Assembly: GCF_001194135.2 (NCBI RefSeq) | Contig: NC_068991.1 | Span: 18,255,332-18,311,995, forward strand | Source: Octopus bimaculoides | Lineage: Eukaryota | Length of the DNA: 56,664 nucleotides | Direction: 5' to 3' | Part shown: piece by piece, positions 1-56,664 of the stretch | How positions within the stretch are numbered: position 1 is the first letter of the stretch | Layout: every line of letters starts with the position of its first letter | Made by a program: the position numbers and the translations under genes | The notes under the pieces: model-generated | The model's input: the letters and a program-made list of their open reading frames with translations, nothing else | Told to the model about the DNA's origin: nothing | Database searches by the model: none

Positions 1-47
<47 letters not shown>

Positions 48-50
48 GTC

Positions 51-812
51 TTGTGTGTCTGTGTTTGGCCCCCCCCCACTATTGCTTGACAACCAATGTT
101 AGTGTGTTTACATCCCTGTAACTTAGCGGTTTGGTAAAAGAGACCGATAGGATAAGTACTAGGCTTACAAAAAAATAAGTCCTGGGGACAATTTGTTTGA
201 CTAAAGGCAGTGCTCTAGCATAGTTTAATCTGTATATAGACGATCAGAAAATGGAGGAAAAACAGTCAAACAGAAGTGTATCTTTGGTGCTAAAAAGCCA
301 TTATTTAATTAGTTAAGCAAGGTGAAGGTGAGTATATATTTATAAACATGTATATAAACAAATATCTACACACACAGGAAAATAGTAACAGGCCATACCA
401 TTTTCATTAATCTTTTTGCCCTTGCCATGAACAGAGTGGCCAAGTTAATTGAGGTGGAATGCAGAAAGCCTCCTATCCAACCCCTGTGTATGACAGCCTC
501 TGATAAGAACATTTATGGTGACCTTACCATCACAAGAACATTGACAAGTATGTATATATGTATATATATATATGTGTGTGTGTGTGTGTTTGTGTTTGTG
601 TGTCTGTATTTGTACCCCCACTATCGCTTGACAACCGATGTTGGTGTGTTTACTTCTCCGTAATTTTGCGGTTCGGCAATGGAGACCAATAGAATAAGTA
701 CTAGGCGTACAAAGAATAAGTCCTGGGGCTGATTTATTTGACTAAAAAGCGGTGCTCCAGCATAGTCTCAGTCAAATGACTGAAACAAGTAAAAGAATAA
801 AAGAATATAAAT
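51..812 (+). mobile_element. Two 3' halves of family B SINEs (~51-221 and ~583-812)
   Basis: CTTGACAACC.ATG..GATAGAATAAGTACTAGGC blocks. Confidence 0.75.
377..545 (+). mobile_element. HERO RT fragment; 421-543 is a near-identical duplicate of 2038-2158
   Basis: GKIVTGHTIFINLFALAMNRVAK resembles HERO GIITGCTISVILFALAMN. Confidence 0.7.
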
Positions 813-1346
813 GCATTATATGAAAACAAACACACACACGCACATACACACGTAAACATACATACATATCTATATAACATTAAGTGGAATGAGTCAGTTG
901 ACTTGTCATGCCCTTAGCTCATCAGCTAATGCAGGTTAACTGTACTGCTTTGATGACCTTTACTGCTGAGAAGCTCTTTAATTTTGGAGGAGCAATTATA
1001 TGAATATGTACCTATGAGTATGTACTTGAATACATTTATACATATAAATATATATATAGATATATATATATAAACATGTGTGTGTGTATATATATATGTA
1101 TACACACGCACACGTACATATACATATATATGTGCACACTCACCCATGTGTATGTGTGTGTGTGTGTGTGCATGCACACATGAATTGACCACCCAAGAGT
1201 GAAAGTTAAATTTCTATGTAATGAATAATATCAGATAATGCCTGCAGTATGTAAAATATATTTTTATATACTTTACAGCTCTTATATTGCAATATAGATC
1301 TCCTGTACACTAACTGGACAACACACATATATATATACACACACAC

Positions 1347-1377
<31 letters not shown>

Positions 1378-1498
1378 TATGGGCATCCAGCTGTAGAAAC
1401 TCTGCCAAATTAGACTGGAGCCTGGTGTTGCCATCCGGTTTCACCAGTCCTCAGTCAAATCGTCCAACCCATGCTAGCATGGAAAGCGGACGTTAAAC

Positions 1499-1564
<66 letters not shown>

Positions 1565-2037
1565 TTATATTTGATTTTATTTTCACACAATAGTATGCTA
1601 TANNNNNNNNNNNNNNNNNNNNNNNNNNNNNNNNNNNNNNNNNNNNNNNNNNNNNNNNNNNNNNNNNNNNNNNNNNNNNNNNNNNNNNNNNNNNNNNNNN
1701 NNNNNNNNNNNNNNNNNNNNNNNNNNNNNNNNNNNNNNNNNNNNNNNNNNNNNNNNNNNNNNNNNNNNNNNNNNNNNNNNNNNNNNNNNNNNNNNNNNNN
1801 NNNNNNNNNNNNNNNNNNNNNNNNNNNGAAGATAAAATCAACAAAAAAGTGCTCTATTTGGTGAGAGATAAATACTGTTTAGTAAATACAGTACACATTT
1901 TTATGAGCTACTAATAGTTTCCTGTAATGAAAATAACACCAGACATGTTATAAAATGCTACATATATATATATTATAAACAGAGTGAACAAAGTGGCTAT
2001 GAACAGAGTGCCATGAACAGAGTGCCATGAACAGAGT

Positions 2038-4012
2038 GCCATGAACAGAGTGGCCAAGTTAATTGAGGTGGAATGCAGAAAGCCTCCTATCCAGCCCCTG
2101 TGTATGACAGCCTCTGATAAGAACATTTATGGTGACCTTACCATCACAGGAACATTGGTCCCAGGTAGCAGGTCGATCCTATAAAGCATTGAGAAAATAA
2201 TCCTTTGGGAAAGGATATGTTTTGTGCTACTAAATCAAAGTCCACAGAGTTGAAGAAGAATGTGGTTGAACAAATTTTGATTCTAATTATCTGGAATGGT
2301 TATTACCTTTCTCTTTCTCACATACACACACTCATTACGGAGCAACTAGTCAAGAGTCTGGGAAGCTCTTTTGACTCAATCTTGAATGACTCTATGACTC
2401 TACCATCTTTCAAAAGTCCAACAATGACCTTGAGTGTTTGATAGATTCAAAACTTGTTTCTACCAATATTCCATTCTGTCCAATGCCCTTTGACACCTGC
2501 TGAGTCCCTTGAAGGAAAACCACTGGTTTTCTCTGAAAGTGATTGGCCCTTTCCCGCAGTTTTAGCTATACAGCACTGTATCGTACAGTAACATCTTGCA
2601 GCTATTATTTAGTAGTATCACTAAAGAGTCTATAGTGGCATAGATAAGAGAACTTCTACAGTATAGGAACTCCAGGGACCAGGAAACATCATCACCTGTC
2701 ATTTGGGTGAGAATAGGGAAAAGAAGAAAGTGGAAGTAGCAGAGTCACATCAGAGGCAAAAGGAACTGATTGATATCATGTCTGTTAGTGTGGAGGCGCA
2801 TTGGCCCAGTGGTTAGGGCAGCAGACTCTCGGTCATAGGATCGCGGTTTCGATTCCCAGACTGGGCGTTATGAGTGTTTATTGAGCGAAAACACTTAAAA
2901 GCTCCATGAGGCTCTGGCAGGGGTTGGTGGCGAACCCTGCTGTACTCTTTCACCACAACTTTCTCTCACTCTTACTTTCTGTTTCTGTTGTGCCTGTAAT
3001 TCAAAGGGTCAGCCTTGTCACACTGTGTCACGCTGAATATCCCCGAGAACTACGTTAAGGGTACACGTGTCTGTGGAGTGCNNNNNNNNNNGCTCCATGA
3101 GGCTCTGGCAGGGGTTGGTGGCGAACCCTGCTGTACTCTTTCACCACAACTTTCTCTCACTCTTACTTTCTGTTTCTGTTGTGCTTGTAATTCAAAGGGT
3201 CAGCCTTGTCACACTGTGTCACGCTGAATATCCCCGAGAACTACGTTAAGGGTACACGTGTCTGTGGAGTGCTCAGCCACTGGCACGTTAATTTCACAAG
3301 CAGGCTGTTCTGTTGATCGGATCGACTGGAACCCTCGACGTCGTAAGCGACGGAGTGCCAACAACATGTCTGTTAGTAGAGTAGGCTTAGGCTATTTTCT
3401 AAAGGCCCAGGCCAAGGAACAACACAATCTTATTAATGAAGAGGTCTGAGATATGGAAGAGGAGTGTGTAGGATGGTAGAGATCAGCAACAGGTAGCATG
3501 GATGAGGTAGGAGATTGTATTGTTGTGCAAGATTAACTGACCAAACATTACGCAGGCACACTTCCATCATGTTTGTTCTTTGTCCAAGGTGTCTATGATA
3601 TTCTATGAAGTTCAGCTAATCTTCACAACAGGAGCAAGAATGAGGCACCTTCCTGTTTTACTCAGCACAAACAAACACTGCAATGCCCCACCAAAAGTCA
3701 GTTAGCTGGAGAGAAGTTCTAACTACAACCAAAAGCAAGAATGAATCTCCACTCCACCACAGCTTTTGACTGGCAGCTGAACATCAGTCTGGGTATGCAG
3801 CTGAAGTTCCTGCAGCACCAGATTTGATTATCAACTCAGAAGCAACTAAACAACTGGTCATTGTGGAATTTACAATGCCCTGGAAAGAACGTATTGAAGA
3901 AGCCAAGGAAAGGAAACGAGTAAACGTAGCAGGAACTGTCGAGGAAACGCGAGGACAGAGGCTTGACGACGCACTCGGAACACAGCTGCTGAAGAAATTA
4001 GTTGAAATGTGA
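2038..4012 (+). mobile_element. Decayed HERO-type (R2/NeSL group, RLE) non-LTR retrotransposon, interrupted by a SINE
   Basis: Frameshifted motifs AMNRVAKLIEVEC..IRTFM(D)DLTIT, EQLVKSLGSSFD, RVGLGYF, QGVYDIL, PDLIINSEATKQLVIVEFTMPWKERIEEAKERK resemble HERO RT and RLE domains. Confidence 0.8.
2790..3364 (+). mobile_element. tRNA-derived SINE (family A) with 13-bp TSD
   Basis: A box TGGCCCAGTGGTTAGG, B box GGTTTCGATTCC; TSD CATGTCTGTTAGT at 2777-2789 and 3365-3377; internal duplication across the 10-N gap. Confidence 0.9.
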
Positions 4013-5009
4013 GGCATATACAGCCGTCCTTTCTTTTTCTGACTGCAAGGATATTGTATTATATAGACGTAATGTTTAGGTTTCTTGTAACATATAGTTG
4101 GTCAAACATCTGTAGATATATGTTTTATAGTATAATATAGCAACGAAACAAAACAGTGTTAATACACCAGTAATTGTGTGTGTGTATAAGTTATGTATAA
4201 GTGTGTACCTGAATTATCGATTTACATATGTTAGTTAACTTGAGAGCATTAAAGTATATCAGAAAGGGAGATGTTGTTCAAAAGTGGGGGGAATATAGAA
4301 GTGACATCGAGGAGACAGGTTGGATACAGAACTAGGAAATATAAGTGTGAATAAGATATGGATAGGTGACTAGACTTTGCAACCCACGAAAACTGAGTAA
4401 AAGGAATACAAGATGGGGCGGGGAAGACAGAGCAGAAACCAGGGAGGGAGAAAGAGAAACGATAAGCACTACGTGAACATAAAATAAAACAGAAAAGGCA
4501 AAGACGGCAGATATATTTACATATGCGTGTGTGTGTGAGAGGGCAGAAAGAAAGCTACATAGAAAAAAAAACACAGGATGAGTTAACAAAGAAAAAGAAC
4601 CATAAAATGAGAAAAGGTGAAGTATTGTGAATGAATGTGGGGCGGTGAGAGAGAAAACTAAAATGATCAGAGAAAGATAGGCTGATGAAAAGATCAATAG
4701 AAAATGGATGAGATGGCCGGATAGATCGACCCAAAGAAATACATTTACACATATAAATATATATATAGATACACACATACAAGCGTAAAAATATATACAT
4801 ATATATATATAGAAAAATAGTTATAAACATATATGTATACACATAGATAGAGCCATAAATAGAAGACATAATAAATCAGACGAGAGACTTCGTAAAATGT
4901 TATGTTGATAAAGTGATAGTCATTGACGAGAGAAGCCAAACTTTTGGGCCACACCCTTGGTTTAATCTATTTATAGCAGTGGATGGAACGGGGGTGGGGA
5001 AACACTTAC

Positions 5010-5155
5010 CCGCCTCTTCGAGACGACAGTACCCGTTAATACGAGATTAAGTACGAATTTACATTGGAGAAATATCGGAAAGCTTTTATTAAAAACGTTA
5101 TTCCCGCATGAAAAGACAAAAAGACGAAGAAAAAAAAAGGGCGGGGTGGCGGATT
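5010..5155 (-). promoter_or_regulatory. Probable promoter/non-coding first exon of a divergent minus-strand gene
   Basis: Minus-strand consensus donor GCGG|GTAAGT at 5010/5009; GC box GGGCGGGG near 5139-5146; CpG-rich, with CpG-depleted sequence to the left. Confidence 0.45.
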
Positions 5156-5327
5156 TTCGTGTCAGTAAAATAAAGTTGTAAACCAGTCTCGCATGCATGA
5201 ATGTATTTGTTCATATGTGGGTGGTGTATACAAAATGTACGATACGTAACAGCATTACATAGATATCATTACTCATAACACATACACACGTACGTTTGTG
5301 TGTGCGTGTAGATACATGTCTCCCTTC

Positions 5328-5372
<45 letters not shown>

Positions 5373-6151
5373 NNNNNNNNNNNNNNNNNNNNNNNNNNNN
5401 NNNNNNNNNNNNNNNNNNNNNNNNNNNNNNNNNNNNNNNNNNNNNNNNNNNNNNNNNNNNNNNNNNNNNNNNNNNNNNNNNNNNNNNNNNNNNNNNNNNN
5501 NNNNNNNNNNNNNNNNNNNNNNNNNNNNNNNNNNNNNNNNNNNNNNNNNNNNNNNNNNNNNNNNNNNNNNNNNNNNNNNNNNNNNNNNNNNNNNNNNNNN
5601 NNNNNNNNNNNNNNNNNNNNNNNNNNNNNNNNNNNNNNNNNNNNNNNNNNNNNNNNNNNNNNNNNNNNNNNNNNNNNNNNNNNNNNNNNNNNNNNNNNNN
5701 NNNNNNNNNNNNNNNNNNNNNNNNNNNNNNNNNNNNNNNNNNNNNNNNNNNNNNNNNNNNNNNNNNNNNNNNNNNNNNNNNNNNNNNNNNNNNNNNNNNN
5801 NNNNNNNNNNNNNNNNNNNNNNNNNNNNNNNNNNNNNNNNNNNNNNNNNNNNNNNNNNNNNNNNNNNNNNNNNNNNNNNNNNNNNNNNNNNNNNNNNNNN
5901 NNNNNNNNNNNNNNNNNNNNNNNNNNNNNNNNNNNNNNNNNNNNNNNNNNNNNNNNNNNNNNNNNNNNNNNNNNNNNNNNNNNNNNNNNNNNNNNNNATA
6001 TATATATATATACATACATACATATCTATATATATAAGATTAGAAATATTACATTTCTAAATCTTTCAGAGAGATTTTATACAGTAGCAGCACGATAAAG
6101 TGATGGTTTGTTGCCAACTTAATGTGGCAGTCCCATGAAAGGGAAGAATGC

Positions 6152-6508
6152 TACTGCTATTTGGCCTTAGGAAACACAGTTTCCAGTTGACCATGACACA
6201 TTTATGTTTTCAAAAAGGGGAGAAAAGTACCGCCACCCAGAAAAGCTAGCATCCAGAGACTAGTTTCAGAGTCATTAGTCATCATCAATGTATTTCACTT
6301 GAAATCTATATGTTTTCAAAGGTGAATAAGCATCGACTGCTAGCAAGCCATGCTACTCCAAACTGATGATGAGCAATGACTCTGAAACTAGTCTCTGGAT
6401 GCTGGCCTTGCTGGGTGGTGATGCTTATCTCCCATCTTTGAAAACAAGGACACAGAAAATGTGTGATAGCCAACTGGAAACGGTGTTTCCTGGGGCTAAA
6501 TAGCAGTA
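6152..6508. repeat. Long imperfect inverted repeat (arms ~6152-6287 and ~6364-6508)
   Basis: For example AGCATCCAGAGACTAGTTTCAGAGTCATT and its exact reverse complement; arms align over ~140 bp. Confidence 0.85.
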
Positions 6509-6898
6509 AACGAAAACCTTTCTCGCCAACCTCCCACAATCTCTTCCTCCTCCAACTGACAGTCTTTTGTACTTTCGCGAAGCGGAAAATACACTTTTTG
6601 TGGCAGTTATTACGAAATTGCTTTCTTATATCAGAGTAATAAGGCATTTCAATAGAACATCTTTACTCCCCCGGGAATTACCGGGTACACCAGCTAGTAT
6701 ACATACACACACACACGGTCTTCGTCTTCGCTAATCGTGCCTTGCGGACATTTATTGTGGTTTTGGAGTCAGGATTTGACTGCTATTTTTTCAGCGTGGT
6801 GGTATCAAGAGATACCCTGTATTATAATTTTAAATAATTATTACCTTTGATGGTTTTTATTCCCATGCTGACCANNNNNNNNNNCATATATACATATG

Positions 6899-6939
<41 letters not shown>

Positions 6940-6961
6940 ATACATATATATAGACACATAC

Positions 6962-6995
<34 letters not shown>

Positions 6996-7439
6996 ATACA
7001 TACATACGCACATGCACATATATATACATACACACACACACACATATACATACATACATACATACAAACATACATATATATCATGGTTGTTTACTCATTC
7101 TGCAGTTTGACCACCTCGTGCACTTACACCTTTGATCCATCATGGCATCTGATATATATACAAACACACACATACACACGCACATACATAGTGGCGATCA
7201 AAAGGTTACAGAGCTGATTCCTAAACTAGGCACGGCGTTCTCAACTTTGGTCGAAAACCTTTGTTAGCTTTGTTAGATCTATAAAGAGAGATAACTATAT
7301 CTAAGAAAAACTGAACGTTCAAGGTAACTAGCTGTCATAGAATGCCATAGCCAAATCTCTTGCTGTTTACTGAATCATATTTGAAGTGTACAGAAAGTCT
7401 GAGAGGTGAAATGTAGATACTGAATGAATAATTTTAGTT

Positions 7440-7790
7440 TCACCTGCTCTCCATGGGGCTGGACCAACGAAAGATTTCTACACAAGCCTTGTCATGAGAC
7501 TTTACTTGGGACAGGTTCATATCTGCCAGCTCCCCACGCCCACACACAGTCCTCAACAGGACTCGACACGTTTGCCTCGACTTCCACGCGCTCTCTGTGA
7601 CCTCCATCTGAAAGAGGTTCTCACCTCTCTCTCCACGGGCAAGCGTAGCACATGCTGAACACCTTACACTGTCTCGCGCTGTTGGTTTTTCGTAGGTTAC
7701 TCAACCCGACCCATTTCATGATTTCATCACTCATTATTTGGTGACGCCAAGAAATTCTCAATATGGTCTCGAGGCAACACCCTTAGTTGA
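7440..7790 (-). pseudogene. Possible RTE-like C-terminal remnant
   Basis: ILRISWRHQIMSDEIMKWVGL resembles ILRISW...SNEE in RTE ORF2. Confidence 0.5.
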
Positions 7791-9160
7791 ATAATAACGA
7801 CCATTAATTGGTCTACTTAGTATCGGTTCAGTTACATAAACTTCGTTGTTGTTTGATTAGTTCTACAAAGAGACTTGTTGTGTTTGTTAGATCTACGAAG
7901 AGAGATAACTATATCTCAAAAAAGCTGAACGTTCAAGGTAGCAAGCTTAAAAATACGTAAATCTCATATAGATATGTATTAGTTACATTCCCTCGTATCA
8001 TAGCCATTGAATGGCGTTGTCATTGAAGTCATTAAAAGTCGGTGACAAAGAAACAAATTCATGCCCGTCATTGTTACTTTAACGATTCGCTTGTAGATTT
8101 CACTTGTTGCATGAGTGGTTGTATCATATGTAACAATGTTCGTGTAGCTATTTGGCCGTATGTAATACTTTTAAGTTAAACATTTCTTACTTTTTTTTTT
8201 TTCACTCATCTGACGGATACAGATTCATACACGAGATACTACTGATTAGACAACGAAAACCCTCAAGCATTCATTCATCTCCCAAAACAGCCTAGCTGCG
8301 TCAGTTCATATGTAAGCACCAATGCATAATGCAATAGCGATTTGGTGACGAATTATCAGATTTAATCTAAATGTCTGCACTTCGAGTTCAATTCTCATCA
8401 AGTTCAAATTTGACTTTTATTCTTTCGGAGTTTATAATAAAATACCAATCTAGAATGGTGGATTGGCGGAAGTGTAAGAATCTTGAATCAAATACTATAT
8501 GGTATTTATCCCGGCTCTATGCGTGTTGAGTTCAAATCCCACCATGGCCTAGTTGAGTGATAGTTGAGTGCTTTTACGTGCCACCGGCACGAAGGCCAGT
8601 CAGGCGGTACTGGTAACGGCCACGCTCAAAATGGTGTATTTTACGTGCCACCTGCACAGGAGCCAGTCCAGCGGCACTGGCAACGACCTCGCTCGAATGT
8701 CTTTACACGTGCCACCGACCCAAGTGCCAGGAAGGCGACGCTGGTAACAATCATGCTCAAATGGTGCTATATATATATATATATGCATGCATGCATACAT
8801 ACATGTACACACACACACACACCACACATTCATACATAGATTGCAAGATTCACTTTCAGCTTCATGCCTATTATTACTGGAGCAACAGGTTATATCAACC
8901 CGACTGGAGCACAGTATGGCTGAACTTGGGTTCTTGAGAGATGAGAACGTAAACCCTTAAATGATACACTACAAATGATGATACATAGGGACTATAAAAA
9001 TCTGCAGGATGTTAAGATTTAAAGGGTGATGAGCAAAGTGTAAATATTGTAATCCCAATATTTACATGCTATTTTGTATAGCTTTATGCGAGTTGTGATC
9101 CACTGTTCCAAAAAAAAATTATTTTATGTTCTCTCGAAAGTTCTTTAAAATTCTTGTGTG

Positions 9161-9161
<1 letters not shown>

Positions 9162-9231
<70 letters not shown>
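9162..9231. repeat. (TG)n microsatellite, one example of many TA/CA/GA/GATA/GAT repeats in the window
   Basis: Direct reading; others include 16968-17013 (GATA), 19818-19857 (ATCT), 17973-18017 and 39755-39798 (AG). Confidence 0.97.
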
Positions 9232-9234
<3 letters not shown>

Positions 9235-10058
9235 CGAGCGCGCGTATGTGTGTTCATACACCCCAACACCTGGCCCTTCTCGTTGGGAACAGAAGATACT
9301 TCGGCCTCCGGCAATCATTGATAGCCCAAAAGTAAAAAAAGGGTGCACACTGGAATATTTGTTCTAAAACCGAGGGCAGCACTGCCGCTGCATAGATAAA
9401 CATCCTCGTCCACATCTAGAAAAGGATCACGTGACTGATTAGCATAAAATCGCTTACAGTCCATACACCAGTAAATGGCTCGTAGATGTGCCGTCCCCCC
9501 CCTTTTTTTACTATAGTTGCAATGGCCTATGCTCTTGAAGCTGGCTGGGCTCATGCAACCTCCACTTAGGAACATTTCCGATTAGCTTATTTCTCATCGC
9601 CTGACCCTTGTTCTAATCCGCAAGCAATGCACTTATCGCTACTTCGAGTGTTTGTATCTCAGAATGTCGTCCCTCTGGAATTTCTTTCCGCAGGTGTTGA
9701 CTTCAAAATGAACCTCTGCACACCATGAACATCACCATTCTATGAAGGCCTGCAAAAGCCATGGGCATTGCCCCTTTCTTCAGACCACCCGTCCTTCTTT
9801 TGTGTGGTGGTGGTGATGGTAGGGATGATCCTTCGTCAATAGTGTGTCGGTACGGGAAAACGACGATATTCACCCTTTTTTTAGCCTAGCTTCTTTGTCA
9901 TGAGGGTAGGCTGTGTGGGTGAACGACGTCGTGTACCAATACCAAAGGATTGCCAAAAAGAAAACCAGCATACTTACACACACGCATGTATTTACAGCAT
10001 TATTGATTCCTTTTAATAAAAGCTTATACAGAACTACTTTAATATCATACATACACTC

Positions 10059-10092
<34 letters not shown>

Positions 10093-11134
10093 TCACACAC
10101 ACACGCACGTACGCACGCGCGCACGCACGAACACACACACACACACACACACACATTCTCTCTCTCTCCATTCACACGCGCGCACATTCAAATACATGCA
10201 ATGGCATACACCCGTGAGTGGAGGTCATAGCCGGCCGCATCGTTTTTGTGTTATTGTGAGATAATGCCTGTATACTGATTTTTCTCATACTGGCATACGG
10301 CCATAAATTGGTAGGAGCAATTTAATCGAGTTATAGTCGATCGACTTAATTCCAGTACATGTGTGGCACTTATTTATTGGCTCTGGCAGGGGTGATGGTG
10401 ATGGAGATGAAAACCTATATCAACCTTGGCGGGATTTGAGCTCAAAAATTAAATGGATGAAACTATCATTCAGCTGTTTCCATCCCAAAATTAAGGTATC
10501 TTACATGGACCCACAAACCAGTTAAAATTTTTACCGAGGAAGGACACTGGAGGAGTGTAGTCGATTTAACCAATCCTAATATACTTCATTGGTAACTTAT
10601 TTTATCAACAGACACACGACAGGCTAAAGTGAAAAGTAGATGTTAAAGGGAGGTAACTAAACATCACAAGGTATTTTTCGTTTGTTACTGAATCGGTTAC
10701 GTCCATCGTGTTGACATCCAAAGTCACAAAGGTTTCCTGATAAACGATATCTCGATCACATTTGATTTTGTAGTTTTATCGAACCAAGAGGGATGAATAC
10801 CCTAAGTCGACATCAACCCGATTTGAAATCAGAACTGAAGAAGAAAATAAACTCAAATGTAAAATATTTAGTTCGGTGCATATCTTCGAAGTGTACCTCA
10901 GTGGTTGTATACCATCTTCCTACGTCTCCGCACGGCCTTTTGCTATATGAATTGAAATTTGCAAATACAAAGCAGTGGTGCTTCTTAGCTTGGTTTGATT
11001 CTCCACATTATTTACAGACAGCTGGACTGGTCCTGCTGCACAATCTGGCATCTGGCCAAAGCAGCTCTTAACATAAAGTGGTCAGTAAGACTTGTTTTAT
11101 CACTGTGTCCATACATTGGACCACATAAGCATAC

Positions 11135-11136
<2 letters not shown>

Positions 11137-11190
<54 letters not shown>
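11137..11190. repeat. (AAT)n microsatellite
   Basis: Perfect AAT run, about 18 units. Confidence 0.97.
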
Positions 11191-11193
<3 letters not shown>

Positions 11194-11751
11194 CTATGTG
11201 GAAATCACAGCCTTCAAAGAGCAAAGACTTGGTATGAGAAAACTCCCGAAGGAGTCACCGAGAATGAAAATTGCAAAAATCCTGTGGGATGCAATGATTC
11301 ATTGCGATCACCTGACCAGACATTGGAAACTGGACATTGTCGTAGTGAAAAAAAAATCCAAAAAAAAGAACATGCATGATAATCGACATAGCATGTCCCG
11401 ATGACAACAGGACCAAAGAAAAAGAAGAAAAACCAAACAACTATGACGATTTGGAGAGTGAAATACGAAGGCTGTGGTCAACGAGGAGAGTAGACATGGT
11501 ACCAATAGTAAATAGCGCACTTGGAAGTATCAGCACTCAACTACCAACATGGTTCATAAAGATTGGTGCAAATGTAAAGGTAGAATACCTACAAGAATCA
11601 ACATTGCTTGGAACTGCAAGAATTCTTCGCAGAGCTTTTGAAGCATCTGTAAACAAATGTCACCTCAGTCTGCTGGCGGTGGATAGCTGATATTTTTCAT
11701 CATACCCAGCAAAAAAGCTGAGTTTTCATCAAACAACAACAACAATAATAA
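11191..11751 (+). mobile_element. 5'-truncated R4/Dong-clade non-LTR retrotransposon (RLE domain and 3' UTR)
   Basis: Frameshifted WYEKTPEGVTENENCKILWD..DIVVV..CMIIDIACPDDNR..YDDL..EIRRLW..VPIV.SALG..LLGTARILRR; flanked by (AAT)n and (CAA)n(TAA)n. Confidence 0.85.
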
Positions 11752-13689
11752 CTGCTCTATTGGGGACAGCGAGGTTTTTGAGATTGGTATATAGGTATTG
11801 AGTGTCTTCCACAATGCCTAACATCTAGGTACCAAGTCTCATAATTCGTGAAAAGAGACCCTGTGAGATCTTTGACAACAGGTTGCTGATCGCTTTCATA
11901 GAATTAACTGGAGCATGTAAAAATCGAGAGCTCTAAGAAGTAAAATAATAAACAAAAAATGATGATAATAATAATAACCAAAAAATAAAAAGTGAGCTTG
12001 CAAAAGTAAAATAAAATAAAAGACTAAATTGAAACTATAACGTATCCATTTTCAATACATTCTGGCAGACATGCAAATACGCTGATCACTGTTGTTTCTC
12101 GTCATCGGAGAACATCTCCTTTTAGATGATGTATGTTCATACCATGCGATTCATTTATGTAAGGAGGCTTTGGGACATCGCGGTATTTTGATCTTTTTGT
12201 GCATGTGTCTATGCGCAGTCAAAACTACCCTTTGACTAATGTTCTAACAAGAGCACTGGTTCTTGTTTATTGAAATCAGCAAATATATTACTCACTGATG
12301 CGTGCTGATGTTTTACCAAAATGATAATAATTCATGCGATGGCCGCAGAACAGAGAAAATGCAAAAAATAATGTACTAATTCATTCTCAGTATGTTCTGG
12401 CAGATTCGAATGTTAATATGTATATTTAAGTTCAAATCTACCAGAACATGTTTTATAATTCTACGTGCATCGCACGAATTAAGTTAAAACTCGTTTCTCG
12501 AAATAACAGCTTTTATTCGGAATTTGACCAAATGTAGACAAGGTATCTACAGCGCACACATAAACGATGCTTTTTTCTTGAGCTATTTCTCTACAGTGTA
12601 TTATACCCTCTTTGTGAGAGATCTATCCACGCTAAGAACTTTGACCTAGTGCTAGAAATCATCATCAGCTTATCACGGGTTACTTTAAATTCGCCAACTC
12701 AAACAACCTGTACCTCTTCCTTGGAATTGTCTCTGATATGAGGCGGGAAGTTGTCAGTCAAGACGCGATGAGAAAGTTTCGTCTAGGGCTGTCATAACAG
12801 CATTATTGGAGCCTGAGTAATGTATATGTGGCTCATAGTATTTTATTTATTGATGGTAGGCCACAATATAGATAAATTAGCTTTGAACTCCTAGGCCTGT
12901 GAGACTCCACCCCCAGGTGTGTGTTTGTGTGTGGGGTGCGTGCGTGTTAGAACAGTGGATTTCGAAGTAGATATAGAATGTAAATATTCCATTCAAAAAA
13001 CCCTTTCGAATAGAAGATGAATGCTGACCATGGTATTCGAATCCACATCTACTGTAGACATGATAGACGTTCTACCACTGGAACAAAGCCATCCTTCAAA
13101 TTTATCCATTTTGGAAACTTTATTCTTACGAGCGTGAACTGTATATTGTTGATGTCCAAGAATTTATAAATTTTCTAGAGAACGTAAAAAATTCCGTTTT
13201 TGGAACAGTGGATTTCGAAACGCATAAAGCTATAAAAACCACTTTTGGATAGAAAAAGTTGAAGGCATACAATTATCTATAACTTTATGTGCTTCGGGAT
13301 CCATTGTCCCCCTTCTCCCCTAAAATAATTACTTTACGTTCTCCTGAAAGTTTATAGATCCTTATGACATTAACAGCACACACACACACACACGACATTT
13401 CAACATATTTGATTTTCGATCGTCATTAGGTATCTTAACGATGGGCTCCAACTTCAAACATCTATATTTAAATTTAAGGTTAATAACGCTTTTATCCAAT
13501 AAGCTACAGACATATATGCATGTTAAGTCTAGTGTGTTACAATGTCTACGTCAGACGTAATATGTTTAGGACAACACTATTAAGATAATCAACTGTTATT
13601 TTAAGATCATTGGGTACGATTTGAAGGAAATTTATGTACTGTCAGAGCTTATCAGAGGGGATGAATTCAGTCTCGGACCCGCAAAACCA

Positions 13690-13915
13690 AGTCTCCTAGG
13701 ACTCACAGAGCCAATAACCTAGTTTCCATGGCATATAAGCAACCGAGATCACAATTTCTCTCTTGAATGGGACGCAAGTATGTTTCAGGGTTACTGGAGC
13801 AACATGAAATGAAGTGGTTTAATTTAGAGCACACGGCATCGCCGAGGCCAGGAATCGAAACCTCGCTCTTACGACCGTGAGTGTAACACTCTAACCACTA
13901 AGCTACGCGATTTCA
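13690..13915 (-). mobile_element. tRNA-derived SINE head and body
   Basis: Reverse complement TAGCTTAGTGGTTAGAG...GGTTTCGATTCC, followed by a non-tRNA body. Confidence 0.75.
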
Positions 13916-13985
13916 CGAATACTTATAAAAACAGACTTTTAATGAAAATTTGTATGGCTCTGTTGCACACCCACTATATCCTTGT

Positions 13986-14392
13986 CAGGGCCGGATTAAA
14001 ACCTATAGAGGCCCAAAGCACTTAAAAGATTTTGGTGGCTTCATACATATGTAATTCAAACTATAAACAATAATCAACCATAAAATAAATTTTTATTTTT
14101 CAAAATAAAACAAAACAAACAGTAAGATGGAAAACAATATTTATTTTTGTATACTTCCACTTTATATTTGAAAAGTTTTCTATTTTTTTAATTGCAGTCT
14201 TTGATCAGATCCTCAAAATTAATCTTACGTATCTCATCTGCTTCTATACTTAGTAGAGATAATGCATTCCGAATATTATTTTAGCAAATTTAAGGTGATT
14301 TCTTGTGTAGCATAAACCATTTAAGTGGTGCCCCACTCCCCTTGATACTCTAAGCACGTGCTTATTTTGCTTAATGGGTTAATCCAGTGCCG
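13986..14392. mobile_element. Probable hAT-like MITE
   Basis: Left end CAGGGCCGGATTAA, degenerate right end TTAATCCAGTGCCG; no TSD recovered. Confidence 0.5.
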
Positions 14393-14676
14393 AAAATTTC
14401 TAGATCCCTCTCTAGAAAAAGAAGCTCCATGCCCCTGGATATTTGGACAATCTCTTCCATTTTCCATTTTGTTCGATCTTACCAAATTTCTTTCTTGGCT
14501 GCTGAATATCCAACAATAGACTAATGTAGGCAAATAGTATACAAACCCATCTCTAACATTAAAAAAACAAAGTCATACATATACTAAAACATGAGCCTGA
14601 ACTTTGTTCAAAGATGCCTGACCTGGAGTTAAGCAATAATTCTCAGTTTTTGCCTTTTTAATGCCTTTTATCATTT

Positions 14677-15063
14677 AGCTGTTTCGGTCATTGGACTGCA
14701 GTCATGCTGGGGCACTGCCTTGAAGGGTTTAGCGAAACAAATCGACCCCAGTACTTATTCATAAGTCTGGTACTGATCTCATCAGTCTTTTCGACGAACC
14801 GCTAAGTTACAAGGATGTAAAATAACAAACACTAGTTGTCAAGCGGTGGTTGGGGGCAAACAACATAAATACAAAGACACGCACGCACACACACAATATA
14901 TATATATCTATCTATAATGATGCGCTTCTTTCAGTTTCCATCTCACAAGGCTTTAATCGGCTCGGGGGCTACAGCAGAAGACACTTGCGCAATGAATCAC
15001 GCAGTGGGACCGAACTCGAAACCACATTGTTGGGAAGCAATCTTCTTAACCATACAGCCATAT
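14677..15063 (-). mobile_element. Family B SINE (diverged)
   Basis: GAACCGCTAAGTTAC, GAAGACACTTGC and GCAGTGGGACCGAAC blocks. Confidence 0.8.
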
Positions 15064-17978
15064 AAAGGCGGTGAGTTGGCAGATGCAGAATGCGAGACAT
15101 TCATCTCTAACATTACTTACAAATTTGACCACTAAGGTAAACTTATTCAGAAACGCAATCTGCATAAAAACACAATAATGTTTATTTGAGTGAATAAATG
15201 TATTTGTATCAGAAATAATTAGGCGGTAAAGAAAAGTCACCATTAGCTCAATAACTACTATTATTTTAATAAATGAGTGAGATCATACTTGATGTTATAA
15301 CCTAAATAACTTGAATTAAAATTATATCTTCAGTGGTGAGGACAGTCAATATCTAAGCAACAAAAATTTATTAATTAAATAAATGGTCTTTCGTATCATG
15401 TACGTATAATAACGGACTACTCAATGAAAGGAAATAAATTATTTTCACTGTAAATCACATTCTTTATTTCGTATAATAGTGAAAATAATTCTAGATAAAC
15501 TCATGTGTGATGAGAAAAAAAAGGTCATGTGAAGCTCAATGAAGAGTTCGATATTTACTTGTGGCAAAACTCTATATCCCTTCTATTGTGTCCGTATGCA
15601 ACATTGTATCGTTTGGATATACATAATGTGTGAAAACTGTACGTGTTATGTTCCTTTTCATTTTATTTTCCGCCATTATACGTACATAATTCGAAAGATC
15701 ACAAATGAAATTAATCAAATATCAACTGCACAGGGATGTATGTATAATGTTTAGTAGTACGGAGACATGTCGCAGTCTGGAAAGATTTCGGCAATCAAAT
15801 AGCCAAATTGTGACTTCTGCAAAGGTTAGTGAGTATGAAGGTGGCGAGCTGGCAAAATGCTTAGCGGTATTTCTTCCAACTCTACAATGCGAGTTCAAAA
15901 TCCGCCGAGGTCGATTTTGTCTTTTATTCTTTCGGGGATTGATAAAATAAGTACCAGTTGAGCACTGTGGTCAATGTAATCGACTAATCCATCAGCCAAA
16001 ATTGCTTGTATTATGCCAAAGTTTGAAAAGATCTTAAATTAAAAAGAACGACTGTTGTAGGGATACACAAATATACCTGATATTTCGGCAAATACGGGAG
16101 ACAACTCGTGACAGGTTTCGACCTAACTGTTTCGCTGGTGGATTAATAATGAAAGAACCACTAACATGTACATTATTATATTCAAGTAAACGGGAAAAAG
16201 GAAACGTCAACTGCATAAAAAAGACAAAACTAAATAAATAACCAAGTTAGTGAGGATAGCTAGATGACAATTTACATCCGCCCCACTATATTCTGATTCC
16301 GAATTTCGCGAAGGACGATTTTAACTTTTGTCTGTGTTCGAGACGAAAGATAGTGTTTTCGCCGATGAGAGAATCTATTAATTCCCTTTATAACCATTAA
16401 TTTTGTTAGTTGTTAATGGTTAGCCCAAACTGAAGCTTGCCGAAAGGGCTTCCAAATGTGACCATCCTATCTTTTAAGATCGTATATGACTTCTTTATTT
16501 AACGTCTTCTGTTTTGTATTTTCTTAGTTGAAAACGTTGGGTGTGACATGAGGCTGATGCATCTACTATTTCTTGCAACTTAAGCGACCACGTAGGTTAC
16601 AACCTTCTCACGAGTTGACATGGTAAAGTGCCAAGCTAAGTGGTATATTTAGATGAGCTATTACTATCATAATTAAAAAATTCTGAACTATTAACTTTAT
16701 TTCTCATGTTCTTCTTTCACTCAATATCTCGGTCGGTGATTTATTCGATCGTCTTCAGGTGGTAAAATTACTACTCCTGTTCTAAAATCCTCTCACCTCC
16801 CCACTTCATTCTGATTTCGAATCTTACTCAAAGATATACAAGCGCACACACAAATATCGTAAAGGATAAATAGTTAATCTAATTTAAAATTAATAGACAC
16901 TCACACAAACGAGAGAGCGAGAGAGGGTGAAAAAGTGCAAGATAGAAAGAGAGGGGAAGAGAAAGAGATAGATAGATAAATAAAGAGTGAATAGATAGAT
17001 AGATAGATAGATAAATAAAGAGTGAAGCAGAGTACGTATACAGTTATGATACCTTGAAATGATCGCAAAATAGATCGATCGAAATGTACAAAAGAAAAGA
17101 CTGCGAATTGAGGGTTAATTCTCTAGAAACTTTTCGTTAATTTCACGGTATCTAAATGCGACCTTATCTTTTTGTGACTTTAATCCAGACACATACGATC
17201 TTATCCTTCAATACCCTAGAAATAGGTCGATAAAAATAATACCAGTAATATAAGAGGTCCTGCATATTCAGTTAGACTCCTACTTCTCTATATTAATTGG
17301 CCTTATGTCTAAAGATTAAATACTAATTCAACTATATACGAGGTTGTATATTTACATCTGTATTTATAAATATGTTTGATCCAGATGACATCGAATTAGG
17401 CTACAAACTAAGGGAAGATAAGTCATGCGTAAAACGTGGAGAAACCCTCGCCAAAGAAAACCATTCTCAGAGCTATAACCTCTATAAACACATAGGTGCG
17501 TGCGTACGAAAGATGAATACACACACACACACATACACACATACATAAATAAATACATACATACATAAATAAATACATACATACATATATATATANNNNN
17601 NNNNNNNNNNNNNNNNNNNNNNNNNNNNNNNNNNNNNNNNNNNNNNNNNNNNNNNNNNNNNNNNNNNNNNNNNNNNNNNNNNNNNNNNNNNNNNNNNNNN
17701 NNNNNNNNNNNNNNNNNNNNNNNNNNNNNNNNNNNNNNNNNNNNNNNNNNNNNNNNNNNNNNNNNNNNNNNNNNNNNNNNNNNNNNNNNNNNNNNNNNNN
17801 NNNNNNNNNNNNNNNNNNNNNNNNNNNNNNNNNNNNNNNNNNNNNNNNNNNNNNNNNNNNNNNNNNNNNNNNNNNNTGTGCGCGCGCACGAGTGTACACC
17901 TATATATGTATGTATGCATGCATGTATGTATTAACTGAAATTAAAACGGCATTGAGAACTGGCGACAACGTAGAGAGA

Positions 17979-18023
<45 letters not shown>

Positions 18024-18196
18024 CAGAGAGGCAGAGAAACAGACTGGGAAAAGAAAATAGAAATACACGACATTAGAGAACAGAAATAATAGAATACCAA
18101 GGGAAAAAAGGATAAGAAGATCTTTATTGAAAAAAAATCATTTTAAATCGGGGGAGACACATACAAGTTTTTATTAGAGGGGGGAATTAAGGACAT

Positions 18197-18232
18197 GGAA
18201 TTTCCCATGATGCTCTACTGCTACTGACGTCA
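18197..18232. promoter_or_regulatory. Putative WDR26 proximal promoter motifs: NF-kB-like site and palindromic CRE
   Basis: GGAATTTCCC at 18197-18206 (reverse complement GGGAAATTCC); TGACGTCA at 18225-18232. Confidence 0.4.
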
Positions 18233-18449
18233 TCGAGCAAAACAAATTTGGTCACCAACTTGTGTTGTGTTCGCACTGGTCGGAGCTTGTCTTCACTCAA
18301 ACAACACAAATAACAAGAGCAACAAGAAACCCCAATATAACAATCACCACCACAACAAAAACAACCAACACCATCATCACAATATACCAAACAACAACAA
18401 AGAAAAAAAAAACATAGTGGAAAAGGGGTCCGACTGATCAGCGATATTA

Positions 18450-18470
18450 ATGCTACAACAAATTACTTAA
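18450..18470 (+). promoter_or_regulatory. Candidate uORF (MLQQIT*) in the WDR26 leader
   Basis: ATG CTA CAA CAA ATT ACT TAA in weak context; ends 14 nt before the candidate CUG. Relevant only if the TSS is upstream. Confidence 0.45.
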
Positions 18471-18484
18471 GCAATCCGGCAATT

Positions 18485-18562
18485 CTGGCATCGTCTTCAG
18501 AATCAGAAGACGGTGGAGTTTCTCCCCCACCGCCCAAAAAGCAACGAGTCTCAGCCGCTAAC
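18485..18562 (+). CDS. WDR26: Putative CUG-initiated in-frame N-terminal extension of WDR26 (26 aa: LASSSESEDGGVSPPPPKKQRVSAAN)
   Basis: Frame is open from TAA 18338-18340 to the AUG with no in-frame ATG. CTG context is gcaATTCTGGca (A at -3, G at +4). The peptide resembles the recalled human non-AUG extension LASASSSSDSDTGGASPPPRKKPRASAA. Confidence 0.65.
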
Positions 18563-18765
18563 ATGCAGTCGAATGGCTGCCCTCAGCACAATGGAGAGAG
18601 CGAGGAAATAGCGTCTACTTCCCGACAGAACGGTTCTTGTTCTGCTACGGCGAATGGTGAGGTGGCCACACTAGAAGATAGACAACATCTTTTGAAAACC
18701 ATGTCCCAGGCGGATCAAGACGTAGTTCGATTAATCGGCCAGCATCTCCGTGGGCTCGGCTTGAA
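18563..18765 (+). CDS. WDR26: WDR26 coding exon 1 from the AUG (MQSNG...DVVRLIGQHLRGLGL; start of LisH)
   Basis: ATG at 18563 (aacATGc); donor AA|GTGAGT at 18765/18766, phase 2. The ORF-track stop at 18769 is intronic. Confidence 0.93.
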
Positions 18766-18919
18766 GTGAGTCTCTCTCCACTGTCTGAATGAAGAAAACA
18801 TTTTAGTTTTATATAGATTATGTATACACTCGTATACACACACACACACACAAATGCATATATATATATATATGTATTATGTATAGATACACATATTATG
18901 TATGTATACATATATTTAT

Positions 18920-18963
<44 letters not shown>

Positions 18964-19109
18964 GTATGTATACATATCTTTTATACGACTATATATATGT
19001 ATGTATGCATATATCTGAGCTATATATATGTATGTCTACGTATATCTGAACTATAAATGTATGCATACACATATATATATATATATAGACATATATCTCT
19101 ATTATATAA

Positions 19110-19145
<36 letters not shown>

Positions 19146-19246
19146 TGTGTGTGTGTGTGTGTGTACTCATTACACGCATGTATGGGAGAAATATATACAA
19201 TAGGTTGTTGATATGCCAGAAATCCCATTTCAGCAGCTCCCGTTCC

Positions 19247-19279
<33 letters not shown>

Positions 19280-19813
19280 AAGCCTGCTTAATTTCTTTTT
19301 TAAATATATATAATTACTATTTACATTTAAATATTTTTTATTACTTATTACTGTTTACGTTATTTTAAGACTATTATTATTTACGTTTGAATGCTACTTA
19401 CAATTACTATTTTTAAATTAAATTTTATTTTCATTACGACTATTTAAAAAAAAATATTTACATTATTAACACTAACTATTATCAGGATCTACATTAGATA
19501 TTTTCAAATACTATTATTATAAGTATTTATATTTCTCAAATACTATTATTATTATTATACTTCTAAAAGGAAATGGCATTAACTCCATTATTATTTACAT
19601 TACATATTAATCCTTAAATATTTATTCTTATTATTATCATCGCCATCACCATAATTTTCTTTGATTGTTCTTGTTTTCATCGTTTTCGAGAAATTTCACA
19701 GTTTGTAGCAGCAATCTAGGTTTTTGTACCTTAAAATATATATATATATATTCGCCCTTCTTTCTGTGTCTTTCAAAATTATAATAAATACACTTCGTTT
19801 ACCCGAAATGGGG

Positions 19814-19898
<85 letters not shown>

Positions 19899-20136
19899 AT
19901 ATATTTCCGTCACCTAATGTATTATTCTCATAAAGAAACGAATTATATAGGTGTCTATAACTTTATATACCCACAAATATAATATACACTAGGATTCTAT
20001 TTACCACATATATAAAATATAGATAGATTAGAATATTCGTCACCTAATGCATTATCCTCATAAATAAAAGAATTATATAGAGATCTATAACTTTATATAC
20101 CCACAAATATATATATACTAGGATACTACCTACCAC

Positions 20137-20180
<44 letters not shown>

Positions 20181-20710
20181 TATACCCACAAATATATATA
20201 TACTAGGATACTACCTACCACCTCTATATATATATATATATATATATATNNNNNNNNNNNNNNNNNNNNNCTACTACCTATATATATATATATAAATAAG
20301 GATTCTATCTACCACCTATATATATATATATATATATATATAATTTAGTGGATTTTTTTAGTGTGTGTGTGTGTGCGTATTTTATATAATCCTCCCTTTT
20401 AAATTCGACTACAGCTGTTAATTTCTACGTAATGTCTGTTATGTGAAGCCAACTAGACCATATATAAATCACCTTTTATTTATATTCACAGATTTTGTGA
20501 GTGTATATATATATATCAGTTTATTTTAAAATTGGCTAGCAATAATGTACCATGTTTTAAAAAAAGAAAAACAGATCTTTCAACCTTTATTTCGAAATAC
20601 CTACGCTCAGCTAATAAATTGTGAATTTATCTTTCTCCATATAATTTTTTTTTAGAAAACCACTCCAAAACAAAAACATTATCCTTCATTAATATAATTT
20701 AAGAATATAT

Positions 20711-22421
20711 NNNNNNNNNNNNNNNNNNNNNNNNNNNNNNNNNNNNNNNNNNNNNNNNNNNNNNNNNNNNNNNNNNNNNNNNNNNNNNNNNNNNNNNNNN
20801 NNNNNNNNNNNNNNNNNNNNNNNNNNNNNNNNNNNNNNNNNNNNNNNNNNNNNNNNNNNNNNNNNNNNNNNNNNNNNNNNNNNNNNNNNNNNNNNNNNNN
20901 NNNNNNNNNNNNNNNNNNNNNNNNNNNNNNNNNNNNNNNNNNNNNNNNNNNNNNNNNNNNNNNNNNNNNNNNNNNNNNNNNNNNNNNNNNNNNNNNNNNN
21001 NNNNNNNNNNNNNNNNNNNNNNNNNNNNNNNNNNNNNNNNNNNNNNNNNNNNNNNNNNNNNNNNNNNNNNNNNNNNNNNNNNNNNNNNNNNNNNNNNNNN
21101 NNNNNNNNNNNNNNNNNNNNNNNNNNNNNNNNNNNNNNNNNNNNNNNNNNNNNNNNNNNNNNNNNNNNNNNNNNNNNNNNNNNNNNNNNNNNNNNNNNNN
21201 NNNNNNNNNNNNNNNNNNNNNNNNNNNNNNNNNNNNNNNNNNNNNNNNNNNNNNNNNNNNNNNNNNNNNNNNNNNNNNNNNNNNNNNNNNNNNNNNNNNN
21301 NNNNNNNNNNNNNNNNNNNNNNNNNNNNNNNNNNNNNNNNNNNNNNNNNNNNNNNNNNNNNNNNNNNNNNNNNNNNNNNNNNNNNNNNNNNNNNNNNNNN
21401 NNNNNNNNNNNNNNNNNNNNNNNNNNNNNNNNNNNNNNNNNNNNNNNNNNNNNNNNNNNNNNNNNNNNNNNNNNNNNNNNNNNNNNNNNNNNNNNNNNNN
21501 NNNNNNNNNNNNNNNNNNNNNNNNNNNNNNNNNNNNNNNNNNNNNNNNNNNNNNNNNNNNNNNNNNNNNNNNNNNNNNNNNNNNNNNNNNNNNNNNNNNN
21601 NNNNNNNNNNNNNNNNNNNNNNNNNNNNNATATAAACTTCATATTTTAATTCTGTATATGTATCATTATCTGTTCTCTCTCTCTCTCTCTCTTTTTTTTT
21701 TTTCTCCGTTTGTCTAAATTGGTTTGAGGTGTGTTTAGGGGAAGTGTGACAGTGATGATGGTAATGAGAATATATTCAAATGTTGATCTTTATACCTTTC
21801 TCTCTCTCTCTCTCTCTCGTGTGTGTTGGCATTATTTTCAGCTGGTGAGAGATGTCTCCACCTTCTGAATCGAAACCGAATCGCGTACATTGGCTCACCT
21901 AATCACTGGATCTTACTACTACTACTACTACTACTGCTAGAAAAGGTTGGCAGAAACTACAGATCATCGGAGAAAATATCTGCATTATTTTCGTTGTGCT
22001 ACTTTTACGTTGAGAGTTCGAATCTAGCGGAAGTCGGCTTTACCGTTCGTGTCCTTCTACAGTCGATAAAACAAAGTTCTACGGGGTTGATGGTAGTAGC
22101 TAACTCCTCACTCCCTCGAAATTGTTGGCTTTGTACCTCTAAATTCAGAAACTATAATAGTAATAATTATTATTAATGATTTTAATGCTATCAGAACAGT
22201 TGAGATCGAGATTAGCACTTGACTGACTGTCACTTTATTTTATCGATCCCTGTCGAAGGATGAAAGGCACACAATCAACTGCAGTAGGGTTTGAAATTAA
22301 TATCGGCAACACTCACAGACAGTAACAAAAAGACTGATCTTTGTGGTAATGCACTTACTAGGTTAGCTAATTGGCACATTTACCCCCTTCATGTCGGTTG
22401 GTCAGTACGTAGCGTGTCTAT

Positions 22422-22462
<41 letters not shown>

Positions 22463-23321
22463 NNNNNNNNNNNNNNNNNNNNNNNNNNNNNNNNNNNNNN
22501 NNNNNNNNNNNNNNNNNNNNNNNNNNNNNNNNNNNNNNNNNNNNNNNNNNNNNNNNNNNNNNNNNNNNNNNNNNNNNNNNNNNNNNNNNNNNNNNNNNNN
22601 NNNNNNNNNNNNNNNNNNNNNNNNNNNNNNNNNNNNNNNNNNNNNNNNNNNNNNNNNNNNNNNNNNNNNNNNNNNNNNNNNNNNNNNNNNNNNNNNNNNN
22701 NNNNNNNNNNNNNNNNNNNNNNNNNNNNNNNNNNNNNNNNNNNNNNNNNNNNNNNNNNNNNNNNNNNNNNNNNNNNNNNNNNNNNNNNNNNNNNNNNNNN
22801 NNNNNNNNNNNNNNNNNNNNNNNNNNNNNNNNNNNNNNNNNNNNNNNNNNNNNNNNNNNNNNNNNNNNNNNNNNNNNNNNNNNNNNNNNNNNNNNNNNNN
22901 NNNNNNNNNNNNNNNNNNNNNNNNNNNNNNNNNNNNNNNNNNNNNNNNNNNNNNNNNNNNNNNNNNNNNNNNNNNNNNNNNNNNNNNNNNNNNNNNNNNN
23001 NNNNNNNNNNNNNNNNNNNNNNNNNNNNNNNNNNNNNNNNNNNNNNNNNNNNNNNNNNNNNNNNNNNNNNNNNNNNNNNNNNNNNNNNNNNNNNNNNNNN
23101 NNNNNNNNNNNNNNNNNNNNNNNNNNNNNNNNNNNNNNNNNNNNNNNNNNNNNNNNNNNNNNNNNNNNNNNNNNNNNNNNNNNNNNNNNNNNNNNNNNNN
23201 NNNNNNNNNNNNNNNNNNNNNNNNNNNNNNNNNNNNNNNNNNNNNNNNNNNNNNNNNNNNNNNNNNNNNNNNNNNNNNNNNNNNNNNNNNNNNNNNNNNN
23301 NNNNNNNNNNNNNNNNNNNNN
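20711..23321. other. Two assembly gaps in WDR26 intron 1 (20711-21629 and 22463-23321)
   Basis: N runs; other gaps at 1603-1827, 3082-3091, 5373-5997, 6875-6884, 17596-17875, 20250-20270, 46006-46083 and 51365-51636. Confidence 0.98.
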
Positions 23322-25204
23322 TGTTTTGCCTTTTTTTTTTCTTATTCATTTTTATTTCTTCTTTGTTTTATTGTACACTTCATTTTCTGAAGTGGAATTT
23401 GTGTGTGTGTGTGATGTTGACACACACGCATACATACAACCTGGTAGAGGTTGGGATGATAATGGTAGGGATGTGGAGGGGGGGAATAGTGTGGAAGAAA
23501 GAAAATTCACACAGAATGTGTTACCTTCTCCCCACACAATAGTAGTAGTAGTAGTACCAATCTCTGACTCGGGCAAAAAGCCACACACTTCGGAAGATAG
23601 TGTTTATAGTAAACTCTATCGACTCCCACCTAGTGCACGACTGTTATTTTATCGACGAGACTAAGCACCAAACAAAACGATGAAAGATAAAGACGACCTT
23701 GAAGAATTCGAACTCACAACGGAAAGGAACGCAACTAAACTGCATAAGGTGTTTCATTCGTTGCTCTACCTGTTCTCCCATGTGAGAACCTACTCCCATA
23801 AGACACGAATTCTGCAACTAGCTGACTCAAGTGATTCCCATTTTACTCGCAACGTTACGAGTACTTTATTTCATCAACTCCCCACCTCTATCGAGGATTG
23901 AAAGGCAAAGTCGAAGAGGATGAATTTAGGTTGTAAAGGGTCGTAACTAAATAACACAAAGTATTTTGTCTAGCACTCGACCAGTTTGCCCATAAACGGA
24001 GCACTATCACGAGCAATAATCGTGATACCTCTACATGGTTTCTTAATCAGCTAGAAATAACGACAAAATCTTTAACTCACACCCTAACCTCTTAAATAAT
24101 ACGACTGATCATGGCTGGAATACATTTTGATTTTAGGTCTCTTCAATTAGGTGTGATCTGGGACTAAACAGTAACAGTGGTAGTTGTTATAATCATAGTA
24201 GTAGTAGTAATAATAATACTACCATTAATCTTAGTAGTACTTAGCCCAATGACAGTTTTTGTAAAGGTATAGTTTGTTAACCTTTGATTTTTGAAAGGCA
24301 GAACTAGCCCCAGCAGTTACTTTATGATGCTAATCACTGGATTTGATCCAGGAAAGTTCAGCAAGCTATAATACTTGGTTCAATTACCAGTTTCTCTTAC
24401 AATGTTTACATGAATTGACATTGAAATCTCAGCAATTTATCCATTCATAATAATTACTGATTTTTGCTTAATATTTTTTTTCATCATCGTGTTTGTGTGT
24501 GTATATCCATTTAGCATCTGTTTTCCCTTGCTGGCATGAGTTGAACGAAGAATTCAGCCAGGATTTTATGGTCAGATGCTCTTATAGTCTTGTGTGTTTG
24601 ACAAGATGCATTTTACTCTCTTTTAGATTGGCCAGAGGACCATATCTTATTACTTGTACGTTCCATTTTTGGTATGATTTCTGTGGCTGGATGCATTTTA
24701 TCATAGCACTAGAGAAATATCCTTAACAAGACAAAAGGGATCTCTCTAGTCTGTTGTCTCCATTCTTTCAAGGTAAACATGACCAATGGAGTGAATAGAA
24801 GAAAGAATGGTGATGACCAAGCAGGTAGAAGAAGAGCGATGCGTAAGAATAGAAATGGCCTATGGTAGATGAGGGTAGTAGCTACCAAAGAAAAGTCGTG
24901 GGAGAGAGAAAATGATGGTGGATGGACTACATAGCCTCACTCATTACACAAGTGTTGTTCTGATAGTTGATTTAGGGGTGGTGGAAGAGAGGTAGAGTGA
25001 TAAAGGGTGATGACAGGAAAACTGATGGTGGAGGGAATGAATATGAACTGATCAAATGTTACCTTTTGTCAGGTAGATGGCAGTATGATACAGTGAATGA
25101 GAGAGAGAGGGTGATTGATGAGGAAGTAACAAAGAGGACAGTGGATGAAGTCTTAAAGGGAATACAAGGGTGAGAGACCCAATTTAAACGTATCAGATAG
25201 ACAT

Positions 25205-25740
25205 TTCAACCATCCACCTTCATTCTAACAACTATTTTACCATGCTTGCATCAGTAAGTGGGTCTTCTCCTCCACTGCATTTTGTCACATATCTTGGTTC
25301 TTTCTCACTTTTTTTTGTGAAGTTCAGCTTTATCACATCAATCTACAACACTTTGTCTCATGTCTTTCTTGGTTTACCTCTTTCCAAAGGTTCCATTTAT
25401 TTCAAGTGTGTGGCATTTTATACAACTAACATTCTCTATATGCATTGTGTGCCCATACCAGTGCAGTCTTGTCTATTGTGCACTACAGTTGATTCTTCTT
25501 AGATCAAGCTTTTTTCTCACCTCATTTGTGATTTGTTCTTCATACATGCCAACATTGCTACACATCCAGTTGAGTATGTTTGCTTCATTTCTCTCAAGCC
25601 ATTACATGTCTCCAGTCTCACTACCATTTAGCTTGTACCTCATATACAAGCATCATACAATTTGTCTTTTACTCTGAGAGAGAAACCGTTTTCAACAGCA
25701 CCGATAATAAGTCCCTGAACTTTTTCCAGCCTATTCTTAC
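25205..25740 (-). pseudogene. Decayed RTE-clade LINE C-terminal fragment
   Basis: RIGWKKFRDLL..SLRVKDKLYDAC..NGSET; RLHWYGH. Confidence 0.75.
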
Positions 25741-25750
25741 TCTCTCATTA

Positions 25751-26143
25751 CTCTTTTACTTATTTCAGTCATTTCACTGCGGCCATGCTGGAGCACTGCC
25801 TTTTAGTCGTGCAAATCAACCCCAGGACTTATTTTTTGGAAGTAAAGTACTTATTCTATCGGTCTCTCTTGCCGAACCGCTAAGTTATAGGGACGTAAAC
25901 ACACCACCATCGGTTGTCAGACGATGCTGGGGGGACAAACACAGACACAAACATATACACACATACATATATATATATACGACAGGCTTCTTTCAGTTTC
26001 CGTCTACCAAATCCACTCACAAGGCTTTGGTCGGCCCGAGGCTATAGTAGAAGACACTTGCCCAAGGTGCCACGCAGTGGGAATGAACCCGGAACCATGT
26101 GGTTGGTAAGCAAGCTACTTACCACACAGCCACTCCTGCGCCT
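25751..26143 (-). mobile_element. Full-length tRNA SINE (family B)
   Basis: Reverse-complement head GGCGCAGGAGTGGCTGTGTGGTAAG, internal (CA/TA) tract, tail ..CAGTGAAATGACTGAAATAAGTAAAAGAG. Confidence 0.88.
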
Positions 26144-26149
26144 ATTACT

Positions 26150-26590
26150 TTACTTTCTGAACACCCACTTACCATTGCTATTTCTGTTACATTTGTAGCA
26201 AAAGTTATCAACTACTTTCAGTGAACCTTGCAAGCATTTGAAGGGACTTATTATTCTTTCTGCTTCCATATACAAACTCTGCTTTTGCCAGCCTGCCTAT
26301 GATCCCACTACACTGCTTGTGCATTCTTAATATACACTGGACATATGTAATTCCTTTTCTGAATATTGAACTTGTCCATTTGCCTGACACTGGCAGGGAC
26401 CTGTCTTCTTTGCTACTTACTAAAACATTAGTCTTTAAGTTTATCTTGTGGTCTCCAAGCCTAGGTTTTGCTTTGTCATCTGGAATTTCTTATCTAAATC
26501 TTCTATAGATTTAGCTATAAAATTAGGCCATCAACGTACAGGAGTTCCTTCAGTTACTTGTATCGCTCCAAGCAAGTTCTTTTTTTTTTA
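26150..26590 (-). pseudogene. Decayed RTE RT fragment
   Basis: ELLYVDGL..KSIEDLDKKFQ resembles ELLYADDL..E.L..KF. Confidence 0.62.
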
Positions 26591-27369
26591 ATTTACTATG
26601 TCCAGTGGAAGGAGCAGTGCTCCTGGTCTAGGTTCATGTGTTGTTTCCCATCCCTTTAAGGACACAGAGCCTTTTCTGTCTGACACATTGATTCACATAG
26701 TACACACATGTACCTATATTTAGCTGTGTGCGTGAGCGTGCACACACATACAAAAGAGTTTTTGCAATTTCTCGCAACAAAATGTCACGAGGCTTTATTT
26801 AAACCATAGCTGTGGTGGTTGCAAACTTCATAGTTACACCACCATGCTTCTACTCATAATTATCATTATCACTATTTTAATGTCCTTTTTTCCATGCTGG
26901 CATGGGTTGGACAGTTCAACATGAACAGACAAGCCAGAAGGCTGTGCCAAGTTCTCGTATTTTTCTTTGGCGTGGTTTCTACAATTGGATATCTTTTAAT
27001 GCCAGCCACTTCACAGAGTGCGCTGGGTGCTTTTTACATGGCACCAGCACTGGTGAGGTCACCAAGTGCCTGCAAGACAAGACTCCTTATCTGAGTGGGG
27101 GTGTAGAATTGAGAGATAAGAAATTAAGAGTATCAGGAGCAGGTGTCTTGTTGAAGAGGTGAATACTTAGATTGCTCATCTGAAAAGATAGAGAGATGTG
27201 AGGTCAAGGTACCAGGTGAATATGTGAGAGAGGATAGGATAGAAGAGCAGAAAAGGTGGATTTGTTGGTAAGTACACTAGAGTGAGAATAGTGTGACATG
27301 AGTTGGATGAAGAAAATATCAGTTCAGCTGAGGGGAAAGTGAAGGAAAAATGAGCTGTTGGGGAGGCTT

Positions 27370-28200
27370 GATAGAACCTTACTTCTGTTGAAATGGACGG
27401 GTTTTCTCAAGCACAACATATTGTTATTCATCATGATTCCCTTGTCAACTTTTTGAAGAGGTTCAACATCTTGAGGTCAGTCTTTACCACTTCATCCCAT
27501 GTCTTTGTGGGTCTCCCTCTTCCACAAACGTCTTCTATGTTTACTGATCAGCACTTCATTATACAGCTGTCCACATCCATCTGCATCACATGACCATATC
27601 AGCACAATCTTCTCTCCTGTGCACCACGCCTGGTGTCTGTTATGCCCAAATTTTTTTATCAGCACATTTGTACTTCGTTGTACATGCACGCTGATGTTGC
27701 ACACCCATGAATCATGCTTGTTTAATTTCTTTCTAGTTTCCACATCAACAGAGGTAATAGTTCTCTGAACTTTCTCCAGCCAATTCTTATTCTAGCAACT
27801 ATACTTTCAGAGCATCCACCTTCACTGTTAATTAGCTCACCTAGGTTATAGAAACTATCTACAACTTCTAAGGAGCCTCTTGGGTATTCCAGAACATCTA
27901 TTTCCTGAGTGCTCTTATTTGTTTATTGCTCATTTATAGAAATATCTGCCACAAGTAAATTCTACTTTCTTTGTTAGTCTTCCTGTGATTCCACTGTACC
28001 TCTTAAGTGTCCATAGTTTGCACTGAGTGCACTATATCGAATTCTTACCTACTCTTTTTCTTTACAAAGAACAAGGCCATTTACATAAAGGGATTAGTAT
28101 CCTGTCTGCTTTCCTATTAACTAAAACTTGGGTCATATTTAAGTTCATTTTAAGACCCTTTGATTCCAGGTTTTGCTTCCAAACCTGGAATTTTATTTCT
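27370..28200 (-). pseudogene. Decayed RTE-clade LINE fragment
   Basis: KKFRELLPLL and frameshifted RL.W.GHV/GRP.KTW-like segments. Confidence 0.72.
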
Positions 28201-30059
28201 AATTCTGTTACAGTATACATATAATGTACATGTCCATCCATATTTACATATCTCTGTATATTAATACTGGCTGATGCCTATTTTGGTGCCTTAAAAGTTA
28301 GACCTACTCTTGGGTATATTCTGGGTGCTGATTCCAAATATATTATCAGTTATAGTTTTGGAAATGCAGCATACATTTTTATATATGCCAATGCATCCGC
28401 TTGTCTGAAATAAGCTATCCGAATTGCACCTTACATTGTTTTAATAGCATCTGTTATATAATTAATATCTGTTATTTCTGTATCAAAATAAATGATTAAT
28501 TAGAACTGATAGGGCAAAACTAAAGGTATATTTTGAATCAGCACTCTGAATATATCCAACATCTTATGCACCAGAGTGTTTGGTTCTATTGGGGTCCCTA
28601 ATTTCAATGCATGAATGGATATGTCCACTTATAAAGAAGTATGTGGTATCTCTAAACCCTAGAAATGGCAGAGAAAGAAGACAGTGTACCTGTGACCCAG
28701 AGACTGGAACATGTCTGTGAGTGGCTTTATGAATAGTATATACTTGTGTAGAAATGGCATTTGAAGTGCACATTTCTAAAATGGAAAATATGGTTTTCAT
28801 TTCCAGACTTAATCAAATATGTGTCTAGTGTGTGTTAAAACTGATGGTATATTTCGAATCTTAATCCTGAATATACCGTAGAATAAGTATGAGTTTCAAA
28901 GCACCAGAGAAATTTGGCCAGTGTCATAGATTTATATGCATGTGTGCCCATATTTATATTATCAGATGATAACCATCTCACATTCAGTCTCATTTCATCC
29001 TTGTATGTGTGCAGATATCCATCACCATAGGAGTTTATAAAATGCAAAATGGATCAAGAAATGAAATGACAGTCATCTGTACATGGATCATTGGATTTAA
29101 GTGACAAAAACTCTTTTACTACTCTCTGTCACCATAGCAGGTTCCAGTGACAAGCCTTGGAAGATGACTGGTACTATTTTGATTCCGAGTTTTATGTCAG
29201 AGAATCTTTCTCTTAAAGGAGCTGTCTTCCCTGCATCTTTGTTACAAGTAGTGGGAGGCTCCTTTACCCCTGGGAAATTTAATCCATAGATAGGACCCTG
29301 ACAGATACTTATGTCTAAAGTTATTAATTTTGTTCATTCAGATGTCTTCAAATCTCTTGTACATGTTAGATTTGGTATTATAACCTGGAGGACTACCATG
29401 TAGTTAATTTCTTAAACATTCTGTCTATTCTACTAAAGCAATTGGTTTGTGTTTGATGGTTGTTATATTTATTGTTTTATTTCACATGGTACCAGTCAGG
29501 GCTTCTTGAGTCACTTTATAGCATAGAAGTTGTAAATGACTGCATGAAAAGAATGGGAGTGTGGTGGGAGAAACAGTAATTGACATGAGAAAGTGTTAAA
29601 GGTAAGAATAATGGAAGAGAGACAGTGATGGCAGCTACATGTTTGTTGGAGAGAGAATTGAGCGAGGACGGGTGTTTGATAGTAATAGAAACGGGGGTGA
29701 TGGTTGTCAATAGTGAGTAGTCCTGGGGAGAGGATGTGATGACTGGCAGCATAGAAAGTGTGTTATGGCAGAGGGTGTATCAGAAAGAAGCTGATTCAAT
29801 GCAATCCTTTATGCATAAGCATAATGATGGACAAAAACAGAACAATAAGGTTGGTGGGGTAAATGAATATGGTTCAATCCAATGTGATCCCTTCCTACAT
29901 GAACAGATTGGTAGACAAGGGGAAGGTGTCAGAGCGAGAGGGGAAAACTGAAAGAGACTCAGGACACATTGTGTGAGAGACTCAGTGTGTGTGTGTTTCC
30001 ATAAAGTTAATGTTTATTTCACTGTACTTGTACAAGTGGGCAAGTCTTCTACCGCACTG

Positions 30060-31060
30060 CTTGCTGCCAATCATTTTGGTCCTTTATCTCCTCTGTGAGC
30101 TCAGCATCTTAAGATCAACCTTTACCACCTTCATCCATATCTTCCTAGGTTTCCTTCTTCCACAGGTTCCATTCACTTCTATAACCTTGCACTGTATGCA
30201 GCTTCCATCCTCCATATGCATTGCATGCTCATACCAGCACAGTCTATTCTCTTGCGCACTACATCTCCTGCCTCTTACAGCCAGATTTTCTCTCAACTCA
30301 TTTGTGCTCCATCATTCATGTTAACTAACAATACATATCCAGTGGAGAATGCTTGCTTCATTTCTTTCTAGTGTTTGTAAATCCTCTGCAATTAATGCCC
30401 ATGTTTTGCATCCTTGTGGCATTCCACTTTGTGTTCAAAACAATACAATTTGCTATTTACTTTGTGAGAGAAAACCTTTGTTACCAGTAGAAGCTATAGT
30501 TCTCTAAACTTCTCCCAAACTATTCTTATTCAGGCTACTCTACTTTTGGAATACTCATCTCCACTGCTAAATTTGGGCATATGAGAAATAAAGTTATCAG
30601 CTACTTTTAGGGAGCCATCAGGGTAGCTGAGAGAATCTTATTTATGTTTGCTATAAGTGCTTATTGCTCTTGGGCCTCTGCTGCAAACGATGGCTACTTT
30701 CTTCATGATACTGCATAATGCAGACTCGTGGAGAAAGTAGGCATTGTATGTGACTAACATGTTCCACTCATAGTTTACACTGCGTAAACTCTATAGAATT
30801 TCTACCTACACCTTTTCTTCATATCAAGCGTAGCCAGTTCCCAGAGTAGTAGTAACATTCTGTTTTTGCCCCTAGTTATTAAAACTTTATTCTTTGCTAA
30901 GTTTAGTTTGAGACCACTTGTTTCTAGGTTTTGTCTCAGTATCCGAAATTCCTTTTCTAATTCTACTATAGATTCACTTACGAATATCTGAAATTTCTTC
31001 TCTAATTCTACTACAGATTCAACTATGAGAACTAGGTCATCAGCATATCTGAGTTGGGAT
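30060..31060 (-). pseudogene. Decayed RTE-clade LINE (RT through C-terminus)
   Basis: YADDLVLIVES at 31047-31036 onward; RLCWYEHAM..GRRKPRKIW. Confidence 0.82.
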
Positions 31061-34000
31061 TACCTATTGCTGTCAAACTGAACCAATCCAGTTTGTTTTT
31101 GTCTATTTTTTTTTTTAATTAAGAATAAGAGAATAGTATTGATAAACATGTTAAAAAATAGAACTTAATCTATAATCTGTGTAGACACATGTTTCTGTAC
31201 AGCTTCTGTTTGCCACATTTCAGTTACATGGTATTGATCAATATGTTCCTATGGTAAAAGACTTGCCCAAGGTACTGTGCAGTAGGAGCAAACTTAGAAG
31301 CACATGGTTACTAAGGAAGCTTCTAAACCACATAGCCATAGCTACACCTAAATTAATACTCAAGTTTATAATGTGCCTGTACTTTGAAAGGGAAGTATGT
31401 GGTTTTGACTGTAATCCAGTTTCTGATTTGAAAATTTTGATTAAAATTCTTTCATCCAAAGCGGCCTTTACTAGAAGACTGAAGTATATTAATATACACC
31501 TTATACATTATATAACACAGTATATGGGAAAATGTTTATCATCATCATCGTTTAACGTCCGTTTTCCATGCTAGCATGGGTTGGACGATTTGACTGAGGA
31601 CTGGTGGACCAGGTGGCTACACCAGGCTCCAGTCTGATTTGGCAGAGTTTCTACAGCTGGATGCCCTTCCTAACGCCGTCACCTGCATGAAGGCCAGTCA
31701 GGCAGTACTGGCAACGGCCACGCTCGAAATGGTGTATTTTACGTGCCACCTGCACAGGAGCCAGTCCAGGGGCACTGGCAATGATCTCGCTCAAATGTCT
31801 TTTCATGTGCCACTGGCACAAGTGCCAGGAAGGCGACGTTGGTAACGATCACACTCAAATGGTGCTATTTACATGCCACTGGCATGGAAGCCATTACCTA
31901 AATTTTTGTTGTCGTATTATTTTGCCATTTTCCTTTTAGTTGTATTGTTAATTCTTTAAAAAGGCATGCATACTTTATGGTAACTATGTAGGAAAGTTTC
32001 AGTTCTTGGTGAAGTAGGGGCCAGTAAAAGTTGATTGACTTCAATCATTGTAGATTTTTGAAACTAATTAAGTAAATCCTTTGTTCTTGAATACTTAAAA
32101 GTTTTTTTTAAGAAGTGGAAAACTTTATATAGATGCAAGCATGGCTGTGTGGCTAGGAAGCTTGCTTACCAACCAAGAATGTGGTTTGGGGTTCAGTTCC
32201 ACTACCCAGCATCTTGAGCAAGTGTCTGCTGTAGGATTTGATAAATAGAAACTTTATATTACTCAGAACATATGAAACAGAGTTAACTAAAAGCCTGAAA
32301 ACAAGCATGGATGTTTAGGACAAATTCATAAAAATTCTTTAAACAGATAAAGGGTTAATTGGTGTAAACATGACTCAGTGGAAATGGAAATAGGATCCTG
32401 GAAATAGATCTCATAGTGTGGTTGTTGAATGTAGTCATTTTGTTGGTAAAGGTTTTACATAAAATATACATACATCCTCGTAAGACGAACAGTATTTACA
32501 TTATTGTTCTACGATCATTTTTGCTTAATAAGATGGTGTTTCAAAATAGAACATTTTGCATATTGCTTAATTATTTTCCTACAGGATATTCTTCCAACTA
32601 ACTTCAATTCTGAATTAGGAATGGAATTTTTTTTTGTCAGTTAGGCATACTGAGGCAAGCAGAGTTATGTACCTCAATCAGGCATAACACAATGGATGGA
32701 TAAAGCTCTTGACTTCACAAGTAAATTGTCAGTAGCTAACATTGTAAACCTTGCAGCCATTATGAATGTAATGATTAGTGCATTGTATAAAAGGTTTGTG
32801 TACTTTACATGCTGAGGGTGGTAGTAGTAAATAGGATTCTAGGTGTGGTAAAAGGTTTCGATATTTGTTACTGATGATAACCTTTGCATCATTGCCACCA
32901 ATGAAACTGTACATTTAATTGTAGTTGTTTTTTAGCCTCAGTTCAGCACAGATTCAGCAAATTCATCATGAGATATAAATGTCTTGGACCACAATATTCA
33001 ATATCCATCTTTGAAAAAATCTTTTTGTTGTCTAGACATTGCATGATTATTGTAAATGAATGTCATTCATTTCCAATGAATGCAACCCGTGAAGGCACAT
33101 GGCTCAGTGGTTAGTGTGCTGGGCTCACAATCATGAGGTAGTGAGTTCAATTCCTGGACCAAGCTGTGTGTTGTGTTCTTGTTGTGCCAGTTCACTCAGC
33201 TGTAGAATTGAATTGTGATGTCACTGGCGCCAAACTGTATCAGCCTTTGCCTTTCCCTTGGATATTGTCAGTGGTATGGCGAGGATATGGGCAATTGCTG
33301 GTCTTCCACAGACAACCTTGCCCATTTAACTGAATTCAGTTGAAACGATTCCAAATATAATATTTAAAAGTGGCATAACACTTGAATATGGCAGTTGCAT
33401 TGTGGTGTTTTATCAAAAAAAAAAAGTTTATATTTGGTTTATCTCCCTTTATGTTCTGAGTTTAGATATCTATTAATAGGCCCACTTAGTCTTTCACTCT
33501 TCAAAGGACAGTAAAATAATTACTAATCAAAAGTTGACTCTACCAAGCACATGATGTCCCAGCATAACCATCAATTCATCATCATCATTTTATGTCTGCT
33601 TTTCATAGTGGCATGGGTTGGATGGTTTGACAGGTACTGATGAATCAAATTATGTTCCAACATCTAAGCTTTAGCATGGTCTCTACAAATGGATGCTTTT
33701 CCTAACACCAATCACTTTACAGTGTATTGGAGGGTTTTTTCTTCTTTATTTTCATGGCACCAGCATGAGCAAGGTTGCTTGGCAACTTGCAACACTAAAG
33801 AGCTCTAAAAACTGAAAGGAAAATGGGAGAGAGAAAGAGTAAGAGTAAGCAATGATTTTTGGCAAGGTGATAAGAGATACAGGTTTATTTTCCTGGGAGA
33901 GTGGTAGTGAAGAGAGTAACAGAGTTGACACTGTCAGGGGCAGAGGGAAGGAATATGGAAGGGATTTGTGTGAAGGGTTAGAGAGAGAGAGTGAAACAGT

Positions 34001-36842
34001 AGTAAAGGTGATTGGGTAGGTTGTGTAGGGGGTTCCAATGCTATTTTACATAAGGGCAAATATAGGTAGAAGGGAACCTCCATTTGGTTACTTAACCTGT
34101 TAGAAATAGTAGCCCTACTCTTCCTTTGAACCTCACCCTGCTTTAGGAAAGTAAGTGAACAAAGCATTAGATAATGTAGTCTTAGACCTAAAAAGTAAGA
34201 ACAGAACCCTATTAATTACAGGTCTGTCTGATCATGGTTGACCTGGGCCAAACAGCAAACATATTTTTTTTTATGACTTTGTGGCAGCCCAAACTGATTT
34301 AGGTTATCACAATCTAAACCAGTTTAGATTAAGGTTATCTCTGCAGATTTTCTATAGAAATTATAGCCATGATTTGTTATGACATTTCATATCCAAATAT
34401 GTTTAATGCAAACAAGAATGTGATTGAAGATGGGAAAATAGGTAATGTATATAGATGCATATATCAGGAGTTCTTGCTTCTTCTTCAGCACCACATCCAA
34501 CCCATTAATCATTCACAAACTCATTGCTTAAATAGCCACTAAATATAACAGTCTAACATTATTGAATACACCAATTTTACATATAAAACACTTTCCTGTA
34601 GTGGGGGAAACATATGACTGTAAATAATTGTTCCAACAATATATTTATATTTATATCTGTCCTATACACAATTACTTTGAAAGGAAAAAAAAAGATGTAA
34701 AATACAATACAATATACAAAATACAATAAAAAATATATAGCGTGGCTGTGTGATTACAAAGTTTATTCTGAGACTGAATGGTTTTGAGTTCCTTCTTACT
34801 ATGTGGCACCTTGGGCAGTGGCTTCTAATGTAGCTTTGAGCTGACCAATGAGTGAGACTGGTAGATGGAAACTGCACAGAAGCCCGTTATGTGTGGGTGT
34901 GTATGTCTATATGTATATATAATCTGTGTGTATGTATATACATGATGAATATATATGTATAGGTGTATATATGTCCAATATGGCAGTTGCATTGTAGTGA
35001 TTCAGCAGAATATTTTTTATTTGGTTACCTCCCTTCGTGTTCTACGTCATATAAATGTGTTTATACATGCATACATATACATACGTGTGTGTATGTATGA
35101 TAATGTGCATGATTATTTATTTCATCATGTCTTGACGTTGACACTATTTGGGCTACAGTGATGTTATGTTTACATCTTCTTAGTTTTGACATATGAAGAC
35201 TAGCAGAATAAAAATAGTTGAAAAAAAAAGTAAGAGTTGATGGTGAGAAGGATATGCGACCATAGTATACTGCCTCAATGAATCTCATCCAATCCATGCC
35301 AACACATTGAAAGTAAACACAAAAATGATGATGACAATGTCTAAGTTAATTCTAAATCTACTTGGGGACAAAAAAAAACAAAAACAAAACAAAAGACTAA
35401 TTTGTATTTTTTTAGTTCAATTTCTTTCTTGAAATTGAAAGCAGATGTTAAAAATAATCTTGTGTTTTTACTGTCTGACAGCTTTTGGAGGTATATGTTA
35501 TGTATGTATAATGTGTTAGCCATATACACAAACATGGATTCCTGCTTTGGGAAATATATTTTGCTATCAGTGTTAGTGAATGATAGATCTTAATCATGTT
35601 TGTTTTAACATCCACTTTTCCATGCTTGTATGGGTCAGACAGAATTCATCAAGGTAGATAATCTACAGCTGGATGCCATTTTTGCCAATCCTTACCTGTT
35701 TCCATATAAGGTAATATTTCTCCTTGGCTGGACATGTTTTTCACAGAAGAATAGAAATGAACGACACTGTCTGGCAGTGATGCTTACTTACAACACACAC
35801 ACGTGTGCAATAAATTTCTTTCAGTTTCTGTCTACCAAATCCAATCAAAAGGCTTTGGTCAGCTCTACACAATAGAAGACACTTGCTCAAGGTGCCATGC
35901 AGTATGATTGAACCTGAAGCCTGCATGTAAATTTCTTAAATAATAAATCTATTATGTTATTGTAGTTAAATGATTAGTGATTAGATCCATTATTTTTGTC
36001 ACATTATAACAGTTTCATTTCATTAAAATTTTATCTCAGTTCATAATTTGAAGCTAAAGAAAAGTGGGAACATTTGGCAGTTTCTGACATTTTTGAGGAG
36101 GAACTTTTTAACCATACATAGGTGCATGATGATGAAGTTTCACAAGCCACACAGTTTCATGTTCAATTCCACTGTGCAGAACCTTCAGTAACTGTCTTCT
36201 GTTATAACCCTGAGCTGACTAATGCTTTGTTGGTGAATTTGTTTGATGGAAACTGTAAAAAAGTTTGTTGTATATATATGTGAGTGTGTATTTTTGCATA
36301 TGAATGTGTGCTGATATTTCACTTGTCACATTAAGGTGATGAGCTGGCAGAATTGTTAGCATGGTGGGCAAAATGCTTAGTGGCATTTTTCCTGACTTTG
36401 TTCTGAGTTTGAATGTCACCAAGGTCAGTTTTGCCTTTTGTTCTTTCAGATGTTGATAAAATAAATACCAGTTGATTACTGGGGTCGATGTAATCAACTA
36501 GCCCCCTCCCCAATAATTTCAGGCCTTGTACTTATAATAGAAAGGATATTTCACTTGTTACTGAATGAAATTGATGGTGATGTTTCCATTCTTTGTTGAC
36601 ACTATAAATAGATGCTTTATACTTTTGATGACCTGTGGAATAAAAAAAAAAGTTAAGATTTCTTAGCTTGTAAAACAAATGAAGTTTAGTAAAAGAAAGA
36701 GCGTCTTGGTGTAAAATCCTGTCTCAATCAATTCCTGTCCAAATTATTCTAGCATGGAAAAACATACTGAACAAATGAGTTAAAATCTCTGATAGAATTT
36801 ATATCTGATAATCATTTATCTTAGCTTTTTACTTGTTTCAGT

Positions 36843-37225
36843 GTGGAGGCGCAATGGCCTAGTGGTTAGGGCAGCGGACTTGCGTTCATAGGATCGCGGT
36901 TTCGATTCCCAGACCAGGCGTTGTGAGTGTTTATTGAGCAAAAACACCTAAAAGCTCCATGAGGCTCCGGCAGGGGATGGTGGCGAACCCTGCTGTACTC
37001 TTTCACCACAACTTTCTCTCAATCTTACTTCCTGTTTCGGTTGTGCCTGTAATTCAAAGGGCCAGCCTTGTCACACTGTGTCACACTGAATATCCCCGAG
37101 AACTGCATTAAGGGTACACGTGTCTGTGGAGTGCTCAGCCACTTGCACGTTAATTTCACGAGCAGGCTGTTCTGTTGATTGGATCAACTGGAACCCTCGA
37201 CGTCGTAAGCGACGGAGTGCCAGCA
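36843..37225 (+). mobile_element. Full-length family A SINE nested in an older SINE, 12-bp TSD
   Basis: Same head and tail as 2790-3364; TSD ACTTGTTTCAGT at 36831-36842 and 37226-37237. Confidence 0.9.
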
Positions 37226-37708
37226 ACTTGTTTCAGTCATTGGACTACAGCCTTGGTGGGACACCACCTTAGAAGGTTTAGTCAAACAAATCTTTCCCAG
37301 TATGTTTTTTTTTTTTAAGTTTGGTATTTATTGTCATTATCTCATTATCGTTTGCTGAGCTGCTAAGTAATTGGGATGTAAACAAATCAACACTGTTGTC
37401 AGGCTGTGAGTGGGGCAGTGGGGACAAAGTTTCTCACATATATATGTAATAGGGTTTGGCATGACTGTAGTTAGAGGTTTGCTTCCCAATCACATGGTTC
37501 AGGGCTTAGTCCCACTGCGTGACTAAGTGGAATTGTTAAAATATGTACCAATTGATCCTTGGTGTCGATGAATCATTCTCCAAAATTTCAGGCCTTATTT
37601 TGTACTCAAAACAAGCTTTTACTTGTTTTCTCTCTCCTCTCTTTAAAAGAAAAAAATTTTTTTTATTACTTCTGAAATTGAAATGTGATTAATTTTTTTT
37701 CTTTCTAG

Positions 37709-37768
37709 GCTGACCATGATTTGAATGAATTGAAAATGTTGATTGAAGATAGCTGTCAGACAACTTTG
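37709..37768 (+). CDS. WDR26: WDR26 exon 3 (ADHDLNELKMLIEDSCQTTL)
   Basis: tttctag|GCT...TTG|gtaatg; 60 nt, phase 0/0; resembles human AENDLNELK. Confidence 0.88.
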
Positions 37769-38355
37769 GTAATGTTTAAAGGAAAAACATTTCTGAATTT
37801 CTTTCTATTTTGTATCTTTTAATTTGCATTTTGATTAACAGTATAGCTGGTAGTTTTTTAAATTTTTTTAATATTAAATGCAATAGTATGTAGGAACAGG
37901 TATGGTTAAAAATTTTGCTTCCCAACCATGTAATTTTGGGTACAGTCCTATTGCAGAGCACCATGGGCAATGTCTTCTACTATAACCTTTGGCCCACCAA
38001 AGCCTTGAGAGTGAATTTGGTGAGTGTTTGCATGAATGTGCACATGTGCATGTATTTATGTGTATGTTTGTGAGAGTTAGTTTTTAAATTCCTAATCTAC
38101 ATGTGCTCATTTGCTGAGTGTAAAGGAAAGGCTTGTTCATATGGTGTTTTGTTGTTTGTTTCCAGTTCTCCATGTAAATACATGTGGCTTGTTTGTTGTT
38201 CAGTGGTTGGTGAAAGGAAAGGCATCTAGCCATAAAAAAAAAACCTCTGCCCCAACATACCCTTGTCAGACCCATGCAAGCATGGAAAAGTAGACATTAA
38301 AATAATGACGATAATATTGATGCATTTAAGACTACATTGTTCAATGTGTTTTTAA

Positions 38356-38571
38356 CCCTTTAGCATTCAGTTTACTCTGTCAAATATGATGCTTATTTAG
38401 TCACATTGTTTTGAATGAATCATGCATTATCTCATAGCTTCAAGATTTTGAGGATGTGACTATTTTTAGAATGACAATGTAAGGTAGGTGTGAGAGACTG
38501 GATCTGGCTGGTTTGAACAAAAATCAGGTAGAGTATATGGGCTGGATATGGCCAGTTTAAATGCTCAAGGG
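38356..38571. mobile_element. piggyBac-like MITE, second copy
   Basis: TTAA|CCCTTTAGCATT...AAATGCTCAAGGG; internal sequence similar to 52708-52923. Confidence 0.65.
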
Positions 38572-38879
38572 ACTCAGATATTAGAATGTGATTTCAGGAA
38601 GATTTGGTTGCTATTTCTAGGTGGTTGATCAACAGAATGGATGTTCTCTTGTTGGCTCAAATGGCTCCATCCTTGGGGTGTTTGTTTTGCCCTTTCTTTC
38701 AAACTACTAACCCAAGTATACCAATCTTACTCAAACGGCACCTTTTATGTACAACCAGTGCTATCCTTTTTCTCTTTTTCACCCACTACTTTTCTTTATG
38801 ATTATTTTTGAAATTTTTAAAAGAAACAAAAAAGGTTTTATTGATAACACTTGTTAATGAAGCATCTATTTCATTTCAG

Positions 38880-39016
38880 AAGATGAAATTTCTTATTCTT
38901 GAACAGAAGTATCTTGAGTTCTTAGAAGAAGGCAAGAACTTGGATGCATTACAGTGTTTACGACATGAATTAACGCCGTTAAAATTTAATACTGAACGTG
39001 TGCATGAACTTAGTAC
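38880..39016 (+). CDS. WDR26: WDR26 exon 4 ([19 protein letters not shown]...HELS; CTLH region)
   Basis: tttcag|AAG...AC|gtaagt; 137 nt, phase 0/2. Confidence 0.96.
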
Positions 39017-39748
39017 GTAAGTAAACAATTTTTTATGTTTTATTTTTTTCTTCTTATGTTTGTTTGTTTCAGACAGGTAACTTTGAATGCAGGCTTTTTG
39101 TTCCTGTATAAGTGTAAACCAAAAAAGTATGCAGTATGTTTGTAAGTTGATTCAATCTCTCTTTCTCTCTCTCTATCTATCTCTGGATTTAACACTATTA
39201 CCTACACTTTGGGTGCCTTTTAGTGAAATTCTCTTTGTTCTAGGCTTCCATCTAAGAAGTTCCTCCTCCTACCAGTCTTTGACGACTATGCAAAAGGTCA
39301 TGACCTGACCTATTCTCTTCTGATTTCCCCTCTGTATACTAACCTGCCTGAGACAGCCTCTAGTTCTCTAATACATCCAGTTTTGAAACAATCTAAAAAT
39401 CTTGCATCAAAATTTCATGTTAATTCAAATTCCAAATACCAGCTTAATAATGATTGATATTTGGCTAAATTCTTCATTATTCTAAATATAAATTGAAACA
39501 AAAGCAGTGAATTTCAGTGGAAATATAACAAAAGGGTTAAACTGTCAAAAAAATATTGTAAATAATTATTGGCCATACCTTAACCACCTTGTGGAAAATG
39601 GACATAAAGCGGTTAAGTATCCTTGCTAAATAGATGTGAATCCACTCTTGTTAGAATTGCTCCAAGTTGCATTAGCTGAATCTTTATAAACTATTTTATT
39701 ATCTGCTTGATAAGGCAGTGGGGTTAATTGAACATGTTTGTGTGTGTG

Positions 39749-39804
<56 letters not shown>

Positions 39805-40262
39805 GAAGAGGGTTTGGGAGAAGGAGCAGGTCACTAAAAACAATTATTTTTATGAGATACAAAAAGAATACTATAACTTAAAATGTTAACCCCTCCCCCT
39901 GTTAACAACTGCTCACACCATTTAGTCAAGGAGGCTTTTCCTCTACCTTCCCCCAACTTTATTTTTCTTTTTATTCTTTTTCTTGCTTTGCAAATTTCTT
40001 GTTTATATTTTGTGACGTCTGGTACCCATATATGTATACATGTATATGTATGTATATATGCATATATATTCATGTTATAATGGTGGCAGCTGATGAAGGA
40101 AATTTTCTCTATGTGGCCTGTGTGTTTTCTGTACCTTGTTTATCATTTTGTCCATGTTTTTTTTTTGCAACGTCATGTACCCAGATATGCATCTATATAT
40201 ATACAGGTAGATGAAGGTATGTACATACATGTACATATATATGCATATACTCATATATTATT

Positions 40263-40308
<46 letters not shown>

Positions 40309-40596
40309 CACACACACTTGTACATGTCCAGAGGTATGAGATAAAGAGTACTCAATGCATGTTGAGTTTATTTATTTTGAAGAAGCTGATTAGTTTCTTG
40401 CTGTGTTTCACTGGTCAGTCAACAAAAATGGTAAATCTGGAAGAGATTAGCATTTAAGTTTAAGAAATTGTGTACGATGCTTATTGAAACCTGTTAATGC
40501 TTTGCTCTGCTCAACGTTTTACCTTTTTAAGGTTTTATATAAGAGTGAAGTGTACTGAATACAAAGGCATGCATGTGTCATGATTGTCTTTGTTGG

Positions 40597-40639
<43 letters not shown>

Positions 40640-40695
40640 GTGATATGCTAGAACCCGTCATCTATATGATATGTATTTTTTACTTTGTTGTCTAG

Positions 40696-40793
40696 GTATA
40701 TGATGTGTAATAATCCACAAGATTTAAGAGAAACATCCGATTGGGAAGGGAAAGGGATTGTTTCCAGACAAAAACTTATTGAAAAATTACAAT
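40696..40793 (+). CDS. WDR26: WDR26 exon 5 (YMMCNNPQDLRETSDWEGKG...KLQ)
   Basis: tctag|G...T|gtgagt; 98 nt, phase 2/1. Confidence 0.95.
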
Positions 40794-41710
40794 GTGAGTA
40801 GTCATTTTTTTTCATACGTTTTTAAAATGCTCTTTTAAAAACTGTGTTTACTTTCTTTTTAATCAGTGTTACAATGTTTTCAGACCTTATGTAGCAGGTA
40901 AAAATACTTAAATGTGATTCCTTAATCAAACCATATCTTAGAACAAAAAAAAAAAAAAAAGAAAATCTTTTTAAATTACATATTGCAAGCAAGCCAGGTC
41001 ACCACCATTGACTGGTTGCTGGTTAACCAACACCTTATAAATCTGTCTTTTGTCATTATTGTCACCTTCAGCTTTTAGAAAATATTTTTGCATAATAAAA
41101 CTAATCCCGCATAGGTGTACTACACCTATTTACATTCAAATTTCTGATAAACGTCTAAGTTGTACGATTTATTTCCCTTTGAAACTACAAAAAAATGCTA
41201 AAATCCAAAATAAGCTATCTTGTGCTTGAAGTTGCTCAATTTAAACACCTTTGCAAATAAACACCTCTCATGAATAGTCATAGGGTGTTTATAGCATGGC
41301 ATTGATCTTTACATTTGTTGCGTTGAATATCATTTTCACTTCTACTGATATCAGAAATGTTAATCTATGTTGTCTGTAACAACTTCCAATATTTTGAATG
41401 AGAAAAAATAGCCGAGCAAAAACAAAAAGAAAACTTTAGGTGCAACTCAGGAACTAATTAGTTTCAGTCGTATTGTGTGTCATTTTTGAAAAACAATTGT
41501 GTGACAAAAAGAAATCATTCAAATTAGCCATTATATAACAAAATTGCATACCAAATGTTACTGTTAATTGTAAATTGTACATCTATAGTGCAAGAACTAA
41601 CTAGGGTTGTAATATCAACATAAATTCATTATTTATTAATTGTATCTCTGACTGAAATTATCAGAATACACAGACACACACACTTACACAGTCACACATA
41701 ATTGTATATA

Positions 41711-41941
41711 CGACCATTTCGAGCGTGGCTGTTGCCAGTACCTCCTGACTGGCCTTCGTGCCAGTGGCATGTAAAAGCACCCACTACACTCGGAGTGGTT
41801 GGCGTTAGGAAGGGCATCCAGCTATAGAAACTCTGCCAAATCAGATTGGAGCCTGGTGTAGCTATCTGGTTTCACCAGTCCTCAGTCAAATCGTCCAACC
41901 CATGCTAGCATGGAAGACGGACGTTAAACGATGATGATGAC
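41711..41941 (+). mobile_element. Family C retroposon 3' end with (GAT)n tail
   Basis: GGCGTTAGGAAGGGCATCCAGC...CCAACCCATGCTAGCATGG..CGTTAAACGATGATGAT; further copies at 1381-1533 (+) and 50981-51165 (-). Confidence 0.85.
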
Positions 41942-42143
41942 AATTATTTCCAATACACACACACACATATCTGCTTTCCTTGATGTCTTTGACGTTGTGT
42001 GGATATATTACATAATTGTTTCAAAAGAATTGTATTAGTTAATTATTTCTTCAATATTCACTGTTTGTACATGCACATATGTATGTATGTATGTTAGCAC
42101 ATATATTCTGATATTTATTCTGGCAATTTGTTCATTTTACTAG

Positions 42144-42300
42144 CTTTTCTTCCACCCACTGTGATGCTACCCCCTCGTCGATTACAGACTTTACTTAGCC
42201 AGGCTGTAGAACTTCAAACAGATCAATGTTTGTACCACAATACCAAACTTGACAACAATCTTGATGCAGTCTCTCTCCTCATAGACCACACTTGTAATAG
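42144..42300 (+). CDS. WDR26: WDR26 exon 6 ([17 protein letters not shown]...DHTCN)
   Basis: tactag|CT...AG|gttggt; 157 nt, phase 1/2. Confidence 0.96.
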
Positions 42301-43016
42301 GTTGGTACATTTAACTGGACTTCATTTTGTTTCATTTTCTTAAACATTTCTTTGTTAATAATGCCTGTTGTTTGATATTTACATTGAATGCTTATACATA
42401 AAGGTGCACATGTATGAAGACGCATACACACACACACAAACTCACACTGGTGGGAGTGTGTGACTATATGAATGGCCCTATCATGAAATTCAATTGATTA
42501 TTTTCATTGATTGCTTTTTTTTTTTTTTTTTATTCATTTCAAATTTTCAAGTTCAATTTCCATTAATATTTATTTATTTAAAATGAAAATTCATTCCAAT
42601 TTCATTTCATTAAAAATCATTTGAATTTTCATGAATATGAAATATGAATCCGAAATACCAAACATTACCTCCCACTGCCATGCACATGACAAGAAAAAGC
42701 AAAACAAACTCCCACAAAGAAATCCTGGAAGTAAAAATCTAAACTAAAAGAAAGGAAATCAACTCCCCTGCTCAGAAGTTATTCTCCCACCTCCCTCTTC
42801 TTTGTCCTCCTGTCAAACCTTGAATTACACTTTTCATCAATAACAGTAATAGGAGTCTTGGTGATATTGATTTTTGATTGTTTTTCTTAGAAGCATTAGT
42901 CATGGTGTCTATCCCAGTTACATTTCAGTGACTAATGCCTTTTCTGCATTCATGAATACCTGCAAGTGTGTGTGAGGTTTAGGCATGTGTCTGTATGTAT
43001 GTATGTATGTAATGTA

Positions 43017-43059
<43 letters not shown>

Positions 43060-43198
43060 TTAAGGGATCAGCAAAATATTTGCTTCACCATATACCGAAG
43101 TTCAGAAAAATAGCAGCTAAAAAAGCTGAGAATCTCACAGATAGCATCACTTGTAACTCACAAAGGCAAAAACAAGAAGAAAGAACAATGAAAAACTG

Positions 43199-43502
43199 AA
43201 GGTGTGTGGTTTAGTAGTTAGGGTAGTTGGTTCATGATTGTAAGGTCGTGAGTTCAATTCCCGGCGACGCATTGTGTCCTTGAGTGAGACCTTATTTCAC
43301 GTCGTTCCAGTCCACTCAGCTGGCAAAAATGAGTAGTGCCTGTAATTAAGAGAGGGCCAACCTTGTTGCACTCTGTGATGCCGAGAACTACTTTAAGAGT
43401 ACATGTGTCTGTGGAGTATTCAGCCACTTGCATGTTAATTTAACAAGCAGGCTGTTCCGTTGATCAGATCAACTGGAACCCTTGTAATCGATGGAGTGCC
43501 AG

Positions 43503-43503
<1 letters not shown>
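43199..43503 (+). mobile_element. Diverged family A-related tRNA SINE
   Basis: A/B-box head (GAGTTCAATTCC) and shared tail ..CAACTGGAACCC..GGAGTGCC. Confidence 0.75.
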
Positions 43504-43538
<35 letters not shown>

Positions 43539-44682
43539 GTATATGTATATATGTATGTTTATTTGAACTGGCAGGCATTCCTTATGGTCTAGAAATGTTG
43601 CATTTATGAAAATCTTGTAATGCTAAGCCTATTTTTCCCATTGACATCTATGTTAGGAAATTATTTTACTTTATGGAATCTAGTGTTTGGACAAAAGTTT
43701 TATGAATCCAACTTTCCATAATGCGGGGATGTATTTTTCTCTCTCTCACTCTATATGTTATATTCACTTGTTTATCTATGAATCCTAATGTTTTGTCTAA
43801 GATTGTTTGTTTAATTAATGATTAATTCTTAAACATTTCTAGATGTTAATATGAGTATTTGTGTGTGTATCCATGTCTATACTTGGGTATGTCTATTTTA
43901 TGGTAGCTGTCAGCTATGTGAATTTGTGAATGCATCCTTGTCTCTGTTCTTATGAGTGGTTGCCCTACCTGCTAGAAATAGCAGCAAAATCTCCCTTGCA
44001 CTGCACCTCTTTGTCTTGAAAAGAAACAGCACACATTGAATAATGTAGTCAGTTTGCCCTATGTCTGACTGAAAGACCGGATGTTCATGGTTAGAAATCC
44101 TAGATCATAGATTTATCAATTCAGGACCAAGTTGGGACTGAAAATCCTCACCTGATCAGGGTATTAGATTAACAGTTCACAGATCTTTTGCCTCTATTCA
44201 GATTTCTAGAATGTATTTTGTTATAGGTATTGACTTGGCTGTGTGATTAAGCAACTTGTTTCTCAACTAGGTGGTCTTAGGTTCAGTTCCTCTGAATAGC
44301 ACCTTGTGCAAAGCCTCCTAGTATGACTCTGGGCCAACCAAAGCTTTGTGAGTGAATTTGGCATACAGAAACTGAAAGAAGCTCATTGTGTGTTTGTATA
44401 AACCCTTGTCTAAATATTGTGTGATGGCTGTAAACGAGCATCGGTGTTATAAAAGCAAAGTTGTTTGTTTCCAGTCTTCTGTGAAAAATGTGCAACTATG
44501 GAAAAACATTACCTTGCTTGGAAACAGATGACTGTTGGCAACAGGCTTCCAGCTGTAGAAAATCTGCTTCAAGTAATTGTCTGACCCATACAAGTATGGA
44601 AAGTGTGCATTAAATGATGATGATGATATGTATTTGGGCAGTACACTTAATTCTGCATGCAAAATAGAGAAAATTTCACCTA

Positions 44683-45048
44683 CTCTTTTACTTGTTTCAG
44701 TCATTTGACTGTGGCCATGTTGGAGCACTGCCTTTAGTCAAGCAAATCGACCCCCAGGACTTATTCTTTGTAAGCCTAGTACTTATTCTATCATTTTCTT
44801 TTGCCGAACCGCTAAGTTACGGGGACGTAAACACACCAGCATCGGTTGTCAAGCGATGTTGCGGGGACAAACACTGACAAACATATACACGCACATACAT
44901 ATATACGATGGGCTTTCAGTTTCCATCTACCAAATCCACTCAGAAGGCTTTGGTCAGCCTGAGGCTATAGAAGACACTTGCTCAAGGTGCCACGTGGAAC
45001 CATGTGGTTGGTAAGCAAGCTACTTACCACACAGCCGCTCCTACACCT
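44683..45048 (-). mobile_element. Family B SINE
   Basis: High similarity to 25751-26143. Confidence 0.88.
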
Positions 45049-45116
45049 AATTCATATAATTCTTTTTGTTTCTTTCATTATATATGTATTTTATTTATCT
45101 TATTTTTTATTTATAG

Positions 45117-45255
45117 GGATCAGTTTCCTTGTAATACTATTCAAATATTGAATGACCATTGTGATGAAGTATGGTTTTGTCGATTTTCTCCGGACGGCAC
45201 AAAATTAGCTACAGGTTCCAAGGATGGTACTCTCATTATCTGGGATGTTGATATG
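45117..45255 (+). CDS. WDR26: WDR26 exon 7 ([46 protein letters not shown]; first WD40)
   Basis: ttatag|G...ATG|gtaagt; 139 nt, phase 2/0. Confidence 0.97.
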
Positions 45256-45973
45256 GTAAGTTACAGCATTTTTGTATATCAATACAGAAGTCATGACATC
45301 CTGGTGGATAATGGTAACTGAAATGGCTGACTGGTTATATAATTGAAACATTGACTTATTGATCAGAGGTTTAAATCCACTTTGGTAGAATGCTTTATTT
45401 TGCAATACTTCTATTGTCTTCTGATCTGTTGGGAATAAATACCACATTTTAATGAATATTACCAGTGGTCTTTTTAACCTTTTTGATACCAACCTACCTG
45501 GCACCATCCATGCTACCGTGGTACCAGGCATTTACGTATAATGCTACAGTGGTAACTTCATTTACAATAACCATAAATTAACATTATTGTTATAGAAATG
45601 GTCATTCACATTATGTACAATACAAGTGACTCTGTATTCTCTCTGTCCTTTAACTCTTAATGTCGTCACTATGATGACGGCTACTATTTGGTTAGTCAGC
45701 ACACTTTTATTATCTCCCCTTTCTTCGAAATAACTAATGTAACACTCCCTTTTTTTATATATATATACTAACTCAAGGAGAATTTAATCGCTTGATTCTA
45801 AATTGGTCTACTGAATTTTCTCGTTGTTTCCTCCAAAATACAACTGTTTAATGTTTATGTGACTTGTTCTTCAATAGGAGTCATACTTATATTTGTATGA
45901 TGTAAATATTAATCAACTTTGTATACTTTGCATCATTGAGTGTATTCATCTTGTAAAATTTTGTACTATGTTG

Positions 45974-46005
<32 letters not shown>

Positions 46006-46255
46006 NNNNNNNNNNNNNNNNNNNNNNNNNNNNNNNNNNNNNNNNNNNNNNNNNNNNNNNNNNNNNNNNNNNNNNNNNNNNNNTTAACAAGAGTGTGTTT
46101 TTTCTGGTGTTATATTTATCTTTTCCTGAAGATGTGTAAAGGAATTTTGATTTATTAAGTCTCTTAATAAATTTTTTCTTTATACAGAAATATATATTGA
46201 AGATAAATATGTTCATTTAATATATATGTTTTTGCATCATAACTCCTTCTTATTA

Positions 46256-46291
<36 letters not shown>

Positions 46292-46499
46292 AAATAGATA
46301 AAGCTAAAAATAATAGTATGTAGAAATGATTTATTTCTTATCTCAAATTTTCTAAATTCTTATAATGTAAACAGTACATGCATGCATACATATTTTATGC
46401 ACACTTACACACATGTGCATACATACATGAACACCCATTTTAAATTTCGTCTTTCTCTAATTTGCTTATATTTTTTTTTTTTTTAATATTTTTAAACAG

Positions 46500-46640
46500 T
46501 ATACGTTTGAAGTATTGATGCGTAGAGCATATGAAGGTCACTCCTATGGTGTATCATATATAGCATGGCATCCAGATAGTAAATACATCATTGCTTGTGG
46601 TCCAGACGACTGTGCTGAAGTTTGGTTATGGAATGTTGAG
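46500..46640 (+). CDS. WDR26: WDR26 exon 8 (YTFEV...[15 protein letters not shown]...WLWNVE; WD40)
   Basis: aaacag|TAT...GAG|gtgagg; 141 nt, phase 0/0. Confidence 0.96.
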
Positions 46641-46689
46641 GTGAGGTGGTTTTACTGGTGTGTTGAATGTATTGAAATGTAGATTAGTC

Positions 46690-46982
46690 CTGGGGTTTTC
46701 AAACTTTTTGGCTTGCGGACCCCTTTATATTTCAGGCTTTACCTTAGGGACCCCCTTATAAACGCTTATGAAATTTATACATATTTGCTTAAAATATCAT
46801 ATATTTTTACATTTATTTATTTAACAGTATTTAACAAATAGGTTTATTGTCAATTAAAAGATTTCGATTAAAAAACATATATAAAATCAAATTGCCCATA
46901 AAAAGCATTTGCTGTCTACGGACCCCCTGTCTTGTCCTTGTGGACCCCCTGTGGTCCGCGGACCACAGTTTGAAAACCCCTG
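46690..46982. mobile_element. hAT (Charlie/Buster-type) MITE, 293 bp
   Basis: TIRs CTGGGGTTTTCAAACT / AGTTTGAAAACCCCTG (1 mismatch); perfect 8-bp TSD GATTAGTC at 46682-46689 and 46983-46990. Confidence 0.9.
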
Positions 46983-47356
46983 GATTAGTCAATGTTGTTG
47001 CTATTGTTGTTGATTAGTCTCTGGTTATTTTTGACTGGATTTAATTGACAAGAACACTTTTTGTTTTTGTGATCACTTTTTTTTTTTAAGAAGGCAGGGT
47101 GATTTGAGTGAAATTTGGCCAATATTTGTAGCAAATTGAGTAACCACATAGACTTGCTTGACTTGTGGATAAATTAGCATTGAGCTTGTTATTTGTAGGC
47201 ATTTGGAAATAGAAAATGATGAAGTTTATTAAGTGGAGAACCATGTAAACCACCACAATGTAAGATAAAGGGGAAACTTTATTCAGTATTTCTAGCTTAT
47301 TAACTTCTAATTGTGACAGTGGGGTGGAAATTGTTTTTCAGTGTTCTTTTATCATT

Positions 47357-47722
47357 TGCTTGTTTCAATCATTAGTCTGCAGCCATGCTAAGGCATCATC
47401 TTGAAGAATTCTTAGCTGAATTAATTAACCCCAGTACTTATTTTTTGTTAAGCCATCGATCCGTTTCGGTGAACTGCTATGTTATGGGGATGTAAACGCA
47501 CGAGTTGTCAAGTGGTCATGCAGGAGAAACACATACATGTATGGACACACACAAATATATATGATGGGCTTTTTTCAGTTTCCGTCTACCAAATCCACTC
47601 ACAAGGCTTTGGTTGGCCCAAGGCTATGGTAGAAGACATTTGCTCAAGGTGCCGTGCAGTGAGACTCAACCCGGAACCATGTGGTTGAGAAGGAAGCTTC
47701 TTGCTACTTAGCCATGCCTGCA
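47357..47722 (-). mobile_element. Family B SINE (diverged)
   Basis: CTACCAAATCCACTCACAAGGCTTTGG block and head. Confidence 0.8.
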
Positions 47723-48082
47723 CCTTGAAAATTCAAGTTTAAAATCCTTATTGTGTATGTTTGTGAGTACATATATATATATAACTGCTTCAACTTGTTC
47801 TATGTTGGAGGTGATACAAAGCTAAAAGTAACAACCTTTATCAATAATTACTCCTTTCATATTATTCCAAAAGTAAGTGATACCACAGTCATTGGTGTGG
47901 TTTCAATTTTCCCCTCTATTCACTCTCCTTAATAATTCATGCAAGTACTTGTGTCATTTGTCTTTCAGTCTTGTTATTATCCAGAACCTTACAGAGGTTT
48001 TATATAAGTTATTTCTTGATCCAGCTTTGTAACACTATCAAGATTAACATTTTCTACCCTTTTCTATTTTTGGTTTTTGTAG

Positions 48083-48202
48083 ACTAGTGAATTGAAAGCT
48101 AAAATGAGTCAATCTCCTGAAGATAGTTTAACCAGTGCTGCGTGGCATGCAGATGGCAAAGAATTTTTCACAGGAGGCACTAGAGGACAATTCTACCAAT
48201 GT
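48083..48202 (+). CDS. WDR26: WDR26 exon 9 ([21 protein letters not shown]...RGQFYQC)
   Basis: ttgtag|ACT...TGT|gtaagc; 120 nt, phase 0/0. Confidence 0.96.
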
Positions 48203-48659
48203 GTAAGCAAAGTTTTCTTCCCTCATTTTTGAAACATGTTATTGTTTTATATATATATATATTATAAATGGGAAGATACAGAGCTTTTAAGATGTGCTTA
48301 AGTCAGGATTTTTTGTCATTCAAATTCATTATAACACTGGTAATACCTCTCATGGCTATAATCTTTGATTTAATCTAACTTAGATATACACACACATTTG
48401 TAGGCCTAGACACAAATTTTTAAAGAAAATTAGCAGTTACTCATATATAGAATCCTGTCATCCCTATGCCACCAAAGTTTGTTCATGAGCAAGACCTTTG
48501 AATTGAATCAATACAGCTTGGCTACATTGTCATCCCAGGTATTGTTAAAACTCAGTGCTGGAACAGATACAGCAAATCATTCTTCAAGACCCTCTAACAT
48601 TATTCACCATTGGCATCATTGTTTAACATCCATGGATACTCTGAAAGCGTTGTCTTAGT

Positions 48660-49100
48660 ATTGGAACTGGCTAGGCAAATTTCGGAGAGCTATTACCTTT
48701 GTTGGTAACAAAGGACCTCTTCTGTAGAGTGAATGGCAAATTGTATGATGCTTGTGTATGAACAGCTATGCTACATGGTAGTGAAACATGGTCTAATGAC
48801 TGCAGAGGACATGCAAAAGCTTGAAAGAAATGAATGTGCAATATCAATGTACATGTACGACAAAGTGTAAATGTGTTAAGAGAAAAATTGGGAATAAGAG
48901 GCATCGATTATAGTGTGCAAGAAAGGAGACTGTGCTGGGATCATTTTGTGATGTAGCTGCATAAAAAAGTGCTGATCTCTAAAAGTGGAAGGTACCTGTA
49001 GAAGAGGGGGACTGAGAAAGACTTGAGATATAGTGTGAAAAATGATCTGATGTTGTGCCTCACAGAGATGACAATGAATTGAGACTTAAAGGCCATAAAG
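48660..49100 (+). pseudogene. Decayed RTE-clade LINE C-terminal fragment
   Basis: KFRELLPLLVTK..GKLYDACV.TAMLHGSETW. Confidence 0.75.
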
Positions 49101-49933
49101 GCATGCTGTTAATGTCCATGTCCCTGCACACAATTTGTCCTTAACAAGCCTCTCCTCAACAAACGATCTTCCCAACACCTTATTCTGACTTGGTTCATCA
49201 CTCGCTGTATTTTCCTCCCTTTGTATCCTTGCAAACCTTACCTGCACAAAATGTCTCTCTCTCAAATCTCTTTCTCTCAACGTATCCTAACACCCATTCC
49301 CCCTACTTGTGTCCACTCACTACAGCTATACATATGGAAACAGCTACCTGTAATCAACTTAATTTACATGTGTAAGTAGGTGACAAATATATGAATGTTC
49401 ATTTTTTGCTTTTCTACAACACCAGGACTTATCTTAGACTTGATATATGAATTTTAATTTGGCTTTACATCTGATTTTTTTCATGCCAACATGGGTTAGG
49501 CAAGTATATTTATCAAGGCATTGTTTTACAGCTGAATGTTCTTACTGTTGCTAACCCTTACCTGTTTATATGACTTAAGCGCTACAGTGTGTTCTCACTC
49601 AGTGAAGTATTACTCTGGGAAAGTGTCAAATTGTGTTTTTTTTCTTACATCATTTCAACTTCTGTGGTACACAAACTGTTTATCATGTAGGCTCCTTCTT
49701 TCACATTACAGCATATTCAATTATAAAAAGTACATAACAGGTAAAACCACATTCACAATATGCATCAACATTCGTTACATCCTCTCATGAAGTTTATCCA
49801 TGCAATAATACTAATTTTATTTCCATAAGTAGACTACCTTTATTTTTATCAAATCCAATTTCAAGCAGATTGCCATAAGGAAATTACTACAGGACTTGAA
49901 AGAGTTAAATTCCCTTGTTGTTTGATCTTGCAG

Positions 49934-50079
49934 GATCAAGATGGCAATTTTTTTGATAATTGGGAAGGTGTTCGAGTCCAGTGCCTTGCATGTCAACACG
50001 ATGGGAAAGCTGTTTTAGCTGCTGACACCCACAATAGAATAAGAGGCTACAATTTTGAAGATAAATCAGATTTTCATAT
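49934..50079 (+). CDS. WDR26: WDR26 exon 10 ([18 protein letters not shown]...[13 protein letters not shown]..)
   Basis: ttgcag|GAT...AT|gtaagt; 146 nt, phase 0/2. Confidence 0.96.
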
Positions 50080-51636
50080 GTAAGTATTTCTCATGTGTTG
50101 TTACTTTTATTATTTCTTGGAGCAAATATTGTTTAATGGGTAAAGGTGGTGAAGGAACACTGTGACAGCAAATCTACTCTTTGATATCTGGTGGACCATA
50201 GTGGATGCATGCCACCCAGTTCTGAGCAGATGTTTGCAAATTTTCAGTAACACTTTGCTGGAGTAGTATTCAGTGGAATTTGGTGCCTACCTAATTAGTC
50301 TTTGCTGAGTCATGGTCAAGACGCAGAATGCTGCAAGAAACTGATTTTGACAGTTGTGTTGGACAACCCTGTAATAAGCTGTTCACGGAGAGGGATGCTA
50401 TAACTATGAACTTAGTTGATATACCATGTTAGTTTGTTGCTAACTTGTCAGCTATCTGTTACAAATAGCAGCAGACTGCAGGATGTTCCAAGTTGTGTGA
50501 CCTAAAGACAGCAAACAATGCTGAAGAAGGACTCACACAAAAGGGACACAATACACAAGTAGTTCAGATTTCTTGGCTAAGGTGCTTGCCAAGAGGCTGG
50601 CACCTATTGTTGACAATTTAAATCAGAGGTGTGCAAAATTTTGTGAACCCAGGCCCGTCTCCTCTGGTAAATATATCCATGACAACCTCTACCTCATATA
50701 TCTCACTTCAAGGTGTCTTTGATCAAGTTAGATCAGTGAAGTGTATGGCAAGATCAACTACTATCATCACTTGGTTGTTGTCTGAGAAAAAGCAGCAGGA
50801 TTCTGCAGGGAAGGTATTACTGTTGTTTAGCCCCAAATCCTATTGATATGTGGTTGAACTAACAATCCAGATTCTGTTGACCTATGGAATAACTAACATT
50901 TATGTTATTGCTGTTTGTCCCCAAATTTATTTGAACTATGGTCAAAGATGTTCCAGCAATGATCCTCTGATATTTTATTCATCATCATCATCATCGTCGT
51001 TTAACGTCCGCTTTCCATGCTAGCATGGGTTAGACGATTTGACTGAGGACTGGTGAACCAGATGGCTGCACCAGGCTCCAATCTGGTTTGGCAGAGTTTC
51101 TACAGCTGGATGCCCTTCCTAACGCCAAACACTCCGAGAGTGTAGTAGGTGCTTTTACGTGCCTCCTAGCTATAATGTATCTAAGAGTATAATATTCAAT
51201 GTGTTTTTTTTTTTAAGAAACAGATGTGAGAGAAATTTGGTTTTTATTTTTAGCAGATCAAGTTACTCATGCATAAGTGTGTGAAATGATATTGATGGTT
51301 GTAAAATACTTGATAAAGTGAATAAAAAAGCATCATTAAATTAATTTTTACTTCTTGTATTCTTNNNNNNNNNNNNNNNNNNNNNNNNNNNNNNNNNNNN
51401 NNNNNNNNNNNNNNNNNNNNNNNNNNNNNNNNNNNNNNNNNNNNNNNNNNNNNNNNNNNNNNNNNNNNNNNNNNNNNNNNNNNNNNNNNNNNNNNNNNNN
51501 NNNNNNNNNNNNNNNNNNNNNNNNNNNNNNNNNNNNNNNNNNNNNNNNNNNNNNNNNNNNNNNNNNNNNNNNNNNNNNNNNNNNNNNNNNNNNNNNNNNN
51601 NNNNNNNNNNNNNNNNNNNNNNNNNNNNNNNNNNNN

Positions 51637-51912
51637 AAGGCTCCACGAGGCTCCGGCAGGGGATGGTGGCGAACCCTGCTGTACTCTTCCACCACAACTT
51701 TCTCTCACTCTTACTTCCTGTTTCTGTTGTGCCTGTAATTCAAAGGGTCAGCCTTGTCACACTGTGTCACGCTGAATATCCCCGAGAACTATGTTAAGGG
51801 TACATGTGTCTGTGGAGTGCTCAGCCACTTGCACGTTAATTTCATGAGCAGGCTGTTCCGTTGATCGGATCAACTGGAACCCTCGATGCCGTAAGCGACG
51901 GAGTGCCAACAA
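51637..51912 (+). mobile_element. Family A SINE with its 5' end hidden in a gap
   Basis: Body and (CAA)n tail match the other copies. Confidence 0.85.
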
Positions 51913-52160
51913 CAACAACCAACCACCAAGACCTCCCTGAATCCGTTGATATAAATTTCATGTTTTAAAGTGATCTCAAAACCTATTAAAATTCCATTTT
52001 AATTTGTTTCAAGCACCACTTTAATATTGACAAAATAATTTTACTATGTTTTTCATGGCTTTCAAAATTTATTGAAACAAAGGCAGCATATTTCAACAGT
52101 AATACAGTAACAAAAGGATTTTAAATGTGTTTATTTTTTTTCATTTTACTTTCTCCACAG

Positions 52161-52239
52161 ATTACAAGAAGATCATCCTGTAATGTCTTTCACTTTAGAT
52201 GAAACTGGAAAATTAGCTTTATTAAATGTGGCCACTCAG
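52161..52239 (+). CDS. WDR26: WDR26 exon 11 (LQEDHPVMSFTLDETGKLALLNVATQ)
   Basis: ccacag|A...CAG|gtaaac; 79 nt, phase 2/0. Confidence 0.96.
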
Positions 52240-52707
52240 GTAAACATTCCAATTACTCCGGTATTTGAATTATTATTTGAAGGTATGCTTAAATGTGCTA
52301 CATTTGGAATCGATATCCTTGATGTTAGGTCACAACTAGGACTTTCAAACAATCATTGCTGTTCCTAATAGAATAAATTTCTGTATTATTGCCATTACTC
52401 CAATCTCATTAAAGGACTTACTAAGTCTGTTGATAATGGTACCTAGGGTACCTATAACTACAGGAATTACATTTGCAGAAAATCTCCAGACTTTGCAATT
52501 TCCTTGCTAAGTCTTGGTACTTTTCTTTTTTGTTTTTTATTTTTTTGATTGCTGTATCCATAACAGCCAACATGGGCACATCTATGATGATAATGCACTC
52601 CTATGATGATAATGCACTCCTTTCACATCTTCTCTTGGATAATAATATCTAGTTGTCTTGCTTAAAACTCATGATCAGTTTGTACAGTAAAGTTGTATTG
52701 TTATTAA

Positions 52708-52923
52708 CCCTTTAGCATTCAGCTTACTCTGTCAAATGTAATACTTATTTATTCACAAATTTCTAAATCGATCCTGTATTATCTTGTAGCTTTGAAATTT
52801 TGAAGATGTGATTATTTTAAGAATGACATTGCAGGATAGGTGTGAGAGGTTGGACCTGGTCTATTTGAACATAAAGCAGGTTGAATATTTGGGCTGGATA
52901 TGACCTGTTTAAATAGTAGAGAG
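52708..52923. mobile_element. piggyBac-like MITE
   Basis: TTAA|CCCTTTAGCATT ... degenerate right TIR|TTAA; second copy at 38356-38571. Confidence 0.65.
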
Positions 52924-53169
52924 TTAAGGCAGTGAACTAGCAGAACTGTTAACATGCTGGACAAAATGCTTAGTGACATTTCTAGGATTATTATTATTAT
53001 TATTTCAAAGCTACTACATGCTATTTTAGTAATCAGGGATGTTGTTGCAGTTACTCTTTCACTTAGTTAAGAAGTTTCTGGAGTAAATGAAGAAAAATGA
53101 AAAGAAAGAATAAAACCAATTTTCTGTTTATCATTTAATGCTATACATTTTTTTTGTTTTATCTTTTAG

Positions 53170-53299
53170 GGAGTCCATTTGTGGGATCTTAAGGATCGCT
53201 GCCTTCTTCGAAAATTTCAGGGTGTTACCCAGGGATTCTATACAATACATTCGTGTTTTGGTGGATTAAATCAAGATTTCATTGCCAGTGGTAGTGAAG
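53170..53299 (+). CDS. WDR26: WDR26 exon 12 ([10 protein letters not shown]...[23 protein letters not shown])
   Basis: ttttag|GGA...G|gtaatt; 130 nt, phase 0/1. Confidence 0.97.
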
Positions 53300-53352
53300 G
53301 TAATTTTAACTCTGTACATTATGTGCTGTTGTATAAACTTTTTACTCTCTCT

Positions 53353-53663
53353 CTCTTTTACTCTTTTACTTGTCTCAGTCATTTGACTGCGGCCATGCTG
53401 GAGCACTGCCTTTAGTCGAGCAAACCGACCCCGGGACTTATTCTTTGTAAGCCTAGTACTTATTCTATCGGTCTCTTTTGCCGAACCGCTAAGTGATGGG
53501 GACATAAACACACCAGCATCGGTTGTCAAGCAATGCTAGGGGAACAAACACAGACACACAAACACATACACACACATATATATATATACATACATATATA
53601 CGACGGGCTTCATTCAGTTTCCATCTACCAAATCCACTCACAAGGCTTTGGTTGGCCCGAGGC
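53353..53663 (-). mobile_element. Family B SINE, head truncated
   Basis: Similarity to the other family B copies. Confidence 0.85.
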
Positions 53664-53792
53664 TTACAATCAAGAGGTGGTGAGTTCGATTTCCGGACTG
53701 GGCTGTATGTTGTGTTCTTGAGCAAGACACTTTATTTCACATTGCTCCAGTTCATTCAGCTGTAGAAATGAGTTGTAATATCACTGACACTA

Positions 53793-54008
53793 AGGCGGTG
53801 AGCTGGCAGAAACGTTAACACGCCGGCGAAATGCTTAGCGGCATTTCATTCGTCTTTATGTTCTGAGTTCAAATTCCACCGAGGTCGACTTTGCCTTTCA
53901 TCCTTTCGGGGTCGATAAATTAAGTACCAGTTGCGTACTGGGCGGGCAATCTAATTGACTGTCCCCTCTCCCAAAATTTCAGGCCTTGTGCCTAGAGTAG
54001 AAAAGAAT
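53793..54008 (+). mobile_element. Family D SINE
   Basis: GGCGGTGAGCTGGCAGAA..TTCTGAGTTCAAATTCC..GATAAATTAAGTACCAG; copies at ~15840-16030, ~36340-36545 and 56471-56664. Confidence 0.8.
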
Positions 54009-54332
54009 ATCGCTGATACCAAGCTGTATCGGCCATTGCCTTTCCCTTGGATAACATCGGTGGCATGGAAAGTGGAGGCTGGTATGCATGGGCAACTGCT
54101 GGACTTCCATAAGCAATCTTGGCCAAACTTGTGCCTAGGAAGAGAACTTTTAGGTGCAATCCCATGGTCATTCATGACTGAAGGGGTCTTTACCCTTTTA
54201 AAGGGTGTGATTAAAGGAAGAATTAGCTCTATTTCTAGGAATTCATTGATCATATAGAGACTTTCCTGTTGACTTCAGTGAAGTGATATTATGTTAGTGA
54301 TATATATATATTTTTTTAATTGTATTTTCTAG

Positions 54333-54506
54333 ATCATAAAGTTTATATTTGGCACATTCGAAAAGAAGTTCCAATAACTGTGTTGGAAGGACACACTAGA
54401 ACTGTCAACTGTGTACACTGGAATCCTAAAGTGCCTAGCATGTTAGCCAGTGTTTCAGATGATGGCACAATTAGAATATGGGGACCTCTTGATAAAACCA
54501 AAAAAG
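54333..54506 (+). CDS. WDR26: WDR26 exon 13 (HKVYIWH...[26 protein letters not shown]; last WD40)
   Basis: ttctag|AT...G|gtaagt; 174 nt, phase 1/1; no stop codon, so a further exon is needed. Confidence 0.96.
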
Positions 54507-55204
54507 GTAAGTTTTTTTTTTTTTTTTTTTAAACCCTACTTTATTTTTATGTTTTTGATTTATTTTACTATTCTCACCTATATACCTCTGACCTGGCTGC
54601 TGTGCATCTCTTTCACATCCCCGCCACATTTTACATCATGTTCTTTCACCTATCACCTCTACAAACTATTCTTATTTCCTCCGCCTTCTCCCACCCAACT
54701 GATATTCACCATTGACCATATCTCCATCCATGTTCACCGCAGACAACCCTACCTCCATCTCTATTCCCTCTGTCACTCTCTTTTCACACTCTTACAATCT
54801 TACTTATTCACTCACCCTCTCTGATCCTTTGTTACTCTTTTCTCTTCCATTCACCTTGTACCTTGAGGATATGCCCTGGCACCTCATCATCACCATCCTC
54901 TCTTTTCCTCTATTAGTATTAGTTCATCTCCATTATAGCAAGACACCTGTTACTGTCCCCCTGTCTTACTTTAGCCTCTCATCACCTGGCATAAAGCCAC
55001 CTCATGGCAGTTCAGTTGGGATGTCTTTACTTGCTGACCTCACTAGTGTCAATTTTGTGAAAAACACGCCCAGTATACTCAGTAAAGTGGTTTGCATTAG
55101 GAAGAGCATGCAGCCAAAGAAACTGTGCTAAAGCAGACATTGGAGCTTGATGCAATCTTCTGGCTTACCATATCCTGTTGGACCATCCAACCCATACCAG
55201 CATG

Positions 55205-55625
55205 ATCGTCGTTGTTTAACGTCCGCTTTTCATGCTAGCATGGGTTGGACGATTTGACTGAGGACTGGTGAAACCAGATGGCTACACTAGGCTCCAATCT
55301 GATTTGGCAGAGTTTCTACAGCTGGATGCCCTTCCTAACGCCAACCACTCCGAGAGTGTAGTGGGTGCTTTTATGTGCTACCGGCACGAAGGCCAGTCAG
55401 GCGGTACTGGCAACGGCCACGCTCAAAATGGTGTATTTTACGTGCCACCTGCACAGGAGCCAGCTCGGCGGCACTGGCAATGATCTCGCTCGAATGTCTT
55501 TACACATGCCATCCGGCACAAGTGCCAGGAAGGCGATGCTGGGCACAGGTGCCATGACGATTTCGCTTTCCCTTGCCCCAACAGGTCTTTGCAAGCCGAG
55601 TTTCGTGTCCAATGAAGGTAACGAC
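55205..55625 (-). mobile_element. Family C retroposon with internal ~60-70 bp tandem units
   Basis: Same 3' end plus repeated ACGTGCCAC/GGCACTGGCAA units; related copies at 31538-31895 and 8570-8770. Confidence 0.85.
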
Positions 55626-56664
55626 GTTTATTAAGCAATAATGATAATGATGATTTATTTATTTATATTATAAATACATTTTCCCATGCTTACATGTTTA
55701 GAATGTCTTATGGCAGAGAAGTTGTTGAAATGTTTTTATAGCTGAGTGAAATCCCTTCCTACTGTTAACCATTCTGTTTTCATGTCAAGTAGGTAAGCTG
55801 AAGGTTCATGGGAAGTTGTAGCTGTTTAGCCTCACCAACTTGGTCCTGATCCAGTAGAGCTATGATCAAAAGCATTCCAGCCATAACCATCCCACCTTTC
55901 TCAGTTATGTGTCCTGGATTATATTTTCTAATGTATCTTTTTTTCTGGCATTAGGGTATAGTGTGAGGAAAGTTTGGTTATCATTTCTAGCATTTTGGTG
56001 ATGTCATATCCAAATAAGCAGTGCATGATCTTGTAGATGGGGCTCATATTTTTCTCAGTTAGTTCCAGTAGCTCATGTCACTCAAAAGGTCCTTGAAAGA
56101 GGTTGTTGAAGGATGATGAGTGAAACCCCCAGGTTTCCAGAGGTGAATTATTTCAACTCCAAAGAATCCCTCTCAATACATGGCTATGAAGCTCCCAGAC
56201 TACTGCTTGTGATCAGAGATGCACATATCATCAACCACTCAGGGACATGCTCGACTGGTTACAGTCAAGCAACTGACAAGCAAATTTGTGGTACCGTGCA
56301 GAATATTTGCTGTAGCCCGTGTTTTATATGAAGACAAAACATGTACATGATAACACTATCAGTCAGTTAGGATCAGAAGCCATGAGAGCCCCTGCCTGGT
56401 ACTGCATCAATGCGTTGTTGTTATTATTATTATTATTATTTCATCTGGTTTTTTTTCGTTTTTTTGTTAGGTGGCAAGCTGGCAGAATCGTTAGCACAGT
56501 GGGCGAAATACTTAGCAGTATTTTGTCTGCTGCTATGTTCTGAGTTCAAATTCCGCTGAGGTCGATTTTGTCTTTCATCCTTTCAGGGGCGATAAATTAA
56601 GTACCAGTCAGGTACTGGAGTCGCTGTGATCGACTATCCCCCCTCTCCCCAAATCTATAGAAAA

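What the first reader, a model, noticed from the sequence alone, without database searches (positions are those of the whole stretch)
18485..18565. Probable deeply conserved CUG-initiated N-terminal extension of WDR26
Seen: the WDR26 frame is open from TAA 18338-18340 to the AUG at 18563 with no in-frame ATG. An in-frame CTG at 18485 has ideal context (A at -3, G at +4) and would add LASSSESEDGGVSPPPPKKQRVSAAN. No polypyrimidine acceptor lies upstream, so an upstream ATG exon looks unlikely. Knowledge, recalled rather than aligned: human WDR26 is listed among genes with non-AUG extensions, and its extension includes TLASASSSSDSDTGGASPPPRKKPRASAA, with a CTG-GCC in a similar position and context. 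Inference: this peptide, in what AUG-based annotation calls 5' UTR, has been retained between a mollusc and vertebrates. The CUG/AUG dual-isoform arrangement may therefore date to the bilaterian ancestor. I know of no description of it in invertebrates.
Basis: partly seen in the sequence, partly recalled or inferred. Interest (0 to 1): 0.92.

Follow-up and report, generated by a model that had tools for sequence, protein, structure and literature searches.

The report
Ancient CUG-started extension of WDR26
In this octopus gene for WDR26 (a subunit of the CTLH ubiquitin ligase), 26 codons that annotation treats as 5' UTR are really coding. They very probably start at a CUG codon that has stayed fixed from molluscs to birds and mammals, which makes it one of the oldest non-AUG start sites known.

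Summary
CTG 18485-18487 has A at -3 and G at +4 and lies 26 codons upstream of, and in frame with, the WDR26 ATG at 18563. The frame is open back to TAA 18338, with no in-frame ATG and nothing resembling a splice acceptor.

- **Peptide conservation.** LASSSESEDGGxSPPPxKKxR is encoded upstream of the annotated AUG in most of the about 190 WDR26 exon-1 clusters found. These include oyster, annelid, priapulid, scorpion, amphipod, fish, bird and mammal.
- **Coding signature.** In 9 lineages the third codon position varies at 19 of 22 codons, against 8 and 6 for the first two positions. Mean pS is 0.60 and mean pN 0.15.
- **Start codon.** The first codon is CTG in 12 of 13 lineages and ATG in the 13th, always with a purine at -3 and G at +4. 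Invariant LisH leucines in the same exons use five different codons.
- **Boundary.** Conservation stops 6 nt upstream, and in-frame stops lie 2-6 codons upstream in four lineages.
- **Vertebrate link.** A bird locus has the same CTG-GCC, and a published human 5'-UTR peptide lies exactly 24 codons after the human CUG.

Translation in octopus has not been shown directly. The function is inferred: a CK2-type serine/acidic cluster next to an NLS-like PPxKKxR. The vertebrate extension was already known, but its homology across bilaterians appears unreported.

The parts
18485..18487 (+). CTG (CUG), the proposed initiation codon of the long WDR26 isoform. A at -3 (18482), G at +4 (18488).
   Evidence: The same codon is CTG in 12 of 13 lineages with DNA and ATG in L017, always with a purine at -3 and G at +4. 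The conserved block begins 6 nt upstream.
18485..18562 (+). N-terminal extension of 26 codons: (M/L)ASSSESEDGGVSPPPPKKQRVSAAN.
   Evidence: Translation. Codon-level purifying selection: variable columns 8/6/19 of 22 by codon position, pS 0.60 against pN 0.15. The peptide is present in most of the 193 exon-1 clusters.
18491..18511 (+). Serine/acidic cluster SSSESED with CK2-type S-x-x-E/D sites (inferred).
   Evidence: S5-S7, E10, G12 and G13 are invariant in A1. The kinase assignment rests on the consensus only.
18521..18550 (+). S-P followed by a basic motif, SPPPPKKQRV. This is an NLS-like K-K/R-x-R core preceded by prolines (inferred).
   Evidence: P17, P18, K20, K21 and R23 are invariant in A1. 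P17 and K20 remain invariant, and P18 and R23 at least 90% conserved, in the 38-sequence alignment A2.
18563..18565 (+). Annotated AUG (aacATGc), start of the short isoform MQSNGC...
   Evidence: The O. vulgaris model starts here. MQxNG is conserved through to vertebrates.
18563..18765 (+). Rest of WDR26 exon 1, including the LisH motif DVVRLIGQHLRGLGL. The donor GTGAGT is at 18766-18771.
   Evidence: The exon end follows from the O. vulgaris protein ...GLGLNRTVELL.
18450..18470 (+). Short out-of-frame uORF ATG-CTA-CAA-CAA-ATT-ACT-TAA (MLQQIT*) in weak context, ending 14 nt before the CTG.
   Evidence: It is conserved in the second octopod (L001). Other lineages have ATGs at -29 to -46 (L007, L012, L014, L004), and three have none (L005, L011, L002). 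It matters only if the TSS lies upstream of it.
18511..18532 (+). Possible hairpin, CGGUGG (18511-18516) pairing with CCACCG (18527-18532), starting 23 nt after the CUG.
   Evidence: The invariant synonymous positions pair with each other. There is one wobble change and one double change. Shuffle controls are not significant, so this is suggestive only.
18197..18232 (+). Conserved promoter-proximal block: TGGAATTTCCCATGATGC (18197-18214) and the CRE/ATF site TGACGTCA (18225-18232), about 255-290 nt upstream of the CTG.
   Evidence: Both elements recur 134-189 nt upstream of the CTG in L001, L004, L005 and L011. L014 has the CRE alone at -106, and L022 has a TGACGTCA in the 200 nt upstream of its called start. 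This implies a TSS upstream of the CTG but does not prove it.

Best explanation
Bases 18485-18562 are coding sequence of Octopus WDR26, not 5' UTR.

**Proposed mechanism.** A scanning 43S complex meets CUG 18485 in the best context for a near-cognate codon (A at -3, G at +4). A fraction of ribosomes initiate there with Met-tRNAi. This gives a long isoform with 26 extra N-terminal residues, M-ASSSESEDGGVSPPPPKKQRVSAAN-MQSNG... The remaining ribosomes scan on. They meet no ATG in any frame for 78 nt and start at AUG 18563, giving the short annotated isoform. This is leaky scanning producing two isoforms.

**Age.** The arrangement is orthologous to the ACG/CUG extension described for vertebrate WDR26 and was already present in the bilaterian ancestor.

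**Function (inferred).** The extension carries a serine/acidic cluster (CK2-type sites), an S-P site and a PPxK(K/R)xR basic motif. This is the layout of a phospho-regulated classical nuclear localisation signal. Start-codon choice would then set how much WDR26, and with it the CTLH E3 ligase, is sent to the nucleus.

**Status of each step.**
- Shown: the coding constraint, the conservation of the start codon and its context, and homology with the vertebrate extension.
- Inferred: initiation at the CUG in octopus, leaky scanning, and the NLS function.
For: - **Sequence facts:**
- **Peptide conservation.** All 20 hits of an exon-1 search are ORF calls from eukaryotic contigs, and most carry xLASSSESEDGG.SPPP.KKQR upstream of MQxNGC. 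An exhaustive profile search found 193 clusters at 50% identity, and most alignments start at profile positions 1-3. Of the sequences inspected, 77 had the core motif.
- **Coding signature.** In 9 lineages, variable columns by codon position are 8, 6 and 19 of 22. Mean pS is 0.60 and mean pN 0.15. The extension is more conserved than the residues just after the AUG.
- **Start codon.** CTG with a purine at -3 and G at +4 occurs in the window, L001, L002, L004, L005, L007, L011, L012, L014, L018, L019 and L022. L017 has ATG at the identical position.
- **Control.** The two invariant LisH leucines in the same exons use five different codons. CTG is 18% of the other Leu codons, so 0.18^12 is about 1e-9 if lineages are treated as independent.
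- **Nothing coding upstream.** There is no in-frame ATG between the upstream stop and the CTG in any lineage. In-frame stops lie 2 (oyster L004), 4 (L011), 5 (L017) and 6 (L019) codons upstream. There is no AG at a fixed position. Conservation ends at -6.
- **Vertebrate link.** Bird-like L018 reads acc ACG gcc gct ctc ggc gag gaa act CTG gcc tcc. Models from Manis, Columba, Lepisosteus, Phoxinus and Aldrovandia contain TLASASSSSDSDTGGASPPPRKK. Human MS peptide: PMC5834625. The vertebrate extension and two protein bands: PMC3105428.
- **mRNA level in other species.** Full-length intron-free ORFs on 2.2-6.6 kb contigs carry the extension in frame: P0234, P0236 (priapulid-like) and P0237 (arthropod-like).
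- **Taxa:**
Against: - There is no direct evidence from octopus. The TSS is unmapped, and no ribosome footprints or peptides were available.
- A short uORF (18450-18470) could lower or modulate use of the CUG.
Only oyster, octopod, annelid, priapulid-like, chelicerate, amphipod and vertebrate assignments are secure.
- The lineages are related. The 1e-9 figure is therefore an upper bound on significance, although synonymous sites between them are near saturation.
- The leading 'M' of many database ORFs is an artefact of the gene caller (GTG/TTG starts, or TGA read as Trp). I could not check the start codons of P0234, P0236 and P0237 at the DNA level.
- In the 'ALESS' group, conservation continues 7 codons upstream of the CTG, and in vertebrates 8 codons, up to an ACG. 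In some lineages the start may therefore lie a few codons further 5'.
- The NLS reading rests on motif resemblance only.
Confidence: 0.85

Rival explanations
1. The block is coding, but translation does not start at the CUG. Either an unrecognised upstream exon with an AUG is spliced into this frame, or another near-cognate codon further 5' is used.
For: The window's frame is open for 48 codons upstream, and an assembly gap (17596-17876) lies not far upstream. Vertebrates have a conserved ACG 8 codons upstream. The 'ALESS' group has a TTG 7 codons upstream with conserved residues in between. Some deposited gene models (Centruroides, Trinorchestia, Phoxinus) join the block to upstream AUGs.
Against: In-frame stops lie 2, 4, 5 and 6 codons upstream of the CTG/ATG in L004, L011, L017 and L019, leaving no room. 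No AG or pyrimidine tract sits at a constant position, and the window has none at all in 147 nt. Amino-acid and nucleotide conservation stop at -6 in molluscs and annelids. The only other in-frame near-cognates in the window have poor context and are not conserved. One lineage has an ATG at exactly this codon.
Confidence: 0.07
2. The conservation reflects a non-coding function, such as a 5'-UTR RNA structure or a promoter or DNA element, and the region is not translated.
For: A six-base-pair stem (CGGUGG/CCACCG) is nearly invariant, including at synonymous sites. The locus lies close to a conserved promoter block.
Against: The substitution pattern has a period of three: 19 of 22 third positions vary, against 8 and 6 for first and second positions. 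Serine is kept across TCN and AGY codons, and pS is 0.60 against pN 0.15. The frame stays open in every lineage despite different linker lengths (26 to more than 85 codons) between the CUG and the AUG. A human peptide from the homologous region has been detected by MS. The stem is a by-product of encoding Gly-Gly...Pro-Pro and is not significant against shuffles.
Confidence: 0.03
3. The extension is translated from the CUG, but the basic motif is not an NLS. It could act within WDR26 as a pseudo-substrate or regulatory tail for WDR26's own substrate-binding propeller, or as a docking or degron motif.
For: Human WDR26 recognises an internal basic motif (RKRKW) of NMNAT1 that overlaps that protein's NLS, and is inhibited by the N-terminus of YPEL5 (PMC7616709). 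The extension offers a similar basic patch, PPxK(K/R)xR, on a flexible N-terminal tail.
Against: No data bear on this in any species. The motif lacks the aromatic residue of the NMNAT1 degron. The combination of acidic serines, S-P and K-K-x-R matches the classical phospho-regulated NLS layout more closely (my own knowledge of the SV40 large-T motif, not tested here).
Confidence: 0.25

Closest known systems
Vertebrate WDR26 ACG/CUG-initiated N-terminal extension (Ivanov et al. 2011, NAR 39:4220, PMC3105428; human peptide in Zhu et al. 2018, PMC5834625)
   Same: It is the same gene and the same peptide core: LAS(A)SSS(S)DSD(T)GGASPPPRKKxR in vertebrates against LASSSESEDGGVSPPPPKKQR in octopus. 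Both have the same CTG-GCN codon pair with A at -3 and G at +4 at the start of that core. Neither has an in-frame AUG upstream.
   Different: Vertebrates have a further conserved ACG 8 codons upstream, which the 2011 paper took as the start. They also have a much longer linker to the AUG: the ACG-initiated protein is about 9 kDa larger, against 26 residues added in octopus. In octopus, oyster and annelid, conservation stops 6 nt before the CUG, so the CUG is the only candidate. The 2011 paper judged the invertebrate (Drosophila, AUU) extension to be of independent origin. The data here indicate common ancestry across Bilateria.
EIF4G2/DAP5/NAT1 GUG initiation, and other deeply conserved non-AUG starts such as TEAD1 AUU and MYC CUG
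   Same: These are cellular mRNAs in which a near-cognate codon in strong context is conserved as the start over long evolutionary distances. EIF4G2 and TEAD1 are cited in PMC11317171. The depth of EIF4G2 conservation comes from my own knowledge.
   Different: EIF4G2 uses the GUG as its only start. Here the non-AUG start sits upstream of a conserved AUG, so two isoforms are expected, as with MYC or FGF2.
FGF2 and MYC CUG-initiated long isoforms that carry nuclear-targeting information (my own knowledge)
   Same: An upstream CUG adds an N-terminal segment with basic targeting residues to a protein that is also made from a downstream AUG. The ratio of the two products is set by leaky scanning.
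   Different: Those extensions are restricted to vertebrates and unrelated in sequence. Nuclear targeting by the WDR26 extension is only inferred.
SV40 large-T 'CcN' motif: CK2 site, CDK site and NLS (my own knowledge; Jans, Rihs and colleagues, 1991)
   Same: The linear order is the same. An acidic serine cluster fitting S-x-x-E/D comes first, then S/T-P, then PPxKKxR(V).
   Different: This is a resemblance of layout only. No phosphorylation or import data exist for WDR26. The basic core is shorter (KKQR against KKKRK).

Membership tests
Conserved non-AUG-initiated N-terminal extension (criteria of Ivanov et al. 2011) | An open reading frame continuous with the annotated CDS upstream of the AUG, with no in-frame AUG. 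| tested here: met
   for the window. for 11 other lineages.
Conserved non-AUG-initiated N-terminal extension (criteria of Ivanov et al. 2011) | Protein-level purifying selection in the extension (synonymous change well above nonsynonymous). | tested here: met
   8/6/19 variable columns by codon position, pS 0.60 against pN 0.15 over 36 pairs.
Conserved non-AUG-initiated N-terminal extension (criteria of Ivanov et al. 2011) | A conserved near-cognate codon in good Kozak context at the 5' edge of the conserved block, replaceable by AUG in some species. | tested here: met
   CTG in 12 of 13 lineages and ATG in 1 of 13, with a purine at -3 and G at +4 in all. Two database ORFs begin with V at this position, which may indicate GTG, but I did not check them on DNA.
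Conserved non-AUG-initiated N-terminal extension (criteria of Ivanov et al. 2011) | Conservation ends upstream of the candidate start. | tested here: met
   nothing is alignable beyond -6 in molluscs and annelids. Vertebrates and the 'ALESS' group extend 7-8 codons further.
Conserved non-AUG-initiated N-terminal extension (criteria of Ivanov et al. 2011) | The region lies in the mature mRNA and is translated (ribosome profiling, MS or western blot). | not testable with these tools
   There are no octopus expression data. Indirect support: a human MS peptide, two bands on a human western blot, and intron-free full-length ORFs with the extension in three invertebrate transcript contigs.
Orthologue of the vertebrate WDR26 extension | The peptide is homologous and lies in the orthologous gene. 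| tested here: met
   WDR26 identity. Motif alignment.
Orthologue of the vertebrate WDR26 extension | An ACG start 8 codons upstream of the CUG. | tested here: not met
   The window has ...TCC GGC AAT T before the CTG, with no ACG and no conservation there. The ACG looks like a vertebrate addition.
WDR26/GID7 (LisH-CTLH-WD40 subunit of the CTLH E3 ligase) | A LisH motif, a CTLH region and a C-terminal WD40 propeller in this order. | tested here: met
   tblastn exon chain. Top hits are named WDR26 with LisH and WD40 Pfam families. Exon 2 (the start of CTLH) was not found in the window, probably because it lies in a run of N.
Classical monopartite NLS with flanking CK2/CDK sites | A K-K/R-x-K/R core preceded by prolines, with S-x-x-E/D sites and an S-P site upstream. 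| tested here: met
   Sequence pattern only: SSSESED, SP and PPPKKQR. P17 and K20 are invariant, and P18 and R23 at least 90% conserved, across 38 diverse sequences.
Classical monopartite NLS with flanking CK2/CDK sites | Importin-dependent nuclear import that is modulated by phosphorylation. | not testable with these tools
   No experiment or predictor was available. Literature searches found nothing on an NLS in WDR26.

The most novel reading that the evidence does not exclude
The CUG start of WDR26 is an ancestral bilaterian feature more than 550 million years old. Its purpose would be to make a second, nuclear-targeted form of the CTLH E3 ligase subunit. The extension would be a CK2/CDK-regulated NLS, so that conditions which change start-codon stringency (eIF1/eIF5 levels, stress) re-partition the ligase between nucleus and cytoplasm. 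A conserved hairpin 23 nt downstream of the CUG would tune how often the CUG is used.
Probability: 0.3. Interest if true: 0.75.

Novelty: new member of a known kind. Interest (0 to 1): 0.62.

Why it matters
- **An unusually old non-AUG start.** A non-AUG start codon kept unchanged, together with its Kozak context, across molluscs, annelids, priapulids, arthropods and vertebrates is rare. Few cases of this depth are known, EIF4G2 being the usual example. It shows that selection can hold an 'inefficient' start codon for over half a billion years, presumably because the ratio of two isoforms matters.
- **It revises a published conclusion.** Ivanov et al. [quoted passage not shown]
- **It exposes a systematic annotation gap.** The Octopus vulgaris and O. 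bimaculoides models, and nearly all named invertebrate models recovered here, start at the AUG or later.
- **It points to an untested conserved motif in a disease gene.** WDR26 is a disease gene (Skraban-Deardorff syndrome, from my own knowledge) and a substrate-recruiting subunit of the CTLH E3 ligase. The conserved tail with an NLS-like motif offers a direct, testable lead on how the ligase is distributed in the cell. The constructs cloned from the annotated AUG that are commonly used would lack this tail.

Tried and rejected
- **Squid guess for L004.** I first took the P0002-P0004/L004 lineage for a squid. N-terminal identity of 92% to Saccostrea shows it is an oyster.
- **L007 and the AUG.** I first noted that the L007 lineage lacks the canonical AUG. 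The alignment places its TTMEASGG methionine at the canonical position, so it only has a longer linker.
- **Database 'M' residues.** Leading M residues of database ORFs looked like upstream AUGs. DNA showed GTG or TTG starts, or TGA read as Trp, in L001, L018, L019 and L022.
- **Hairpin.** The 18511-18532 stem was tested by pair counting and folding. It forms in 93% of cells, but shows little covariation, is not above shuffles, and the 81-nt fold has a z-score of -1.2. I kept it only as an aside.
- **Organism names.** A paper search for the SRR and SAMN accessions of the unnamed contigs found nothing.
- **Exon 2.** It could not be found in the window, so no exon1-exon2 junction query could be built from the window itself.
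- **Prior reports.** Literature searches for an earlier report of the invertebrate extension found none.
- **Structure prediction.** I did not run it. The segment is short and low in complexity, and a model would not bear on initiation.
Full report
**1. The observation**

The window reads caatt CTG gca tcg tct tca gaa tca gaa gac ggt gga gtt tct ccc cca ccg ccc aaa aag caa cga gtc tca gcc gct aac ATG cag.

- CTG is at 18485-18487, with A at -3 (18482) and G at +4 (18488).
- ATG is at 18563-18565, 26 codons downstream in the same frame.
- The frame is open back to TAA 18338-18340 and contains no ATG.
- The 147 nt of open frame upstream are A/C-rich. The longest pyrimidine run is 3 nt and nothing looks like an acceptor.
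- No ATG occurs in any frame between the CTG and the ATG.
- The other in-frame near-cognate codons have poor context.

The gene is WDR26. The concatenated exons are 98% identical to the partial Octopus bimaculoides model A0A0L8GR29 and 89% to the O. vulgaris model. The N-terminal residues of the O. vulgaris model, read by eye, match the window's exon 1. Exon 1 ends at 18765, with the donor GTGAGT at 18766. Exon 2 was not found and probably lies in one of the runs of N. The O. vulgaris model starts at the AUG, and the O. bimaculoides model lacks exon 1 altogether.

**2. The extension is conserved as protein**

- A search with the exon-1 translation, including the upstream frame, returned 20 ORF-style proteins from eukaryotic contigs. 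Most carry x-LASSSESEDGG-x-SPPP-x-KKQR upstream of MQxNGC, and similarity begins abruptly one or two residues before the Leu.
- A profile of 13 such sequences (A1) was searched exhaustively against 1.84 billion cluster representatives. It found 193 clusters at E <= 1e-3. Most alignments begin at profile positions 1-3, meaning they include the extension.
- Of the sequences I fetched, 77 carry the core motif.
- Within exon 1 the extension is the best-conserved segment apart from the LisH motif.

**3. Codon-level test**

I obtained DNA for nine distinct lineages at this stage and compared 22 gap-free codons after the CTG.

| Measure | Result |
|---|---|
| Variable columns, codon position 1 | 8 of 22 |
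| Variable columns, codon position 2 | 6 of 22 |
| Variable columns, codon position 3 | 19 of 22 |
| Mean pairwise pS | 0.60 |
| Mean pairwise pN | 0.15 |

Serine is maintained through both TCN and AGY codons. This is the signature of translated sequence. It is not the signature of an RNA or DNA element.

**4. The start codon**

- The leucine codon is CTG in the window and in L001, L002, L004, L005, L007, L011, L012 and L014, always with A at -3 and G at +4.
- Four more lineages were added later. Bird-like L018 has act CTG gcc. L019 has atc CTG gcc. L022 has gcc gcc CTG gaa, close to a perfect Kozak context. L017 has ata ATG gca at exactly this position.
- As an internal control, the two invariant leucines of the LisH motif in the same exons use five different codons across the same lineages. 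CTG accounts for only 18% of all the other leucine codons. Twelve CTGs out of twelve would have a probability near 1e-9 if lineages were independent. They are not fully independent, but synonymous sites between them are close to saturation.
- The residue before the Leu varies (I, S, T, A), yet its codon always begins with a purine. This fits selection on the -3 nucleotide rather than on the amino acid.

**5. Nothing coding lies upstream**

- No lineage has an in-frame ATG between the preceding stop and the CTG.
- In-frame stops lie only 2 codons upstream in the oyster (tga gca ata CTG), 4 in L011, 5 in L017 and 6 in L019.
- There is no AG at a constant distance, and upstream sequences are unalignable beyond -6.
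- An upstream AUG exon spliced into this frame is therefore excluded where it can be tested.
- Many database ORFs begin with 'M' further upstream. On DNA these proved to be GTG or TTG starts chosen by a prokaryote-style gene caller, or TGA read as Trp.

**6. Homology with the vertebrate extension**

- Ivanov et al. 2011 described an ACG/CUG-initiated extension of WDR26 conserved from human to fish, with two bands on western blots (PMC3105428).
- A proteogenomics study detected the human 5'-UTR peptide ASAAEGVGEPGASAGR. [quoted passage not shown]
- The peptide starts at 224622011. That is exactly 24 codons after the CUG, which equals the length of LASASSSSDSDTGGASPPPRKKPR.
- Deposited or ORF-derived sequences from pangolin, pigeon, sparrow, kiwi, newt, gar, minnow and a halosaur read ...TTAALGEETLASASSSSDSDTGGASPPPRKK(P/A/H)RASAAEG....
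- The bird-like locus L018 shows the ACG 8 codons upstream and CTG-GCC at the Leu.
- The octopus and vertebrate peptides align residue for residue, apart from two one-residue insertions, and the CUG is the same codon.

**7. Taxonomic breadth**

I compared the variable region after the extension with named proteins.

| Sequence(s) | Assignment | Basis |
|---|---|---|
| P0002-P0004 / L004 | oyster | 92% to Saccostrea |
| P0005 | annelid Ridgeia piscesae | 100% |
| P0025 | priapulid | 71% to Priapulus |
| P0022, P0023 | chelicerate-like | 61-63% to Tachypleus |
| Centruroides vittatus model | scorpion | extension lies inside the annotated CDS |
| Trinorchestia longiramus model | amphipod | extension lies inside the annotated CDS |

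Three full-length, intron-free ORFs on 2.2-6.6 kb contigs carry the extension in frame with the whole CDS. These are P0234 (lophotrochozoan-like), P0236 (74% to Priapulus) and P0237 (arthropod-like). This is what mRNA-derived contigs look like.

The block is therefore present in Lophotrochozoa, Ecdysozoa and Deuterostomia, and the simplest reading is presence in the bilaterian ancestor. Several large groups of hits remain unnamed, for example the '...LREMGF' and 'ALESS' groups. I could not test non-bilaterians.

**8. Mechanism**

*Shown:* the coding constraint, the conserved CUG and its context, the ATG-free interval before a conserved AUG in fair context (aacATGc), and orthology with a vertebrate extension for which protein evidence exists.

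*Inferred:*
- Scanning ribosomes initiate partly at CUG 18485 with Met-tRNAi, and the rest continue to AUG 18563, giving two isoforms.
- After methionine removal the long form would begin Ac-ASSSESEDGG...
- The extension has an acidic serine cluster (S-x-x-E/D, CK2-type), an S-P site and PPxK(K/R)xR. This order matches phospho-regulated classical NLSs such as that of SV40 large T (my own knowledge). I take nuclear targeting of the long isoform as the most likely function, at about 45%.
- A rival function comes from the finding that the WDR26 propeller binds a basic motif of NMNAT1 that overlaps that protein's NLS (PMC7616709). The tail could instead be a regulatory pseudo-substrate acting within WDR26.

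**9. Comparison with what is known, and novelty**

The phenomenon, a conserved non-AUG N-terminal extension, is known, and so is its occurrence in vertebrate WDR26. I found no report of it in molluscs or other invertebrates with the same CUG. The only statement on invertebrates is that Drosophila has an AUU extension that 'arose independently'. The present data favour a single ancient origin. I file this as a new member of a known kind.

**10. Limits**

- There are no octopus transcript-start, ribosome-profiling or proteome data.
- Many loci are unnamed.
- The function is inferred from a motif.

Noticed in passing
window 18197-18232; also L001, L004, L005, L011, L014, L022: A promoter-proximal block, TGGAATTTCCCATGA(T/G), followed about 10-40 nt later by a perfect CRE/ATF site TGACGTCA, is conserved upstream of WDR26 exon 1. 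It occurs in octopus, a second octopod, oyster and two unnamed lophotrochozoans. The CRE alone recurs in L014 and L022. It lies 106-189 nt upstream of the CTG in the other species. In the window it lies about 255-290 nt upstream, where an A/C-rich low-complexity stretch (about 18290-18410) is inserted.
   Followed up: partly
window 18450-18470: A six-codon out-of-frame uORF (ATG CTA CAA CAA ATT ACT TAA, weak context) ends 14 nt before the CTG. It is conserved in the second octopod (MIQQIT*). Other lineages have ATGs at -29 to -46, and three have none. A loosely conserved (G)ATACAA..CA element sits at about -33 in several lineages.
   Followed up: partly
window 18511-18516 with 18527-18532: CGGUGG and CCACCG can form a six-base-pair stem with a 10-nt loop, starting 23 nt after the CUG. 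The third codon positions that never vary in the nine closest lineages (Asp9 C, Gly10 U, Pro15 A, Pro16 G) are exactly those that pair with each other. There is one U-G wobble and one A-U swap elsewhere. The pattern is not significant against shuffles, and it is partly forced by encoding GG...PP.
   Followed up: yes
window 17596-17876, 20250-20270, 20711-21629, 22463-23321 (runs of N): Assembly gaps flank exon 1. WDR26 exon 2 (NRTVELLMSESGCMLEHPAAAKF... in the O. vulgaris protein) is not found anywhere in the window and probably lies in a gap of intron 1. That intron is also full of AT/TA microsatellites.
   Followed up: partly
public models P0203 (O. vulgaris) and P0204 (O. bimaculoides A0A0L8GR29); invertebrate models P0206-P0235: The octopus models start at the AUG or lack exons 1-2. 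Nearly all named invertebrate WDR26 models start at MQxNG, so the extension is systematically left out of annotation. A few models (Centruroides X1, Trinorchestia, Phoxinus) include it by joining it to upstream AUGs whose validity I could not check.
   Followed up: partly
L017 377-379; proteins P0170, P0098, P0281: One unnamed lineage has a true ATG at the position of the CTG, with a stop 5 codons upstream. Two database ORFs begin with V there, which may indicate GTG. The Labeo rohita model begins M-ASAASSSDSE, whereas carp has L at that position. These would be start-codon swaps at the same site, but only L017 was checked on DNA.
   Followed up: partly
literature (PMC3105428, PMC7616709): Ivanov et al. 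list YPEL1, YPEL2 and YPEL4 together with WDR26 among the ten genes whose non-AUG extensions are conserved in all vertebrates. YPEL5 is a direct WDR26-binding inhibitor of the CTLH E3 ligase. This may be coincidence or may hint at shared regulation.
   Followed up: no
L001 around 3100 (P0001): The database protein for the second octopod was produced with TGA read as Trp, so its apparent upstream 'coding' sequence is an artefact. Gene calls from eukaryotic contigs in this collection need to be checked on DNA.
   Followed up: yes

What the first reader, a model, noticed from the sequence alone, without database searches (positions are those of the whole stretch)
18488..18550. The extension looks like a phospho-regulated NLS module (CK2 sites + SP + PPKKQRV)
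Seen: SSSESED (S-x-x-E/D, CK2-type), an S-P site, then PPPKKQRV, which fits the monopartite NLS consensus K(K/R)x(K/R). Knowledge: this ordering resembles the CK2/CDK/NLS arrangement of SV40 large T, and WDR26-containing CTLH complexes act on nuclear substrates such as NMNAT1 and HBP1. Inference: start-codon choice could decide whether WDR26, and the CTLH ligase built on it, goes to the nucleus or stays cytoplasmic.
Basis: partly seen in the sequence, partly recalled or inferred. Interest (0 to 1): 0.75.

Follow-up and report, generated by a model that had tools for sequence, protein, structure and literature searches.

The report
Conserved CUG-started NLS-like WDR26 extension
The 21-residue peptide is real. 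It belongs to a short N-terminal extension of the WDR26 ubiquitin-ligase subunit that starts at a conserved CUG codon and carries an acidic serine cluster, prolines and a KKxR motif, kept from vertebrates to insects. It is therefore almost certainly functional and most plausibly a nuclear import signal, although import itself is untested.

Summary
Window 18488-18550 (+) encodes ASSSESEDGGVSPPPPKKQRV, in frame with and upstream of the WDR26 start ATG at 18563. It follows a CTG at 18485 in strong Kozak context (A at -3, G at +4).

It is not a chance motif. Across 13 loci the same start codon (CTG in 12, GTG in one), context and peptide recur. Ten were checked for in-frame ATGs: nine have none between the upstream stop and the start, one has one ten codons upstream. 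Differences are mostly synonymous (pS 0.35-0.66, pN 0.07-0.23). Serine codons switch between TCN and AGY.

A profile of the module finds about 60 WDR26 exon-1 ORFs, including fish and other vertebrates and a wasp. K[KR]x[KR] is kept in 52 of 53 distinct versions. The SP site is kept in only 38 of 53.

The vertebrate extension (Ivanov 2011) starts with this same module at the same CUG. A published human peptide lies directly after its KKxR.

Nuclear import, phosphorylation and isoform-specific localisation remain inference. In this window the AUG form has no other K[KR]x[KR] motif. Vertebrate AUG forms carry their own KKKKR NLS, so a strict switch cannot be universal.

Verdict: a new member of a known kind, of moderate to high interest.

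The parts
18485..18487 (+). CTG, the proposed non-AUG start codon of the long WDR26 isoform (context gcaattCTGg: A at -3, G at +4)
   Evidence: CTG is invariant, in a GCM-A(G/T)Y-CTG-GCM context, in L001-L008. It is ATA CTG GCC in L010 and L011, ACT CTG GCC in the vertebrate L012, and GTG in L009 with an in-frame TGA two codons upstream. Conservation stops just upstream of it.
18488..18550 (+). The finding: ASSSESEDGGVSPPPPKKQRV, the conserved module of the extension
   Evidence: The module recurs in about 60 WDR26 exon-1 ORFs. pS is 0.35-0.66 against pN 0.07-0.23 for comparisons beyond the near-identical L001.
18491..18511 (+). SSSESED: acidic serine cluster with CK2-type S-x-x-E/D sites
   Evidence: Two serines are invariant in 19 sequences. 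Every one of 53 distinct versions has at least one S/T-x-x-D/E site, and 40 have two or more. TCN-to-AGY serine codon switches occur.
18512..18517 (+). GG hinge between the acidic and proline/basic parts
   Evidence: Invariant in 19 sequences. The first G is invariant and the second at least 90% in 41 sequences.
18521..18535 (+). SPPPP: a proline-directed serine followed by a proline run
   Evidence: PP is invariant. An [ST]P within 8 residues before the basic core occurs in only 38 of 53 versions.
18536..18547 (+). KKQR: K(K/R)X(K/R) core, the candidate monopartite classical NLS (importin-alpha positions P2-P5)
   Evidence: K[KR]x[KR] is kept in 52 of 53 versions; the exception is RKKRH. It is the only such motif in the recovered WDR26 exons of the window. 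The consensus and solved examples are in PMC5570423.
18551..18562 (+). SAAN: linker to the AUG; the S-A-A part is also seen in vertebrates (RASAAEG...)
18563..18765 (+). AUG-initiated part of WDR26 exon 1 (MQSNG... to the LisH), context gctaacATGc; donor GTGAGT at 18766
   Evidence: The MQ(A/S/T)NG start is conserved in most orthologues and matches the human annotated start.
18450..18470 (+). Six-codon upstream ORF (MLQQIT*), out of frame, ending 17 nt before the CTG
   Evidence: The same uORF occurs in L001. Different short uORFs end 16 nt (L004) and 8 nt (L007) before the CTG. It is absent in five other loci.
18338..18340 (+). First in-frame stop (TAA) upstream of the CTG; no in-frame ATG lies between it and the CTG
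18193..18255 (+). Promoter-like block conserved with L001, including TGACGTCA (18225-18232) and AGCAAAACAAATTTGGTCAC (18236-18255). It places the leader start roughly 230 nt before the CTG (inference).
   Evidence: The same element read as '..SKTNLVT..' appears in P0002-P0005.
38880..54487 (+). Downstream WDR26 exons (CTLH/CRA and WD40 propeller) found by tblastn: 38880-39014, 40685-40792, 42137-42301, about 45100-45252, 46503-46643, about 48080-48202, about 49900-50071, 52162-52239, 53170-53298, 54332-54487
   Evidence: 55-86% identity to human WDR26. None contains K[KR]x[KR].

Best explanation
Window 18485-18562 is the coding N-terminal extension of a WDR26 orthologue, a subunit of the CTLH/GID E3 ligase.

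A fraction of scanning ribosomes initiates at the CUG at 18485, which sits in optimal Kozak context. This makes a long isoform that begins (Met)-ASSSESEDGGVSPPPPKKQRVSAAN-MQSNG.... The remaining ribosomes scan past it to AUG 18563 and make the short isoform.

The extension is one conserved module: an acidic serine cluster, Gly-Gly, a proline run (with Ser-Pro in many species) and a K(K/R)X(K/R) core.

The most likely job of the core is to bind the major site of importin-alpha as a c-Myc/Ku80/dUTPase-type monopartite NLS. That would give the long isoform, and the CTLH complexes built on it, more efficient nuclear entry. The upstream serines are likely phosphorylated by an acidophilic kinase of the CK2 type, which would tune import.

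Shown here:
- the sequence itself;
- the conserved CUG and its context;
- protein-level purifying selection;
- homology with the published vertebrate extension;
- invariance of the basic core.

Inferred, not shown:
- actual initiation at the CUG in this species;
- importin binding and nuclear import;
- phosphorylation and the direction of its effect.
For: (1) The extension is coding and starts at the CUG.
- Twelve of 13 loci have CTG with A at -3 and G at +4. L009 has GTG with an in-frame TGA two codons upstream.
- Of ten related loci checked for in-frame ATGs (L001-L008, L010, L012), none except L011 has one between the upstream stop and the start. The first downstream in-frame ATG is 26-53 codons away.
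- Similarity ends just before the CTG.
- For the 21 codons, pS is 0.35-0.66 against pN 0.07-0.23 once the near-identical L001 is set aside, with TCN-to-AGY serine switches.

(2) It is the same element as the vertebrate extension.
- Fish and other vertebrate ORFs read TLASASSSSDSDTGGASPPPRKK(H/A)R-ASAAEGAGEPGAS.
- The human mass-spectrometry peptide ASAAEGVGEPGASAGR begins exactly 24 codons after the human strong-Kozak CUG. That is L plus 23 module residues (PMC5834625 supplement).
- The vertebrate locus L012 has ACT CTG GCC at that position and ACC ACG GCC eight codons upstream.
- PMC3105428 reports a conserved ACG/CUG extension and a western blot band about 10 kDa larger.

(3) The module is specific to WDR26.
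- An HMM of the module against 1.84 billion representatives gives 47 hits at E <= 1e-3. All but one are WDR26 exon-1-like.
- Of 64 module-bearing ORFs pooled from both protein searches (HMM score >= 30), 57 carry the LisH signature downstream in the same ORF.
- One hit is a gene model from Trichogramma brassicae.

(4) The core looks like an NLS.
- K[KR]x[KR] is kept in 52 of 53 versions.
- It fits the P2-P5 consensus and resembles solved cargos: c-Myc A-K-R-V-K, Ku80 A-K-K-L-K, dUTPase S-K-R-A-R, which also has an adjacent S-P (PMC5570423 Table 2).
- It is the only such motif in the 512 of 661 WDR26 positions recovered from the window.

(5) Context.
- WDR26-CTLH ubiquitylates the nuclear proteins NMNAT1 and HBP1.
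- WDR26 shuttles between nucleus and cytoplasm, with functional consequences.
Against: - There is no direct evidence in any species that this peptide drives import or is phosphorylated.
- The window's version (P-K-K-Q-R, three basic residues) is weaker than the common R-K-K-x-R.
- The S-P site is missing in about 28% of versions.
- Vertebrate AUG-initiated WDR26 already has a working NLS (KKKKR), so the module is not needed for nuclear entry there. Yet it is just as conserved, which suggests that import alone may not be its whole function.
- Crystal and binding studies on the SV40 case showed that phosphoserines upstream of the NLS do not contact importin-alpha or raise its affinity, so the mechanism of the analogy is itself unsettled.
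- CUG usage in this species is unmeasured.
- The adjacent ATT (18482) is also a near-cognate start codon.
Confidence: 0.5

Rival explanations
1. The extension is translated and conserved, but the module is a docking or regulatory motif unrelated to importin. Possibilities are a contact with another CTLH subunit or partner, an intramolecular acidic/basic latch, a phosphodegron, or a pseudo-substrate for WDR26's own propeller.
For: - The whole module is conserved as a unit, including GG, PP and the acidic cluster, which is more than a minimal NLS needs.
- Vertebrates keep it although their AUG form has its own NLS.
- The WDR26 propeller binds basic motifs that double as NLSs.
Against: - The WDR26 degron consensus is G/K-R-X-aromatic, and replacing it with the SV40 NLS abolished recognition. 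The module has no conserved aromatic residue.
- A beta-TrCP-like [DE]-[DE/pS]-G-x-x-S reading fails in versions that have N, P, K or Q at the second position (one search list).
- An SH3 class II PxxPx+ reading is not conserved; only PP is invariant.
- No partner is known.
Confidence: 0.3
2. The peptide is coding but is reached from an AUG in an unrecognised upstream exon spliced onto it, not from the CUG.
For: The gene has long introns and the assembly has gaps. The transcript 5' end is not known for this species.
Against: - There is no AG acceptor at the conservation boundary (...ccggcaattCTGgca).
- The CTG and its Kozak context are themselves conserved.
- The intron-less, transcript-like contig L009 has TGA two codons upstream of its GTG.
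- L010, also transcript-like, has 44 open codons upstream without an ATG.
- The human data point to the CUG and ACG.
Confidence: 0.05
3. The region is an untranslated 5' leader conserved as an RNA or DNA regulatory element, and the peptide reading is incidental.
For: A CGGUGG/CCACCG stem is predicted and is invariant in 9 loci.
Against: - The substitution pattern is codon-like, with pN well below pS and TCN-to-AGY switches.
- Indels come in multiples of three and there are no stops.
- The stem shows no covariation, the fold z-score is -1.37, and the synonymous-site test gives p = 0.49.
- A human peptide from the extension was detected by mass spectrometry.
Confidence: 0.03

Closest known systems
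Vertebrate WDR26 ACG/CUG-initiated N-terminal extension (Ivanov et al. 2011, PMC3105428; peptide evidence in Zhu et al. 2018, PMC5834625)
   Same: Same gene. The CUG sits at the homologous codon, immediately before A-S. The first 20 or so residues are the same module (LAS..SS.[DE]S[DE].GG.SPPP.KK.R, then S/A-A-A). Kozak context is the same.
   Different: Vertebrates add an ACG start 8 codons further upstream and about 70 more residues between the module and MQANG (about 92-100 codons in total, against 26 here). That paper judged the fly and vertebrate extensions to be independent inventions and did not discuss the module or an NLS. The data here argue for a single ancient origin.
SV40 large T antigen 'CcN' arrangement (CK2 sites, then a proline-directed site, then the NLS PKKKRKV)
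   Same: The order of elements matches, and the spacing is roughly similar. CK2-type serines lie 13-15 residues before the first lysine here, against S111/S112 before a basic cluster at 127-131 in SV40. There is an [ST]-P-P just before the basic run (PMC3022542; PMC7616709).
   Different: There is no homology. The basic core here is weaker (KKQR rather than KKKRK). The S-P is not universally conserved. No phosphorylation or kinetic data exist.
Solved c-Myc, Ku80 and dUTPase-type monopartite NLSs bound to the importin-alpha major site (PMC5570423, Table 2)
   Same: The P1-P5 pattern x-K-(K/R)-x-(K/R) is preceded by proline. Some orthologues (SPPPHKRARL) closely resemble dUTPase (ISPSKRARP), which also has a serine-proline next to the NLS.
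   Different: Binding has not been tested. The match is to a motif only.
Internal NLS of human WDR26 (aa 111-121, GSSLKKKKRLS; Napoli et al. 2020, PMC7561725)
   Same: It is a basic NLS in the disordered N-terminal region of the same protein. Deleting it alters localisation and function.
   Different: It lies next to the LisH, inside the AUG-initiated form. The window has no basic run at that position (…EDRQHLLKTMSQADQD…), and the invertebrate exon-1 ORFs listed mostly lack one too.
CUG-initiated long isoforms that gain a nuclear signal (for example high-molecular-weight FGF2; cited from general knowledge, and the principle is stated in PMC3105428)
   Same: Leaky scanning past a near-cognate start gives two isoforms, and only the longer one carries a localisation signal.
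   Different: The gene and the signal are different. For WDR26 the difference in localisation is a hypothesis.

Membership tests
Conserved non-AUG-initiated N-terminal extension (as defined by Ivanov et al. 2011) | Open frame upstream of, and in frame with, the annotated AUG, with no in-frame AUG between the upstream stop and the proposed start | tested here: met
   Window: stop at 18338, no in-frame ATG, CTG at 18485, ATG at 18563. The same holds in L001-L010 and L012. L011 has one in-frame ATG 10 codons upstream.
Conserved non-AUG-initiated N-terminal extension (as defined by Ivanov et al. 2011) | Conserved near-cognate codon in good Kozak context at the 5' limit of conservation | tested here: met
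   CTG with A at -3 and G at +4 in 12 loci, GTG in L009. There is no similarity further upstream in invertebrates.
Conserved non-AUG-initiated N-terminal extension (as defined by Ivanov et al. 2011) | Protein-level purifying selection on the extension | tested here: met
   pN 0.07-0.23 against pS 0.35-0.66. Serine TCN-to-AGY switches occur.
Conserved non-AUG-initiated N-terminal extension (as defined by Ivanov et al. 2011) | Direct evidence of translation (ribosome footprints, peptide, or larger protein band) | not testable with these tools
   Available for human only, from the literature: a peptide and a band about 10 kDa larger. There are no data for the window's species.
Classical monopartite NLS (importin-alpha major site) | K(K/R)X(K/R) core with lysine at P2 | tested here: met
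   KKQR at 18536-18547. Kept in 52 of 53 versions. Consensus from PMC5570423.
Classical monopartite NLS (importin-alpha major site) | Lies in an exposed, flexible region | tested here: inconclusive
   The position at the extreme N-terminus and the S/E/G/P-rich composition suggest disorder. No structure or disorder prediction was run.
Classical monopartite NLS (importin-alpha major site) | Binds importin-alpha, and is necessary or sufficient for nuclear import | not testable with these tools
No paper testing it was found.
CcN-type phospho-regulated NLS (SV40 T antigen type) | Acidophilic (CK2-type) S/T-x-x-D/E sites 10-20 residues upstream of the NLS | tested here: met
   SSSESED lies 13-15 residues before the first lysine. 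Every version has at least one site, and 40 of 53 have two or more. This is a sequence-level match only.
CcN-type phospho-regulated NLS (SV40 T antigen type) | Proline-directed S/T site immediately upstream of the NLS | tested here: inconclusive
   Present in the window (S-P at 18521-18526) and in 38 of 53 versions. Replaced by A-P, V-P, N-P or C-P in the rest.
CcN-type phospho-regulated NLS (SV40 T antigen type) | Demonstrated phosphorylation that changes the import rate | not testable with these tools
   The extension is absent from the reference proteomes used for phosphoproteomics. No data were found.
WDR26 propeller-binding basic degron or mimic (NMNAT1, HBP1, YPEL5) | G/K-R-X-bulky aromatic motif | tested here: not met
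   The module has no conserved W, Y or F after the basic residues. An SV40-type NLS could not replace the degron.

The most novel reading that the evidence does not exclude
The CUG-initiated module is ancestral, shared at least by vertebrates and insects and probably bilaterian-wide. It acts as a phospho-tunable import signal that sets how much WDR26-CTLH E3 ligase is nuclear. Start-codon stringency (for example eIF1/eIF5 balance, or stress) together with CK2-type signalling would then control turnover of nuclear substrates such as NMNAT1 and HBP1. This layer would have been missed because the WDR26 constructs and reference proteomes described in the papers read here use AUG-initiated forms.
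Probability: 0.3. Interest if true: 0.75.

Novelty: new member of a known kind. Interest (0 to 1): 0.6.

Why it matters
WDR26 is the subunit that builds the giant CTLH E3 assemblies and recruits nuclear substrates. Its haploinsufficiency causes Skraban-Deardorff syndrome (general knowledge). How the ligase is divided between nucleus and cytoplasm is an open question.

A short N-terminal module whose start codon, Kozak context and key residues are kept from vertebrates to insects is very unlikely to be inert. Yet a 2022 survey found it still unannotated, and the WDR26 constructs described in two functional studies read here were AUG-initiated forms.

If the module is an import signal, nuclear CTLH activity would depend on non-AUG initiation efficiency. 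That is directly testable with simple reporters.

Even if the NLS reading is wrong, the data revise the published view that the extension arose separately in different animal lineages. They also define a compact conserved motif for mutagenesis.

Tried and rejected
- Naming the taxa largely failed. Most related ORFs come from unnamed ENA, Logan or JGI contigs, and only Trichogramma, some fishes and other vertebrates and Dreissena carry names. The window's own species remains unidentified. The very high microsatellite density suggests a decapod crustacean, but that is a guess.
- I could not obtain a named Drosophila sequence, so I cannot say whether Ivanov's fly AUU extension is this same module.
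- A start-codon-enhancing RNA hairpin (CGGUGG 18511-18516 with CCACCG 18527-18532) is invariant but shows no covariation. Its z-score is -1.37 and the synonymous-site test gives p = 0.49, so it is not supported.
- A pseudo-substrate for the WDR26 propeller was rejected at motif level.
- Beta-TrCP-like degron and SH3 class II readings were rejected because the required residues are not conserved (one search list).
- Rfam gave no hit in the window. The bacterial promoter and terminator scan found nothing and does not apply to a eukaryote.
- Pfam on exon 1 alone gave only a sub-threshold LisH hit, because the domain is split by the intron.
- The exon encoding NQTVDLLMQESGC... was not found and probably lies in an assembly gap.

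Full report
**1. The observation**

Window 18488-18550 (+) reads GCA TCG TCT TCA GAA TCA GAA GAC GGT GGA GTT TCT CCC CCA CCG CCC AAA AAG CAA CGA GTC, which is ASSSESEDGGVSPPPPKKQRV.

- It is in frame with ATG 18563, which opens MQSNGCPQHNGES...DQDVVRLIGQHLRGLGL. The exon ends at a GTGAGT donor at 18766.
- tblastn with human WDR26 (sequence supplied from memory) finds this exon and ten further exons up to 54487, at 55-86% identity. The gene is therefore a WDR26 orthologue.
- A CTG at 18485 lies 26 codons before the ATG, in the context gcaattCTGg.
- The frame is open back to TAA 18338 with no in-frame ATG.
- In shuffles of the same residues, K[KR]x[KR] appears in 0.6% of trials and the full ordering in 0.013%.

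**2. It is a selected coding sequence that starts at the CUG**

A search with the exon-1 translation returned ORF-caller products from many unnamed eukaryotic contigs. These keep '(A)(S/I)LASSSESEDGGVSPPPxKKQR(V/L)S' upstream of MQ(A/S/T)NG. Similarity stops just before the L.

I fetched the DNA for twelve such loci.

- Eight (L001-L008) read GCM-A(G/T)Y-CTG-GCM. Two (L010, L011) read ATA CTG GCC. A vertebrate locus (L012) reads ACT CTG GCC.
- L009 looks like an intron-less transcript and reads TGA GTC GTG GCC. Its in-frame stop two codons upstream forces a non-AUG start.
- No locus except L011 has an in-frame ATG between the upstream stop and this codon. The next in-frame ATG is 26-53 codons downstream.
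- Over the 21 codons from the CTG to the arginine, and setting aside the near-identical L001, synonymous differences are near saturation (pS 0.35-0.66) while non-synonymous ones are few (pN 0.07-0.23). Serine codons switch between TCN and AGY.

This is the signature of a translated peptide, not of a conserved RNA or DNA element.

**3. It is the same element as the published vertebrate extension**

Ivanov et al. 2011 (PMC3105428) reported an ACG/CUG-initiated WDR26 extension conserved in all vertebrates, and noted a western blot band about 10 kDa larger. They also reported an AUU-initiated extension in Drosophila and concluded that the two arose independently.

Zhu et al. 2018 (PMC5834625) detected the human 5'-leader peptide ASAAEGVGEPGASAGR. 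They noted a strong-Kozak CUG 24 codons upstream of it and an ACG 8 codons further up.

Searching with the human N-terminus (from memory) plus that peptide returned fish and other vertebrate models and ORFs (Aldrovandia, Polypterus, a sawshark WDR26-like protein, and unnamed contigs). They read ...TTAALGEETLASASSSSDSDTGGASPPPRKK(H/A)R-ASAAEGAGEPGAS....

The vertebrate extension therefore opens with the same module. The human peptide begins right after its KKxR. L plus 23 residues equals the 24 codons given by Zhu et al.

The vertebrate locus L012 confirms CTG at that codon and ACG eight codons upstream, both with A at -3 and G at +4.

The CUG of the window is therefore positionally homologous to the vertebrate CUG. 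This argues against independent origins. I could not obtain a named Drosophila sequence to close the fly case.

**4. Breadth and specificity of the module**

- A profile of 19 module sequences searched against 1.84 billion representative proteins gave 47 hits at E <= 1e-3. All but one, a bacterial repeat protein, are WDR26 exon-1-like ORFs.
- Of 64 module-bearing ORFs in hand, 57 carry the LisH signature downstream in the same ORF.
- One is a Trichogramma brassicae (Hymenoptera) gene model.
- In 41 aligned sequences one G, PP and one K are invariant. SS, the second G and the R are kept in at least 90%.
- In 53 distinct versions, K[KR]x[KR] is kept in 52 (the exception is RKKRH). Every version has at least one S/T-x-x-D/E site, and 40 have two or more. 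An [ST]P next to the basic core occurs in only 38.

**5. What it most likely does**

The core fits the importin-alpha P2-P5 consensus K(K/R)X(K/R). It looks like solved major-site cargos preceded by proline: c-Myc A-K-R-V-K, Ku80 A-K-K-L-K and dUTPase S-K-R-A-R (PMC5570423 Table 2). Some orthologues (SPPPHKRARL) are close to the dUTPase signal.

The acidic serines lie 13-15 residues before the first lysine. This is comparable with the CK2 sites S111/S112 upstream of the SV40 T-antigen NLS, whose phosphorylation speeds import about 50-fold. Serines immediately upstream of an NLS can also inhibit import, as in Swi6 (PMC3022542).

WDR26-CTLH acts on the nuclear proteins NMNAT1 and HBP1 (PMC7616709). 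WDR26 shuttles, and the outcome differs for nuclear and cytoplasmic pools (PMC7561725).

In the window, the KKQR of the extension is the only K[KR]x[KR] in the 512 of 661 WDR26 positions recovered. The vertebrate LisH-adjacent NLS, GSSLKKKKRLS, has no counterpart here: the window reads EDRQHLLKTMSQADQD at that position. The invertebrate exon-1 ORFs listed mostly lack one too.

In vertebrates the switch cannot be absolute.

Initiation at the CUG in this species, importin binding, import and phosphorylation are all inferred.

**6. Rivals**

- *Non-import docking or regulatory role.* This is the main alternative, because the whole module is conserved, including GG and PP, and because vertebrates keep it despite having a second NLS. 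The specific pseudo-substrate version is disfavoured. The WDR26 propeller recognises G/K-R-X-aromatic, and an SV40 NLS could not substitute for it. The module has no conserved aromatic residue.
- *Upstream AUG exon.* This is contradicted by the lack of an acceptor site at the boundary, by the conserved Kozak context, and by the transcript-like contigs L009 and L010.
- *Purely RNA-level role.* This is contradicted by the codon pattern and the human peptide. The candidate stem CGGUGG/CCACCG is invariant but without covariation, and it is not supported statistically.

**7. Novelty and verdict**

The extension is known for vertebrates. It is still not annotated, according to a 2022 survey (PMC9789052).

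I found no paper that describes the module, its presence outside vertebrates and flies, or an NLS in it. The mechanism, leaky scanning past a CUG that adds a localisation signal, is a well-known kind. This is a new member of that kind, with a revised evolutionary history and a sharp, testable functional hypothesis.

My confidence that the extension is translated and selected is about 0.9. My confidence that its core is an importin-dependent NLS is about 0.5. My confidence that CK2-type phosphorylation tunes it is about 0.3.

Noticed in passing
window 18450-18470 (+): A six-codon out-of-frame upstream ORF (ATG...TAA, MLQQIT*) ends 17 nt before the CTG. L001 has MIQQIT* at the same place. L004 and L007 have unrelated short uORFs ending 16 and 8 nt before their CTG, and five other loci have none. 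It might influence start choice by re-initiation.
   Followed up: partly
window 18193-18255 (+): A block is nearly identical in L001: ACATGGAATTTCCCATGATGCT...CACTGACGTCATC.AGCAAAACAAATTTGGTCAC. It includes a CRE-like TGACGTCA (18225-18232) and a GGTCAC-containing element that is also kept in a third species (read as 'SKTNLVT' in P0002-P0005). It is probably the core promoter. The leader between it and the CTG varies in length; the window has an A/C-rich insertion.
   Followed up: partly
window 18511-18516 and 18527-18532 (+): CGGUGG and CCACCG (the Gly-Gly and Pro-Pro codons) can form a 6-bp stem 24 nt after the CUG, and it is invariant in 9 loci. There is no covariation, the fold z-score is -1.37 and the synonymous-site test gives p = 0.49. 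This is probably just a consequence of GGN and CCN codons.
   Followed up: yes
window 18482-18484 (+): ATT, another near-cognate start codon, lies directly before the CTG (ATT CTG in the window, L001, L004 and L007; ATA CTG in L010 and L011; AGC or AGT CTG elsewhere). Ivanov et al. reported an AUU start for the Drosophila extension, which may be this position.
   Followed up: partly
window 18680-18720 (+), just before the LisH: The basic NLS used experimentally in human WDR26 (KKKKR next to the LisH) has no counterpart here (…EDRQHLLKTMSQADQD…). The invertebrate exon-1 ORFs listed mostly lack one too.
   Followed up: yes
L012 535-561; P0028, P0029, P0074, P0075: Vertebrates conserve a further 8 to 10 or so residues upstream of the CUG (TTAALGEET) back to an ACG in good context, plus about 70 extra residues after the module. 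The vertebrate extension is therefore the ancestral module with lineage-specific additions.
   Followed up: partly
window 18766-38880 (intron 1 region), gaps at 20250-20270, 20711-21629 and 22463-23321: The exon encoding the end of the LisH and the start of the CTLH domain (NQTVDLLMQESGC...) was not found. A fragment (ADHDLNELKMLIEDSCQTT) lies near 37709-37777. The missing part probably falls in an assembly gap.
   Followed up: partly
whole window, e.g. 17960-18020, 18830-19160: There is a very high density of (AG)n, (AT)n and (AC)n microsatellites and ten runs of N. No Rfam family was found, and no ORF of 130 codons or more that is not an artefact of N runs or repeats. The species was not identified.
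   Followed up: no
P0047 (Pristiophorus japonicus 'WDR26-like'): A sawshark WDR26-like model has the module (TLASSSDSEPGGASSPPPRKKQRVSAA) inside an annotated protein that starts at an upstream AUG. This suggests that some paralogues or lineages have converted the extension to ordinary AUG initiation.
   Followed up: no
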